DNA from: Blastocystis sp. Blastoise | Lineage: Eukaryota; Protista; Bigyra: Opalinata | Length of the DNA stretch: 64,000 nucleotides | Direction: 5' to 3' | NCBI GenBank assembly: GCA_039096225.1 | Contig: JBBPEB010000034.1 | Coordinates: 992,001 to 1,056,000 of the forward strand | Shown: in pieces, positions 1 to 64,000 of the stretch | Numbering within the stretch: position 1 is the stretch's first letter | Layout: each line of letters opens with the position of its first letter | Program-made: the position numbers and the translations under genes | The notes under the pieces: model-generated | What the model was told of the DNA's origin: nothing | Seen by the model: the letters and a program-made list of their open reading frames with translations, nothing else | Databases searched by the model: none

Positions 1-627
1 AAAGATATTATTATTCAGAATGATACTGATACGATCCAAACAAATGCATCTAAATTATGTACTGGATATATAAATGGATCATATTATCCTACATTTAGTT
101 TTCCTTTATCGGATAAATATGTTACTTATAGTAATATAAATTCTCCAATCACAATTGATCATAATATAGATTTAAGATTTGATGAATTATTCAAAGGAAA
201 TATAATTTGTAATATATGTGAACCGAATGGTAGTGATATACGTTTCAAAGCTTATGATGAAGTGTATTGTGATTTTAGTACAAGTAAGAATTTAATTTAT
301 GAATTGAAGAAAACCAATGTGTATGGATATCAATACTTAACGAATATACAAATTATATCAGTGTATGGTCAATCCACTGATTACTTATATCCTATTTCAT
401 TAAGATGTTTTACTAATGAATATGAGAATAATATTCATGTTATTGATACTACAAATCTACCTTATTACTATTCGAATGGTATTAAATATGAAGGTATATC
501 CAATAAGATCAATAAGAATGTCTATTATTGTAATCGTAAATTATTAAAGTTATTACCTCATGATAATATGTTCTTTATAACATGTGATTATCCTTGTGTT
601 GTTTTATTAACTATCTCTTATATATAA
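1..627 (+). CDS. Viral hypothetical protein, 5'-truncated by the window edge
   Basis: Frame 1 is open from base 1 (KDIIIQNDTDT...) to TAA at 627 and has no introns. The ORF track's 262 start is an internal GTG. Confidence 0.7.
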   Translation, partial: KDIIIQNDTDTIQTNASKLCTGYINGSYYPTFSFPLSDKYVTYSNINSPITIDHNIDLRFDELFKGNIICNICEPNGSDIRFKAYDEVYCDFSTSKNLIYELKKTNVYGYQYLTNIQIISVYGQSTDYLYPISLRCFTNEYENNIHVIDTTNLPYYYSNGIKYEGISNKINKNVYYCNRKLLKLLPHDNMFFITCDYPCVVLLTISYI

Positions 628-699
628 ATATTTTAATGATATATTTAAATTTAAAAAAAAAATGTTTTGTTATATTATTCATTTAAAAATTATTAAAAA

Positions 700-1122
700 A
701 TGGAGCCTAAATCTGTATCTGAATCCTTACATTCTTTATCAAGTACAAGTTCAACAAGTTCAGATAGTTCAACAACAACCACATTATCAGAAGAAGAAAT
801 AGAAAAGAAAAATACTTTATTAGAATTTATTATAAAAGCTATAAAATGTTTATTTGAGAAATCAACTGAATTCTTTCAATTAATTGTTAAAAATATAGAT
901 ATTCATTGTAATTGTTGTAATCCACAAACAAAGAAAGTCTATTATAAGACAATGAAAATACAACAAACTATTATTGAAGAAGAAGTCAAACATATATCAG
1001 AAGTCTTGAATGAATTAGAAGAAATTGATTCTAATCAAAATGAATCAATACAAGAATTAGCTGTTCAATTAATGAAATTAAATATAAGTGTTGATTCTAT
1101 TGTTCAATCTCTTCATTTATAA
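700..1122 (+). CDS. Viral hypothetical protein (Ser/Thr-rich N-terminus, amphipathic helix, CNCC motif, C-terminal coiled coil)
   Basis: 140-aa ATG-initiated ORF with coding-like composition; no family recognised. Confidence 0.7.
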   Translation: MEPKSVSESLHSLSSTSSTSSDSSTTTTLSEEEIEKKNTLLEFIIKAIKCLFEKSTEFFQLIVKNIDIHCNCCNPQTKKVYYKTMKIQQTIIEEEVKHISEVLNELEEIDSNQNESIQELAVQLMKLNISVDSIVQSLHL

Positions 1123-1449
1123 TTCTATGAAATGTTATAAAATATTAATAATAAACAAGCGTTTCACGACTGGCTACGCCAGCCTACGCTTGAATCTAAA
1201 TAAACATAAAAAAATAATTTGTAAAAAGACTATCTTTTCATTATATAAAAATTATTTATTTCAAATTTTGTTTTATTTTATTAATATTATCAATAATCGT
1301 TTCATAAAAAGAAAATTAAAAAAAAAAAATTAACAATATATAAAATAAAGATTACATTCTATTTCATTAGTAAATATATTTAAATACTTTAAAAACTTTT
1401 ATTATTGTACATAAAATATAGTCTATGCAATAAATAAGTTATTATAAAA

Positions 1450-3800
1450 AAACTCTAAAAAACTATAACATTTTGAAATACATATACTCACTTTTATTAA
1501 AACGAATTTTGTGCTAATATACATATATATTTAATTTATTATTTTAATTTATAAAGAATAATTTGAATCTCTTTTATTTAAAGTCACAATTACAAAAAAT
1601 GAGTTCTTTTGAAAGACACAAAACATTCTTTAAACAATAATAGTTTTGTATTTAGTGACAAAAAAACGTATTATACGGTTTTAGAAACAATTAAAATCAT
1701 TTTACCCATTTTAACATTCCTATCAAACAGTCAACCATGTTTAATTAAACTAATTTTTAATATTTTATGTTCTATAATAAGTCTATTTATTATTTTAATA
1801 AAAGGTAACTTGAATCTCTTGACTTAACTATTGTAATTCTAAAAAAATAATTTTTTGAACAACTTAAAATATTTATTTGTTGTAGATTTTAATATGAAAC
1901 AGTTAAAAAACACTCTATACATACTTATTACAACCATTTTAGAAAAATAGACTCATTTTAACATTTTATTCAAACACACAACCACCTTTATTTCAAACAA
2001 TTCTTTAATTATTATAAACATTAAACACTCTAATACTCATTTTTACAAAAAGTGTATTGAATCTCTTTACTTAAGACAGTCAAACGGACAATTCAAAATC
2101 ATTTTACCCTTTAAACTCATTATAAAGTAATAATATTTATACAATTGCTTTGATATGTGATTTAGGACACATTGAACTACTTTTTACAAAATTTTGAGTC
2201 AACATTTCCAGTTTGTCATTCACTCGTCAACTCCACTTTTGACTGATTTTTTGAGAAATGCAATACATATGTAGTCTAGTTTTCAAATATGTAAAAATTA
2301 ATTGTCAAATATGAATTTGATTTGTCAACTTTCGGAAAATTTTTAGAAAAATGATTTTTCAATTTTCAGTTTTTTAACATGTTATACTATTGACTCTACT
2401 AAACTCATTTCTTAATTAATTTTGAATATTAAAATTTATATTATTAATATGTTTTATTCTCTATATTTATTTGTTATAATTATATAAAATAATTAAATAT
2501 TGACTGAGAAATTAATGTTATAAAGTATACCCTTTTTTCAAAAAATAATTTTTTTATGTTTTGCATATATAATTTTTTATCTCAAAAGTTATTTTATATT
2601 TTGATAATATTTTTCTAAATATATAAACTATATGTTATCTAGTTTATAAATAAGTTTTATTTATTTTATTTAAATTAATATTGATGGAGAAATTGTCAAA
2701 ATAAACTATAGTATCAAAAATGCTTTCTTCTTTTTAAACGACTTATTTCACTAATTAAAGATTTTTAAAAACTAATTTTCTTATTTAAAGCTTATTTATG
2801 ACGTTCACAACTCATAATGACTGATAACTTACTTTTTAGAACAAACATTGTCTGTATCAGTTCAACATGTTGTCTTAACTTTTGTAAATGAGTGACATAT
2901 AGTGTCCACGAATGATTCTAAACACTAATTAAAACGTTTTAAGAGTTTATTAAGTTAACATTGTCTGGTGATCTGTTGTCAAAGTCTTTTAAAAACAAAA
3001 TAAAATAATAAAATATGTTTATTTTGATATGTAGTTTTTGAATATAGTGTCAAATGTCAAATATGCTTGTTAATGATGAAAATATAAACAAAAAACAAAT
3101 GAAAAATTTTTAACAAAATTTTCGAACGTCATTTTTTTATTGAGTTTAACTATTGTCTCCTGTGACTTCATTTTTTAATATTTTAAAAAAATGGCAAAAA
3201 CGGATGACATTTAGGTCGTGCTATATCTAAATAAGCTTTAACTTTATTATTTTATAAAATATTGACTGAGATCTGATGATAACAAAATATACCATTTTTA
3301 GAAAAATTTCATTTTTATGTTTTTAATATAAATTAACATATCTCGGTCAATATTAAATATTAAACAAAAATATAAAAAACGGATGACATTTAGGTTGTCT
3401 AATATCTAAATATGTTTTTATTTTTATTATATATTGAATATTGACTGAGATCTGATGATAACAAAATTGGGTATCAAAGATGAAAAATTTTTATAAACAA
3501 ATATTTTCTTATTAAAAGATATAATTAAAATATAAAACATATTTATGACGGATATAGAGTTAACTAAATACATTAAAGCTCAAATAAGTTTATTAAGAAG
3601 GAATGTGTTGGATATCAGTTTGTCTTTTGTCGTTATTTAAAGGAATTATTGCTATTTCAGAGTAGTTAAAGTCATCTACATTACGCATGTAATCATTTTA
3701 GAGTTTAAAGTTAGTAATGTGTGTATTGATATGTTGTCAAGTTGTAAATATAAACAAATTTACCCGTCAAAACTATTTAATAGACCAACCCGTCAATAAA
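1450..3800. repeat. Diverged tandem-repeat non-coding region (about 247-bp, 180-bp and 760-bp periods)
   Basis: TTGAATCTCTT at 1563/1810/2057. CATTTTAACATT at 1707/1954. AAAACGGATGACATTTAGGT at 3197/3376. A 30-bp identical block at 3259/3438, with related copies at 2497/2678. Confidence 0.75.
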
Positions 3801-4180
3801 AGTTAATTTTATAAAAATAAATATAAAGAATGTGAGTAGATATAGGAAAAATAAGAAAACAATAAAAAATGAAAAACGAAAAATAAGTGTTTTTATAAAA
3901 ATGAAGAATATTGGATAAAATAAAAATAATCCAATAATTTTGGTTAAAATTTTGTGCGAAAATGGTTTTTTGCGTTTTTTAGCCAGAAATTTAGACTTTT
4001 CGAAAAATTTCTTTAACAGCCATTTTCAGAATTGTGTTCCGGATTTTATGATGTTATTTTTATTTTATAAAAGCTAATAACAAATTCAATAAAGGTGAAA
4101 GTGTGTGAGACACCGTACGCTACATGAACTAAATTAAGGATATTAATTTGTTTTGTTTATAAATAATTTAATTTTTAATA

Positions 4181-5977
4181 ATGCAATCAACAGGTTATTC
4201 AGATAAAGATTGTGAAGAATTCTTTACAAATTGTATAGATCAATTATTACATTGGAAGAAAATACAATTATCAACAAGTATAAATTGGAAGAAATGGATC
4301 AAGACAATATGTAAGAAATTTCGTAATGAAGAACGAATTCAAATAGATGATATGGAAGAACCGTTCTTTTGTGTAGAAGTGTTAACAGATCCATTTCAAT
4401 TTCAAAATGTTATGCAACATACACAAACAGAAGCTCCTGGACAACAAGGTGGATTATCCAATACTACTGTAGCTAATTATATGCAAATGATTACTTATAT
4501 AATGAAGAATATATCTATTTGTACAGATGATGAAGATATCATTAATTATAAAGCATTTACTCCACAAAATATAAAGAAATGGGAACATTTATGGGGTTCT
4601 TTACAAATTGATGCTACTTACTCAAGACATTATGAAATCACTCAGAAAATTATTAATTGTGAAGCTGATTGGGGAGAAATCATTAATATCACCAAAAAGA
4701 ATTATTTAGAGAATCCTAATGATTTATATTATGTGAATAGTTATTTATTAGTTTTAACTTATGATACACTCTGTGCTCGTAATGATTATAATGATTGTGT
4801 AATCTATACTCGTGGTCAACAAATTCCTTTATCGTTAAGAAGAACAACTAATTATATTGATTTAAATACTTTAACTATTCATGTGAATGATACAAAAAAT
4901 CGATTTGAAATTGGTAAGAATGAATATCCTACTTATCAATATTTATCAGAAGAATATTTGAATGTCTTAGCTAGATCCTTACGTTTATTTCCAAGACATT
5001 ATTTATTTGTTACTGAAAATGGTGGTAAAGTACGTGATTTGAAATTTGGTGATGAATATATAAAACCCCATTTAGGCTGGATTTATAAAACACAACAGAA
5101 TAATTCTTTAATTAATGGTTGTGATATTATAAGACATTTATTTGCTCAATATTATTATAGATTATCAAGAGAAGCACAATTCCAACATAATGATTCAGAA
5201 CACGAATCTAAAGGTGTAGAACTGTTTGAAAATTCGATTATGAAGATGTTACATAGTCAATCAACACATATGGAAAATTATATATCTCCTTATTTATCTT
5301 CTCATTCAACTAAATTGCAAGATTTAGATAATAAAACAAGAACATTTCATATTGATATGAATAATATTACTTATACAAGAGAAATTAATCAATTAAATAA
5401 ATTATTATTTTTATGTAAACGATTTAATGATCGTATAGAACAATATGAAGAAGACTATGAAGATGTATTTGGTAAAGAGAATTTCAATATGAAATCAGAA
5501 TCGATATTAAGTAGTCTAGAACAATATTCATCAGATAATGATACTATAATGATTACATTAAGATATTATAAAGATCTATTAAAGCATAAGTATCCTGATA
5601 AAAACGATTTAGAAAATGAATTACCTGTAGGATGTTCATTAGAATCTGAAGAAGTTCCAGAGAATTCTAGAGATCGTTATAATCGTTTTATACGTAATAA
5701 ACAATTATTACCTGATCATTTACATAATAATACAACGGATTCAGAATTAACGAATACTCAAGCATCTCTTATGCAACAAAATACTCAAGATGAAAACTCT
5801 ACACCTATAGTTATGAATAATTCAGATACTTATGCATTACGTAGTCTTTCTACTATGCCTCCTTTAGAACCTATTCATCGTGGTCATGGTTTATTGAAAA
5901 AACATAAAGGTAATGCATTCTTTAAAGTCAAAGTCCCTAAAAAACATTTTCATGGAATTCAATTTAAATTTTATTAA
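4181..5977 (+). CDS. Tyrosine recombinase/integrase (PLV/virophage type) with a long C-terminal extension
   Basis: Catalytic motifs in order: ARND (R), NYI..., NDTKN (K), YLF, DIIRH (R), MLHS (H), HMENY (Y). Confidence 0.75.
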   Translation: MQSTGYSDKDCEEFFTNCIDQLLHWKKIQLSTSINWKKWIKTICKKFRNEERIQIDDMEEPFFCVEVLTDPFQFQNVMQHTQTEAPGQQGGLSNTTVANYMQMITYIMKNISICTDDEDIINYKAFTPQNIKKWEHLWGSLQIDATYSRHYEITQKIINCEADWGEIINITKKNYLENPNDLYYVNSYLLVLTYDTLCARNDYNDCVIYTRGQQIPLSLRRTTNYIDLNTLTIHVNDTKNRFEIGKNEYPTYQYLSEEYLNVLARSLRLFPRHYLFVTENGGKVRDLKFGDEYIKPHLGWIYKTQQNNSLINGCDIIRHLFAQYYYRLSREAQFQHNDSEHESKGVELFENSIMKMLHSQSTHMENYISPYLSSHSTKLQDLDNKTRTFHIDMNNITYTREINQLNKLLFLCKRFNDRIEQYEEDYEDVFGKENFNMKSESILSSLEQYSSDNDTIMITLRYYKDLLKHKYPDKNDLENELPVGCSLESEEVPENSRDRYNRFIRNKQLLPDHLHNNTTDSELTNTQASLMQQNTQDENSTPIVMNNSDTYALRSLSTMPPLEPIHRGHGLLKKHKGNAFFKVKVPKKHFHGIQFKFY

Positions 5978-6021
5978 TTTTAAAACAAAACAACTTTTTA
6001 TAATAAAAAATAAATATATAT

Positions 6022-9000
6022 TTAATTTGGTATAGCATATAAAGTATTATCTATTAAAATTCGTTTTGTTGATGACGTATTATGATATTGATCTTCACTA
6101 TAAACAATTTCTTCTTTCTTAGATAAACAATTGGATAAACAGAATAAATCTGTATCCACACATTCATTATAAGTATTATCAATCATTAAACCACAAATAC
6201 CAATAGCATTCCCTCCCTTATAGAAATTTGAAGTATGTTTTCTATGAATATTCACAATATCTATAGAATTGAATGTATCTTTACTACTTAAACAACCAAA
6301 TAAAGCATTTGTAAATTTATCTAAATCCTTCTTAATCGTAAATTGATTATTATTATTCACTTTCTTATAACTATTAAAAATATCTTCAATAGTAACTACA
6401 TTCAAATAATAAGGATCTATAGTCATATGGTTATCAACAAAAGATTTCAAATCATATCCTTCTGTACTACGATCAAAGAATCGTTTCTTACATTCACTTA
6501 TATGATATTCATTATCTAATTCATGCATATCTAATTGCATACTAGAATAGAAATAATTACTTACTAGATAACTAAAGATAATAGAACGATTCTGATAGAA
6601 TTTATCGGATAGAGTATAATCCATTTCATAATGATTGGGTTTCAATCTCTTTTCTACTGTCTGTTTACGTTTCGGTAAATTATGATCTACATAATCTTCA
6701 TATAAATTAGCATTACCAGGAGGGAAATAACGACAACATGAAGGTAAGAAACACACTCTTCTTTCAATAGGACCAGCATTCACAGCAGTAGGTTGAATAT
6801 TACTTGTCATAAATAAAGTACCCGTGAAATGAACTTTTGTAAATATATTACTGAATAATTTACGAGCACTAGCACCTTCTTTCTTTTCTGCTATTTCTTT
6901 AAATACTTTAGAAGAGAATGGATTAAATGTTTTCTTTCTACCAGTAACATCTTCTTCTATTAATTCATTCATATAATACATTGTTTTATTAGACATATCT
7001 ACAATCTTAGGAGCTATAGATGTTTCTTCTAAATTATCTGGATTTACTATAATACATTGATTACTACCTACAATACGAGAAATTAAATCAGTTGTTATTG
7101 TTTTACCATTACTACCTGTACTACCATATAATATATAAGAAACAGTTTTCTGAGTATTGACATAGAAAGCAGTGGTTAAGATACGTAACATAATACTTTC
7201 ATATTTCTTATCGAATTCACAATATCTTGCAATATGTTGTTCAAATAATTGGATAATATCTTTCTGTTCATTATTAATATTCCAACTGACATTAAATTCA
7301 GTATCAATTAATAAATCTTCAAATACCATATCTTCTTTATGATATGGTTGGATATAATATTGTCTAGGATCTTCTTCTGTTGATTCTTTTGGATATAAAT
7401 AACCAAGTTGTGTATAGATAACACGTTCTTTATGAACCATATACGTATCTAAATATTCTTTATAAGATTTACCATAAGTCTTCAAATAACGATTCAACCA
7501 TTCTTTATAATGATATTCATTAGTAACAGAAGCAGACATTATTTTATCAACTATTTTTTGATGTTGTTCATTCTCTTTAGAATATAATCTTGATAATTTG
7601 AATTTCTCTACAATCGATTTCATAAATGTAGTTATTTTGGTTTCAAAGAAATTAATATCATAATTATTCTTACAACGTCTTAAGATATTATATTCATCAA
7701 ATGTATATAAGATAAAATTATCTTTATCTAATATAATGGAAACAATTTCATTAAATTCTAATAATTGAAATAACATAACTAATGTTTGTGAATCTACAAG
7801 ATTAAAGGATTGAATACATTCTAAAATAGACATAAATATGAAATCATTATCATCATCTTTATTAAATAATTTATTATCCATTAATATCTTCAAAATATAA
7901 TTATTCGATAAATGAGTAGGATCAACTTGTATATGATTCCATGTAGATTCAATTACATCATCACTTCGATCATGACCATAACGTAATGAATAATTTTTAA
8001 ATAATTCTAATCCTCTTGTTGTATTACAAATCTGTTTTGCTGCACAACATAATTTATACCAAGTATTATGAGATTCAAAATAATTCATATCTTCAATAGA
8101 ACCAATCAATAATAAATATCGTTCTAATAAAGCTTCTTTAGATGCTGTAGTATCCAATATAGTATCTGTAGAAATCAACATAGGAATATCTTTAATATCT
8201 TGTATAGAACATAATATAGTACGTGAACAATTATTTAATCTTGCATAATAACGTTTATAACGTGAATATTGTTTTAATTTATAAAAGATAATAGGATTAA
8301 TAATATCACTTATAATATCATCTTCATTCTTATAATTCAATAATGTTTTGAAATAATAATGTTCATCGATTTCTCCTTCTATTTTCTTCCATGATTTATT
8401 TGTATATTCTTCGTATAATTTATAAGTAGATGGAGAATTATCTTTACTACAACCAAGAAACATACAACCATTATTCTTTCTTGGTTTACCAATAACATTA
8501 TAATCAATGAATTCTTTTATATCTAAATTATTCATTTTACATAAATCAACCAATTTTGTATTCAGAATCATACTATTATATAAGAAAAATAAATAATCAC
8601 CATTTACAAACCAATTTGTATATATGTGAATTCCCCATGAATAATGTATTTCATTATGAACTGTCTTCTTATTCACTTCTTTCTTTGTATACACAAGCGA
8701 AATAAATTCTTGATTATAATAATGAATACAATGATTACATATTTCTTCAATAAATTCATGAATAAATGAATCTGTTAGAAAAGAAAAATCATTTGATATT
8801 TGGTGATAATCTAAATCAAACCATAATCTTCTATAATTAGTTGATGTATTACAAGGAGTACAATCAATATAATGTAATAATTCTTTTGGATTTTGGTAAT
8901 TAGTAAATAGACTTTTATAAAATGGTAATGGATTTGGTATAATAATTTCACTATGATTATCTTTTGAATTATCATGATTAAAGGAACCAAAAGTATAAAC

Positions 9001-9024
9001 AAAATGAATTTGTGAATTTTCCAT
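6022..9024 (-). CDS. D5-like primase-helicase (AEP + PriCT-2-like + SF3 helicase)
   Basis: AEP motifs WFDLD, WGIHIY and DYNV...FLGCSK. PriCT-2-like segment HNTWYKLCCAAK...LELFKNYS. Walker A YGSTGSNGKT, Walker B YYMNE, motif C FMTSN, Arg finger ERRV. First ATG is at 9024 (MENSQ). Confidence 0.9.
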   Translation of the reverse strand: MENSQIHFVYTFGSFNHDNSKDNHSEIIIPNPLPFYKSLFTNYQNPKELLHYIDCTPCNTSTNYRRLWFDLDYHQISNDFSFLTDSFIHEFIEEICNHCIHYYNQEFISLVYTKKEVNKKTVHNEIHYSWGIHIYTNWFVNGDYLFFLYNSMILNTKLVDLCKMNNLDIKEFIDYNVIGKPRKNNGCMFLGCSKDNSPSTYKLYEEYTNKSWKKIEGEIDEHYYFKTLLNYKNEDDIISDIINPIIFYKLKQYSRYKRYYARLNNCSRTILCSIQDIKDIPMLISTDTILDTTASKEALLERYLLLIGSIEDMNYFESHNTWYKLCCAAKQICNTTRGLELFKNYSLRYGHDRSDDVIESTWNHIQVDPTHLSNNYILKILMDNKLFNKDDDNDFIFMSILECIQSFNLVDSQTLVMLFQLLEFNEIVSIILDKDNFILYTFDEYNILRRCKNNYDINFFETKITTFMKSIVEKFKLSRLYSKENEQHQKIVDKIMSASVTNEYHYKEWLNRYLKTYGKSYKEYLDTYMVHKERVIYTQLGYLYPKESTEEDPRQYYIQPYHKEDMVFEDLLIDTEFNVSWNINNEQKDIIQLFEQHIARYCEFDKKYESIMLRILTTAFYVNTQKTVSYILYGSTGSNGKTITTDLISRIVGSNQCIIVNPDNLEETSIAPKIVDMSNKTMYYMNELIEEDVTGRKKTFNPFSSKVFKEIAEKKEGASARKLFSNIFTKVHFTGTLFMTSNIQPTAVNAGPIERRVCFLPSCCRYFPPGNANLYEDYVDHNLPKRKQTVEKRLKPNHYEMDYTLSDKFYQNRSIIFSYLVSNYFYSSMQLDMHELDNEYHISECKKRFFDRSTEGYDLKSFVDNHMTIDPYYLNVVTIEDIFNSYKKVNNNNQFTIKKDLDKFTNALFGCLSSKDTFNSIDIVNIHRKHTSNFYKGGNAIGICGLMIDNTYNECVDTDLFCLSNCLSKKEEIVYSEDQYHNTSSTKRILIDNTLYAIPN

Positions 9025-9109
9025 GATTATTTGACTTATAAATAATGAAAATAAATATGGTATAAAATTCAAAACAAATAATATATTAAAGATTCTAGAA
9101 GTCAGTTTT

Positions 9110-9241
9110 AGAAGCTTCTAGAACATTCTAGAATATTCAGGAACATTCTATAATAGTAAATATTACTTTATATTTTTAAATGTTCTAGAACCTTCGAGAA
9201 CATTCTAGAACCTTCTAGAACCTTCTAGAACCTTCTAGAAC
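9110..9241. promoter_or_regulatory. Two heat-shock-element arrays (8 and 12 in-phase inverted nGAAn units) upstream of the primase-helicase
   Basis: 9110-9149: aGAAgcTTCtaGAAcaTTCtaGAAtaTTCagGAAcaTTCt. 9182-9241: gTTCtaGAAccTTCgaGAAcaTTCtaGAAccTTCtaGAAccTTCtaGAAccTTCtaGAAc. Confidence 0.8.
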
Positions 9242-9350
9242 ATCATTTTTATACTTTAGTGTTTTAAATGTATATACAATAAACAAAACAATTTTCAATG
9301 ATTTTTTACAAGTTTATAAGTAAAACTAGAAAAATAAACAAGAAAAATAA

Positions 9351-9974
9351 TTAAATTTCAATTGGTTCTTGACTATTAATATATGTACATGAATGAGGCC
9401 ATCCATTTTTATCATATAAAATACCATCCCAGAAATACATTTGTTTTGAAGGATCTCTTTTAATCTTGTTAATACTCTTAGCATGAACAACTTCATAAGA
9501 ATAAACTTTACCTTTTTCATCATAAAGGAATCCATCTTCCATATGGAATTTCATAATATCAAAATCATCATCTTTAGAATTCGAATGTTCTTTAGAATCT
9601 TCAGAACATAAAATAGTAGTTCTATCACTTTCTAAAAGATCTTCAGTATTGATAATATCTTGAATATCTTGTTCTTCATTAAGTTGTTGAGTATAAATAT
9701 CAGCAGCGAATTCTTCATAATCTTCAAGACCTTTAATAACCGCGTTTATACGTTTTAAAGCTGATCTATAGTTTTCGACTTCGAAAGAAGCAAGACGTTC
9801 TTTAGATTTTGCAATACCCAATAGATTCTTTTCTCTATTCAATTGAGACTGATGTAAATCAATATCACGAAGAACATTCTTATGAACTTCAACAGCCTTC
9901 TTAGAATTCTTAAGAAGTTCCATACGAACAGTTTGAAGACATTTACGGGAATCAGCAGAAAGATTAAATTGCAT
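9351..9974 (-). CDS. Viral hypothetical protein with an N-terminal coiled coil
   Basis: ORF from ATG 9974 (MQFNLS). Heptad-like N-terminal half; C-terminus has two DG.LYD..G repeats (DGFLYDEKG, DGILYDKNG). Confidence 0.75.
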   Translation of the reverse strand: MQFNLSADSRKCLQTVRMELLKNSKKAVEVHKNVLRDIDLHQSQLNREKNLLGIAKSKERLASFEVENYRSALKRINAVIKGLEDYEEFAADIYTQQLNEEQDIQDIINTEDLLESDRTTILCSEDSKEHSNSKDDDFDIMKFHMEDGFLYDEKGKVYSYEVVHAKSINKIKRDPSKQMYFWDGILYDKNGWPHSCTYINSQEPIEI

Positions 9975-10084
9975 TATAATCGCGAATATCGTTACAGAGA
10001 GAAAATTTGTATTTATCAAAATGAAATAAATAATACATTTAAATGGAATATTAAATATTCTAGGAGACAGTGTAGAATCTCTAT

Positions 10085-10256
10085 GGAATGTTCTAGAAGG
10101 TTCATTTGATTGGCTAATTTTGTCGACTTAGCATTTTTTATTTGTGTTTCAATGACGAGTATAGTCGGCATCTGTAATCTGATTGGATAAAAAAATTAGT
10201 AAAACACAATTAGACGATGACAACGATGTGTCATACGAAATAAGCTATTTTATTGG
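10085..10256. promoter_or_regulatory. Divergent promoter with a 4-unit HSE and three ATTGG (CCAAT) boxes
   Basis: gGAAtgTTCtaGAAggTTCa at 10085-10104. ATTGG at 10109, 10182 and 10252. Lies between divergent ORFs. Confidence 0.55.
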
Positions 10257-10372
10257 CTTATTTTCCAGCTGGAAGCAATAGGCTTTTGTTAGCAACTGAA
10301 ATGAAGAACTGTACACTAAAAATAGTATATTTAATATATTGTATAAAAATACTTTTGAAGGTTTAAATAATC

Positions 10373-10900
10373 ATGGAAATTCCTGATAGTCTTTCTGCCA
10401 GTTTATCCCCTTTCGGTCAAGCCATGATATCCCCCTTGTTGAATCCATTTGAAAATAGTGTTTCTGCAAATCCTATGGCTTTACCCAATGATAATGATTT
10501 CTGTTTTAATTCGCGTGACGAAATCATATTTGAAGATCCACCTCAAGAAATTCATCCAATCAATGATGTTTATGTATCTAAAAATCCAGATAGATATCAT
10601 TCGGTTAACAATCAACCAATACAATTTCAAGATCAAGTAAATACAAATCCTAATAAGCAAGCATTATTATTTACAAATGAGGAGTTAACAAATATATCCA
10701 GTCAATTCGAATCTTTATTTCAAACTATGGAAACAGCTGATAATATATTAAATAGTATTTATTGTACTGTTGATCATTTAAAAACAAAGATTGAAAGTCA
10801 GAAACAAGATTTGAAACAGATTCATGATGATTCTAAAGAAATTGTTTCATTATTATCCGAATATTCTATTCCTTCTATGTCTGAAATATTTGATCATTAA
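10373..10900 (+). CDS. Viral hypothetical protein with a disordered N-terminus and C-terminal coiled coil
   Basis: 175-aa ATG ORF; Pro/Ser-rich start; heptad pattern LTNISSQF...IVSLL. Confidence 0.75.
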   Translation: MEIPDSLSASLSPFGQAMISPLLNPFENSVSANPMALPNDNDFCFNSRDEIIFEDPPQEIHPINDVYVSKNPDRYHSVNNQPIQFQDQVNTNPNKQALLFTNEELTNISSQFESLFQTMETADNILNSIYCTVDHLKTKIESQKQDLKQIHDDSKEIVSLLSEYSIPSMSEIFDH

Positions 10901-10990
10901 TTATTTTTATTTAATTAATTATTTTGTTTTGTTTATTTTTTTTTAATTTAATTTCACAAAGTTTAAATGGAAAATAGAATAGTTTCAAAT

Positions 10991-11098
10991 AGAATTCTTG
11001 AATGGTCTAATGGATCTATTAAAGAAATATGTAACTACAGTATCATGGTTCGATTCCGTTAAAATGTTTCCATTAGATTATTCAAGTGTTCTTTTTTT
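10991..11098 (+). ncRNA. Putative Pol III (type 2 promoter) panhandle RNA with VA-RNA/vault-RNA-like architecture
   Basis: A box TGGTCTAATGG (11003-11013), B box GGTTCGATTCC (11047-11057) and T7 terminator (11092-11098). The 5' end (10991-11014) pairs with the 3' end (11069-11092), including G-U pairs. Confidence 0.7.
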
Positions 11099-11145
11099 CT
11101 AGAACCTTCTCGAACATTCTAGAACCTTCTAGAACCTTCTCGAAA
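11096..11145. promoter_or_regulatory. HSE array (10 units) upstream of the SSB-like gene
   Basis: tTTCtaGAAccTTCtcGAAcaTTCtaGAAccTTCtaGAAccTTCtcGAAa, ending about 75 bp before ATG 11221. Confidence 0.8.
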
Positions 11146-11220
11146 ATTGATTCATTTGAAAAGAATATCGTAAAATATTAGTATTAAAATACTTATATTT
11201 TTACTAAATACTTAACTAAA

Positions 11221-11814
11221 ATGTCTTCAACTGAATTTAAGAAACCTGCTATTCTTGATACTTCTAACTTTAATTTACAATGGGATGACACCAAAGAAAA
11301 TGCTGTTCTTTTAAATAATAATCATCGTGTATGTATTTCTACTGATGCTACACCATGTTTATTTGGTTATATTGTTACACGTGACAAATGGACTTTATTA
11401 ACAATTGAAGATGATAATCAAGTATTCTTAACTGCTTATAAAGAACTTTATCGTAAATTATGTGAATTATGTCCTGATGGTGATATTGTTAATTTTGTAC
11501 GTATGGATAATGGTAAATATAAGATTACAATTAAAGTACCTATTAATGCATCGAAGAATGTTACTATTGATATTACTGATAAAAGAGATAAGAAGATTAA
11601 TATCGGTAAAGATCCTAAGTTAACTTACGAAGAAATACGTGAAAAGTATATTCCACCAAATACGTTATGTAAAGTATTATTTACAATACATGGTATTCAT
11701 CGTTATAATAACAAGTATTATATTGGTTTATATGCTCGTTCTATTAAAGTCATCGATAAATCTACGAAGAATACTAATAGTAATGATACTATTATTGATT
11801 TAACTAATTTATAA
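11221..11814 (+). CDS. Probable viral single-stranded DNA-binding protein (OB fold, NCLDV/T7 gp2.5-like)
   Basis: About 200 aa. ISTDATPCLFGY and YYIGLYARSIKV resemble recalled motifs of this SSB family; short acidic/hydrophobic tail. Not searched. Confidence 0.55.
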   Translation: MSSTEFKKPAILDTSNFNLQWDDTKENAVLLNNNHRVCISTDATPCLFGYIVTRDKWTLLTIEDDNQVFLTAYKELYRKLCELCPDGDIVNFVRMDNGKYKITIKVPINASKNVTIDITDKRDKKINIGKDPKLTYEEIREKYIPPNTLCKVLFTIHGIHRYNNKYYIGLYARSIKVIDKSTKNTNSNDTIIDLTNL

Positions 11815-11889
11815 ATTTTTAATGTTAAATTTATTTTTTATTAATATATTTGTTTTGTTTATAAATAATTTTATAATTGAAATAAAAAA

Positions 11890-13518
11890 ATGCAAAGTTG
11901 TATATTAGGAATGCCAAGTCCTGGTACTTTTGGTATGAATTTAATTTCAACTGGAAAAGAATATAGGCGATATAATACACAACCATTACATAAAATGGAT
12001 CAATATAATCCAATATTTCATGAAATAGGTCCAAATTCATCTATGCCTGTGTCTACTTTAGAAAGTAAAGAAATACATGATGGTAAAGAAGATGATTATG
12101 TAGATCGTTCTAAAACATTTGGTAAAGATGCTGTTCCACAAGGAAATGGTGCTTTAATTCGTGCTAGAGCAGCAGGTAAAGGTGTAATGAAAGCAGCTGG
12201 TCCAGAAGAAGATAAAATAGATGGTGAAGATCGTCAATATAAAGTATTAAATCCATGTAAACCAAGACGTAAATCTGGTAGAGGAATTATTCCAAATAAA
12301 TCAGAAATCAATAAATTAGAGAATAATCAAGGTTCTGGTATTGGTGATGCAATTAAAAATAAAGTAAAAGATATGTATCAACGAAATGTATTAGATATAA
12401 GAGATGCTATTGTAGATAAGAAAGCAAATAGAAAAGCTCGTGATGCATTAGCTATTTTAGCTCAATATGTTGGTGACGGTCATCATGATCTTGATGATGA
12501 ATTCAAAAGATTCTATGAACATAAAATTAAACGTGGTGGAAAAATTCCTATATCAGTTGCTTCAGCAATTATGAATGCAATCAAAAATAAGAAAATAATT
12601 AAGAATCCAAAATTAAGAAGAATGTTAAGACCTTCAATTATACCAAAATATATAGATTTAGATTCAGCTCAAAGTGGTGATGGTATATTAAGAGTAAAAA
12701 GAGGTGGTGGATTCTGGAGCGGATTAATGGATTATGCACCAGCTCTATTAGGTGTAGTTGATAAAGGTATGGATTCTTTTGCTAAAGGTAGAAAAGCTTA
12801 TTATGATACACATTTGGCACAACAATCAAGTGAATTAAATGATATGGAATTTGAAATGGAAAAATTAAAACGTCAACAAGCATTAAATGAAATGAAAAAA
12901 CAAATAGGTTCAGGAAATACTATAAATAAGATGTTTGAAGGATATTATGATGTAGCTGATGAAATGCAAGATGCTCTTGACGAAGATGATAGATTACATC
13001 CACAACCCGTTGTTCAACCTCCACCACCTCCACAACAACAAGTTGTTAGACCTCCTCAACCTCAACCTCCTCAACCTTATAAACCAATGTCTCGTGATGA
13101 ACAAAGTTATCCTTATAAGATTTATGGTTTCCCTCAAAATGATAAAGAGAAAGTCGATAGAAAATGGAAAGAAGATGAAAGGGATAAACGAATAGCTGCA
13201 AGAAGAGCTAAACGTAGAGGATATGGTGGTCGAGTTAAATTAAGTAAAGAAGAATTCTTAGAACGAATGAGAAGAGGAAAAGAAGCTAAAAAGAAAAGAG
13301 GTGGTGAATTACCTCCATTGGTAACAGCTTATACAGATTTTGTAATACCTGCACAAGTAGAACAAAGGAAACGTAAAGTAGCTAAAAATGATTTAAAACA
13401 ATTGCAAATTATAAAACAGAAAATGGATAATAATGAAATATTAGATAGAGGTGAACAAATGTTTTGGAAAGAAAAGAAGTATATGTTATCAAAAAACTCA
13501 GGGGAGGGGATCTGGTAA
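11890..13518 (+). CDS. Basic core/DNA-condensing-like precursor with repeated G-x-G / GG putative protease sites
   Basis: K/R-rich with a Pro/Gln tract. Motifs SGRGI, QGSGI, KRGGK, SGDGI, KRGGGF, IGSGN, YGGR, KRGGE, SGEGI. Lies directly upstream of an adenain-like protease. Confidence 0.65.
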   Translation: MQSCILGMPSPGTFGMNLISTGKEYRRYNTQPLHKMDQYNPIFHEIGPNSSMPVSTLESKEIHDGKEDDYVDRSKTFGKDAVPQGNGALIRARAAGKGVMKAAGPEEDKIDGEDRQYKVLNPCKPRRKSGRGIIPNKSEINKLENNQGSGIGDAIKNKVKDMYQRNVLDIRDAIVDKKANRKARDALAILAQYVGDGHHDLDDEFKRFYEHKIKRGGKIPISVASAIMNAIKNKKIIKNPKLRRMLRPSIIPKYIDLDSAQSGDGILRVKRGGGFWSGLMDYAPALLGVVDKGMDSFAKGRKAYYDTHLAQQSSELNDMEFEMEKLKRQQALNEMKKQIGSGNTINKMFEGYYDVADEMQDALDEDDRLHPQPVVQPPPPPQQQVVRPPQPQPPQPYKPMSRDEQSYPYKIYGFPQNDKEKVDRKWKEDERDKRIAARRAKRRGYGGRVKLSKEEFLERMRRGKEAKKKRGGELPPLVTAYTDFVIPAQVEQRKRKVAKNDLKQLQIIKQKMDNNEILDRGEQMFWKEKKYMLSKNSGEGIW

Positions 13519-13610
13519 AGAGTAAAGATGAGAAACTTATTCAAAATTCAATGAATTGTGATAATCCTATTATATCTGATAAAACTCGTCATGTTACTCC
13601 TAGATCCCCT
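13491..13610 (+). other. Putative programmed -1 ribosomal frameshift signal
   Basis: In-phase A_AAA_AAC at 13491-13497, a 7-nt spacer, then a stem pairing 13505-13532 with 13585-13610. The -1 frame is the protease ORF. Confidence 0.75.
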
Positions 13611-14084
13611 GATAATTTTAAACAAACTCTATCTCAATATTGTAATATACCCAATTCTTTAATATCTCAATTATATAATTATGCTTATTTAAATAAACCT
13701 ACCTCTTCTGTTGCTTGTGATCGTGCTGAAAATGTTATGAAACAATTAAATAAAACAAATTCTCAATCTTATAATTATTATAATAGTTATGATGATTTTG
13801 AACAAAATATAGATCAAGATCAAACTAAATTTAATATGATCTTTCATGAAAGTCCTAGTGATCCTTATAATGGTCATTTTGAAGCTGTTATTTATAATGG
13901 TAATAAAAACATAGAACACTATTCATCATTAGGAAATAAACCTACTTTTTCAAAATCATTTATTCAAAATCATAATATTCAATATAATCCTATTCAACAC
14001 CAAAAAACTACAAGTAATGCAAATGGTTGCTTTTATTATTCTTTACTTTATTTACTTTCTAATGGAAATCTTATGCCTTGTTAA
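13497..14084 (+). CDS. Adenain-like (Polinton/PLV-type) cysteine maturation protease; -1 frame relative to the core ORF; first in-frame ATG at 13551
   Basis: NGHFEAV (catalytic His), HYSSLG (FDSFG-like position), IQYNPIQHQ (oxyanion Gln), NGCFYYSLLYL (catalytic Cys). Same order as adenovirus/Polinton proteases. Confidence 0.75.
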   Translation, partial: LRGGDLVKSKDEKLIQNSMNCDNPIISDKTRHVTPRSPDNFKQTLSQYCNIPNSLISQLYNYAYLNKPTSSVACDRAENVMKQLNKTNSQSYNYYNSYDDFEQNIDQDQTKFNMIFHESPSDPYNGHFEAVIYNGNKNIEHYSSLGNKPTFSKSFIQNHNIQYNPIQHQKTTSNANGCFYYSLLYLLSNGNLMPC

Positions 14085-14087
14085 AAC

Positions 14088-14107
14088 CTTCTAGAATATT
14101 CTAGAAT
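14088..14107. promoter_or_regulatory. HSE (4 units)
   Basis: cTTCtaGAAtaTTCtaGAAt upstream of ATG 14171. Confidence 0.65.
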
Positions 14108-14170
14108 CTCTAATTTATTATATTAATATTTTGTATAATTAATTTGTTTTGTTTATTATTTAATACTATA

Positions 14171-14326
14171 ATGACAAAGAAACGATTTGGCAATTACTAC
14201 TTAGATCGTAGTGCAGAAACTTTAGAGAATGTAAATGAAATACTGTCAGTTATTGAAATTGTTCTTATTATTATATATATTTTACTTTACTTTTATATGT
14301 CCAAGAAACGTTCTAGAACATTCTAG
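14171..14326 (+). CDS. Small single-pass membrane protein (51 aa)
   Basis: MTKKRFG... with hydrophobic ILSVIEIVLIIIYILLYFYM followed by basic KKRSR; has its own upstream HSE cassette. Confidence 0.55.
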   Translation: MTKKRFGNYYLDRSAETLENVNEILSVIEIVLIIIYILLYFYMSKKRSRTF

Positions 14327-14334
14327 AACATTCA
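14310..14334. promoter_or_regulatory. HSE (5 units)
   Basis: gTTCtaGAAcaTTCtaGAAcaTTCa, overlapping the stop of the 51-aa ORF and upstream of ATG 14429. Confidence 0.65.
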
Positions 14335-14428
14335 TTTTGAACTGGCTCTATTTGTAGAATCTTTAATTTATTATATTAGTGTTTTATATAATTAATTTGT
14401 TTTGTTTAATCATTGGTTAATTTAAATA

Positions 14429-14803
14429 ATGAACAAGAAATATCTTAGTTATTCTTATTTTTGTCGTGTGATGAAGAATCTAAAAGAAGAAGGAATTAAA
14501 TCTAAAAAGAATGAAATAGCGAATCTATTAGAACAATTTTTAAATAACAATAACAGCAAAAATCTTAGTGATTTACAACTAAGTTATTGTAGAAATATGT
14601 TACTTTATATAGATGATCCTGTGATTCATCAACGTCTTGAAATGCTATTGGATAAACAATATATGAAGAATGAGAATCAATATCAAGATGATAAGAATCT
14701 TATTCAACCCAATAATATGTTTATGCCTACTATGAAAAGTAATCAACAACAAAATCAATACCAAAATAATAATAATAATCTATCTTTCTTACCTTTTAAT
14801 TAA
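14429..14803 (+). CDS. Viral hypothetical protein (helical, Q/N-rich tail)
   Basis: 124-aa ATG ORF with an upstream cassette shared with ORF 14171. Confidence 0.65.
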   Translation: MNKKYLSYSYFCRVMKNLKEEGIKSKKNEIANLLEQFLNNNNSKNLSDLQLSYCRNMLLYIDDPVIHQRLEMLLDKQYMKNENQYQDDKNLIQPNNMFMPTMKSNQQQNQYQNNNNNLSFLPFN

Positions 14804-14876
14804 TTTTTATATCCTTTTATTACTAGTTGTTTAGTTATATTCAAAATTAAAACAAAACAAACATAAAAACATAAAA

Positions 14877-15812
14877 TTATTCAATTAATTTTTTAAATAA
14901 ATTATTATTTTCTAAAGATACATAAGAATTAATATGTGTATAATCATTATGACATAAAGCAGAAGCAGAATTTTCTATATCTTGGAATGTATTGGTTGTA
15001 GTTGTAGCATATAATTTTCTTAATGCATTAATGGTTAATTTTGGATGGATTTGTTTTAAATGCTTATTCACAAACCAATCAAATGCTTTAGTAGTAAATC
15101 CAGTTCTTACAGAAGATTCAAATATAAATTTACGATTTGGATTTCTTTTTAAGAGTAATTCTAGATCTTCAATCAATTCTTTTGGTGCATCTAATTGAAT
15201 TGTAGAGTATTTACCAGCAGTTTTATAATCATTCAATAGAATAGAACCAGTGTGTTTCTCTTTATCATAAACAATATAATTCTTATGAATAACTGGATCA
15301 ATAGTGTCTTCTGGAGTTAGAATGAATAATTGAGCATAATCAGCACGAGCAGGAGGAAGATAGGAGTAAAAATCTAATATTAATCGTAATGGATTATAAT
15401 TTTCTAATTTATCGTGATATTCATGTAAATATGGAGTCGTAATACCATCTTTAATAAGATCTTGAATCAAAGTGCGTTTCTTATTATCCAGATATTTTTC
15501 ATACATAGAATTGATAATCACATAAAATTCACACCATTTATTTAAAATACCTTCTTTATTTAATGAAGAAACATTACGTATAATAAATAATATCAATTCA
15601 CATAACGATTTCATTGGACTAATTTTGATTTTACGTTCATTTACCATATAATCCATGAATGAATAAGGATTCTTTAAGAATTCTGAGAATTTTTTAAATG
15701 GTAATGGGAAAATATATAAGTTGAAATAATTGGTTAAACGTTTTTTCCAAATATCAGAATAATTTGAATTCTGTATAACAGAAAGATACTTGTCATAATT
15801 TGTATTTTTCAT
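14877..15812 (-). CDS. Second tyrosine recombinase (PLV/virophage/NCLDV type)
   Basis: LPPARADY (R), NYIVY, LNDYKTAGKY (K), FIF, NALRKLYAT (R), ALCHN (H), HINSY (Y). First ATG is at 15812. Confidence 0.85.
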   Translation of the reverse strand: MKNTNYDKYLSVIQNSNYSDIWKKRLTNYFNLYIFPLPFKKFSEFLKNPYSFMDYMVNERKIKISPMKSLCELILFIIRNVSSLNKEGILNKWCEFYVIINSMYEKYLDNKKRTLIQDLIKDGITTPYLHEYHDKLENYNPLRLILDFYSYLPPARADYAQLFILTPEDTIDPVIHKNYIVYDKEKHTGSILLNDYKTAGKYSTIQLDAPKELIEDLELLLKRNPNRKFIFESSVRTGFTTKAFDWFVNKHLKQIHPKLTINALRKLYATTTTNTFQDIENSASALCHNDYTHINSYVSLENNNLFKKLIE

Positions 15813-15899
15813 TGATTTTCTCAAGTAGAATCTTTAAAACTTCTATTTTCAAAAGAATAATACATAAGAAAATCAAAATAAAATATCTAAGATTCTCAT

Positions 15900-15949
15900 G
15901 TTCTCGAATGTTCTAGAAGTTTCGAGAATGTTCTAGAATATTCTAGAAA
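15900..15949. promoter_or_regulatory. HSE array (10 units) upstream of the second tyrosine recombinase
   Basis: gTTCtcGAAtgTTCtaGAAgtTTCgaGAAtgTTCtaGAAtaTTCtaGAAa, about 88 bp upstream of ATG 15812 (minus strand). Confidence 0.8.
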
Positions 15950-16547
15950 ATTTATATTTTTCCATAACGGTTACCCTTGTTTCCAAAAGTCTCTCGTTAT
16001 AATCGTGGTGGTGGGTACATCTTTTTACAAGACCACACCACCACCAGCTTTTCTTTCACCCACTATAAATACATACCTTGATCACTTTACTCTTTTTATA
16101 TAATTTTTTTATGATTATCATGACTTTTTATATTATTTATTGATCACTATACATACATTTTTATTTTTATATATTCCCGTGATTATTTTTATTATTTCTT
16201 TTTAGATAGAACCATCCATTTCATCTTTTCTCTATATAAAGGGAGGGTCGGGGTGTGTGTTTATTTAGCACATTCTGTGCTTCTTTTCGTATTTCTTTCT
16301 GTATTCCCGTGATTATTTTACTCACTTTACCAACGATGGAGTCATTTTCCATGAATATTCCCTGTAAAGGGGAGGGTTGGACTGTGTATTTTATTTCTTT
16401 TATGATTACTATGAGTTTCTCCTTGATCACTTTACGTTTCACGTTGGAATCGGAACACAAATAAATTAAAAATAAATAAACATGGGAAAAAATAAATACA
16501 CACACACACTACCCTACACTCCCATGGTTATTTTACTTCAGAAATGT

Positions 16548-16673
16548 TATTAATTCTTCCGTCGAGAACAAAAAGGGGGGATGACTTCCCCGCTTATGGC
16601 TGCGCGCGTCGCGCAGACTCTATGCGGGGTTTGCATACCCCCTTCTGCAGTTCGAAGAACGGAAGAATTAATA
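16548..16673. repeat. GC-rich imperfect palindrome/hairpin at the inferred provirus end
   Basis: Nested arms TATTAATTCTTCCGT/ACGGAAGAATTAATA, GAAC/GTTC, AAGGGGG/CCCCCTT, CCCCGC/GCGGGG, CTGCGCG/CGCGCAG. Confidence 0.9.
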
Positions 16674-17831
16674 TAAATTACCAGATGATGTAACCCTGTT
16701 CATATTTTCTTCAGGTGGTTTTCTGGTTAAAGAATCTGAATCAATCAAAAGCATAATAGGTTATGACTCCATTTCAACTCTCAACTTATATATATGTTTA
16801 GTATGATTTATTATATATTATATATCTATTTATATATAGGTACAATTAAGATGTCAATATAATAGTGAAACACTATTTTGCCATTGTACATGTAAATAAA
16901 TATTTTATTATATATATATATATATTTTATATAGTTCCACTATGGAATATATTTGGAAAAGAACAAAAACTTGCATGTGGATCAGTTCATTTCGACTGTA
17001 TATTGAATTAATTTTTGTTTTCAAACAATAAATCTATTGAATTATCACTTTTGTATATAGATACATGTGATCTACATCAATTTCTAATGTCATACAAAAA
17101 CTATAAAGTTCGTATCGACATTATTTCTTTAGAATGTATGTTATATTTTCATCAATTAGTTATTTATTCTTTCAAAATGATGTTTATAGACACAAAACAG
17201 ACTATATGTATTGAATATGACTCACGACCATGCAATTCTAGAGTATTTTATAATATGAAAAAGCTGCAAATAAGCTGTATATATATTTATTATTATTAAA
17301 TTATATTTATTTTGTATAGTGGGGGAACTGGATCGAACAGCTACAAAATATTTACAACAACTTTTAGAATCCTCCTTTTTTGTTTGTGATAATATTGTTA
17401 TAACAGGTATTTATTTTATTATTATATATTATTTATATAGGTGAAAAAATTCCTGAATGGGTACGTACATCTCTTCAATACGTATCAGGCATAAAAAATA
17501 TTAATATAAATTGGGACTTATCATGTATTATTTTATTTTTAATATATAATATCTCCATATTTATAGTACACACAATATTTGACTATGAAATATTACCTAA
17601 TATAAATGAAAATTCTGTGGATGGTATATATATATATATATTTTCATTATGTGCTTTGTAAAATATATTCTAATTACTATAGTAAATCTTCAGACTCCAA
17701 TGCCTATACAGAACAGCTCTCCAATATCATTAATAAGTGTTCAGTCAATAAATTCTATTATGGAGAATAAATGCATTTATGACCCAATTAAAGGTATGTG
17801 TTATGATTGTATTGATTAAAAAACGATTTAG

Positions 17832-17867
<36 letters not shown>

Positions 17868-19696
17868 TATTAATGACAAAGAGAAACTTGACATAACTAC
17901 AATCCATGAGAATACAAAGTGTATACTAGATGAAAAACAGAAAACATGTCTTCTTAGTCCTTCTGACCTTTTACCATTTTCAGATGATGATATTTCAACT
18001 ATATCCAGTAAAGAATGTATATTTACATGTAATATCATTAATCAAGAAGAAACTGATGAAGAGACAGAAAAATATGAAGATAAGCTTTATGAAAAAGCTA
18101 AAGTACATAATTATATTTATATTATAAATTATATATTATATTTATCTGCTTATCAAATTGGTATTTTTATATTTCCTGTAGTTTCTAGTTATTTCCTATC
18201 GTTTTATATATTATATTTGTGTATAAAAACTATTTATTACTATATATATTATATTTTTATACTATAGAAAATTCTTAAAGAGGATTCGATTTCAGTACGA
18301 AGATCAAGTGATTTATATCTAAATGATTTTATTATTGATACATATATTAATTATTTATGGCTGGCATTTAAATTATCAAGTCAATCTAAAGATTCTATTA
18401 ATACCATTTATATAATTGATTATTTTAAAAGAATTATAATCGATAGGCAACTGGCTAATAATCAGTCAAATGTATGTTTATAGTTTATATATTATTATTA
18501 TTTATAGTACTCTAGCCTTATTAATAAAATCATTTTGAGTAATACAAATCTAATAATAATACCATACTGTCAGTATACATTATGTTTACAAATTAATTCA
18601 TTTTTTTAGTTATAACCATTGGATTCTCTATACAGTGAGTACTGTAGCTATTAATAATATTGCTAATGGTATATATTTATTATTAAAAAATGTTTAATTG
18701 CTATTTCTTTGTTTATTTCGTTTTTAATATTTTTATCTTTGCTATATTTAGAGTTGAAAAAAAATAAACTAAGAAATTCAATAGATGTATGTAATTATAT
18801 ATAAAAAATTATTATTTATAAAGCTGGAAATCAGGTGCTATAACTCAATGGAACGAATTACTATTAATTATAACTGTGCAATAATTAAGTACTATTTATT
18901 TCTTATTATATTACTAATCTATTTATAGTTTTGTAAATGCTTTATTTCGAGAAATTATCAAAATGAGATGCCATTATACAGATGATGAATGTAAAGACCT
19001 TTTAAAGATATTAAATACGCAAATAAATGTTTATGTATTATTTTTTTTTATATTACTATTTATTTAGGAATCTCCTCAACAACACAACTCATATGACTGT
19101 GGTTGCTATTTACTAATGAATACGAAATATATTATTGAAAATTACTCAATTTGGATAAATAATCCTTCTATTAGTTATACCTTTAGCAGTAGTGTAATAA
19201 GAAGTGTTATACTAGAAAAGATGGCATTAATGTCACGTATTCCTGGATATAACAGTGTAAAACGATGTATGTAATATTATTTATATATATTAATAAATAT
19301 ATAGTTTTTACTGATATTGAATCCTCAATAAATTATATTAAAGAAAACACTCATTATGATACTATAGTAAGTGACAGGGAATATAATACTAGACAAAAAT
19401 CGTTTATAGAATTTATACAATTAAATAAGTATTTTTTAATATATGTAATTCTTTATACTCTATCTTTATTTAGCAAGATCTTCCATGATAATTTAGGCTT
19501 AACATTTAAGAATCTAAAAAACAAGCAGCAGCTTCCTATTCTTAAAAAAAAAATAAAAAAACAAAAATTGTATTATATTAATAAAGCACTTTTAATTCTG
19601 GATCCAAATCGTAAACGAACAAAACATGCGAAGAGATTTTTTGCACGTAAAGTATCCAGAAAAAAGAATCTAACAAATTCGTATATATATATATTC

Positions 19697-19700
<4 letters not shown>
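16674..19700 (+). pseudogene. 5'-truncated multi-exon gene with a C-terminal Ulp1/SENP (C48) protease domain, possibly transposon-borne (3' end approximate)
   Basis: GT-AG introns. Exons give LNDFIIDTYINYLW (~18319), NHWILY (~18614) and PQQHNSYDCGCYLL (~19074). The first exon frame (KLPDDVTLF...) starts right after an in-frame stop inside the hairpin, with no ATG. Confidence 0.65.
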
Positions 19701-19745
<45 letters not shown>

Positions 19746-19828
19746 ATTCTATTAAATTGTTTACTATATGATATATTATGTTTACATATATATAGTTATA
19801 TTCAATTATTTTTTGCATAATTATATTC

Positions 19829-19900
<72 letters not shown>

Positions 19901-20933
19901 TTTCATAATATTATTTGAATAATTATACACATTATATATAGTCGTAAAGCTTATAAGGATAAACTAAATACCACAGAATAAATAAATATGGACTAAACAC
20001 AAAATAAAGCACAAGAATAAAACAATTTATTTTCTCATATTTTATTTGTCGTTAATTTTTATTTTTATAGTTTATTATTTTATTTTAATTATAAATCTTT
20101 ATTTATGTCAATATAGTAAAAATTATATTTATTTTGTAAGAAAATACTCTCCATTTTAAAGAATTCACTACATTTGTTAAAATTGTGTTTTTGCTTTGAG
20201 TATTTTATTGTGATAACTTTACTAGTCTGAAATTGACTGAATACAAATAGACTCACTTAATTTACAACTTCAAGACAAGAAATGTAGAAATGTTTACGTT
20301 TTTTTTATTAAAAGCTCAAAATAGTTCAGTGTACCTTTATTTATAATTTAATATTATATAAGAGTGCCAAAACAAAGTTTATACCCAGAATTCTGAGTGA
20401 TATACTAAGAATGACAAAAAACAAGTTTATATTTTATTTCCTGTCGTCTTATACAAGTATCACAATAGCATACATACTGTGTTTACATTAAAATCTATCA
20501 TTTAAGATAATATAAAAGTTGAATAATATATGGGACGACTTTGATAAATTTTTAGAAGTTCTTTTAGAAGAAAAATACAAGAGTAAATTATTATTGGTAA
20601 AAAAAAAGTTCATTTTATGACTCACTCGTCCCGCGGGACGACCAAAAATAAAACACAAAAACGGGACGAGGTTAATCAAGTTCTCTAAAAGAATAAAGTC
20701 AAAAAGAATTTATTTATTTTTAGAATGAATTCCTATAAAATAAACTAAATGCAGCTCTGACCAATGAGATAGAAATAACAAATATAAAAGAATACAAGAA
20801 AAGGAAGAAATAAACAATTAAAAGATCTTCAAGGAATACTAACTACTTATGATATAATAATTATTGTTAAAGAATAAATAATAATAACTAAAATTTAAAA
20901 AAAAAAGAAATATACATATATATATAATAATAA

Positions 20934-22773
20934 TTAATGACAATATTTTTTAGCTTCCATCGTTGTTGGTTTATGAATAAATAAATCAGTTCTATTAATT
21001 AACGTGACATCATTTTCTCGAAGTATATTAGTATAAGATTCTCGAATACCTCTATGTGACAAAGGTGTACTCGAAAGCATAGAAAGAAAACTAAGCATAA
21101 CATCATCAGTATGTGTATAACAATCCAGATAGGGTAATATATGCATATGTTTATTAATAACATCTTTTGAAAATAACATTCCAGGACCATCCGCAAATGG
21201 AATAAAATAAGGAATACAAAAAGCAGGTGTTGAATGTTTAAACACTAACGATTTATCAGGATAAGAAACAAATTTACGACCTAAATATAAATTTGTTTTA
21301 GGTTTTTTTTCTAGAATAGAATATAAAAAGTAGACATTTAAGCATATATCATCATCCGTAATCATAATAAATTGTGTATTTGATTTCGACATAAGAAATA
21401 GATCCTCAATCATAAATGTTTTTAATGTATTATTTTGATAATTATCAACAATATTAGCAACAATAATATCATTATGCGATTGTAATTCATTATTAAAAAT
21501 TTCTTCTTCTTTTTTTGTTGCATTTTCTTTAACTCCACTAACGAAATAAACTATATATTTGAAATTATCATTTACATGTATAGATTTCCATGTTTTTCTT
21601 ATTAAATCACGTCGATCTTGATATACATATCCAGTTTTAACAAATATAACGACATCATAATTATCAAATAAATCAGATAATTGATTAAATACTGGAAAAT
21701 GAAGAAATGTGAATCGTATGTTAACAGGATAAATATTAATAACCTCATGATAACTAATATCATCCTTAATAGTACTAATACCTTTTCTATAACTACTTAT
21801 ATATTTAATAGTAGATTTATTATCATAATATTGAAGTGGATTTTGTGTAGAATAATATACTTTCCATAATGATGTTTCTGGTTTATTCTTATATATAGAA
21901 GAAATTTGTCCACATAATAAATCACCTTCATTATAAGAAGTAGATATATTTAATTCTAAAAGAACATTCTTTGCTATATCCAAATAATTCTTTGGATATA
22001 TATGTATAAATTCATTTCTTTGATTGTATCTTTTTTCAATTTTATTATAACATATTTTTTTATTTCCAAATCGTTTACAATATTGCCAAATAGCATCAAC
22101 ATCTTGACCTTTTAATAAAGTATCTAAGGTTTCTTTATGTAATGTATTATTCTTTAAATTTAATTTTAATTGTCTTTGAGGACGATTCATAGCTAAGAAA
22201 TCATTACCTAATTGTTCATAATTATAATATTCCACAAAACGTATTTCATTTAATGTTCTCATTTGATTTTCCCATAGAGTTTCAACAGTTGACAATGAAG
22301 AATTTAAAGAAAGAGAAACTGATGGTTGAGAAGATTCTTTAGAATGCTGTAAATTATTATTTGGATTTTCTATTGTCTTGAGATCTATTGGAATAGAATT
22401 ATTGACAATAGGAGTGTCTACAGGAGTAGAAATGATAGAAATGGTTTTGTTGGATACAGAATCTTTAGTAGTTTTATCGCTACTATGTTTAGATAATACA
22501 GACGATAATTCTGATTGTATGGTATTAATCAAAAGATGTTGCTTATTCAATTCTCGAGTTCCATTGCGTAATTTCATTTGAATTACTATAGCACATTATA
22601 GAAAATAAATAGTTCAGCATACAATAGTTAGTTGAAAAATGACTTTGAGCCAATTCTTGATGAAAAACTCCAAGATTCAACACAAGATTTGGTAGATATT
22701 CTTGAACATACCAACGTACCCATACTGTAAAGATACAAACAGCAATGAGTGTTATCACAATCTTGAATTTCAT
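20934..22773 (-). CDS. GT31-family beta-1,3-galactosyltransferase-like type II membrane protein (2 exons; intron 22586-22622)
   Basis: RRDLIRKTW, DIIVANIVDNYQNNTLKT, FIMITDDD, GPGMLFS, DDVML. The N-terminal signal-anchor exon joins in frame across a 37-bp GT-AG intron. Confidence 0.9.
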
Positions 22774-23069
22774 AATTCTATTCTTAAATCGTTAAATATG
22801 TGTTTTGATGAAAATCGACTGAAAATAGTGGGAATTTTTTCTTTTCAATTTTTTTTTAATTTTTTAGTGAAAAGATAGTTAAATGTGTATGATTTCATCG
22901 TATAGAGCATTTATAAAGACTGTTGATAATAAAAAATGATATGATTTAATAAAAGAAAAAGAATTAATGAAATATTGTACAATGAGAAAAAGTTTGTTAG
23001 TAGATGAATCATAGATACTATAGTTAGCTAGAAGAATATAGTAGAATGATCCAAAGGCAATATTGTGAA

Positions 23070-24165
23070 CTATTTAAAGTTGTAATCCTTTATTTTTGCA
23101 GAATTCGATAATATCTCTATTTCTTTCTTGAGTCATTTTTACATATTCATCAAATGTTAATGATGCCTATAAAGATATTTTAAATAGAAATATAATTATT
23201 TAATAGTAAATAAATAATAATAAATATACAAGTTGCGTTTCGTATGTAGTCAATTCAATTCTATTAAATAATTCACTATATATTATATTATTATATTATT
23301 TTAAATTATTATTATATTATTATATTTATTATATTTATTATTATTATATAATAATAATATATATATATATATACGCATCTGGTTTTTGTCTATATCCTGA
23401 TTTTTGAATAAGATGACGTAATGTAGTTTTAACATCCCAATCTATATATATATAATAAATATTATATAATAAAAATAATAGTATATACTTATAATAAAAT
23501 ATAAATGTTAAAAAGTAGAAAAATATTCTGAATATTTTATATATATATACCCTGTTCTTTTGCAACTTCTGGTAAATAAGTAGCTCTATAATACTCACCA
23601 TCTTCTTCAAACTCTATAATAATACCATGTTTTCCTACCTAAAATAAAACTTTTATTAAATAAAAGAAAAAACAAATAATTAAATCAAAAAAACAACACA
23701 TACAATCCAATCAAAACAAGATTTCTGTTTTGTAAATGAATGTAAAAGAGATACGGTGCATCTCAAAGAAGAAACTTCTTCAATACTTATTGGATCAAAA
23801 CGATAATCTTTAAATGCACTATATCACAAATAATAAAATAAAATTATACTTTAAAAAAGATATAAATAAACTATATATTGAATAATATACCTGCTTATTG
23901 CATATCTATCAATATCCGAAATAGAAATAGGTGATAAATATCCAATACATCCACGTAAATCGTATTCTCCATGATTGAATTTCTTAAATGTAACAAAGAT
24001 ACCACTATACATTTGTTATACAATAGTTGTAGGATGTAATCAGATAATTTTAATATACTATTTCAAAGTAGTATCGAATTCAGAATTGCTTAATGGATAC
24101 TTGACAAGTTTATTTAAGATTACATCAAAGCATCGCATCATCATTTCTGGTTTTACTAATGACAT
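23070..24165 (-). CDS. AMMECR1-domain protein (multi-exon)
   Basis: DLRGCIG, AFKDYRFDPI, VGKHGIIIEF, ATYLPEVAKEQ, LIQKSGY. Confidence 0.9.
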
Positions 24166-24590
24166 TTCGTTTTTAACTTAATAAAAAGCAATATTTTAAA
24201 TAAAAAGAAATTTTTTAAACAAGAGAAGATTTTTTTTTTTGGAGAAATTCTTTTAAAACACAAATAGTATTATTTATTTTTTTAATTCTTTTAAACTTGA
24301 TCTTTTATTATGACAAGGAAAACAAAACATAATTAAACTCCAGCAAAAAGTGATTATAAGTACAATAAGTAATTAATTATAAAAAAAAAGATTAAAAATA
24401 TATAAATATATATATATATATTAAAATAATGCATAGTATTCATACAAATAATAGTAGTACACAAAGAGAATACAAGTAGATAAATAAATAATGCAAATTA
24501 AATAAATAAATACGAAAGCAATCAATATATATTTAAAAACAAAAAAAAATATTAAAATATATTATTATAAAACAATAATTATTTATATAT

Positions 24591-25166
24591 TTAAACTTTT
24601 TTATCTTCAATAGAAAGAGTATTAGCAGAATCATTAATAAAACGATCTGTCTTTTCAGCTCTACTTATAAATAAATCATGTTTTTGATGTTTATATTGTT
24701 CCCATTTAGGGAATTCAGCAAAGAAATCATTAATTTCAGAAGCATACTTAGGTTCAGCTTCAATAACCTTTAATATCTTTACAGCATTCACTTTAGCACA
24801 AGCAGGATCTTCAACCTTTTCCATATCATCATCTAACATATTCATTAAGAATGAAATCATTTGTTCATCTAAAGCCTTACGAACTAATTTCGTACTCTTT
24901 GAAGCAAATAATAATCTTGTTGTTTCAAGAACATAAGCAGCATCACTATCTAAATTCTTTAATACTTTCTTTAATCCTCTTAATACTTGTTCTTCTATTA
25001 ACTTATCACAACAAATCTTAGAAGGAGCAAGCTATAAATATTATATTATATAAATATTGTATATATAATTATTATATCATTTTAAAACATTTAATAATGT
25101 AAAAAAACAAAAAATAAGAAAAATATTTAAAAAATAAGAAAAAATTATAATAATAATAATATAAAC

Positions 25167-25199
<33 letters not shown>

Positions 25200-28100
25200 G
25201 AATAATACGAATACAAGACATAGATAATTCACCATAAGGATCTTTATCAGCAGCTTTTCTTAATGTCTTCACAAGATTATGAATGTGTCCTAACATAGCA
25301 ACATGTTCAGCTAAAGAGGGTTGGACTTTTAATAAACATACGATACCGGAAGTAGTAATAGATAATATCTTATCTTTAATCTTTTCAGGTTGAGTAGCAT
25401 CAATATACTTCTCTTCTTCTTCATTCTTTTCTTCTACTTTCTTACCATCTAAACGAGCCAATTCACGTTTAGCCTATATATATAATATTATTTATTATTT
25501 ATTATTTATTATATTATAAAATCATTTAAAAAAATAATAACAATAAAAAAATAACAAATAAATTATAACAAAAAAATAAATTATAACACATCCATAATAA
25601 TAATAATAATAATATATATATATATATATATACATCAGCAAACCACATCTTAAAAGCTTCTTCAATAAATAATTTAGGATCACGAAGTGTATATTTAGGA
25701 TCTTTTAAGAATAAACGTACATAAACACCACCAACATATAATTCTTCAGCTAATTCAGGATAATGCATTCTATAATTACTAGGTAATTTGAAATATTCTT
25801 CTTCATATAAACTATCACCCATTTGTTTAATAAAATCTTCTACTGTTTCTCTTAATAAATGTCTCATATCTCCAGTCCAAATACATTCAGGTGTCTCTTG
25901 TTCACCATCAAATTGAACAAAGAATAATTCAGGTTGCTCTTTAACTAAAGATAATAATACACCAGGTATAAATCTTCTTAAATAAATAAGTGATTTAGGA
26001 CCTTCTTTTGAATCATTAGACATTCTATTTAAGAACTTAATAGCTTCTACACGATAATCATGACCAACGGATTCTTCTTCTTTACAAATACCCCAAAGAC
26101 CAAATAATGGACCATTTAATAATATACATTCACGAACAGCATCTGTACCTTCACATAATAATACTAATAAATGGAATATATCCTTACGGCAAGTATATAA
26201 ATCTATAGAAAAAAATATTATAGGTTAGGTTACATATATTATATATTATATATAAAATTCTTATAATAATTGATTTTATGTATTGAATCAATAATAATAA
26301 AATAAATATATACCAGCATATAATAATTTAAAGAAATATTGAATAAGATCTTGTTTAGCAATAACAGCAGAACAAGCAGGTATAGGACAAATACATCTTA
26401 ATACAGGAATAATAGCATCTCTGAATGTATCTTTCTCTTCATAATTACCATCCTCATCATGCACTAAGAAGGACATTAATACTTCTATATCTTCATCAGA
26501 TGTTACCTATATATATATTATATATTATATATTATATATTATACATTATATATATATTATATATATTATAATAAAAAACAATTACAATAATTAAATAATA
26601 TAATAATTAAATAAAAAATAAAAAACTAATATATAAAAAATAAAAAAAAATAATATATATAAAAAAACAAATAATAAATAAAAAAAAAAAACATATCAAT
26701 AAAAAATAAACAAAAAAAATATATACATTATTCACTAATTCCTTATCATTAGTTAATAAAACACTAAGTGCTTTAAGTGTAGATATAATATTACTTCTTT
26801 TTTCTTTAGTTTGATATTTAGTATCTTCAATAGCATCTTGATTAATACGTTTTTCTTTAAGATAAGATAATAAATTAGTTAAGAATTCATCAGAACGTTC
26901 AAATTCTTTAGGTGATTGTTCTAAATAAACACGAACATAAACATCTCCTATTAATAATTCATCACAAACAGCTTCTATTATATAATCATTAATTAAATGT
27001 AAATTAGCTTCACCATTTTCACTTTGATCATGTTGTCTTTCATCAACAAATTCTAATAATTGATCTTTCATATCTGTCTTCCATATAATACGTGGTTCTT
27101 CAATATGTGTATTTAATATCTTTAATAAATTATGACAATCTTTATCAATAAATAATTTACTAACATGATTTGTCATTAATTTAATAATATATCCTTGTAC
27201 TTCATTATTAACAGGAGTAGCTTCATCACCTTCTAAATAACCTCCTAAACGAGATAAAGCATAAGAAGCACGTTTACAATTATTATTAGCAGCAATTTGG
27301 GTATTATTTTCTTGTTGAACTTCAATTTCTTGATGTTCTTCTAAAGAAGGATCATATCTAAATAATAATGGGAATATTGACCATAATGCACAAACAGTAC
27401 CATGTAATAATTTATCTTGTAATACACTAGAAGCACTACAATTAGCAATAGCTTCTAATCCATATTGAACACATTCTACATTTTGTAATAACATAGGATA
27501 TCTAGCAATATCAGACATAATAAGTTCATTATTTTCCATAATAGTACGTCCACTTTCTACTTCACCTAATATACTAATACAATGTATAACTTGTTTAGCT
27601 ACTTCAAATCGAGGATCGTCAGAAGGAGTATCAGGGGTTAATATACATCTATTTAATAAAGTCATTAGTGTATCTAATCCTTTTTCACGTATACATTCTT
27701 CACTATTATAATGTGTACATTTACATGTTAAATATAATAATTCTACACCTACCGATAATAAAGGACATTTTTCAGTTGTGACCATTTCATCTTCACCTAA
27801 AGTAACTAATGGTATTAAATAAGGATAACCAGCATATTTATATTCAGCTAATTCTTTACTAAAACGTCTATAAACAATTCTTTGTGCCTTTAAAATAAGC
27901 ATAATATTAACTGGATCAGGACCACCTTGTTTATTACGTTCATTTGATAATAATTCATAAGCTTTTTGAATCTTCTCAAAAATATCTCTACCTTCAGGAT
28001 TCTTATCAGGATGGTATTTTCTTGCTAATTTACGATATTCCTTCTTAATAGTATTATCATCAGGTTTTTCATCATAATTTTCAAATCCTAATACTTTTAA

Positions 28101-31100
28101 TGCTTCTACTTCACCAATACCAGCACCTTCTTTAGCATTTTCTTTTCTCCATGCATCTAATACTGTTCTTAATAATTCTACAGGTTCAGAAATAGGCCAA
28201 TTAGGGAATTTCTTTTCATCACATAATGCAGCTAAATAGAAATTATGGCACCATAATTCTTCTTTTAATTCTTCATATTGTATTTGAGGAATAGGACCAT
28301 AATCAAATAACATTGTAGGATCTTCACGTAATTTCTTTGCAAAATCCATTATATGTTTATGTACTTCTTCAACTAAGAATTTTCTCATATCATATTTCCA
28401 AATAACTTCGGGTGTATCAAAATTACCTAAGAATATCTTAGCAAATTCTTCAGGACCATGATTAACAAGTGTACATATCATAGATTCAGGTAATAAACTA
28501 CCTAATATACTACGTTTACTAAGAGGTACATCTACAGATAATGCTTCAGCATTTGATCTGAAATTTTGTTTTAAATGTGTTTTATATAAGAATTTTGATA
28601 TAGATAAGAAATTAGAACCAGCATATCCTAAAGCAAAGAAATAAATACCAGTTAAGAATAATTTAGAAACAGCATTTTCATTTTCATCTACAATAGAAGT
28701 AATAGTTTCAGCAGCATAAGCAACTAATTTAGGATCATCAACTAACATTAATTGTGAAATATAACCTAAATAACGTTGTACACCTAATAAACGTTTAGCT
28801 CTAGGAGTAGGTGTTTTTAATGTTTTACCATCAGCAGCATAAGAAGAATGACGAGTAATAAAGAAATTAATAATATCTAATACATTCATAGCTATAGCTA
28901 TAGGAGTTAAATAAGATTGACCTTCCATTAATAATTGCCATCTTAATTGTCTTATATCTTTTATAGGAGTATATTTAGTTTGATCTGATTTTACTAAAGT
29001 ATCAGGAGATATAATATTACGTTTTAATAATGTTTGTAATTTGGATAAAGAAACAGGTCCTTTTTCTAATTTTTCATGTCCTAATAAATACCACCAAACA
29101 CATACTTCATTTTCATCTTTAGGTTCTTCAGAAATATCATTATTAGGATTATTATCCATAGGATTCAAAGGCATAGCAGTATCCATAGGATTAAGAGGCA
29201 TAGTAGTATCCATAGGATTCAAAGGCATAGCAGTATCCATAGGAGAAGATATAATAGGAGTAGCAGTAGTAGTAGTAGTAGAAGGAGTAGTATCCATAGG
29301 CATAGCAAATGAAGACATATTCATATCATCCATAGGAGATAAAGGAGTAACAGGAGTAACAGGAGTAGTTTCAACTTCTATTTCAACTTCTTCTCCTTCT
29401 TCTGTCTTCTTAGCCTTTGTCTTACGAGTACGTTTACCTTTATTAGCAGGTCCACTTGTTAATAATAATGTATTTTGAGTTAAAGAAGCTTGTAATAATG
29501 AAGATAAATGTAATTGTTCAGCAGAAGCAGTATGTGCTAAAGTAAGTAAATCAATTAATAAATCAAAAGTAGTAGAAGATTCTCTTAATAAAATATCAAT
29601 ATTATCAGGATTAGCACATAAAGTCTTGACTAATACTAATAAATGATCTCTATAAGTAAGATTTGAAGTAGTATCAATTAATTTTAATAAATGTAATATT
29701 TCATAGAAACTACCAATATCAGTCATATTCTGTTCATATATATGTACCATAGCACGAACACATAATATCTTATTTTCATACTATATATTTATATAGAATT
29801 ATATATTGAAGAATAATAGAACTATAAAATATAAATTTTTAAATAATCAAAAAAAATATATATATATATAATGATTATAAAATAATTACAACATAAATAA
29901 TTATAAATATATACTTCTTTTTCTCTTAACATACGAGTATAAATAGCTAAGAAAACTTGTTTAACATTTGTGATTCTAAATATAGTTTTATCATCATCAG
30001 CTAAATAGCGAACATAAAAACCATTAACACATATTTCATTAGCTAAAGAAGGATAATCAACAAAGAATTCTTCGAAATTCCAACAGGGTTTTATTTGATT
30101 TTCAATAGTTGATTTAGATTGTTCTTTATCTAAATTAAGTAATTCATTTTCTAAAGCAGTTTTTAATTCATTACGAGTATTATGATTCCAAATACATTCA
30201 TAATTATTACAATCTTGTAATAACTTAAAGAACATTAAAGTAAAATTACCTTCTTCTTTCTTCTTCTCACTATCCTGTATCTTCTTACGTAATCTACTTT
30301 GAGCTAAAGAATGCTTTGTTTCTCCTTCATTATATAATGAACGTTCTTTCTCCTATATATATATATAATTATTATTATTATTATATTTATTATATAATAA
30401 AAATAATTAAATTATATAATACAAATATTATAATTATATAACATTAATAATAATAAAATAATTTATAAAATTAAAATAACAATTAATAATACTATATAAT
30501 ATAACAACATAAAACATACAAGATATTTATTATATTTATCTTCTGTAAGTGCAGGTTGTTCAAGATATCTTAACATACCAATAGGTACACATCTACTTAA
30601 TAATTGACGACTATCTGCATGTTCACCCATCCATAGACCTACTAAATAACGACTTACATAACGTTGATCTTCACTATTACTAAAGATAGCATTATAAAAA
30701 TGACGAAGTAAAACACCTTCAGAAAGAGCAGCTTCTTGCATTAAACTAGCTACTTCTGGTTTACTTTCTTCTACTATAGTCTTCATTAATAAAGCAGTAG
30801 CCATAGTAATACCACTACAATTACTATGGAAAAGATTTAATAAAATACTATGTCTTTCAGATAATAAAGTAAGCATTTTTGATTTATGTTCAGGATCTGT
30901 AGTATCATCATAATCACATAAACATAATTCAAAGAATTCCATTAATATTAATATAACTAAAGTACCAGTAGCAGAAGCAGCATAAAAATCTAAAATTTCA
31001 AATAATGTTTTAATAAATTCTTCATTAGAAAATAATAATTTTTTATTTTCAGATTCTAATTTTTCATTACGAGGATCAGTTGAAGGTAAAACAACAGCTT

Positions 31101-33651
31101 TTAATACTTGTAATACATAGAATACAACACCTTCTAAATTACTCTTTAAACCAGTTATAATTAAATCAATAATTCCTTCAGTTTGTAAGAAATAAAAAGG
31201 TAAATCAGTTCTAAATAATAATCTATATAAAATTTCCCACATAGCAGCAGGAACACGTTCAGGAATAGAAGAAGTAGCAAGAGTTAATTTTAATTGTGCA
31301 TATAAAGGCATATAAGCTGTAAATAATTGTTTTTCTTTCATTCTAAAATCAGGACCTGTAGCAGGAACATTCGCATTAAATTCTTCAACAGAATTCATCA
31401 TATCAGCAGTATAAGGAATGGTATCTCCACGGGAATTCACATTATTAATTTTACCAGCATCAATTAAAGATCTCATACAACTATAAAGATATTATATTTA
31501 TTATTATTAAATAATAATAATAATAATATATATATATATATATATATACGTATCTTCCATATCATCCGCATTTTCTTGTACCTTGGTTCTTATTCTCATG
31601 CCAGGTTGAGGTTCCGAGACCATGACCATTACTCCTACTAACCCTTGGGCCTGACATATATCTAATAAACTACCCAATAAAGCATCACGCTATAGAATTA
31701 GAAGAATAGAATTATTAGAATATAATTATTAGAATATAATTATTAAAATATAATTATTAGAATATAATTATTAGAATATAATTATTAGAATATAATTATT
31801 AGAATATAATTATTAGAATAAAAAAGAAATTCAATTCAATTTTAAATATATATATATATAATATAGAAGACTACTTTCATATAATAAATACATAATATAA
31901 TATAACATATATATATATATATATACCTTAGTACATAGATATCTACGTATAGGAAGAGTATCAAATGAAATAGCCATATTTTGAGGCTCATCCCAACAAC
32001 GAATCAAACGACGAATTTCTGTTAAGGGAATCATAGATACTACAGCGAAACTATAGATATAAACATAAATATAGGTATATATATATAGGGATATATAAGC
32101 ATAATTAAAATGATTATAATGATTATAATAAGAATAATATATAATAATATATAATAATAACAATAATATATAATAACATATAATAAGAATAATAAATAGA
32201 ATAATAAATAGAATAATAAATATAATAAATATATATACAAGCATAAATATAATAAATATTATAAGAATAATATATAATAATATATAATAAATATATAATA
32301 ATATATAATAAATAAATATATATATATATATATATACGTATCAGGATCTCTTTCGACGAGATGTTTGTCGGTGAATTGCATGACTCGTTTTACAGGAGCA
32401 GTATGACGAGCAGATACCTATATATATTATATATTATTAATTCTATATTATTAATTATTATTAATAATACTATAAATATTATATTATATATACTTTATGA
32501 ACATCAAAAGAAGCTAAGACAAAATCATTACATTGATATTCACGTTGTTTCTATATATAAAATAATAATAATAATATAAATATAAAATAATAAATATAAA
32601 ATAAAAATAAAATAATAAATAATAATAATAATATAAATAATAAATATAATAATAAAAAATTCTTTAAATATATACAAGTGCTTTAGCAAGAGTAGTTTTT
32701 CCACGAACTTCTAAAGTAATACCACATAATTTAGCTTTGTCTTTAATTTCATTAAGAAAATGTTTTCTATCATTTAAAATAAATACACGATGTCTACCAC
32801 GAGCATGTATTAATAAACCACCATCGACATCTAAAGTATCAATATATTCTACACAACAATAAGGGTAACGAGCAGCTTCACGATCTATATATATATAGAT
32901 ATTATTATTATTTCTATTCTAAAAAAATAAAGTGAAAAAATAATAGTAATAAAAATAAAACAATAACAGTGATAAAAATAAAACAATAATAGTGATAAAA
33001 ATAAAAAATAATAGTAATAAAAATAAAAAAATAATAGTAATAAAAATAAAAAAAAATAATATTAATCTTTCTAAAAAAAACAACAAAAAATAATAATATC
33101 TATACCTTCAACATATTCAACAATGTCACCAGCATTTGCACTTAAAGTAGAATCTTTTTTATCACCAGTACGACCAACTTTATAACCATTATAAAGAGAG
33201 CCAGTATCTTCATTTCTTGCTTGCATCATGTAAGTTCTTGCACAGCACATAAAATCAGCAAGATTATCAGTAGAGAATTCCATCTCTTGAGAACTATGAT
33301 TATATAGATAAAATCATGTAGGGAAAATGAAAAAACACAAAAAAAAATAAATATTCATAATTTTAAATCATACCTCTTGCCTTTCTTTAAGGATAAGACG
33401 AATGCATCTTCTTCAGTAGTTGAAGGAGATATATCAATAACTTCATTTGTCCATTCCCATTTATTAGTGATACCTAAATGTCCAGGATCCATAGTCATAA
33501 TACCTTGAGGAGACAAACCAATAACTCTTTGATAACTTCCACGCCATTTATGATGCTTTACAGACAAATATCTGGCTTCATATTCTATAGGCTACAAAGA
33601 AAATTAACCCCAATCAATAAAATGAAAACATACAACATCTAATTCAGCCAT
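24591..33651 (-). CDS. DNAJC13: RME-8 / DnaJ homolog subfamily C member 13 (multi-exon)
   Basis: N-terminal KHHKWRGSYQR, IWN-type repeats (CIWNHNTRNEL, EVIWKYDMR, ECIWTGDMR), GYF-like segment, J-domain YHPDKNPEG, C-terminal WEQYKHQKHDLFI. Confidence 0.95.
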
Positions 33652-34194
33652 CTTTTTATTTGTTCTTTCTTAATCAAATATAAAATAGTTTCTTAAAAAA
33701 AAAAGATTATTTTTTAGTTCAGTAATTTCTTAGATTATTGATTTCTCCTTTGTTTAGTATAGAATTAAAATGTTCAGTGATTCAAGAATTCCAGAAAAAG
33801 AAAGATTAAAAACAGTCAATTTTCATTTTTTCATGGGAAAATCTCGAAATCAAAAAAAGAGCATCATAATCCAATAAAATGACGTCTTTCAGATTGTTAC
33901 AAATGAAAAGAATCAATTGAGTTTCATCTTTTATTCTTTTGTATTTCTGATCCTATCTGATTTTATTCTCCTTTATATGATTATGGAACGAATTGATTTT
34001 TGAGTTATTTATTATTTAGAAAGCTATAGATCTAAAAATAAATACAAACCATAAAGAAAACGAAATATAAAAAAGGAATCAAAAACGAGTAAGTACTCTT
34101 GACTTTAAATAATAAAATGAAAATAATTTATATAAAAAAATATATGTTTAGAAATGAAGTACAAATAGGAAAAAAAGTAAACCAAAATAAAACT

Positions 34195-40079
<5,885 letters not shown>

Positions 40080-40661
40080 GTTACACTAAATGAAACTGAT
40101 ATAATAGAATAAATTTATTTAAGAAAAGGAAAAAAAATATCCAAAACCAAATGAAAAAACTAGGAATTTCATGAATCATGATATTTTGTAATAAGTTTCT
40201 AGTTAAAAAAAGAGTATTAATAAAATATGTTGTCAACTATGGATTCTTATTATTCTAGAATTTATTGTTTTTAAAAATAATGTATTAATAATAAGATCTA
40301 TTCAATGATGATGTAGAATATGTATATAGACACAAGATGAAAGAAATCTCATGGAACATGGGCATTAAAAGAAGACTTTAGAACCTTTTATTGTATCGAT
40401 ATATTGATAAAATATGTGATATACATTGAATCAAGACTATAAAACATCTTATGAAAACAAAAATAGAATTAAAAAAACTAGTAAATAAAGCTAATGAATA
40501 TTCAACAAAAAACTGCACAGTGGATATCAAAATGTATTAAATACAGGAAGAATATAGGTAGAATATTCATATAATAGTAAAATAAAAATGAATAGGAATA
40601 AATATATTAATTACTAGAATTCAACTATAATAAATAGAATATACTCGATAGTATTATTATT

Positions 40662-41707
40662 TTAATTTGTTTTAAACATTATTTTAAAATAGTTTAATTC
40701 TTTTGATTTACTTTAGGTAAAGTACCATTAGCAGCCTTCTTCTTAATAATACATTTTAATATAAAACTATAATAAAAGAATGATCAATTAATTAGTGAGT
40801 AAAATAGTTTAGAAGAAATAATTATAATAAAAATAATAATTATTATTATAAATATAATAATCATATAAATATAATAATAACATATATAATAAATATAATA
40901 ATAAATATAATAATAAATATAATAATAAATATAATAATAAGTATAATAATAAATATAATAATAAGTATAATAATAAATATAATAATAAGTATAATAATAT
41001 CAATATAATAAATATATACTAAGTAATAAGAATAAGAGCTAACATAAGACACATGCCACTAGCAAGTCCGATAATCATAGGAATATTATCCTTAGCTATA
41101 TATATATATATAAGAATAATTTATTAGAGAGATATAAATATAGAATAAAGAACTTTATAATCTACATAACAGAATCATCATTAAAATTGTCGAATATTCA
41201 ATAGATACATATAAATTTTATATAAAAAATAAAAATATTATATAAAACTTGAATAAATACAATATAAATAAACATACCTAAAGTAGAGAAAGAATATTCA
41301 CCTTTAGTTAAGACAGCAACCTTATCAGTTACAGAACTTACAATAGGTTTACCATCAAAATAGACATAATATTGTGTACCATATAAAAGTGAATCACTGA
41401 AATGAACATCAAGAGTATTATTAGAAATAGAGATATAAGTTTCATCACCGAATCCAACTTTATATAAATCTCCAAAATAACTTTCACATATTACCATACC
41501 ATCAGTACCACGTTTAATAGCTTCGTCAAAAGTTATGATAATATGAGGAAGAATACCAGAGTCGGTACTATTTGCCTTTGGAGTTATATCAGTTATTGTC
41601 AGATTTTTCTAAATGGAAATGGTATACATAGATGAAATTTGTGAAAAGAATAAGATACGTGAAAAGGCAATAGTCAGTAAAAATAAAAGAACAAGGGTAG
41701 TTCTCAT
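40662..41707 (-). CDS. Signal-peptide protein with a bacterial-type SbsA/Big_5 Ig-like domain and a C-terminal TM helix (3' end approximate)
   Basis: Signal MRTTLVLLFLLTIAFS; ITPKANSTD...IIITFDEAI...ISISNNTLDV...LLYGTQYYV...YSFST; hydrophobic PMIIGLASG exon. Confidence 0.6.
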
Positions 41708-43135
41708 TTTAAGTTATAATATGGTCAAATAATAACTGTTGAATAAAAAAAAATACAATGTAGAACTGAATCATGAAAGAAATTCCCTTTTGTTCTTTTC
41801 TTCCACACACTGATTTCGAATTCTTTGTTTTCCATTTAATTTTTGCTTAAAAGAATGAATGGCTATAAAAAAAATTCTGTAAAAAAAGAACTTCTTTAAA
41901 GGAGAGAAGAAGGAAAATGAATGGTCAATAATCATAAAGTCAATCTGTCTTTTTTTGTTGTTGTTACACAGTGCTATTATCGTTTTAAAATCTTAACTTA
42001 TGAGCATGACAGTGAATGATAGAGTTTATAGAACATTTAAAAAAAATTTTGGATAAAAAATTTAATGAACATTTTTGATTGATTGTATTATATAAAATAT
42101 AAAGTGGATATTGGGTTGGTATGATGACTAAAGTTATATAAAGATAAAAATGATCTCAGTTTATAAATTATTTTAATATTTAAATTACTTAAAAAAAAAA
42201 TCAAAAAAAGAAATTAAATTCATATATTTTATTTAGTATCTTGAATTCTCTACTTATGAAATAATATTAAAAAAATGTTCTTTGTGTATAAAAGGTCATA
42301 TTATCATTATTTACGCAAAAATTTTCAATATAAAATACAAAACAATAAAGTTTTTTAAAATGAAAAAGTTAAAAAATTGAAAAAATGAAAAATAAGATAA
42401 TTTTATGCAATTTAGAATGTGTGCAATACTGTCCATGAGCTGTTATAGAGAAACAAATAAATGAAAAGCATTAGTGTTTCATATGATCCCATAAGTTGAC
42501 CCAATTATTGCAAATACTATTAATTCTAAATAAATGAAGATAGAAAAGCTGATTCACTGACAATATACCTGATGATATTATGGTCAAGTTGTTGAAAATG
42601 ATTTGATAATACTTCTAGTTTTTGATTGATTTGCTCAATAGCATCTGTACTCTGTCTTAGAGTATCAATTTCATTGTTTTGTTCTTTATCTATGTCCATA
42701 TTAAAAAAATCAATTAAAATTGTGAATTTGTGTTTATTTATTATTTTGAGCGAATGCTTAACAATTAATCATGAATAAATATAAGAAATTTTGGGAAAAT
42801 ATTTCTGGAATTATGAGAAAAATAGCAACAAACAAAGTTTTAACAAATAGAAAATGACCATATACTAATGGAAAAATTAGGGGTAATAAAATGAAAGATA
42901 CTAAAGAAAATACGAATTTAGTTAAAGGATTTAGGATACATAAAAATATATTCAGCCTAGAAATTTAAGGTTTTTTATTTGTTATGTACAGTGATTCATT
43001 ATCTAATATATATATTATGAAAGAATGGGTTGAATAGAATTGTCCCTTTTATTTGTTTTTTTCTCTTGGGAAGTATACAATTTTTTCTTACAAAAGATAT
43101 TATTATTTATATTATTATTCATAGAATTATTCGAT

Positions 43136-44136
43136 ATGCCTCTTAAAGGAGTTTACAGAGCGTAAGAACTTGATTATATTAGCATAAGATTTAATAATTT
43201 TTTAGTGGTGTTGTTGGTAAGAACGTTGGTAAGAAGATTGCCAACTCTAAAAAGATGATTAAATGGGGTCTTCTTATGGATAACAAAAAATATGTTGTCA
43301 TGCTTAAGCATACTATTTTAAACGGAAAGAAGGCTCTCTTTGTCAACAATGAACTTATTCACGAAGAACAACAAGTATATAGTTCTATAATAGTTTCTAT
43401 TCATTCTATTTCTGAATGCTCTTGCTGTTGATTGTTTTATTAAATTCTTATTTAAATATATATGTTTCTTTTTCTCTTTTTATATATATATAAAATATTT
43501 TCATGCAACAAATGTTTGCTGGTTCTAATTATGAATATGAATGGAAGATTGAACAACGTTCTTGTCAAGTTGTTATTTCTAAGGATGATGATGGCTATTC
43601 TTATGGTATATATTATTTATTTATTTTATAATTTATTTATTTTTTTTTTAAATTTTATATTTTAATATAATTTTTTAATTAATTTTTATTTATATAACTG
43701 TTAGTTCTATTTGATAATATTTATTTATATAGATTTACTTATTGATGGTGAACATTTCTTTGATTTAGATGATATTGCTGACTTAGTATATATATATCTA
43801 TTAAAAAGAAATTATAAATTAATAATAGAATATAATTTTCTAATTATATATTATATAATCTTTAGAAGGAAAAGGAAGAAGCTGAAAAGAAGAAGCCTGC
43901 TGCTAAGAAGGTCGCTAAGAAGACTGCTTCTCCTAAGGAAGATGAAGAAGAAGAAAAAGAAAAGCCTAAAAAGAAGGTTGTGAAGAAGGTCGTTAAGAAG
44001 CCTGCTCCTATTTCTTCTGGTGCTAATTTCCTTGGTATTAGTTTTGAAGATGGTGATGAAGATGAAGATGATTTCTTTGCTGCTGGTGGTACCCTTGAAG
44101 ATCAACTTGCTGGATTAGATTTCTCTGTATTTATTT

Positions 44137-44176
<40 letters not shown>

Positions 44177-44888
44177 TTATTTATTTATTATTTATTATTT
44201 ATTTATTTATTTATTATTTATTTATTTATTTATTATTTATTATTTATTATTTATTTATTATTTATTATTTATTTATTATTTATTATTTATTATTTATTTA
44301 TTATTTATTATTTATTTATTATTTATTTATTATTTATTTATTTAACATTGACATTTTTAAAGAAATATTATTTTTTTTTTTCATAAATTAATTATATATA
44401 ATAATATATAATGTAATGAATTAAAGAATTAAAAAAAAACAATAAATGAATTATACTATTATAACTATTCTATAGGTTGAAAATTATGCTGAACCTGAAT
44501 CTCCTGAAACTCCTAAGACTCCTGTTGAAGAGAAGAAGAAGAAGGTTCAAGCTGCTAAGTTCTCCTTAGGTGGTCTTGTTGATCTTGATGATATTTCTGG
44601 ATCTGATAAGAAAGAAGAAGTCAAAGAAGACAGAAAAGTCCATATTACTAAGAAAAGTATATTGTCATATATATAATATTCTTATAGAATTATTATTTAT
44701 TCTATTATTTATAGTCACTCCTGCTGCTAATTTCTCCTTAGATGATATTAAGAAACTTAAGTAAATATATATATATATATTTATATAATTCATTAATGAT
44801 TTCATAATTACATATAATTAATTCATTTTATAGTCAAGGTGCTGCTGCTCAACCTCAAAAGAATACCTTTGATCCTTTTGCTTTTTAA
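43136..44888 (+). CDS. Protein with a FAIM-like N-terminal beta domain, a K/E-rich tail and a terminal DPF motif (multi-exon)
   Basis: IKWGLLMDNKKYVVMLKHTILNGKKALFVNNELI; strong codon bias; ends NTFDPFAF*. Confidence 0.6.
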
Positions 44889-45357
44889 GTATTCTTTTTT
44901 TTTTACCATTTTTCATTGTTTTTCAATTAAACATTTTGTAGTCATCAGAGTTAAGCTTCTTTTATTGATTTGTTCTTTATATATTCTTATTTAAATAATA
45001 ATTATTGAATAATATCAATTATTTTCTTGTTATATACTATATTAGTTGCTATTTTCTAGTGTTTTAATATATAGTTGGATTTTTTTAATTTATAAGAAAT
45101 CTTTATTTTTTGTTTGGTTTTCATTAACTTAGCTTTTACTCATGTGTGTGGTTTATGTGATATTATATCTAAACCATATAGGATATCAAAACCATATAGG
45201 ATATCAATAAAAATAAATCGATGTAATGTAATCACTAATTCTATTTTTTGCAAATATAAATATATATAATAAAAAAAGCTTTATAAAAAAATAATTATGA
45301 TGAAAAGAAAAATATTTCGTATAATAAATAAAATGAAAAACAATAATTCAATTATAT

Positions 45358-46101
45358 TTAATAAGCCATACTCTTCATAAAGTTTGTTGCTACCAGTCTT
45401 GCTCTTGCATTGACTCCAATTTTCATAGCACTAATTTCTTTATCAATTTCTTCCATAAACTGAATAATAAAAGAAATTAATTGCCTTTTCTTAAAAGCTT
45501 CTAAATGAACGTTTGTTATTAAGAAACTGATATCATAATCCTTTATATAGTAATATATATATAATATTATTATTATTATATATAATTATTATTATTATAA
45601 AGTATTATTATTATTATATAATTATCATTATTATCATATATAATTATTAATATTATATAAAATTACTATTATAATAGAACAGCAATAATGTTATTCTTTT
45701 TATACAACAAACATATTTATATATATATACATCAATTGCTTTTCGTCTTAAAATAATAAATTGTTCTGCTCTTCGCATTAAAAATCTGGTAAACGTCTTA
45801 CATAAAATTTCTTCTAGATTATCAACCTGTTTGATCTTCAGACTAACACGAACTGAATTGATTGATCTTTCTATTAAACAACGTTCTCTTTCTGTACGAC
45901 ATATGAGAATAGGCTTGGATACACTGAATTTACTAGATCTTATTTCTACTTCAGGTTTATTATGTCTTTCAATACTTTCAGAAGGAAAGTTATGAATTGT
46001 CAAGACACAATTCAAAGTGTTTTCTATACAATCTAAATATGGTTTTAATGTATTTGCCTAAAAAACTTTGTTATAATACTATAGCTTAAAGATCATACCA
46101 T
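45358..46101 (-). CDS. ARPC4: Arp2/3 complex subunit 4
   Basis: [59 protein letters not shown]. Confidence 0.97.
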
Positions 46102-46357
46102 TTTCTTGTTTTCTGATTCTTTATATATTTAAATAAATATGTGTATAAAGATATAACTCTATATAAGAAAATTAATCTTGTTTTTGACTTTTTTTGCGAA
46201 GATTTTCAAACTGATTCAGCATTATTTCAGTATTAACTGAAAAAGAAAAGAAAAAGCATTAAAATATTCAGAATTCTGTAAGAAATGTTGCCTCAAAAAT
46301 GAATATTTTCAATTATGAATAAAAAAGTCACGTTTTGAGTTCTTTATTTGTTAGATT

Positions 46358-47343
46358 ATGAAAGTAGCTGCTCCTCTTACTGCTAAAGGAATTGAACTCA
46401 TCAATTTTGAGCGTTCTCATTGTGAATTATACTCTGAATGGTTAAAAGATGATTATATCTTAGAAATGACTGATACAGATGGAATGACTTTAGAGGATAT
46501 TATTCTTAGTCAAGAAAGTTATGCTGAAGAAGAAGATAGTATTTTTATTATTTAGTTTATGACATTATGAGAATATGTATATATATTTTTCTATATAGAA
46601 ATCACTGTTTTATTATCAGTCAACAAAGAAGGTTCTGCAAATGAAAAAGGTAAATTTTATGGTCTATTATGTTTATGTTATATATATTCATATATATATA
46701 GTTCTTATTGGTGATTGTAACTTATTTATTGATTATGTTGATGAAGGTATATATATATTAAATATTTCTATTATCAGTATTCAATAATAAATACTCTATA
46801 TTATACTTGTATAGAAGGAGATGTAGGTGAATTAAATGTAATGGTTGCAGAGAAGGATTATAGACGTAAAGGATATGCTATTAAAGCAGTAGCTCTTATG
46901 ATTATGTGGGGTATATATATATGTTATTATGTTTATTATTATGTTTATTATATTTATTATATTTATTATATTTATTATGTATATTATGTATATTATTAAT
47001 ATTATAATAAAATATAATAATATAATAATAATATTATAATAAAATATAATAATATTATAATAATATAATAATATAATAATATTATAATATTTCTTTTAAT
47101 ATTATTATATCAACTTCTCTATATAACTCTATATAATATATAGCTCATAAGAATTGTAATTTAAATGAATTTATGGCGAAGATCAAGTTATCAAATGAAG
47201 CATCTTATAATATGTTTAAAAAATTAGGATTTACAACTAAAACTGTTAGTAAAGCATTCAAAGAATATGAACTTCGTTTTACTTATACAAATGAAAGTGC
47301 AAAAACTTTAGTTTCTACTGTTGGTATTCCATTCAAAATTTAA
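46358..47343 (+). CDS. GNAT N-acetyltransferase, NAT9-like (multi-exon)
   Basis: IGDCNLF, GELNVMVAEKDYRRKGYA, AKIKLSNEASYNMFKKLGF. Confidence 0.85.
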
Positions 47344-47751
47344 ATAAACAAATAAAAGAAATATTTTTGATTTTTCTGATCTCTTCAATACATCATAAAA
47401 GTTTTTTTTGGAATCTAATTATATGTTCAGCTACTATTATTAATGATTTAAGATATTTATACTTGTTATATATATACTTTATATTATCATTTGAATAATT
47501 AAATTAGAATAAAATTGTTTCGATTAAAGTAAACAATCAAATCATGAATTTAAAAAGAAAAAACAGTTTATCCTCAGAAACCTTATTCTATCGAAATTCT
47601 TTTTGTTTTTTTATTTTTTGTTTTTTTTTTGAAACATTAAAAAATAGTTTCTGCTTGAAAAACAGCATTATAATCACAAACAGATTCATATTGTGACTCT
47701 TATTAATATATCTAGCAAGATAATAAAAAACATTAGTCACCTTTAGTTACA

Positions 47752-49668
<1,917 letters not shown>

Positions 49669-50124
49669 TGGAGTTCTATTATTTATAAACTTGTTTATTT
49701 CATTAGAATTGTATTGAATATATATACTATATAATTATTATTCTTGAAAAAAAAATATATAATAATTCAAACAAAACAACTTATTACATCACATTTTATT
49801 CTTATTAAAAAAATTGTTTTTGAATAATAAAAAAAAGTTGTTCAATGTTGTCAGTAAAACATAACAAATAGTGAAGAGAATAAAACAAGTGAAAGGAGAA
49901 AAAAAAAGTCAACGAAAACAGTAAAACATAAGATCTGTTGAATAATATATAATAATTATATAGGAAAGTTGAAATCAATAAAAATATAATTCAAATAAAT
50001 ACATAAAACAATAAAAATAAGAATGAATAATATGAAAGAATAAAAATCGTATTATTGAATATTTTTATTTATAGAAATAATATATATTATATATATAATA
50101 ATAAAATTATTTCAATATACTTGT

Positions 50125-51348
50125 TTAAAAAGCGAAGAATTCAAGACCTTCAAATTTTCTATTTCCAGGAATTTCGGTTTCTTCTAATAATACTTTACCA
50201 TCAATAGTAAAAACAGTAATATATGTATTTTGAGTATGTTGTTCTTCATTTTCTTCACTCTTTAAAGCAGCAATAATAGTATCTTTAGAACCAGGTACAA
50301 AAGAAAATGAACTAAATCCACGTGTAGGTGTTAAAGGAGTAACATTCTTAACATCACATTGTTCAAATTTCTCAGTACAAATAATTAAAGTATTATGACC
50401 CATACGCTCATCGGTATTTTCATCATAAGCATCCTTAGAAACACGTCTTGGTAATATAAACCATTTATGATGTATTTTACTCCAATTAATAGCTTCATGT
50501 ATCATATAACCAGGATAATCTACACCAACAGCATGTCTCATCGCATTATAATAAGAAGTCCAATCTTCATGTTCAATACGACCTTCTTTATCTATAGTAC
50601 TAATCCACATATTATTTCTATTCTTTATACTTCCATCAGGATTTGTATATTCTTTACCAAAAGAACCAACATATAATTTATTATCTTTTACAGTAGACCA
50701 TTCACATTTCTCACCCTTATCAGTTTCACCATTACCTTCCATTAATATATATTTAGGGTAAGATTTAGGTCCTTTTACAATTTGGAATACTATTCCAGTA
50801 CGATCATCCATAGCATATAATTTACCATTAAAAGCTCTAAGAGAAGATAATTCCATACCTCTACCAGCTTCATTATGACCAGTAGAAATTATTTGATCTT
50901 CTAACCAATGAATAGAAAAATTACCACTTTCATCACGAGTAAGAGTACCACGTTTCAATATACTATTCCATTTACCTTTCTTATCTTCAGAATCTCTACT
51001 CTTCTTATCAAGATCCGAAATAATCATAAGCTTAAATTCTTTAGCATCAGCAGGAGTGGTATCTTCTTCTTCTTCTTCATCAATATATTTAGATATATTA
51101 CGGAAAGAAAGGCTTCCTGCGTCATTCATATTCTTGTAAACAATAAAGAGAAGACAAGCAACAAAGAGAGCTGCACAAATTAAAAACTTCTTATTAAAGC
51201 GCCAACGACAGAACTTCTTAGGTTTGTTTACATAACGATCGTCTTCGTTGTCACTGATTTGGAGAGAAGGAGAATATTGCATTGTATCTAAATTTTCTAT
51301 ATCAAGAGCAGATCGAGTTCGTAAATTGGTATATGATTGTGATTTCAT
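50125..51348 (-). CDS. Calcium-activated nucleotidase/apyrase (CANT1 family), type II membrane, intronless
   Basis: ISDLDKKS, GRGMELSSL, DDRTG, KCEW...LYVGSFGKE, PGYMIHEA, LPRR, RGFSS, KFEGLEF. Confidence 0.95.
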   Translation of the reverse strand: MKSQSYTNLRTRSALDIENLDTMQYSPSLQISDNEDDRYVNKPKKFCRWRFNKKFLICAALFVACLLFIVYKNMNDAGSLSFRNISKYIDEEEEEDTTPADAKEFKLMIISDLDKKSRDSEDKKGKWNSILKRGTLTRDESGNFSIHWLEDQIISTGHNEAGRGMELSSLRAFNGKLYAMDDRTGIVFQIVKGPKSYPKYILMEGNGETDKGEKCEWSTVKDNKLYVGSFGKEYTNPDGSIKNRNNMWISTIDKEGRIEHEDWTSYYNAMRHAVGVDYPGYMIHEAINWSKIHHKWFILPRRVSKDAYDENTDERMGHNTLIICTEKFEQCDVKNVTPLTPTRGFSSFSFVPGSKDTIIAALKSEENEEQHTQNTYITVFTIDGKVLLEETEIPGNRKFEGLEFFAF

Positions 51349-54300
51349 TTACTATGGAAAAGAGTTGTTTTCTTAAATTATATCCAAGCTGATATAATAA
51401 AATGGGATAACTTATTCCACAAAAAAGAATTACAGAAACTCTTAAGTTTATTTTTTTTTAGGTTAGTCATTTTCTTATGGAAACAAAAAAATGCCTCACG
51501 TAACTTCTTCGATAGGACCCGCGGTTATATCCAATTTCTTGCTAGTCATTCATCACTTGTTTGATCAATTCACGACTCTGTACAATTTCGATACATCTGC
51601 CATTCATTTTATTTAATAAGCTTTATTGTCATTAAAACTAATTCTTTTTCTAAATTATATTGATAAAACAGTTTTGAAATGCTTATGACTGGGTCTTAAT
51701 CGATATATTGGTATTTATAAGTATGACACTTGAGTCTTATAAGAAATCTCTGATCTTTTCTGATAAAAATAATTTTATAAAGTGTTAAAGATACTGATTT
51801 TATAAGGAAGAAGGTAATTCTATGAAGGATTGTGTTTTTTTTATGAGTTAATTTGGTTTATATGCTTTTTATAGAATGATTTTAACACTTAGACAACATA
51901 CAGAATGATAATCTAAATTTAAAAAAATAAATAATTGCTTTATAAAATAGTTTTTCAAATAAACAATGTGTTTTTCAAATATTTTATCGATCTAATCATG
52001 GTTTTGTTCAAGAAAAATCAGTGATGATGACTATAAGTCTTTGTACATATATATCTAGATATAATTTAGATATAATCTAGATATAATCTAGATTTTCCAT
52101 TACTAACTATATATATCAGAATTATTTATCACTGGAATAATATTATCAACATCTTCTAGTCATAAGAACAGTATTTATAATAAAAAATTGATTAAAAACC
52201 CATCATTAATTAAAAACTATTCTTATATTTAAAGTATATATCTTGACCTATATTTCTTGTAGATTGTTTCAAATAATAAATCAATAAGATATTCCATATA
52301 TACTCAAGAATGATAATTCTTAAAAGACTTAAAGAATATGTTCCAGAAATAGAAAATTCCCAACAACTGAGACTTTTACGAGTTTAAAATATTTCACGGA
52401 TATTTGTTGGAGAACAACAGAAAATTAGAATTATTTATGGGAAATTGTCATTATCCCAAAATGAAAAAATCTGATAATCAAGAAAAATAAACGAAGGAAA
52501 AGGAGTTAAATACTCCAGACAATAATACTACTCTTTTCTAACTCCAGACAATAGTTTAGGGCGGCTTCTATTTAACTACGTTGTTATGCCTATCAATGGA
52601 ATATTTACGGGGAATTATTATATATTTATTAATTATTAGAGATCACAGACTATTATATATAAAGCATTATAGACACTATATATAGATATATTGCCATAGT
52701 TATAACAAACTAGGAATGCTTTAGTAACTCTATATCAATCGTATGAATTAGATTCTTTATATAGTATGTTATATAGTATTATAAACTATAATTTATGTAA
52801 TACAAACAATTGTTTAGTAGTTATAACAAAAGAGAAGCAAATTAAGCAAAGCATTTGTAACATTGAAGTTAATTTAGTTTACAGATACCTTAATGACGCT
52901 ATGCTTCAACATAAGACATATCATAACAATGAGTCAAAGTGGTGTCTCTAAATAAACTATTATTTTTCATTAATTGATAATTGTTCATATTAAACATTTT
53001 TAACTAAATAGTGATGAAATGAACATAAGTTACCACTACAATTGTAAACAAAACATATTTACCAAGAAATCTACATATCTAAGAATGGCAAATGCAAATA
53101 AAATTGTTTATGCATATAGATGTTCGTATCATCAAGTCTTATTTATTATGATATTTGTCAAAGTAGATGAAAAAAAGATCCAACTCCAGCAACGGCTAAT
53201 TTACTAATTAATCATATAACATGACGTTGAAATGATTCTTTTTCTTAATTAATAATCAATAGACAGACATTCATAATTCATCTAGAGTATAGATAATACA
53301 AAATACTGCTATCAATAATTATATATTCCAAATATGTATATGTAAAAAACAAACAAAGATCATAAGTATGATTAAAAGCTTATCACTAGCAGTATTATAG
53401 TGTCTTTATAACAAATATATCAAATAAATAATAAATTAATATAAAAAGTAAACAAAAAAAGAAATTTACAGTAAACACTTTACCTCAATTCTCTATTTTC
53501 ATTTTATAATTAATTTTCTATTGTATTAATTAAAAAAATATATATTTTTGTATTCAAACAAGGCTTTTACAAACATTAGAAGTATCTATACAAATAAACT
53601 AGTCAATTAAGGTAATCATGCTAAAATAATTATCGTTATTTTTTTATTTTATATACAATATATGCAATCAAATGCTTATACAAATTCAATATTATGAAAA
53701 AATATGGATAATAATTTAAAATGAAATGTTGAAAAAAAATGCTAACTCATTTAGTAGCTAATACTACTTGATTATGATGTAATATTCTTTGCTATCACCA
53801 CCATTTCATTATTAATAATAAAAAATATTTATTTCATAATTTATAAATTAAGTTCATGATTATTGTTTTTTTATGATGCAAAGATATTATACTATGATTA
53901 AAGTGCAATTAATCACGTAATAGCAATAATAGATGCACATAATATGGAAAATATTATAAACAATGCAATTTGTACTAAGCTAATTGTGGAGTTTACTAGT
54001 TTATAAATGACTATTAAATGATAAATATGATTGAAATATAGATATAAATTTTAAAGACTATTTTAATATTTGAATTAAGAAAAAAAAAGGTTTTTCTTTG
54101 ATATGATTATATGAATTACTATAAATACTTGTTGAAATAACACAAATCAGACTCTTTTAGCAGCATGATGGGTTAATAGGAAGAAGTTCATTTAAAGGAA
54201 ATCCATTTGAATTACAGTTCGCTGCACTTTCAACTACTAAGGGAAAACTATGCAATTATACGGTCAATACAATGTTACTGTATATATCAAAACTAAAAAC

Positions 54301-54889
54301 AAAACATATGGTTAACATGATCTAAATGAATTATGTTGAATATTATCTTAAGAGTTTTTATTTAATGGCGTATAAAACACATAGATCCTTTGCTATATAT
54401 AGAGCTAATAATTTGCTTTCTATTAAGTTACTCAGGGAATGGAAATGAATTGTCGGAGTCTTATATACCTGTAGAGTCATATTAATCATATTTATTGTTA
54501 AAACAATTGAAATATAGTAAATATAATTTTTCTAAACAAAGCTAATTTGAAATAACTGAAAAATAGATACTTAAAGATCATGAACAATCTATTATATAAT
54601 GAAAGTTATTCTTAAAAGTAACATAATAAAATATATTAATAAATCAATAAATATATATGAAATTTATAAATAAATCAATAGATATATATATATAATTATA
54701 TATATGAAATAAAAAAGCAAATATGTGAATAATATATATATATATAACAATTCACTGAACTTGTATATGTAACGAATATATAAGAATAATTATTTTAAAA
54801 TAAGGAATTCATAAGGTCCCTACTAAAATAAAATGAAAAAATAAATAAAATAATATATATATAGTATATAATAATAATTAAAGGATATA

Positions 54890-55111
54890 TTAATTACTAA
54901 ACTTATCAAATTTGGAAAAATCAAAAATATTCACTTTTTCTTCAAACGACCTTCTACAATAACGTTTTTTGGCAGAAAAAGTTCTTTTCTTCTCACAAAT
55001 CTTTTTGTATCTATTTTTTCTACTTGGTCCTCTTTTTCTAATAGCATATAATGGTGGCCATATTGGTGGATTTGATAAAATCAAAAAATCTGTTCCTATT
55101 AATTGACTATA

Positions 55112-55144
<33 letters not shown>

Positions 55145-55287
55145 AAGAAGATATAATAACAATAAAAACGGTGGATATAATAATAGTAGTAGTTATAATC
55201 ATAATATAAAAGACAATAAACATAATAGTAGAGATAATAGATATAATAGATATAATAGATATAATAGATATAATAGATATAATAGAG

Positions 55288-55356
<69 letters not shown>

Positions 55357-58300
55357 TATATATATATATATATATACTGTGGCTTATAATTATAATACGT
55401 TTCATAATAGGTATTGTTTAACGAACCAGAGCATAATTGATATATATCGCTTTCCATAATAATGTTCTTTTCAAGACAGTAGTTAATAAGTACAGCAGCA
55501 TGTTTACAAGGCATAAGGAGATTTTGAAATGAGAAACAGGTACACGTCTTCCTATATAAATCAACAGTATAAACTTTTCCATCACTAAAAGACACGTATC
55601 CCTTATCTTCTTTATAAACAACTTCATGTGTTTTATTGAGGGATTTAGTAACCATTTTTGTAAAAAAAGGAAGATATTTTAAGCCAGGATTAATGGTATC
55701 TTTTATTTTCATCTGTTTCGTTAGTGTTTGATTAAATATAAATATCATTATTAAGTGAATTGGAAGAGACCTATATTTTTTCAACAGCCTATTATAACTT
55801 TCTGCTACGCTTGACGCCACATACCATTCACAAATTGATGATTCACAACGAATTCTCTGAGAGTTATTATAGTGCCACATCTCATCAATTTTTTTTCTAG
55901 CTTCTGTATTCTTGATGTTTTTTAGGTGACTTTCCAGCTCATTTTCATTTTTGCATTGATAGGCCTCTTTACATTCTAATTTCTCTAAGGGCCTCATTGT
56001 ATTAAACTCTTGAAGTAAATGGAATAAACAGAAGACATGAGGCCACGACGGACAACAGTGACTTACAGCTGATGAGATCCCTTTCGCCTGATCAGAAATG
56101 ACAGTAAAGGTAGGAGTAGTATCAAAATAGGTATTTAAGGCGCCAAGAAATCTTTGTAATAAAATACTCCAAGAAGCCTCACTTTCCGATGGGAAGAAGC
56201 CATATGCTAAACATATACTCTCGTGGTTGAGATTAACACCTATTCACAGAAATATATAGATAGAGATATAAAAATATATATATATATATAAACATATAGA
56301 GAGAAACATATATATTTATATAGATAAATATATATAAGGTACAAATATATATAGAAATATATATAAAGATATATAAGCATAATATGTATATAAAAACATA
56401 TATAGAAATATATATATAAACACATATAAACATATAAAAAAATGAATACATATATGTAGGAATATATATAGAAATACATATATATATGTATAAATATATA
56501 TGGATATATAAACAGCTATAGAAACATATATAGAATATACATTGAAATATATAAATAGAAATATATTGATAGAAACATATATAGAAATATGTATAGATAT
56601 AAAAACAGCTATAGAAACATATATATAAACACATATAGAAATATATATAGATATATATATAGATATAAAAACAGCTATAGAAACAAATATATAAACACAT
56701 ATAAAAATATATATAGAAATATATATAGATATAAAAACAGCTCTAGATATATATATAGAAATGTATATAGAAATAGATATATATATATAGAAAAGGATAT
56801 AGAAATATATATAGAAATATATATAGGTATAGAAGCAGTTATAGAAATATATATAGAATATATATAGAAATATATATAGAAATATATATAGATATAAAAA
56901 CAGTTATAGAAATATATATAGAAATATATATAGATATAGAAATATATATAGAAATATATATAGATATAGAAATATATATAGAAATAGAAATATACATAGA
57001 AAAGGATATAGAAATATATATAGAAATATATATAGATATATATATAGAAATATATATAGATATAGAAACAGTTATAGAAATATATATAGATATAAAAACA
57101 GTTATAGAAATATATATAGAAATATATATAGATATATATATAGATATAGAAAAGGATATAGAAAAGGATATAGAAAAGGATATAGAAATATATATAGAAA
57201 TATATATAGATATAGAAAAGGATATAGAAAAGGATACAGAAATATATATAGAAATATATATAGATATAGAAAAGGATATAGAAAAGGATATGGAAATATA
57301 TATAGAAATAGAAATATATATAGAAAAGGATATAGAAATATATATAGAAATATATAGATATAAAAACGTATATAAAATATATAGAAATATATATATATAT
57401 ACTTGTTATTACTAAAGTAACCATTGATCCTACGCTTAAGAAGGTACCATCTAAAAATAATATATATGGCCCCTTTGCAATAAGAGGAATATTTTCATAA
57501 ACTATAGTACCGCAACACAGGAGGGCTGAATCTTTTGCCAAGTATTCTTCAGAAAGGATTTGCTCATATATATTCTTGGAGAAGTGTTTTGAGTAGTCAG
57601 TAGTCTTTTTTGGACATAGCATATAAAATGCCTTATTATTTGGATTAATACGATTTATTTCTTCAATGATTGACGGAATATACGAAGTGGAGCTATTATC
57701 ATTAGAGAGGAATGTTTTTGAAGCCTTATATATATAATTAGTTTTGATTGAAGGAAATGTATCTTCTATAATACTTCTAATATTATTTATAGGCTTATTA
57801 AGGAAGTAACTCTTATTAAGATGTAGATACCTATTTAGGAAGACAATATTCATAGGATCGTTAAATAGCTTTCTATTTTGATAAGGAATAAAGGTAAAAC
57901 TATTTTTATCATTCTTAGTATCATTCAAAAAGGCATCAATAGTGACATCTGACTCAGATTGGAGTAATTCCATAAATGAAGTTGTTACATTCTTATCTAC
58001 TAATGGTTCTTCATTAATAGTGTTTATAACATCTATATTGGAATTAGCAGTAATATTTGAAGTCCCTATTTGGCTTATTGTATAGAGAAGACCGTTATTA
58101 TTATTAGAAGTATTATCATTTGCTAACATATCAATCACTTTCTTTTCCTCAGGAGTAACTTCTGATTCAATATCATCCATTAAATAGATTTCATCATCTA
58201 TTAGTTCATCATTAGATTTGTTGCTATTCGTCAGGAGAAATTCAATTTCATTTATAGAACAATCTGATTCTTCTTCTTCGTTATTATTTTCATTAATAGA

Positions 58301-59086
58301 TAAAGAAACCTTACTTTCGTTTCCAGTATTATCAGGTATAGTATTTTCATCATTATTATTACTAGTATCTATTCTATAGTATTTATCATATATTTTTTGA
58401 GGTATATTTCCTTTCTTAGTTAAGAAAACAAGTTTACTTTGAAATCTAGAACACTTCTAGAGAATAAATATATATAAATATATATAAATATATATTTGAA
58501 TCCATAAAATATTATTATAATTTTCTTTTAAATAGTATTATATATAAAGAAGAAAAAATATAAATTAATACTAATAAATAGATATATATACGTTTGTATC
58601 ATGTATGTGATATTTGACTAAATTAAACGAACCTTTTTCATATCTATATTCACAAACGAAGTTGCACATCTTAATTGGGCATCCATAAATAATGTTCATA
58701 CTTGAACTTCTGATTACTCTTAATGAGTAGCCCATATCATGACTATACTTACGAATAAAAATCTCAACTTCATCCAAAGAGTCTATCACATTGGGAATGC
58801 CATTCATTTGAGCGAATATTAAATTTTTATACAATATATATTTAGGAGTATCAGTCACTCTGTAGAACCCATTACAATTGTTGGAATCATCTACCTTTGT
58901 TCTTAGCTTTCCATCTGCATACTGCAATCCACTGGCTGTTGTTGAAGTTAACGGATTTGTTCGTCTATCACTATGATCAGATGCCTATACGTGTTTATTA
59001 ATTAAATAACATATATTAAAGACATATACTACCATAATGGGGTCTAATGTTGAATAAATATTAGAAAAATTTTGTTCTTTAAACAT
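54890..59086 (-). CDS. MULE transposase (MuDR-like N-terminus, DDE domain, SWIM zinc finger), multi-exon
   Basis: YGCPIKMCNF...YHIH, LFLDGTFL, VISDQAKGISSAV...HVFCLFHL, VAESYN, CTCFSFQNLLMPCKHA. Confidence 0.9.
56237..57402. repeat. (TA)n/ATATAG-type minisatellite filling a 1.17-kb transposase intron
   Basis: Repeats of AGAAATATATAT, AGAAAAGGATAT and AAAACAGYTAT. Confidence 0.9.
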
Positions 59087-59357
59087 TGATTCGTATTTTT
59101 TAATCATTATATCTGAATAGAACACTTATATAGCCTGTATTTAAATATATAACAAATAACCTGTCTATATTTGATTTTTCTTTAGACTCAATTTAAATGT
59201 TCTGCCAAAATGTCATTATTTCCGCGATAATTTAGATTCCCTATAGTTTTGTTGTCTGGAGTTGAAAAATAGTCAAACTATTGTCTGGAGTTTTTCTCTC
59301 AAGGAAAAGAAAAAGAAAAAATTATTAATTTGGATATATAATATATATTAATAAAGA

Positions 59358-61717
<2,360 letters not shown>

Positions 61718-62382
61718 AATTATTATGAAAATAATCTTTTCTTAATCAAAATAAAACAAAGAAAAAATGATTCTTCAACATTTTTTTTTAAACTTTTTAA
61801 TCTTGCTTCAAAACACAACCTTTGTTCAAATTCTATATATACTTATTCTTTTTCAATTTTCTCTTAGAATATATCATTCTAAATAACCATATAGTTTAGT
61901 TTTTCTATAATTTTTCATTTTATAAGTATTCGATTCATTATTTTTAATTAAGCATGCTGCTGACAAACATATCAACCACTAGGCTATTTAAAGCAGTATT
62001 TGCAGTTTTGTTTTAAACCTGATTGACTGTCTCTATTTGAAACTTTACTAATTAAAATGGATTTCCGTTGAAAGAAGAATTTCTAGAGCCATCCATTCTA
62101 TGAATTTGTAATGAAACAAACGAATATAGAATAAACTGTAAAGTATGATCAATTTTTCTTATGATAAATATAATTGAGATTAAAATAAAATAATGACTAG
62201 GAGTACAATTCTTTTTCAATATAAATAGATTCGGAAACTCAACCTTTTTCCCTTTTTCCTTTCAAAGGAATTTTTTAATATTATTTAAAAGAATAATTCA
62301 TAATTCTTTTTAAAACTAAAAGTCTTAGAGACTACTTACTTTAGTTATAATTTATAAGTCGATTTTAAGTAGTGTTTAAAAA

Positions 62383-63258
62383 ATGGCAAGACGTACTCCT
62401 CATTGCTCAAAACCTAAGAAGCCTGAAGTTGAAACTCCAAAGCCAAAAGAAGTTAATAACGTTGATGATGATAATTCTTCTGTTGTTTCCGATACATTAT
62501 CATATATGTCAGACATTCCCGATTCCTATGATGGATCTGCTACTAGTCTTGATAATGGAGATTGTATGCTATATTTATTGCTATGAATTTAATTTATATC
62601 TCTGTTTTCTATAATTATTAAAAATTCATTGTTCTGTATCTAGATGATGATTCTGTTCAAGAAGCTATTGATTTCCTCTATGATAAGAAGTATTTTTATT
62701 AATCATATTACACTATTTTTTTAATCTTTAAAATAATAATATATTTGTTTTATTTTTTATTGTTTTTTTAAAAATTTCTTAGAAAGGATACTAAAATGGG
62801 TGGTATTAATCTTCTCATCAAATATTTAAAAACTTATAAGTCTATTCGTGTTTATGAAACAAATATTCAAACAATATTTGATGAATTGTTACGTATTATT
62901 AACGCTGCACGTGACTACTCCCCTTCTTGCTTTAAACTCATTGAAATCATGATTATTGTTTTTGGAATAGATCATGATGAGTTATATTCGATGTTAAAAC
63001 CATCTCTTTTCGCTATATGTAAAACAGGTTCTAATGTAGCCATTCGTTCTTGTGTATATATATATAATAATTATTATTCTATTATATATATAATAATTAT
63101 TATTCTATTATATATATAATTATTATTATTATTCTATTTATAATATATATATAGGCTATTCATTGTATTTCCTTAGCTGCTTTTGTGTGTAATGTTGAAC
63201 CGAGTGAAGTGGAAGAAATTATTGATTTATTCTATTCAATTTTCATGAATAATGATAA

Positions 63259-63325
<67 letters not shown>

Positions 63326-64000
63326 AATAATAATAACGAATAATTATAATAGTTTTGTAAAAATATATTTTATATTATTATTATATATATAGTAGTGATG
63401 TCTTTTCTTATGCTGTGAATGGTTTTATATTCTTATTAACAATTAAATCTATTCAAGAAATTATTTCCTATCATTTCATTGAGTATGTATAATTTATAAT
63501 AATAATTATAAAATATATATATTTAGTTATAGGTATTATAATTATTATTAATCATTAATTTCTTTTTTTAGTCTTTATATAATTAGCTATCTATAATAAT
63601 AATAGTTATATATATATTCTTAATAATTTTAAATGTTTTAATTATTATATATATAGTTGCTTAAATGCATTTTTATCCTTTTTGGATCATTCGAATGAAG
63701 AAGTTCGAGAAGCAGCAGGACAAGCACTTGTGTTTTATCTTGAAATATATAATACTGTATATATTATATTTATTATTGTTATATTAATTATTGTTATTAT
63801 GTTTATTATGTTTATTGTTTTATTATATTTATTATATATATATATACATCTTGTGAATCTAAGAATATTTCTGTTGCTTCTTTTGATAAAGACGAAGTTA
63901 TTGATGCTATTGAAGATATGGTATATATATATATTAATAATAATGATAATAATAATAACTATATAATAATATTAATAATAATAATAATAATAATAATAAT
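62383..64000 (+). CDS. IFRD (interferon-related developmental regulator)-like protein, 3'-truncated by the window edge
   Basis: Basic N-terminus, acidic Ser linker, AIDFLYDK, VREAAGQALVFYLEI; ARM-like helices. Confidence 0.65.

Follow-up and report, generated by a model that had tools for sequence, protein, structure and literature searches.

Protist genomes commonly harbour integrated Polinton-like viruses, and Blastocystis is a very common eukaryote of the gut. Several described systems come close to the locus analysed here. Among mobile elements, ONSEN/COPIA78 and other heat-responsive copia elements of the Brassicaceae have acquired sites of the type bound by heat shock factor (HSF) via duplication of proto-sites (PMC3907296, PMC5059998). 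Host HSF1 acts at the HIV LTR and at the EBV Q promoter, the EBV target being the replication protein EBNA1 (PMC9157408). The Polinton-like viruses S2x of Tetraselmis encode both a D5 helicase-primase and a tyrosine recombinase, and reactivation of Polinton-like viruses and virophages is so far known to be by a helper giant virus, acting in the case of mavirus via its late transcription machinery (10.1101/2025.10.09.676808). A mid-size dsDNA virus with very divergent virion proteins (i.e. the Blastocystis hominis MELD virus) has been described from Blastocystis datasets (PMC8502044). In the window (i.e. the whole 64-kb stretch of Blastocystis DNA that was analysed), an integrated virus-like element carries seven arrays of inverted pentamers, which a host HSF probably binds. 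The fuller proposition, in which the arrays are host HSF sites and HSF activation would turn on copying and mobilisation of the element, is judged from the sequence to be evenly poised.

Position and composition of the arrays

A scan for strictly alternating nGAAn/nTTCn pentamers (at least three) identified exactly seven arrays in the 64 kb (Table 1), reproducing all of the coordinates and unit counts (8, 12, 4, 10, 4, 5 and 10) of the initial annotation. Markov simulations (order 2 with 30 runs over the whole window; orders 2 and 4 with 100 runs apiece over the first 16.7 kb) gave a chance expectation of 0.02–0.03 for four-unit arrays and 0 for longer ones. No array was found by the same scan in the host part of the window (16.7–64 kb), as had been claimed, this part being of limited value as a control, since scans of 27 host ORFs detected no heat-shock-protein gene.

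Every one of the seven arrays lies 63–157 nt ahead of the next ATG, with genes of both strands represented, and neither of the two convergent (i.e. tail-to-tail) gaps of the element contained one, in agreement with the promoter-side placement initially proposed. This is the position expected of a heat shock element (HSE) upstream of the gene that it regulates, measured to ATGs rather than transcription starts. The arrays constitute six separate sites, none of which is within a replication gene, and the longest stand before replication genes. Array 3 is separated by 110 nt from the ATG of ORF 9974(-) and by 268 nt from that of ORF 10373(+), in a gap that also holds three CCAAT boxes. Array 5 starts 4 nt past the protease stop and array 6 overlaps the final codons of the 51-aa ORF. 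Gap-by-gap placement bore out the reported absence of arrays before the core and protease genes and recombinase 1, and ORF 700(+) also has none in front. The lack of an array at recombinase 1 counts against a model in which the element is wired to HSF.

Each array consists of 4–12 perfect units, in keeping with the definition of an HSE as at least three nGAAn units, inverted and phased at 5 bp. An A precedes GAA in 43 of 53 units, and the middle of TTC-nn-GAA is TA in 18/24 cases (i.e. TTCTAGAA is favoured). Yeast Hsf1 recognises this sequence, as does one oomycete HSF, which bound it in EMSA with a preference for three units. The high-affinity consensus from yeast Hsf1 ChIP, TTCTAGAAnnTTCTAGAA, exhibited eight overlapping matches, every one within the arrays. 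The array units thus conform to the HSF optimum, including the TA between TTC and GAA. Within internal units, changes were present at 1/132 GAA/TTC positions as compared to 6/44 TA positions (Fisher P 0.001) in a scan that gave equal weight to all eight positions. The units are not independent, because array 2 resembles array 4 at 94% and a single variant, seen in two orientations, accounts for four of the six TA changes; a rough tally of distinct changes gave P ~0.009. In the region of array 5, positions 14099–14155 and 14352–14408 are 91% alike.

Genes and class of the element

Table 1. Arrays, genes and other features of the element (positions are those of the window)
Feature	Position	Strand	Size	Remarks
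5'-truncated ORF	1..627	+	208 aa visible	Probably an element gene; no family match
140-aa ORF	700..1122	+	140 aa	Probably an element gene; family matches weak; no array
Non-coding stretch	1154..4144		3 kb	Internal repeats
Tyrosine-recombinase-like protein 1	4181..5977	+	598 aa	R, K, RH, H and Y motifs in register with those of recombinase 2
Primase-helicase	6022..9024	-	1000 aa	PHROG 1156, E 2.6e-9
Array 1	9110..9149		8 pentamers	85 nt to primase-helicase ATG
Array 2	9182..9241		12 pentamers	157 nt to primase-helicase ATG
207-aa ORF	9351..9974	-	207 aa	No assigned function
Array 3	10085..10104		4 pentamers	Divergent gap, ORF 9974(-) / ORF 10373(+)
175-aa ORF	10373..10900	+	175 aa	C-terminal part: generic coiled-coil-type matches only
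Array 4	11096..11145		10 pentamers	75 nt to SSB-like ATG
SSB-like protein	11221..11814	+		Nearest Atlas clusters Nucleocytoviricota DUF5871/DUF2738, 0.94–0.95, recognition below threshold
Basic core-like protein	11890..13518	+	542 aa	Three (I/V/K)KRGG motifs; no array
Adenovirus-type cysteine protease	13551..14084	+		Atlas 0.94–0.96, clusters with PF00770 in 13–62% of members
Array 5	14088..14107		4 pentamers	63 nt to 51-aa ORF
51-aa ORF	14171..14326	+	51 aa	Hydrophobic stretch
Array 6	14310..14334		5 pentamers	94 nt to 124-aa ORF
124-aa ORF	14429..14803	+	124 aa	Predicted four-helix fold, pLDDT 75
Tyrosine-recombinase-like protein 2	14877..15812	-	311 aa	Weak PF00589 match, E 0.08
Array 7	15900..15949		10 pentamers	87 nt to recombinase 2 ATG
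Imperfect GC-rich hairpin	16548..16673		126 nt	Near probable right end; z -8.5 as DNA

The labels originally given to the SSB, protease, primase-helicase and recombinase genes held up against Atlas clusters, PHROG and primase matches and recombinase motifs. A match of the primase-helicase to the P4-family primase C-terminus (E 1.3e-8) was under the cut-off of that model. DUF2738 is presumably an SSB family; the predicted model of the SSB-like protein had a pLDDT of 35. The (I/V/K)KRGG motifs of the core-like protein are taken to be adenain-type cleavage sites, and the protease itself had no Pfam match. Recombinase 2 retains its ARADY, YKT, LRK, H and Y motifs in a 42% relative. PDB sequence searches were empty or at chance level, and Foldseek searches of PDB and BFVD with the model of the 124-aa ORF returned nothing at E 0.001. 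A resemblance of the ORF 10373 C-terminus to HSF-binding protein 1 was not borne out, this family being absent from 17 Pfam matches (E up to 10). Scans of the element ORFs detected no HSF-like domain, nor was an RNA polymerase gene found in the part of the element that lies inside the window. A TGTTTTGTT motif lies 35 nt 3' of the stop of ORF 1..627. The stretch 1154..4144 is possibly an insertion, one contig weakly joining 1153 to 4145 (25 letters on its short side).

The likeness to Polinton-like viruses, proposed at the outset, draws on genes other than those for capsid and packaging. The element combines a primase-helicase with a tyrosine recombinase (recognised by motifs and a weak Pfam match) and encodes an adenovirus-type maturation protease, a feature of many members. 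This replication/integration module and protease stand beside a window in which no double jelly-roll major capsid, penton or A32 packaging ATPase gene was recognised, the first ORF being cut by the window start. The element probably extends past the left end of the window. Near its probable right end, the hairpin gave only four weak miRNA matches in Rfam, far under gathering scores, and positions 15850–17000 exhibited no match to another end within the window.

Near-identical relatives named Blastocystis were found for each long gene (~19–21 sequences), and the virus-like element is likely to be present in ~20 copies in Blastocystis. Relatives lie on contigs of up to 24–27 kb. Contigs from one of three sequencing runs covered 25/30 bins of positions 1–9300, the bin of arrays 1 and 2 not being among them. 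A profile search of 1.84 billion representatives returned nine matches at E up to 1e-10 and six weak ones, indicating a small and isolated family. No relative was confirmed by protein-seeded scans of IMG/VR, JGI metagenomes, GTDB genomes and phage records, and element proteins had no tblastn match to loci L001–L044.

Candidate readers of the arrays

Proteins with the HSF domain (IPR000232) number 2–3 in each of eight Blastocystis genomes according to genus-level counts in a supplementary table, so that the host HSF called for by the initial annotation appears to be available; a literature search found no study specific to such proteins. Host HSF would occupy the arrays before the replication genes and one recombinase gene, with several trimers binding cooperatively (4–12 units may leave room for one to four). 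Transcription by host RNA polymerase II would then begin with an early wave comprising the primase-helicase, SSB and recombinase 2 genes together with four small ORFs, and the array-free core and protease genes would come on later or via read-through. The arrays themselves may have expanded by slippage and local duplication of the 10-bp unit whilst selection kept GAA/TTC fixed. The activator of HSF would probably be heat or protein-damaging stress, although stress-triggered activation of the element, as read from these promoters, falls just short of an even chance. Least certain are heat, as opposed to a life-stage cue, as the signal and recombinase 2 as the excising enzyme.

Binding by host HSF could instead be constitutive or tied to a life stage (e.g. 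encystation), making the arrays strong enhancers or a developmental timer and not a heat switch. The initial step from HSF binding to heat induction was too direct, as binding by stramenopile HSFs does not equal heat induction: oomycete HSFs often track life stages rather than heat, and the HSF genes of P. infestans, most of whose tested HSFs bind ungapped GAATTC, follow spore stages. Blastocystis has only the few HSF-domain proteins noted above and yeast Hsf1 occupies some sites without stress. However, binding of yeast Hsf1 is inducible at 69/74 targets, Hsp70 promoters of P. infestans contain both dimeric and trimeric sites, and always-on expression of replication genes would presumably be costly to a provirus. 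Constitutive or life-stage control is considered unlikely, if with an appreciable chance.

The initial annotation had taken fixed GAA/TTC with varying spacers as a pointer to HSF, which is insufficient alone as such arrays are shared by phage replication-initiator genes and bacterial DNA; bacteria are not known to possess an HSF. Array geometry alone is not diagnostic for HSF. In IMG/VR, 31 distinct arrays were found, 18 of them within ORFs, and seven of these 18 ORFs encode phage replication initiators with the TTCnnGAAnn period. The same period occurs between Cap-like and Rep-like ORFs (labelled by inspection) of two small viral contigs (L093 and L108). Such cases, and the location of the longest arrays before replication genes, would suit an element-encoded binder (an iteron-like origin, autoregulator or viral transcription factor), the HSE-like appearance then being convergence on a 10-bp palindromic period; as the element probably runs off the left end, a gene for this binder may lie outside the window. 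Against this reading, an iteron origin is a single cluster, located within or next to the gene for the initiator that binds it, whereas the six sites are dispersed at similar distances from ATGs and outside the replication genes. TA middles were present in 0/24 cases in the phage replication-gene arrays (8/99 across all 31 IMG/VR arrays), as compared to the 18/24 observed here, and the small element ORFs scanned exhibited no DNA-binding family or fold. An element-encoded binder is doubtful.

The exact element-type array pattern had 0 matches in IMG/VR, and an 8-unit pattern recovered four loci, of which three were copies of a single simple repeat and the fourth belonged to a phage. Amongst 40 metagenome loci, four have arrays of at least eight units adjoining copia or KDZ transposon domains, a setting that recalls ONSEN and favours HSF, and five contain bacterial-type genes, which counts the other way; none of the 111 ORFs scanned from the 40 loci matched a heat-shock-protein family. 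Slippage of a palindromic 10-mer, or DNA/RNA hairpins (e.g. 3'-end signals), acting without any sequence-specific reader protein, would accommodate the three identical tandem copies of TTCTAGAACC in array 2, the near-copying of arrays, homogeneous arrays in bacterial DNA and an array at the junction of convergent genes in a giant-virus contig (L084), but is very improbable given that changes avoid GAA/TTC, that two arrays have no gene end upstream whilst both convergent gaps are array-free, and that a separate motif marks 8/12 gene ends.

Binding of the arrays by host HSF remains the preferred reading. Its widest form is tentative: a helper-independent Polinton-like provirus, whose entire early programme (i.e. 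primase-helicase, SSB and an excising recombinase) would be hard-wired to host HSF by saturating HSE arrays and induced by thermal or proteotoxic stress in the gut in the manner of SOS prophages, with a switch possibly common to related elements of other gut metagenomes.

Comparison with known systems

A search of open-licence PMC and bioRxiv texts found no description of a Polinton-like element wired to HSF. The proposed control would be of the ONSEN type, on a Polinton-like element. If the arrays are HSF sites, they identify a host signal that wakes the element, and Blastocystis would gain a compact promoter of high strength as well as a virus that is a candidate for induction.

Phage initiator arrays (L063, L071, L073, L079, L082 and L092) resemble those of the element in having TTCnnGAAnn periods of at least six pentamers linked to replication, but form one or two clusters in an ORF with non-TA middles, whereas the Blastocystis arrays are dispersed, TA-centred and almost wholly non-coding. 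The MELD virus encodes PolB and an adintovirus-like integrase, as against the primase-helicase and two tyrosine recombinases found here. With S2x and mavirus/EMALEs, the element shares the status of an integrated mid-size DNA element; these are woken by giant viruses, whereas the promoters of the Blastocystis element appear to be host-read and no capsid gene is present in the window. HIV and EBV offer a parallel in host HSF (here predicted) driving genes of a latent virus, although through individual sites in animal viruses as opposed to perfect arrays of 4–12 units before seven ORFs of a protist element. ONSEN is likewise a mobile element with HSF-type sites, its activation being tied to the host heat response, a link that is proposed for the Blastocystis element. 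Unlike ONSEN, which is an LTR retrotransposon whose induction has been demonstrated and which has a single promoter, the Blastocystis element is a DNA element, known from its sequence, with six array-bearing promoter regions.

Arrays in the element

Arrays were defined as runs of at least three strictly alternating nGAAn/nTTCn pentamers, the shape of a heat shock element (HSE). A script scan of the whole 64 kb recovered seven, all within the first 16 kb, reproducing exactly the coordinates and unit counts of the initial annotation (see table) and its statement that the host DNA holds no comparable array. Simulations predicted 0.02–0.03 four-unit arrays and zero longer ones, and the array set is a real feature. 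The next ATG lies 63–157 nt beyond each array, in agreement with the reported placement upstream of element ATGs. A gap scan of the element found no array preceding ORF 700 nor, as had been described, the core gene, the protease or recombinase 1; both convergent gaps, which are short (44 and 73 nt), also lacked arrays. The host part serves only as a weak control, because the 27 host ORFs scanned include no heat-shock-protein gene. Host genes in 20934–60170 encode a galactosyltransferase, RME-8 (several exons), ARPC4, an apyrase and a proteasome ATPase piece, and a MULE transposase with a SWIM finger lies at 55107–56243. Next to array 3, the divergent gap 10105–10372 contains three CCAAT boxes and ATGACG-like words, suggesting further host factors.

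Candidate readers of the arrays

In 43 of 53 units the base before GAA is A, and 18 of the 24 TTC-nn-GAA gaps read TA. Eight overlapping matches to TTCTAGAAnnTTCTAGAA, the consensus from yeast Hsf1 ChIP (available text of PMC6340206), were found, every one of them inside the arrays. One heat-shock factor (HSF) of the oomycete P. infestans binds TTCTAGAA by EMSA, preferring three units (available text of PMC11267843). According to a supplementary table, each of eight Blastocystis genomes encodes 2–3 proteins with an HSF domain (PMC10690189), which upholds at genus level the earlier supposition of a host HSF. Judged from sequence, host HSF probably binds the arrays; induction of the element by stress through them is a tentative reading, with slightly less than an even chance, and we infer excision. 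The most likely outcome would be HSF-driven early expression of array-bearing genes. Host HSF would bind cooperatively along the arrays and switch on a first wave of transcription comprising primase-helicase, SSB, recombinase 2 and four small ORFs; the core and protease genes, without arrays, would follow later, and stress would thereby lead to the onset of copying and mobilisation.

HSF binding need not imply heat, because most P. infestans HSFs tested bind ungapped GAATTC and track spore stages (available text of PMC11267843); HSF acting on the arrays as a constitutive or life-stage signal is unlikely. Binding by an element-encoded protein is slightly less likely still: none of the scanned element ORFs resembles HSF or another DNA-binding family. 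The array shape does arise without HSF, since a six-unit scan of IMG/VR (68 loci, 31 distinct arrays) placed 18 of the 31 within ORFs of at least 120 aa, seven of which match phage replication-initiator families; such HSF-free occurrences are probably iterons. These phage arrays lie inside the gene, unlike those of the element, and TA fills 0/24 gaps across eight of them (the seven and L046, whose label was assigned by inspection) and 8/99 over all 31 distinct IMG/VR arrays. The recurring iteron-like form occurs in replication-initiator genes or beside a DnaB-like gene (loci L063, L071, L073, L079, L082, L092, L046 and L002). In two small viral contigs (L093:1484-1511 and L108:998-1025), an array of six units separates a Cap-like from a Rep-like ORF, both labelled by inspection, and precedes the ATG of the latter; these arrays could be HSEs or iterons.

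An eight-unit scan of JGI metagenomes gave a mixed picture, with arrays carried by mobile elements and also by bacteria: copia domains occurred in three of 40 loci, a KDZ-transposase domain in one and bacterial-type genes in five. The scan took the three longest ORFs of each locus, 111 in total, and none of them belonged to a heat-shock-protein family. Arrays of 9–18 units lie beside the copia and KDZ domains, and three arrays precede an ORF that looks transposase-like on inspection; these loci (L009:2913-2957, L019:2633-2677, L014:138-187, L010 and L043) are possible further ONSEN-like elements.

Slippage or hairpins only is a very improbable explanation: slippage probably built the arrays, but the GAA/TTC triplets are likely held fixed by something, in line with the selection suggested in the initial annotation. 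With all eight positions of TTCTAGAA weighted equally, 22 internal units showed changes at 1/132 GAA/TTC versus 6/44 TA positions (P = 0.001); of the six TA changes, four represent a single variant in its two orientations, and the arrays partly duplicate one another; a rough tally of distinct changes still gave P of about 0.009.

Gene content, copies and non-coding parts

Features of the element
Feature	Position	Remarks
Arrays 1–7	9110-9149, 9182-9241, 10085-10104, 11096-11145, 14088-14107, 14310-14334, 15900-15949	8, 12, 4, 10, 4, 5, 10 units
Tyrosine-recombinase-like proteins, two	within ORFs 4181-15812	aligned catalytic-type motifs; weak Pfam match
Primase-helicase, 1000 aa	within ORFs 4181-15812	
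SSB-like protein	within ORFs 4181-15812	nearest Atlas clusters giant-virus DUF5871/DUF2738 (0.95), under the recognition threshold
Basic core-like protein	within ORFs 4181-15812	
Adenovirus-type protease	within ORFs 4181-15812	
Small ORFs	within ORFs 4181-15812	
Internal repeats of non-coding stretch 1154-4144	3168-3288/3347-3467 and 1704-1827/1951-2074	
Short GC-rich palindrome	near 1150-1185	
Imperfect hairpin, 126 nt	16548-16673	z -8.5; near probable right end of element
TGTTT(T)GTT motif sites	about 662, 4148, 5984, 9282, 10924, 11850, 14144, 14397, 14851	

The DUF5871/DUF2738 family is presumably SSB. Neither a capsid gene nor one for packaging was recognised in the window, whose start cuts the first ORF, and the element is a candidate Polinton-like virus (PLV). 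Seven of ten element look-ups were present in the protein collection, and the named members listed in the six clusters holding window proteins are all Blastocystis sp. Blastoise. From the sizes of the primase and recombinase 1 clusters (19 and 21 members) and the median identity of 98–99% among their listed members, we infer about 20 young copies. Relatives at 42–53% identity sit on Logan/ENA contigs up to 24–27 kb, and a second, more distant primase-helicase family (P0092, P0147 and P0148; 42% identical) includes three members also named Blastocystis sp. Blastoise.

Contigs of one sequencing run match across 1–9300; one, weakly supported, joins 1153 to 4145, so the intervening 3 kb of non-coding DNA may have inserted into the element. 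Its removal, as in the skipping contig, would bring the 4148 motif right behind ORF 700-1122. The hairpin, preceded at 16060–16530 by short dispersed repeats (TTCCCGTGATTATTTT and CCTTGATCACTTTAC), had no match in an Rfam search; together they are a candidate origin, att region or structured RNA.

The TGTTT(T)GTT motif lies 13–71 nt past the stop in 8/12 element ORFs versus 0/2 host ORF ends. The motif is similar to the downstream gene element of Blastocystis (core TGTTGTT), which has been reported for human-associated but not tortoise-associated isolates. That the host belongs to the tortoise clade is guessed from the AT-rich, low-complexity character of its DNA; if correct, the element may derive from, or keep the signal of, another lineage.

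Comparison with known systems

No description of a PLV or virophage under HSE control was found in searches of open-licence PMC and bioRxiv papers, and the available parts of the punuivirus latency and egovirus preprints contain nothing on HSF control or this element. As far as the available texts describe them, the Blastocystis MELD virus differs from the element and bears PolB (PMC8502044), whereas the Tetraselmis S2x PLVs have similar gene content, here without a recognised capsid gene in the window, and are woken by a giant virus, unlike the proposed HSF route (10.1101/2025.10.09.676808). The proposed control would be akin to that by HSF1 at HIV and EBV promoters (PMC9157408) and, if HSF-controlled, the element would work like ONSEN (PMC3907296, PMC5059998).

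Follow-up and report, generated by a model that had tools for sequence, protein, structure and literature searches.

The window, that is, the whole 64-kb stretch of Blastocystis sp. Blastoise DNA that was analysed, carries in its first 16.7 kb a multicopy element that continues beyond the left window edge. Within this element, a Pol III small RNA gene of 103–108 nt (hereafter the unit) is predicted at 10991..11098 on the + strand, based on promoter boxes, a terminal stem, fold statistics and a terminator. It begins 90 nt past the stop codon of an upstream element gene (10373..10900, +; 175 aa; 16 distinct cluster sequences, 14 of which were compared and found to be 96.0–99.4% identical) and is followed by a downstream element gene (11221..11814, +; 197 aa) that resembles small proteins of large DNA viruses according to DUF5871/DUF2738 leads, DUF2738 being taken by us to denote an ssDNA-binding protein. 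Positions 11890–13518 encode a basic 542-aa protein with many GxG/RGG-type words and an RGGGFW stretch, which brings to mind the core precursors that adenain processes in adenoviruses; a look for strict M/I/L-xGG sites in this protein gave none. It is followed by a gene for an adenain-like cysteine protease (13551..14084, +; 177 aa). The Peptidase_C5 assignment of the latter is a lead and not a direct profile match (Atlas hits 0.94–0.96, with Peptidase_C5 on 13–62% of their members); the His, Gln and Cys residues are invariant in 4/4 sequences. On the opposite strand lie a primase-helicase-like gene (6022..9024, -; 19 members), labelled partly from motifs and with a weak DUF5906 match in a relative, and, near the right end of the element, a tyrosine-recombinase-like gene (14877..15812, -; weak Phage_integrase match, E 0.084). 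A second gene with tyrosine-recombinase-like motifs, for which there was no Pfam hint, is located at 4181–5977.

Further features were observed towards the two sides of the element. At its apparent right end, a G+C-rich branched hairpin (16549–16680, z about -5.5) is bounded by imperfect inverted arms (16523–16562 and 16659–16698) and may represent a terminus or recombination site. On the left, a stretch of about 3 kb without long ORFs (1123–4180) contains 120-nt direct repeats (1704/1951 and 3168/3347) as well as a 15-bp stem (3258–3354) and is a possible origin. The host part of the window includes a galactosyltransferase gene and an intron-split DnaJ/GYF protein gene (20934–22577 and 26607–31476), whose product we take to be RME-8-like.

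The genes flanking the unit recur in about 20 syntenic copies with consecutive locus tags among the Blastocystis sp. Blastoise protein clusters (19 members for the primase, 21 for a 598-aa gene and 16 for the 175-aa gene). For the gene truncated at the left window edge, 20 members are spread over four clusters. Sister copies are 94.6–99.7% identical to the window proteins (59 comparisons, covering a subset of the members), and at one sister locus the tags 000662, 000661, 000659, 000658 and 000656 follow the order of the window. The element is young, multicopy and resident in a gut protist. That about 20 near-identical copies have kept their ORFs intact speaks against a decayed relic. The unit had initially been annotated as lying inside a provirus. 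This is borne out by the surrounding element, which is of the Polinton-like/MELD type, occurs in about 20 copies and has a protease lead, except that neither a major capsid protein nor a packaging ATPase was identified in 1–16700, the element extending further to the left. The term provirus would therefore draw on the protease, replication and recombinase genes, the copy number and weak matches of the left-edge gene to MELD-virus and minor-capsid folds, obtained with a low-confidence model. As a lead, the adenain-like protease would mark the element as Polinton-like and adenovirus-related. At least two further diverged element families in the same genome (two of them with primase identities of 38–40%) and relatives in ENA/Logan assemblies, on contigs of up to about 26 kb, were detected (P0007, P0008, P0024 and P0142; P0006, P0002–P0004 and P0126–P0141); these apparently form an undescribed group of the primase-helicase type. 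A different, PolB-type MELD virus is reported from Blastocystis data in the available text of PMC8502044.

Both sides of the unit are marked by recurrent motifs. Upstream, a TTTGTTTTGTTT motif is located at 10923..10934 (+), about 25 nt past the upstream stop codon. Nine of the 16 TGTTTTGTT sites in the window fall within the 16.7-kb element (663, 4149, 5992, 9290, 10925, 11851, 14145, 14398 and 14859), and seven of these nine lie 18–61 nt past a same-strand stop, convergent gaps included. Given this position after element ORFs, the TTTGTTTTGTTT/TGTTTTGTT motif probably marks the 3' end of the upstream mRNA, so that the hairpin described below would fall outside that mRNA. We presume that TGTTTTGTT resembles the Blastocystis downstream gene element. 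Counting against its reading as a 3'-end signal, the known Blastocystis downstream element is not enriched in tortoise-clade genomes, according to the available text of PMC10690189. Downstream, the terminator of the unit is abutted by a TTCnnGAA array (11095..11144) that precedes the next gene. We take such arrays to be heat-shock-element-like. Arrays of at least two nnTTCnnGAA repeats occur six times in the window (9114–9143, 9181–9240, 11095–11144, 14087–14106, 14309–14328 and 15899–15948), invariably in the element upstream of its genes and never in the host part, a distribution that suggests stress-controlled activation of the element.

An A box, TGGTCTAATGG, is located at 11003..11013 (+), within the 5' arm of the terminal stem and at +13 of the unit, and a B box, GGTTCGATTCC, at 11047..11057 (+). 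Both match the Pol III type-2 consensus at all positions (11/11 for TRGYNNARNNG and 11/11 for GGTTCRANYCY) and are separated by 33 nt, the classical spacing of these boxes being 30–60 nt (PMC12498455, available text). No other strict B box exists on either strand of the 64-kb window. This B box lies 34 nt before a T7 run (11092..11098, +), the predicted Pol III terminator, which is the sole run of at least four T in 10951–11160. The A box, the B box 33 nt further on and the T7 terminator of the initial annotation were thus all found in place. As estimated by Markov simulations, a lone strict B box is expected 1.1–1.6 times per window and is hence not rare, whereas an A box combined with a strict B box at a distance of 25–60 nt is expected only about 0.01 times per window, the two simulations of 12 Mb each having produced 1 and 0 such events. 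The unit contains no T4 before the terminator on the + strand and one T4 on the - strand. Only 115/862 intergenic 101-nt windows of the element are likewise free of T4, but so are 345/1000 box-preserving shuffles of the unit, which makes its absence a modest feature.

The arms 10997–11014 and 11069–11086 pair over 18 contiguous base pairs, including two G-U pairs on the + strand (11004 and 11005). This agrees with the earlier description of the pairing, in which the only two mismatches at the DNA level were both read as G-U pairs on this strand. Folding extends the stem beyond a U-U mismatch as far as A10991-U11092, which adds a third G-U pair (10995) and gives 23 bp in total, with a 5' arm (10991..11014, +) of 5 bp, the U-U mismatch and 18 bp and a 3' arm at 11069..11092 (+). 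Because of this extension, the 5' end of the predicted RNA is paired and its 3' end is an oligo-U tail. Pair probabilities in the terminal stem are 0.93–1.0, with 0.75 for the end pair. The central domain (11015..11068, +) is weakly structured, and an alternative central fold with a 4-bp tRNA-like T-arm (11045–11059) costs only 1.7 kcal/mol. The + strand folds with -31.9 kcal/mol (z -6.1; 0/200 dinucleotide shuffles as good), and the z-score is -5.4 when both boxes and the T run are kept fixed (0/1000 shuffles as good). In these 1000 box-preserving shuffles, the longest stem measured 15 bp, compared to the 18 bp observed. The 18-bp stem is also the longest uninterrupted one with a loop of at most 70 nt in 1–16700, where just one other reaches 15 bp.

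The stem begins 12 nt upstream of the A box and finishes exactly with the T that opens the terminator, which puts promoter, structure and terminator into a common frame. The start of the small RNA is placed at A10991, a purine that follows a pyrimidine at the base of the stem. The two breaks of the DNA inverted repeat coincide with positions 2–3 of the A box; as a consequence, the mirror arm lacks an A box, which is present on the + strand only. Folded as DNA, the two strands are alike (-13.4 vs -12.9), whereas folding as RNA favours the + strand (-31.9 vs -23.6). The G-U pairs had initially been taken to point to an RNA with defined polarity. Both mismatches are indeed G-U on the + strand, but they are weak evidence on their own, since they sit next to each other and a transition produces a wobble on one strand or the other at about even odds; moreover, the - strand also folds well (-23.6 kcal/mol, z -4.7).

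No tRNA was found at the unit with ARAGORN, and the arms of a tRNA could not be assembled from it (acceptor 2/7 pairs, D stem at most 2/4, only a 4-bp T-arm possible). An Rfam search over 3 kb around the unit produced no match on it. When 151 nt were searched, 10 matches were obtained at E<=10, among which there were no tRNA, VA or vault models; the best scores came from generic miRNA-hairpin models and were sub-threshold (24 bits vs 100). A tRNA gene was rejected on these grounds (no cloverleaf, no ARAGORN prediction, no tRNA model at E<=10), in line with the initial statement that the sequence does not fold as a tRNA.

Searches with four protein queries retrieved no related DNA from IMG/VR and none from GTDB. 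A single JGI metagenome locus matched by protein queries was rejected as a bacterial false hit. Scanning IMG/VR with a strict pattern of the layout gave 0 matches, and all 8/8 matches to a looser pattern were ordinary tRNAs. No second copy of the unit was found in the window. None of the sequencing runs recorded as RNA was found to contain the stretch, and three runs were guessed to be RNA. A 576-nt contig from run X1, guessed to be RNA, spans the downstream gene from about 11218, and one change in it matches the sister protein P0001, so that the gene of a sister copy is present in X1. The unit is not covered by contigs of runs X1–X3, which is uninformative because contigs of this kind miss short RNAs.

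The boxes, stem and terminator constitute a real, non-random Pol III gene architecture, and judged from these features the unit may with good confidence be regarded as a Pol III gene. On balance, we favour the view that it is a minihelix RNA gene read by host Pol III, whose product would act as a structured RNA and not as a source of guides, likely as a dsRNA decoy. Following established Pol III biology, TFIIIC would bind the A and B boxes, and host Pol III would start near A10991 and stop in the T run, yielding a hairpin RNA of about 105 nt. In this product, the 5' end would be paired, the 23-bp stem would contain wobble pairs and a short oligo-U tail would follow, which is the shape that exportin-5 carries in VA RNA (minihelix RNAs such as VA1 are listed as exportin-5 cargo in the available text of PMC4030889). 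With rising copy number of the element, this RNA could become abundant and might titrate a host dsRNA-handling protein, such as a Dicer-like, export or sensor protein. In the literature excerpts covered, no report was found that establishes Dicer or Argonaute in Blastocystis, so the target of the decoy is a guess.

Alternatively, Pol III might produce a precursor from whose terminal stem a guide of about 22 nt is diced to silence mRNAs of the host or of viruses, in the manner of BLV pre-miRNAs or mivaRNAs. The 23-bp stem with its 3' tail is suited to such a role, the generic miRNA-hairpin models gave the best Rfam scores, albeit far below threshold, and the terminal stems of VA RNAs are Dicer substrates (PMC7589676, available text). 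However, none of six arm 22-mers (0/6) had a site better than shuffles (fractions 0.56–0.97; targets within the 64-kb window only), 54 nt would be a large inner part for a pre-miRNA and host RNAi is not established, which makes this explanation unlikely.

Quite unlikely, too, is a function at the DNA level, along the lines of the TFIIIC insulator put forward in the initial annotation, in which a TFIIIC site would shield the adjacent heat-shock-like promoter from read-through or silencing and the RNA would be a by-product. Boundary activity is known for tRNA genes and B boxes. The unit sits between the likely 3'-end motif and the TTCnnGAA array, into which the T run passes straight, but the other five TTCnnGAA arrays have no adjoining B box, and the 18-bp stem and the terminator would be left unexplained.

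We consider it improbable that the unit is a functionless remnant of a captured tRNA gene, a SINE or a miniature inverted-repeat insertion. The tRNA-like box spacing and the possible 4-bp T-arm could be residues of such an origin, and PLVs carry tRNAs (558 in 8300 genomes; PMC12220804, available text). Yet the acceptor, D and anticodon arms are gone while the boxes are perfect, which is the reverse of neutral decay; in addition, the window holds no second copy, and the stem uses the A box, as no tRNA does. Just as improbable is a DNA cruciform or mRNA 3'-end hairpin with coincidental boxes, because, although hairpin-based mRNA ends are known in giant viruses and virophages and further hairpins with z < -5 occur in the AT-rich DNA of the element, comparable stems are not found after any other element ORF, most ORFs have the separate motif downstream, and a pair of A and B boxes is expected about 0.01 times per window.

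If the structured-RNA gene favoured above is transcribed, its product would extend the range of viral Pol III small RNAs, being built like VA RNA but standing outside the VA family. The viral non-tRNA Pol III RNAs in the cited literature (VA, EBER, TMER and BLV), as far as the available texts go, all belong to animal viruses. A comparison of 8300 PLV genomes with Rfam lists tRNAs, introns, snRNAs, snoRNAs, miRNAs and rRNAs, and no VA-like or vault-like class appears in the available part of its main text (PMC12220804); a search of the literature retrieved no report of a VA-like or vault-like RNA in Polintons or PLVs. It is conceivable, though doubtful, that VA-type Pol III decoys are carried by protist Polinton-like viruses, and that RNA counter-defence of the VA type is recurrent or ancestral in the adenovirus-Polinton lineage and directed against a dsRNA or RNAi defence of unicellular eukaryotes. 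If true, finding a gene of the VA kind in an element of a protist would inform the question of how VA RNAs originated and would suggest that Blastocystis has an antiviral defence at the RNA level that has gone unrecognised. The reading is directly testable, given the approximately 20 copies and the diverged families in one public assembly.

For comparison with adenovirus VA RNA, a single locus was fetched from IMG/VR (L003; Rfam RF00102, 104 bits). The pattern by which it was found had been modelled on words of VA RNAI; its retrieval is therefore circular and not evidence. This pattern gave three matches in IMG/VR, namely the VA RNA and two identical stretches without an Rfam hit. The A and B boxes lie at +13 and +57 in the unit and at +14 and +59 in L003, with gaps of 33 and 34 nt, respectively. 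Over the first 30 nt, 20 positions of the unit are identical to L003, compared to 11–18 in six in-register tRNA controls, a post hoc comparison with one VA sequence. Eight tRNA controls had been taken, two of which (L010 and L011) were dropped as off-register; of the six retained, L006 and L012 are identical. Global alignment of the unit with L003 gave p values of 0.0005–0.03 (five scoring schemes, two box-preserving nulls; likewise post hoc), local alignment gave p 0.17, and a common 9-mer p 0.02–0.025. Beyond the boxes, the letters shared with L003 are mostly found where the Rfam VA consensus differs.

The hallmarks of VA RNA given in the available text of PMC7589676 are a box A in the terminal stem, a box B in the apical stem, the GGGU-ACCC pairing, four U and a length of about 160 nt, the apical stem and GGGU-ACCC being the PKR-inhibiting parts. 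In the unit, both boxes are intragenic, the A box lies in the terminal stem and the predicted 3' end has at least four U. GGGU and ACCC are both absent from it, and the approximately 160-nt VA architecture of apical stem, central domain and terminal stem is not matched by its 108 nt, the centre of which is weak. The RF00102 covariance model, which detects L003, gave no match to the unit at E<=10 (151 nt). Membership in the VA family was rejected for lack of an Rfam match and of GGGU-ACCC and on account of length (108 vs about 160 nt). Descent from VA RNA was judged unlikely, since the shared letters are off-consensus and one tRNA control reaches 18/30; a common ancestor of the two is barely credible. 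The VA-like architecture proposed initially thus holds for promoter geometry, terminal stem and terminator and fails for length, apical stem, GGGU-ACCC and the RF00102 model. As the likeness is post hoc and concerns one sequence, it is read as convergence from a tRNA promoter: the unit is probably convergent on VA RNA and would have arisen from a host tRNA promoter independently of it. Such an origin has also been proposed for VA RNA itself (PMC7589676 and PMC6599070, available texts), and wobble-rich stems are described as a solution on which VA-I, EBER1 and nc886 have converged for binding dsRNA sensors without activating them (PMC6599070, available text).

With VA RNA (RF00102), the unit accordingly shares nearly the same box offsets, an A box in a wobble-containing terminal stem, the oligo-T end and an adenain-encoding lineage as carrier. 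It differs in its length of 108 nt against about 160 nt, in lacking apical stem, tetrastem and pseudoknot, and in its protist host and G+C content of 28–29%. Pol III boxes of type 2 are also attributed, in the available text of PMC12498455, to the viral small RNAs BLV pre-miRNAs, EBERs and MHV68 TMERs, all of which, in contrast to the unit, come from animal viruses. In BLV, the B box is located past the terminator, whereas that of the unit lies within the predicted RNA, and TMERs have a tRNA body that the unit lacks. PLV tRNA genes, which are also flagged in a figure legend of PMC8502044, are likewise Pol III units inside a PLV but possess the cloverleaf absent here. The remaining comparison is with vault RNA and nc886, from which the unit differs in matching no Rfam vault model and in residing in a virus-like element. 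In vault RNA and nc886, a terminal stem encloses a loose centre, and the unit has the same arrangement. Both boxes of a type-2 promoter are also shared, and the length of the unit falls inside the 88–140 nt given for vault RNAs in the available text of PMC7904556, so that the predicted RNA is in size closer to vault RNA than to VA RNA.

Follow-up and report, generated by a model that had tools for sequence, protein, structure and literature searches.

A probable programmed -1 ribosomal frameshift links a GG-motif core protein to an adenain-like protease in an endogenous virus of Blastocystis

In an endogenous viral element of Blastocystis sp. Blastoise, a programmed -1 ribosomal frameshift probably fuses a likely core protein to the adenain-like protease encoded directly behind it, resulting in a minor core-protease polyprotein. 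All positions refer to the window, i.e. the whole stretch of 64,000 nucleotides that was analyzed. In the proposed mechanism one mRNA would cover both open reading frames, and the majority of ribosomes would terminate at 13516 and release a 542-aa protein. Translating ribosomes would pause at a 23-bp stem, and a presumed minority would slip on the heptamer A_AAA_AAC to produce a 731-aa fusion. As part of this fusion the protease would enter the particle. It is predicted to cleave itself off at LRGG|D and to process the GG motifs of the likely core protein as virions mature. The frameshift had been put forward in the original prediction and is now supported by fusions in relatives, conservation of the codons before the protease ATG, a split that is fixed in 21/21 copies, and a -1 overlap in a MELD virus. 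A wider claim, held with less assurance and favored on balance, is that in the polinton-like/MELD dsDNA viruses of Blastocystis the protease is made in Gag-Pro style, by extending a GG-repeat core polyprotein. Its junction would switch between in-frame fusion and -1 frameshift, with two unrelated cassettes: A_AAA_AAC plus a long stem, and A_AAA_AAG in an A8 run in a human-gut virus.

The upstream ORF ends with the codons TCA AAA AAC TCA GGG GAG GGG ATC TGG TAA; all features of the junction are on the forward strand. As predicted earlier, the slippery heptamer A_AAA_AAC (13491-13497) lies in phase, its first A being the third position of a codon. After a spacer of 7 nt (13498-13504) a stem of 23 bp follows, again as predicted, with its 5' arm at 13505-13532 and its 3' arm at 13585-13610. 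The helix consists of 11 + 6 + 6 bp (13505-15, 13520-25 and 13527-32, paired with 13585-90 and 13594-610), including two G-U pairs, and the pair probabilities were 0.89-1.0. The stop codon of the core ORF (TAA, 13516-18) lies inside a bulge of the helix (13516-19), and the first ATG of the protease (13551) sits in the 52-nt loop. The -1 frame is open from 13455 to 14084, contains this ATG and is indeed the frame of the protease. A tandem -1 slip at the heptamer would give 536 + 195 = 731 aa, the size originally proposed. The sequence after the shift would read LRGG-DLVK, and its first codons, L-R-G-G-D (13497-13511), form the predicted release site of the protease. The sequence features of a canonical -1 frameshift cassette, namely an in-phase heptamer, a stable structure 5-9 nt 3' of it, an early stop in the 0 frame and a -1 frame open into a conserved ORF, were thus all found.

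Folding of 13498-13615 resulted in a minimum free energy of -33.9 kcal/mol (z -3.29), and one of 200 dinucleotide shuffles was equally stable. Among the 1180 windows of 118 nt on the forward strand between 4100 and 16000, the stem window ranked second in stability, the first being a palindromic repeat array, and within core and protease it ranked first of 209. When the protease-frame peptide was recoded synonymously, 0/2000 sequences folded as stably with the codon usage of the element and 4/2000 with uniform codons. The heptamer was mostly unpaired (0.68-0.95) in a 200-nt fold. In total, 13 in-phase X_XXY_YYZ heptamers were identified in 11 ORFs; the one at 13491 is followed by the most stable fold (-24.2 for the runner-up), and it alone has a -1 frame that is open for more than 12 codons. 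Its AAC codon is rare (15 of 293 Asn codons). The G-runs, earlier described as atypical, proved to be so: GGG accounts for 3 of the 115 Gly codons in nine ORFs, and two of these three fall at this junction. The junction cassette is more than a product of chance. A search of Rfam gave four sub-threshold matches, none of them relevant, and a pseudoknot search in the window gave AU-rich loop pairings of 7-9 bp only, to which no weight was given. Five contigs from one sequencing run mapped to core and protease, none of them over 13467-13543, and no joints were observed.

The junction is part of an endogenous element (4181-15812) that comprises a YR-like ORF (4181-5977, forward strand; motif read by eye), a primase-helicase (6022-9024, reverse strand; PHROG E 2.6e-9), small ORFs and a tyrosine recombinase-like gene (14877-15812, reverse strand). 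The phage-integrase Pfam match in the element was weak (E 0.08). About 20 copies of the element are present in the proteome of Blastocystis sp. Blastoise. The core cluster has 11 named members, all from this organism, and so is every named member of the primase-helicase and recombinase-like clusters, which have 10 to 21 members. Therefore, this virus is endogenous to a tortoise Blastocystis and present there in multiple copies. The locus tags of core and recombinase are consecutive in 9/9 copies for which both are listed, and therefore the protease is unannotated in those copies. The element combines a replication/integration module with an adenain-type protease, a feature of polinton-like/MELD viruses. 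Neither a double jelly-roll capsid gene nor one for a packaging ATPase was recognized in the window, beyond whose first base the element possibly continues; therefore, the label 'PLV-like' is based on its replication genes together with the kinship of the protease to a published MELD virus.

An endogenous element with relatives that carry in-frame fusions might also contain a formerly in-frame gene that was broken by an indel, either through decay or through an assembly error. An indel in the A6 run had been named in the original prediction as evidence against the frameshift. In 21/21 distinct copies of the core protein (window included), the last 14 residues are identical, while 129 of 586 columns vary; these copies are near-identical paralogues and do not represent independent events. 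Since all of them share one C-terminus, the split is fixed and is neither an indel nor an assembly error. Furthermore, an indel would not supply a 23-bp stem at a distance of 7 nt, and the P0001-type proteases of relatives are stand-alone proteins in 15/15 members. Error or decay is thereby largely refuted and is considered extremely improbable.

The upstream ORF (11890-13518, forward strand) encodes a basic protein of 542 aa (pI 9.6) with four GG motifs, three of which are KRGG. No Pfam, PHROG, PDB-sequence or usable Atlas match was obtained for this protein, and its AlphaFold model was uninformative (mean pLDDT 46.5). Blocks at its N-terminus and its C-terminus can both be aligned to the N-terminal portion of the fused proteins P0033/P0018. 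Composition, motifs and position indicate that it is likely the virion core or substrate polyprotein. At the junction, LRGG fits the adenain P4 rule, as originally noted, but none of the four other GG sites, those of the core, has M, I or L at P4. The motif of this family therefore looks like basic-GG and not like the adenain consensus.

The -1 frame ORF (13455-14084, forward strand) encodes a cysteine protease resembling adenain, Ulp1 and pS273R. Its catalytic residues are found in the order His (13875-77), Gln (14001-03) and Cys (14028-30) and are invariant in the protease alignments. At the position of the catalytic acid the window protease family has a Ser, aligned with the Asp of the MELD virus, and another residue may act as the catalytic acid. 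An AlphaFold model was obtained with a pLDDT of 71, and the top 29 VIA rows for this model were all CE-clan or YopJ-type. The best of these matches had a Z of 8.0 (rmsd 3.4, 120 aligned), compared with 7.6 for pS273R and 5.7 for adenain, and the best match among viral models was the MELD virus protease (E 5e-4). Foldseek against the PDB gave nothing at E<=0.001 with Ulp1 on top (1.4e-3), and no Pfam family (including Peptidase_C5), PHROG or PDB-sequence match was found. The Atlas feature matches (0.93-0.94) were to C5-bearing clusters, with recognition below threshold. Judged by its model, the protease belongs to the CE clan. Hence the earlier term 'adenain-like' is retained for the modeled fold and the His-Gln-Cys order and dropped with respect to Pfam C5: the protease works like adenain in its predicted activity and fails the Pfam C5 test.

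Close relatives were compared as proteins only; no DNA of a close relative was found among viral, metagenome (protease profile) or genome contigs, or among phages. The protease family is small, with 4 representatives in 1.84 billion. In P0033 (617 aa), P0018 and P0002, single ORFs on assembled contigs lead from core-homologous sequence into the protease, and of the 15 proteins listed for the P0033 cluster, 11 extend across the junction, 7 of them at full length. P0034, P0055 and P0056 are fused gene models of 533 aa. The stand-alone P0001-type proteases are at most 190 aa long and are located on contigs of up to 24 kb. In a protease tree of nine rows split and fused forms interleave, and split P0001 is the sister of fused P0033/P0002 (85/85). 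Because the tree is midpoint-rooted and has one long branch, no direction of splitting or fusion is claimed.

Of the residues encoded by the ten protease-frame codons 5' of the first ATG (13521-13550), 5-7 are identical in each of six relatives, a conservation like that of the rest of the protease (53-67%). GG or GKG precedes these ten residues in P0002/P0018, P0033 and P0031, thus in fused and split forms. Being conserved like the protease itself and preceded by GG or GKG, these codons indicate that translation in the -1 frame is already under way before the ATG. This argues against a protease that is made from its own short mRNA, transcribed from inside the core ORF and translated from ATG 13551, in which case the heptamer and the stem would be incidental or serve another purpose. 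In line with such an mRNA, the Met at this position is retained in three lineages (window, P0001 and the fused lineage), and calls of 177 aa are common within the P0001 cluster. However, Leu replaces it in P0031 and P0039, where the next Met follows 32 or 60 residues on, and the protease of the MELD virus has no Met at all. Position -3 of ATG 13551 is a U, in contrast to the A of 9 of 10 other ORFs; the AT content upstream of it is 67%, compared with 80-94% for other ORFs, and 59 ATGs precede it. It is therefore a poor independent start. Apart from one TATAAA at 13410, no AT-rich or TATA-like stretch was found upstream. A separate protease mRNA is thus regarded as quite unlikely.

The motif TTGTTTTGTT, by its position a likely 3'-end signal, was detected 11 times against 0.44 expected, with 8 matches in the element. 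It or a one-mismatch form lies 3' of 7 of 11 ORFs. The first match after the core start is located behind the protease (14144-14153, forward strand), and none was found between the core stop and the protease end. The motif is absent behind three other ORFs of the 11 (with one ORF end taken 6 bases short), and a related motif of human isolates shows no enrichment in tortoise isolates according to the accessible part of PMC10690189. For these two reasons the position of TTGTTTTGTT is weak evidence for one mRNA across both ORFs.

Ribosomes might also end translation at the core stop and start anew at the near-cognate CTG in the protease frame (Leu, 13512-13514) or at ATG 13551, which would lead to free protease and no fusion. 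This CTG is flanked by G at both -3 and +4, and the called start of the P0001-type proteases aligns with it; there, the residues M-K would imply an NTGA overlap, as deduced from the protein. In the MELD virus, a TTG overlaps the core stop (T-TGA), and gene callers start there. However, the TURBS-like motif UGGGA is absent in 13400-13520, and the structure follows the slip site and spans the stop instead of lying upstream. Reinitiation also leaves the heptamer with its rare codon and the GG motif before the CTG unexplained. On this evidence reinitiation is an unlikely, though the least improbable, competitor of the frameshift.

Fusion could be achieved at the level of RNA as well, by alternative splicing of 13479-13501 or another frame-compatible GT..AG segment. 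Removal of this 23-nt segment, which has a GTATAT donor, would also join the core and protease frames, and in a second family from the same host (P0031/32/38/39) the gene models bridge the junction by introns. These models disagree with each other and use three different junctions, which suggests that this family is split as well. Since 28 frame-compatible GT..AG segments exist, one at the junction is unremarkable. At 23 nt the segment would be shorter than the introns known from human isolates, which measure 30 nt, and introns of tortoise isolates are longer still, as far as the accessible text of PMC10690189 goes. Only candidates of 62-80 nt would join the frames in the MELD virus. Splicing is accordingly rated as very unlikely. 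A survey of host intron lengths by a scan for AT-rich GT..AG segments was dominated by chance and was discarded.

A second junction was found in the distantly related Blastocystis MELD virus BK012044. Its 'Adenain' begins with a residue other than Met and contains no Met, according to the part of the PMC11071296 supplement that was available, and the GenBank name of the protein (DAC81487.1) is 'adenain, partial'. The accessible part of PMC8502044 describes this virus without any frameshift. When compared by hand, the first 38 residues of the Adenain and the last 38 residues of the GG-repeat protein were compatible as -1 and 0 frames of one sequence. With a 20-base primer deduced from this overlap 9 gut-metagenome contigs were retrieved, which are 99% identical to one another. 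Seven of the nine have a Met-free protease ORF of 176 codons in a 115-nt -1 overlap with the GG-repeat ORF, and the same seven carry an in-phase A_AAA_AAG within a G-A8 run. Of the six heptamers in 11 ORFs of contig L007, A_AAA_AAG alone is followed by a -1 frame that stays open over a long stretch (165 codons). Visual inspection of the L007 helix list suggested a possible H-type pairing with a long loop. The MELD and window proteases are homologous (hhalign 92.9%, E 3.8e-7, 23% identity); homology between the core and the MELD upstream ORF was not detected. The structure 3' of the MELD heptamer is weak and not significant, with a z of -1.4 at 60 nt and positive values at 80-160 nt.

The length of the MELD run varies between contigs, which would be in agreement with transcriptional slippage, where one A is added to the A-run in some mRNAs and the same fusion results. 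In two of the nine contigs and in the protein P0060 (12 contigs) one A fewer is present; there a -1 shift would miss the protease, which counts against the frameshift reading. The run in the window, however, is only A6 after a C, and a stem placed at the distance suited to a ribosome is not required for transcriptional slippage. For the window, slippage of the polymerase is therefore thought highly improbable, and a programmed frameshift on the ribosome is the preferred reading.

If this is correct, the retroviral solution for the dosage and packaging of a protease is also employed by a nuclear dsDNA virus from the adenovirus/polinton lineage. On the wider claim it would represent a general and so far unannotated route of protease dosing and packaging for midsize eukaryotic DNA viruses. 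One of the viruses concerned, the MELD virus, is common in human gut metagenomes, where its capsid-like and ATPase proteins are found on 1000 or more contigs. A frameshift would explain missed or 'partial' protease annotations, and it predicts hidden proteases in polinton-like genomes. Fused 1:1 forms, the strong-stem shift and the A-run shift would provide a natural series for the study of protease stoichiometry in virion maturation. We know of no earlier test of -1 frameshifting on Blastocystis ribosomes.

In the gag-pro genes of MMTV, HTLV and BLV, -1 frameshifting occurs at A_AAA_AAC followed by a 3' structure. The Blastocystis element shares with these the heptamer, the spacer length, the 3' stem, the order from structural protein to protease, and the predicted minor fusion with self-release. 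In contrast to the retroviral systems, it is a dsDNA element with a tyrosine recombinase and a primase-helicase, and its protease is a CE-clan cysteine protease and not an aspartic one. Moreover, its stem is long and interrupted with a 52-nt loop, and the shift is predicted from the sequence. The element would thus work like Gag-Pro without being a member of that group, as it has no aspartic retropepsin.

CE-clan maturation proteases cut GG|X substrates, and adenain, ASFV pS273R and poxvirus I7L are, as far as is known, translated from their own AUG. The window protease resembles these three in fold and in the order His-Gln-Cys, but its family differs by the Ser at the acid position and by the basic-GG motif. 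Frameshifts to -1 in virion genes are also known from phages, i.e. T7 10A/10B and lambda G/GT. In those dsDNA viruses, as proposed here, a -1 slip sets the ratio of two virion-related products; however, they use bacterial ribosomes, and the extension is not a maturation protease.

A core-protease frameshift was not described in the literature as far as it was accessible, and supplements beyond that might hold one; the closest is the hexon-adenain hypothesis of PMC11071296. There, in the accessible text, a single sentence on KnotInFrame reports hypothetical -1 fusions of Hexon-Adenain ('Hexain') and Penton, and the 12 Hexain entries seen in supplement file 2 include none from a Blastocystis virus. 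Both Hexain and the fusion proposed here are predicted -1 products of adenovirus/polinton-like viruses in which a virion protein is joined to a protease of the adenain type. The partner in Hexain, from what is accessible of that source, is the major capsid protein, whereas here it is a GG-repeat protein for which fused orthologues exist. The nearest parallel within Blastocystis, the MELD virus BK012044, likewise has a homologous protease 3' of a GG-repeat ORF, a -1 overlap and a slippery heptamer. It differs in having PolB and an rve integrase where the window element has a primase-helicase and YR, and in using A_AAA_AAG with a weak hairpin and a 115-nt overlap behind an upstream ORF that is not detectably homologous.

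The element carries two tyrosine-recombinase-like ORFs, one at 4181-5977 on the forward strand, recognized from a motif read by eye and giving zero matches in a Pfam search, and one at 14877-15812 on the reverse strand, identified by a weak Pfam match. The region to the left consists of a cut ORF (1-627) and a 140-aa ORF (700-1122), both without a family match, followed by an AT-rich, repeat-containing non-coding stretch of ∼3 kb (1200-4100). This region may represent the beginning of a missing virion module, or an origin. A G+C-rich patch with short inverted segments (16560-16680) lies close to the probable right end of the element.

Alternating TTCnnGAA arrays were located at 9111-9240, 10086-10103, 11097-11144, 14089-14106, 14311-14333 and 15901-15948. 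Within the window, 39 matches to the TTCnnGAA unit were found compared to 0.68 expected, and all were positioned within the element, 5' of its ORFs. These arrays resemble heat-shock elements, and it is possible that the element is reactivated under stress by the host heat-shock factor acting at them. Of the 11 window matches to TTGTTTTGTT, 8 fall in the element (4148, 5984, 9282, 10924, 11850, 14144, 14397 and 14851), mostly 18-70 nt 3' of a stop codon on the same strand. This motif resembles the Blastocystis downstream gene element, a type of motif described in PMC10690189 as not enriched in host genes of tortoise isolates.

At least two further families of the element were identified in the named Blastocystis sp. 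Blastoise proteome (proteins P0031/32/38/39 and P0034/55/56), and in both the core-protease gene models are bridged or fused. For the distant MELD virus, a variant with an A-run shorter by one A was observed at the junctions of gut-metagenome contigs L001 and L008 and in protein P0060; it occurs in 12 contigs, among them a named Blastocystis BT1 record, and is probably a defective integrated copy. Protease proteins share a 90% cluster with the GG-repeat protein encoded upstream of the protease on contig L007 (15 of 172 members listed), which would be accounted for if the remaining members include a fused form.

In the alignment of the protease region (13875-14030), the usual catalytic-acid position is occupied by Ser in all members of the window protease family, whereas the MELD virus protease has Asp at the same position.
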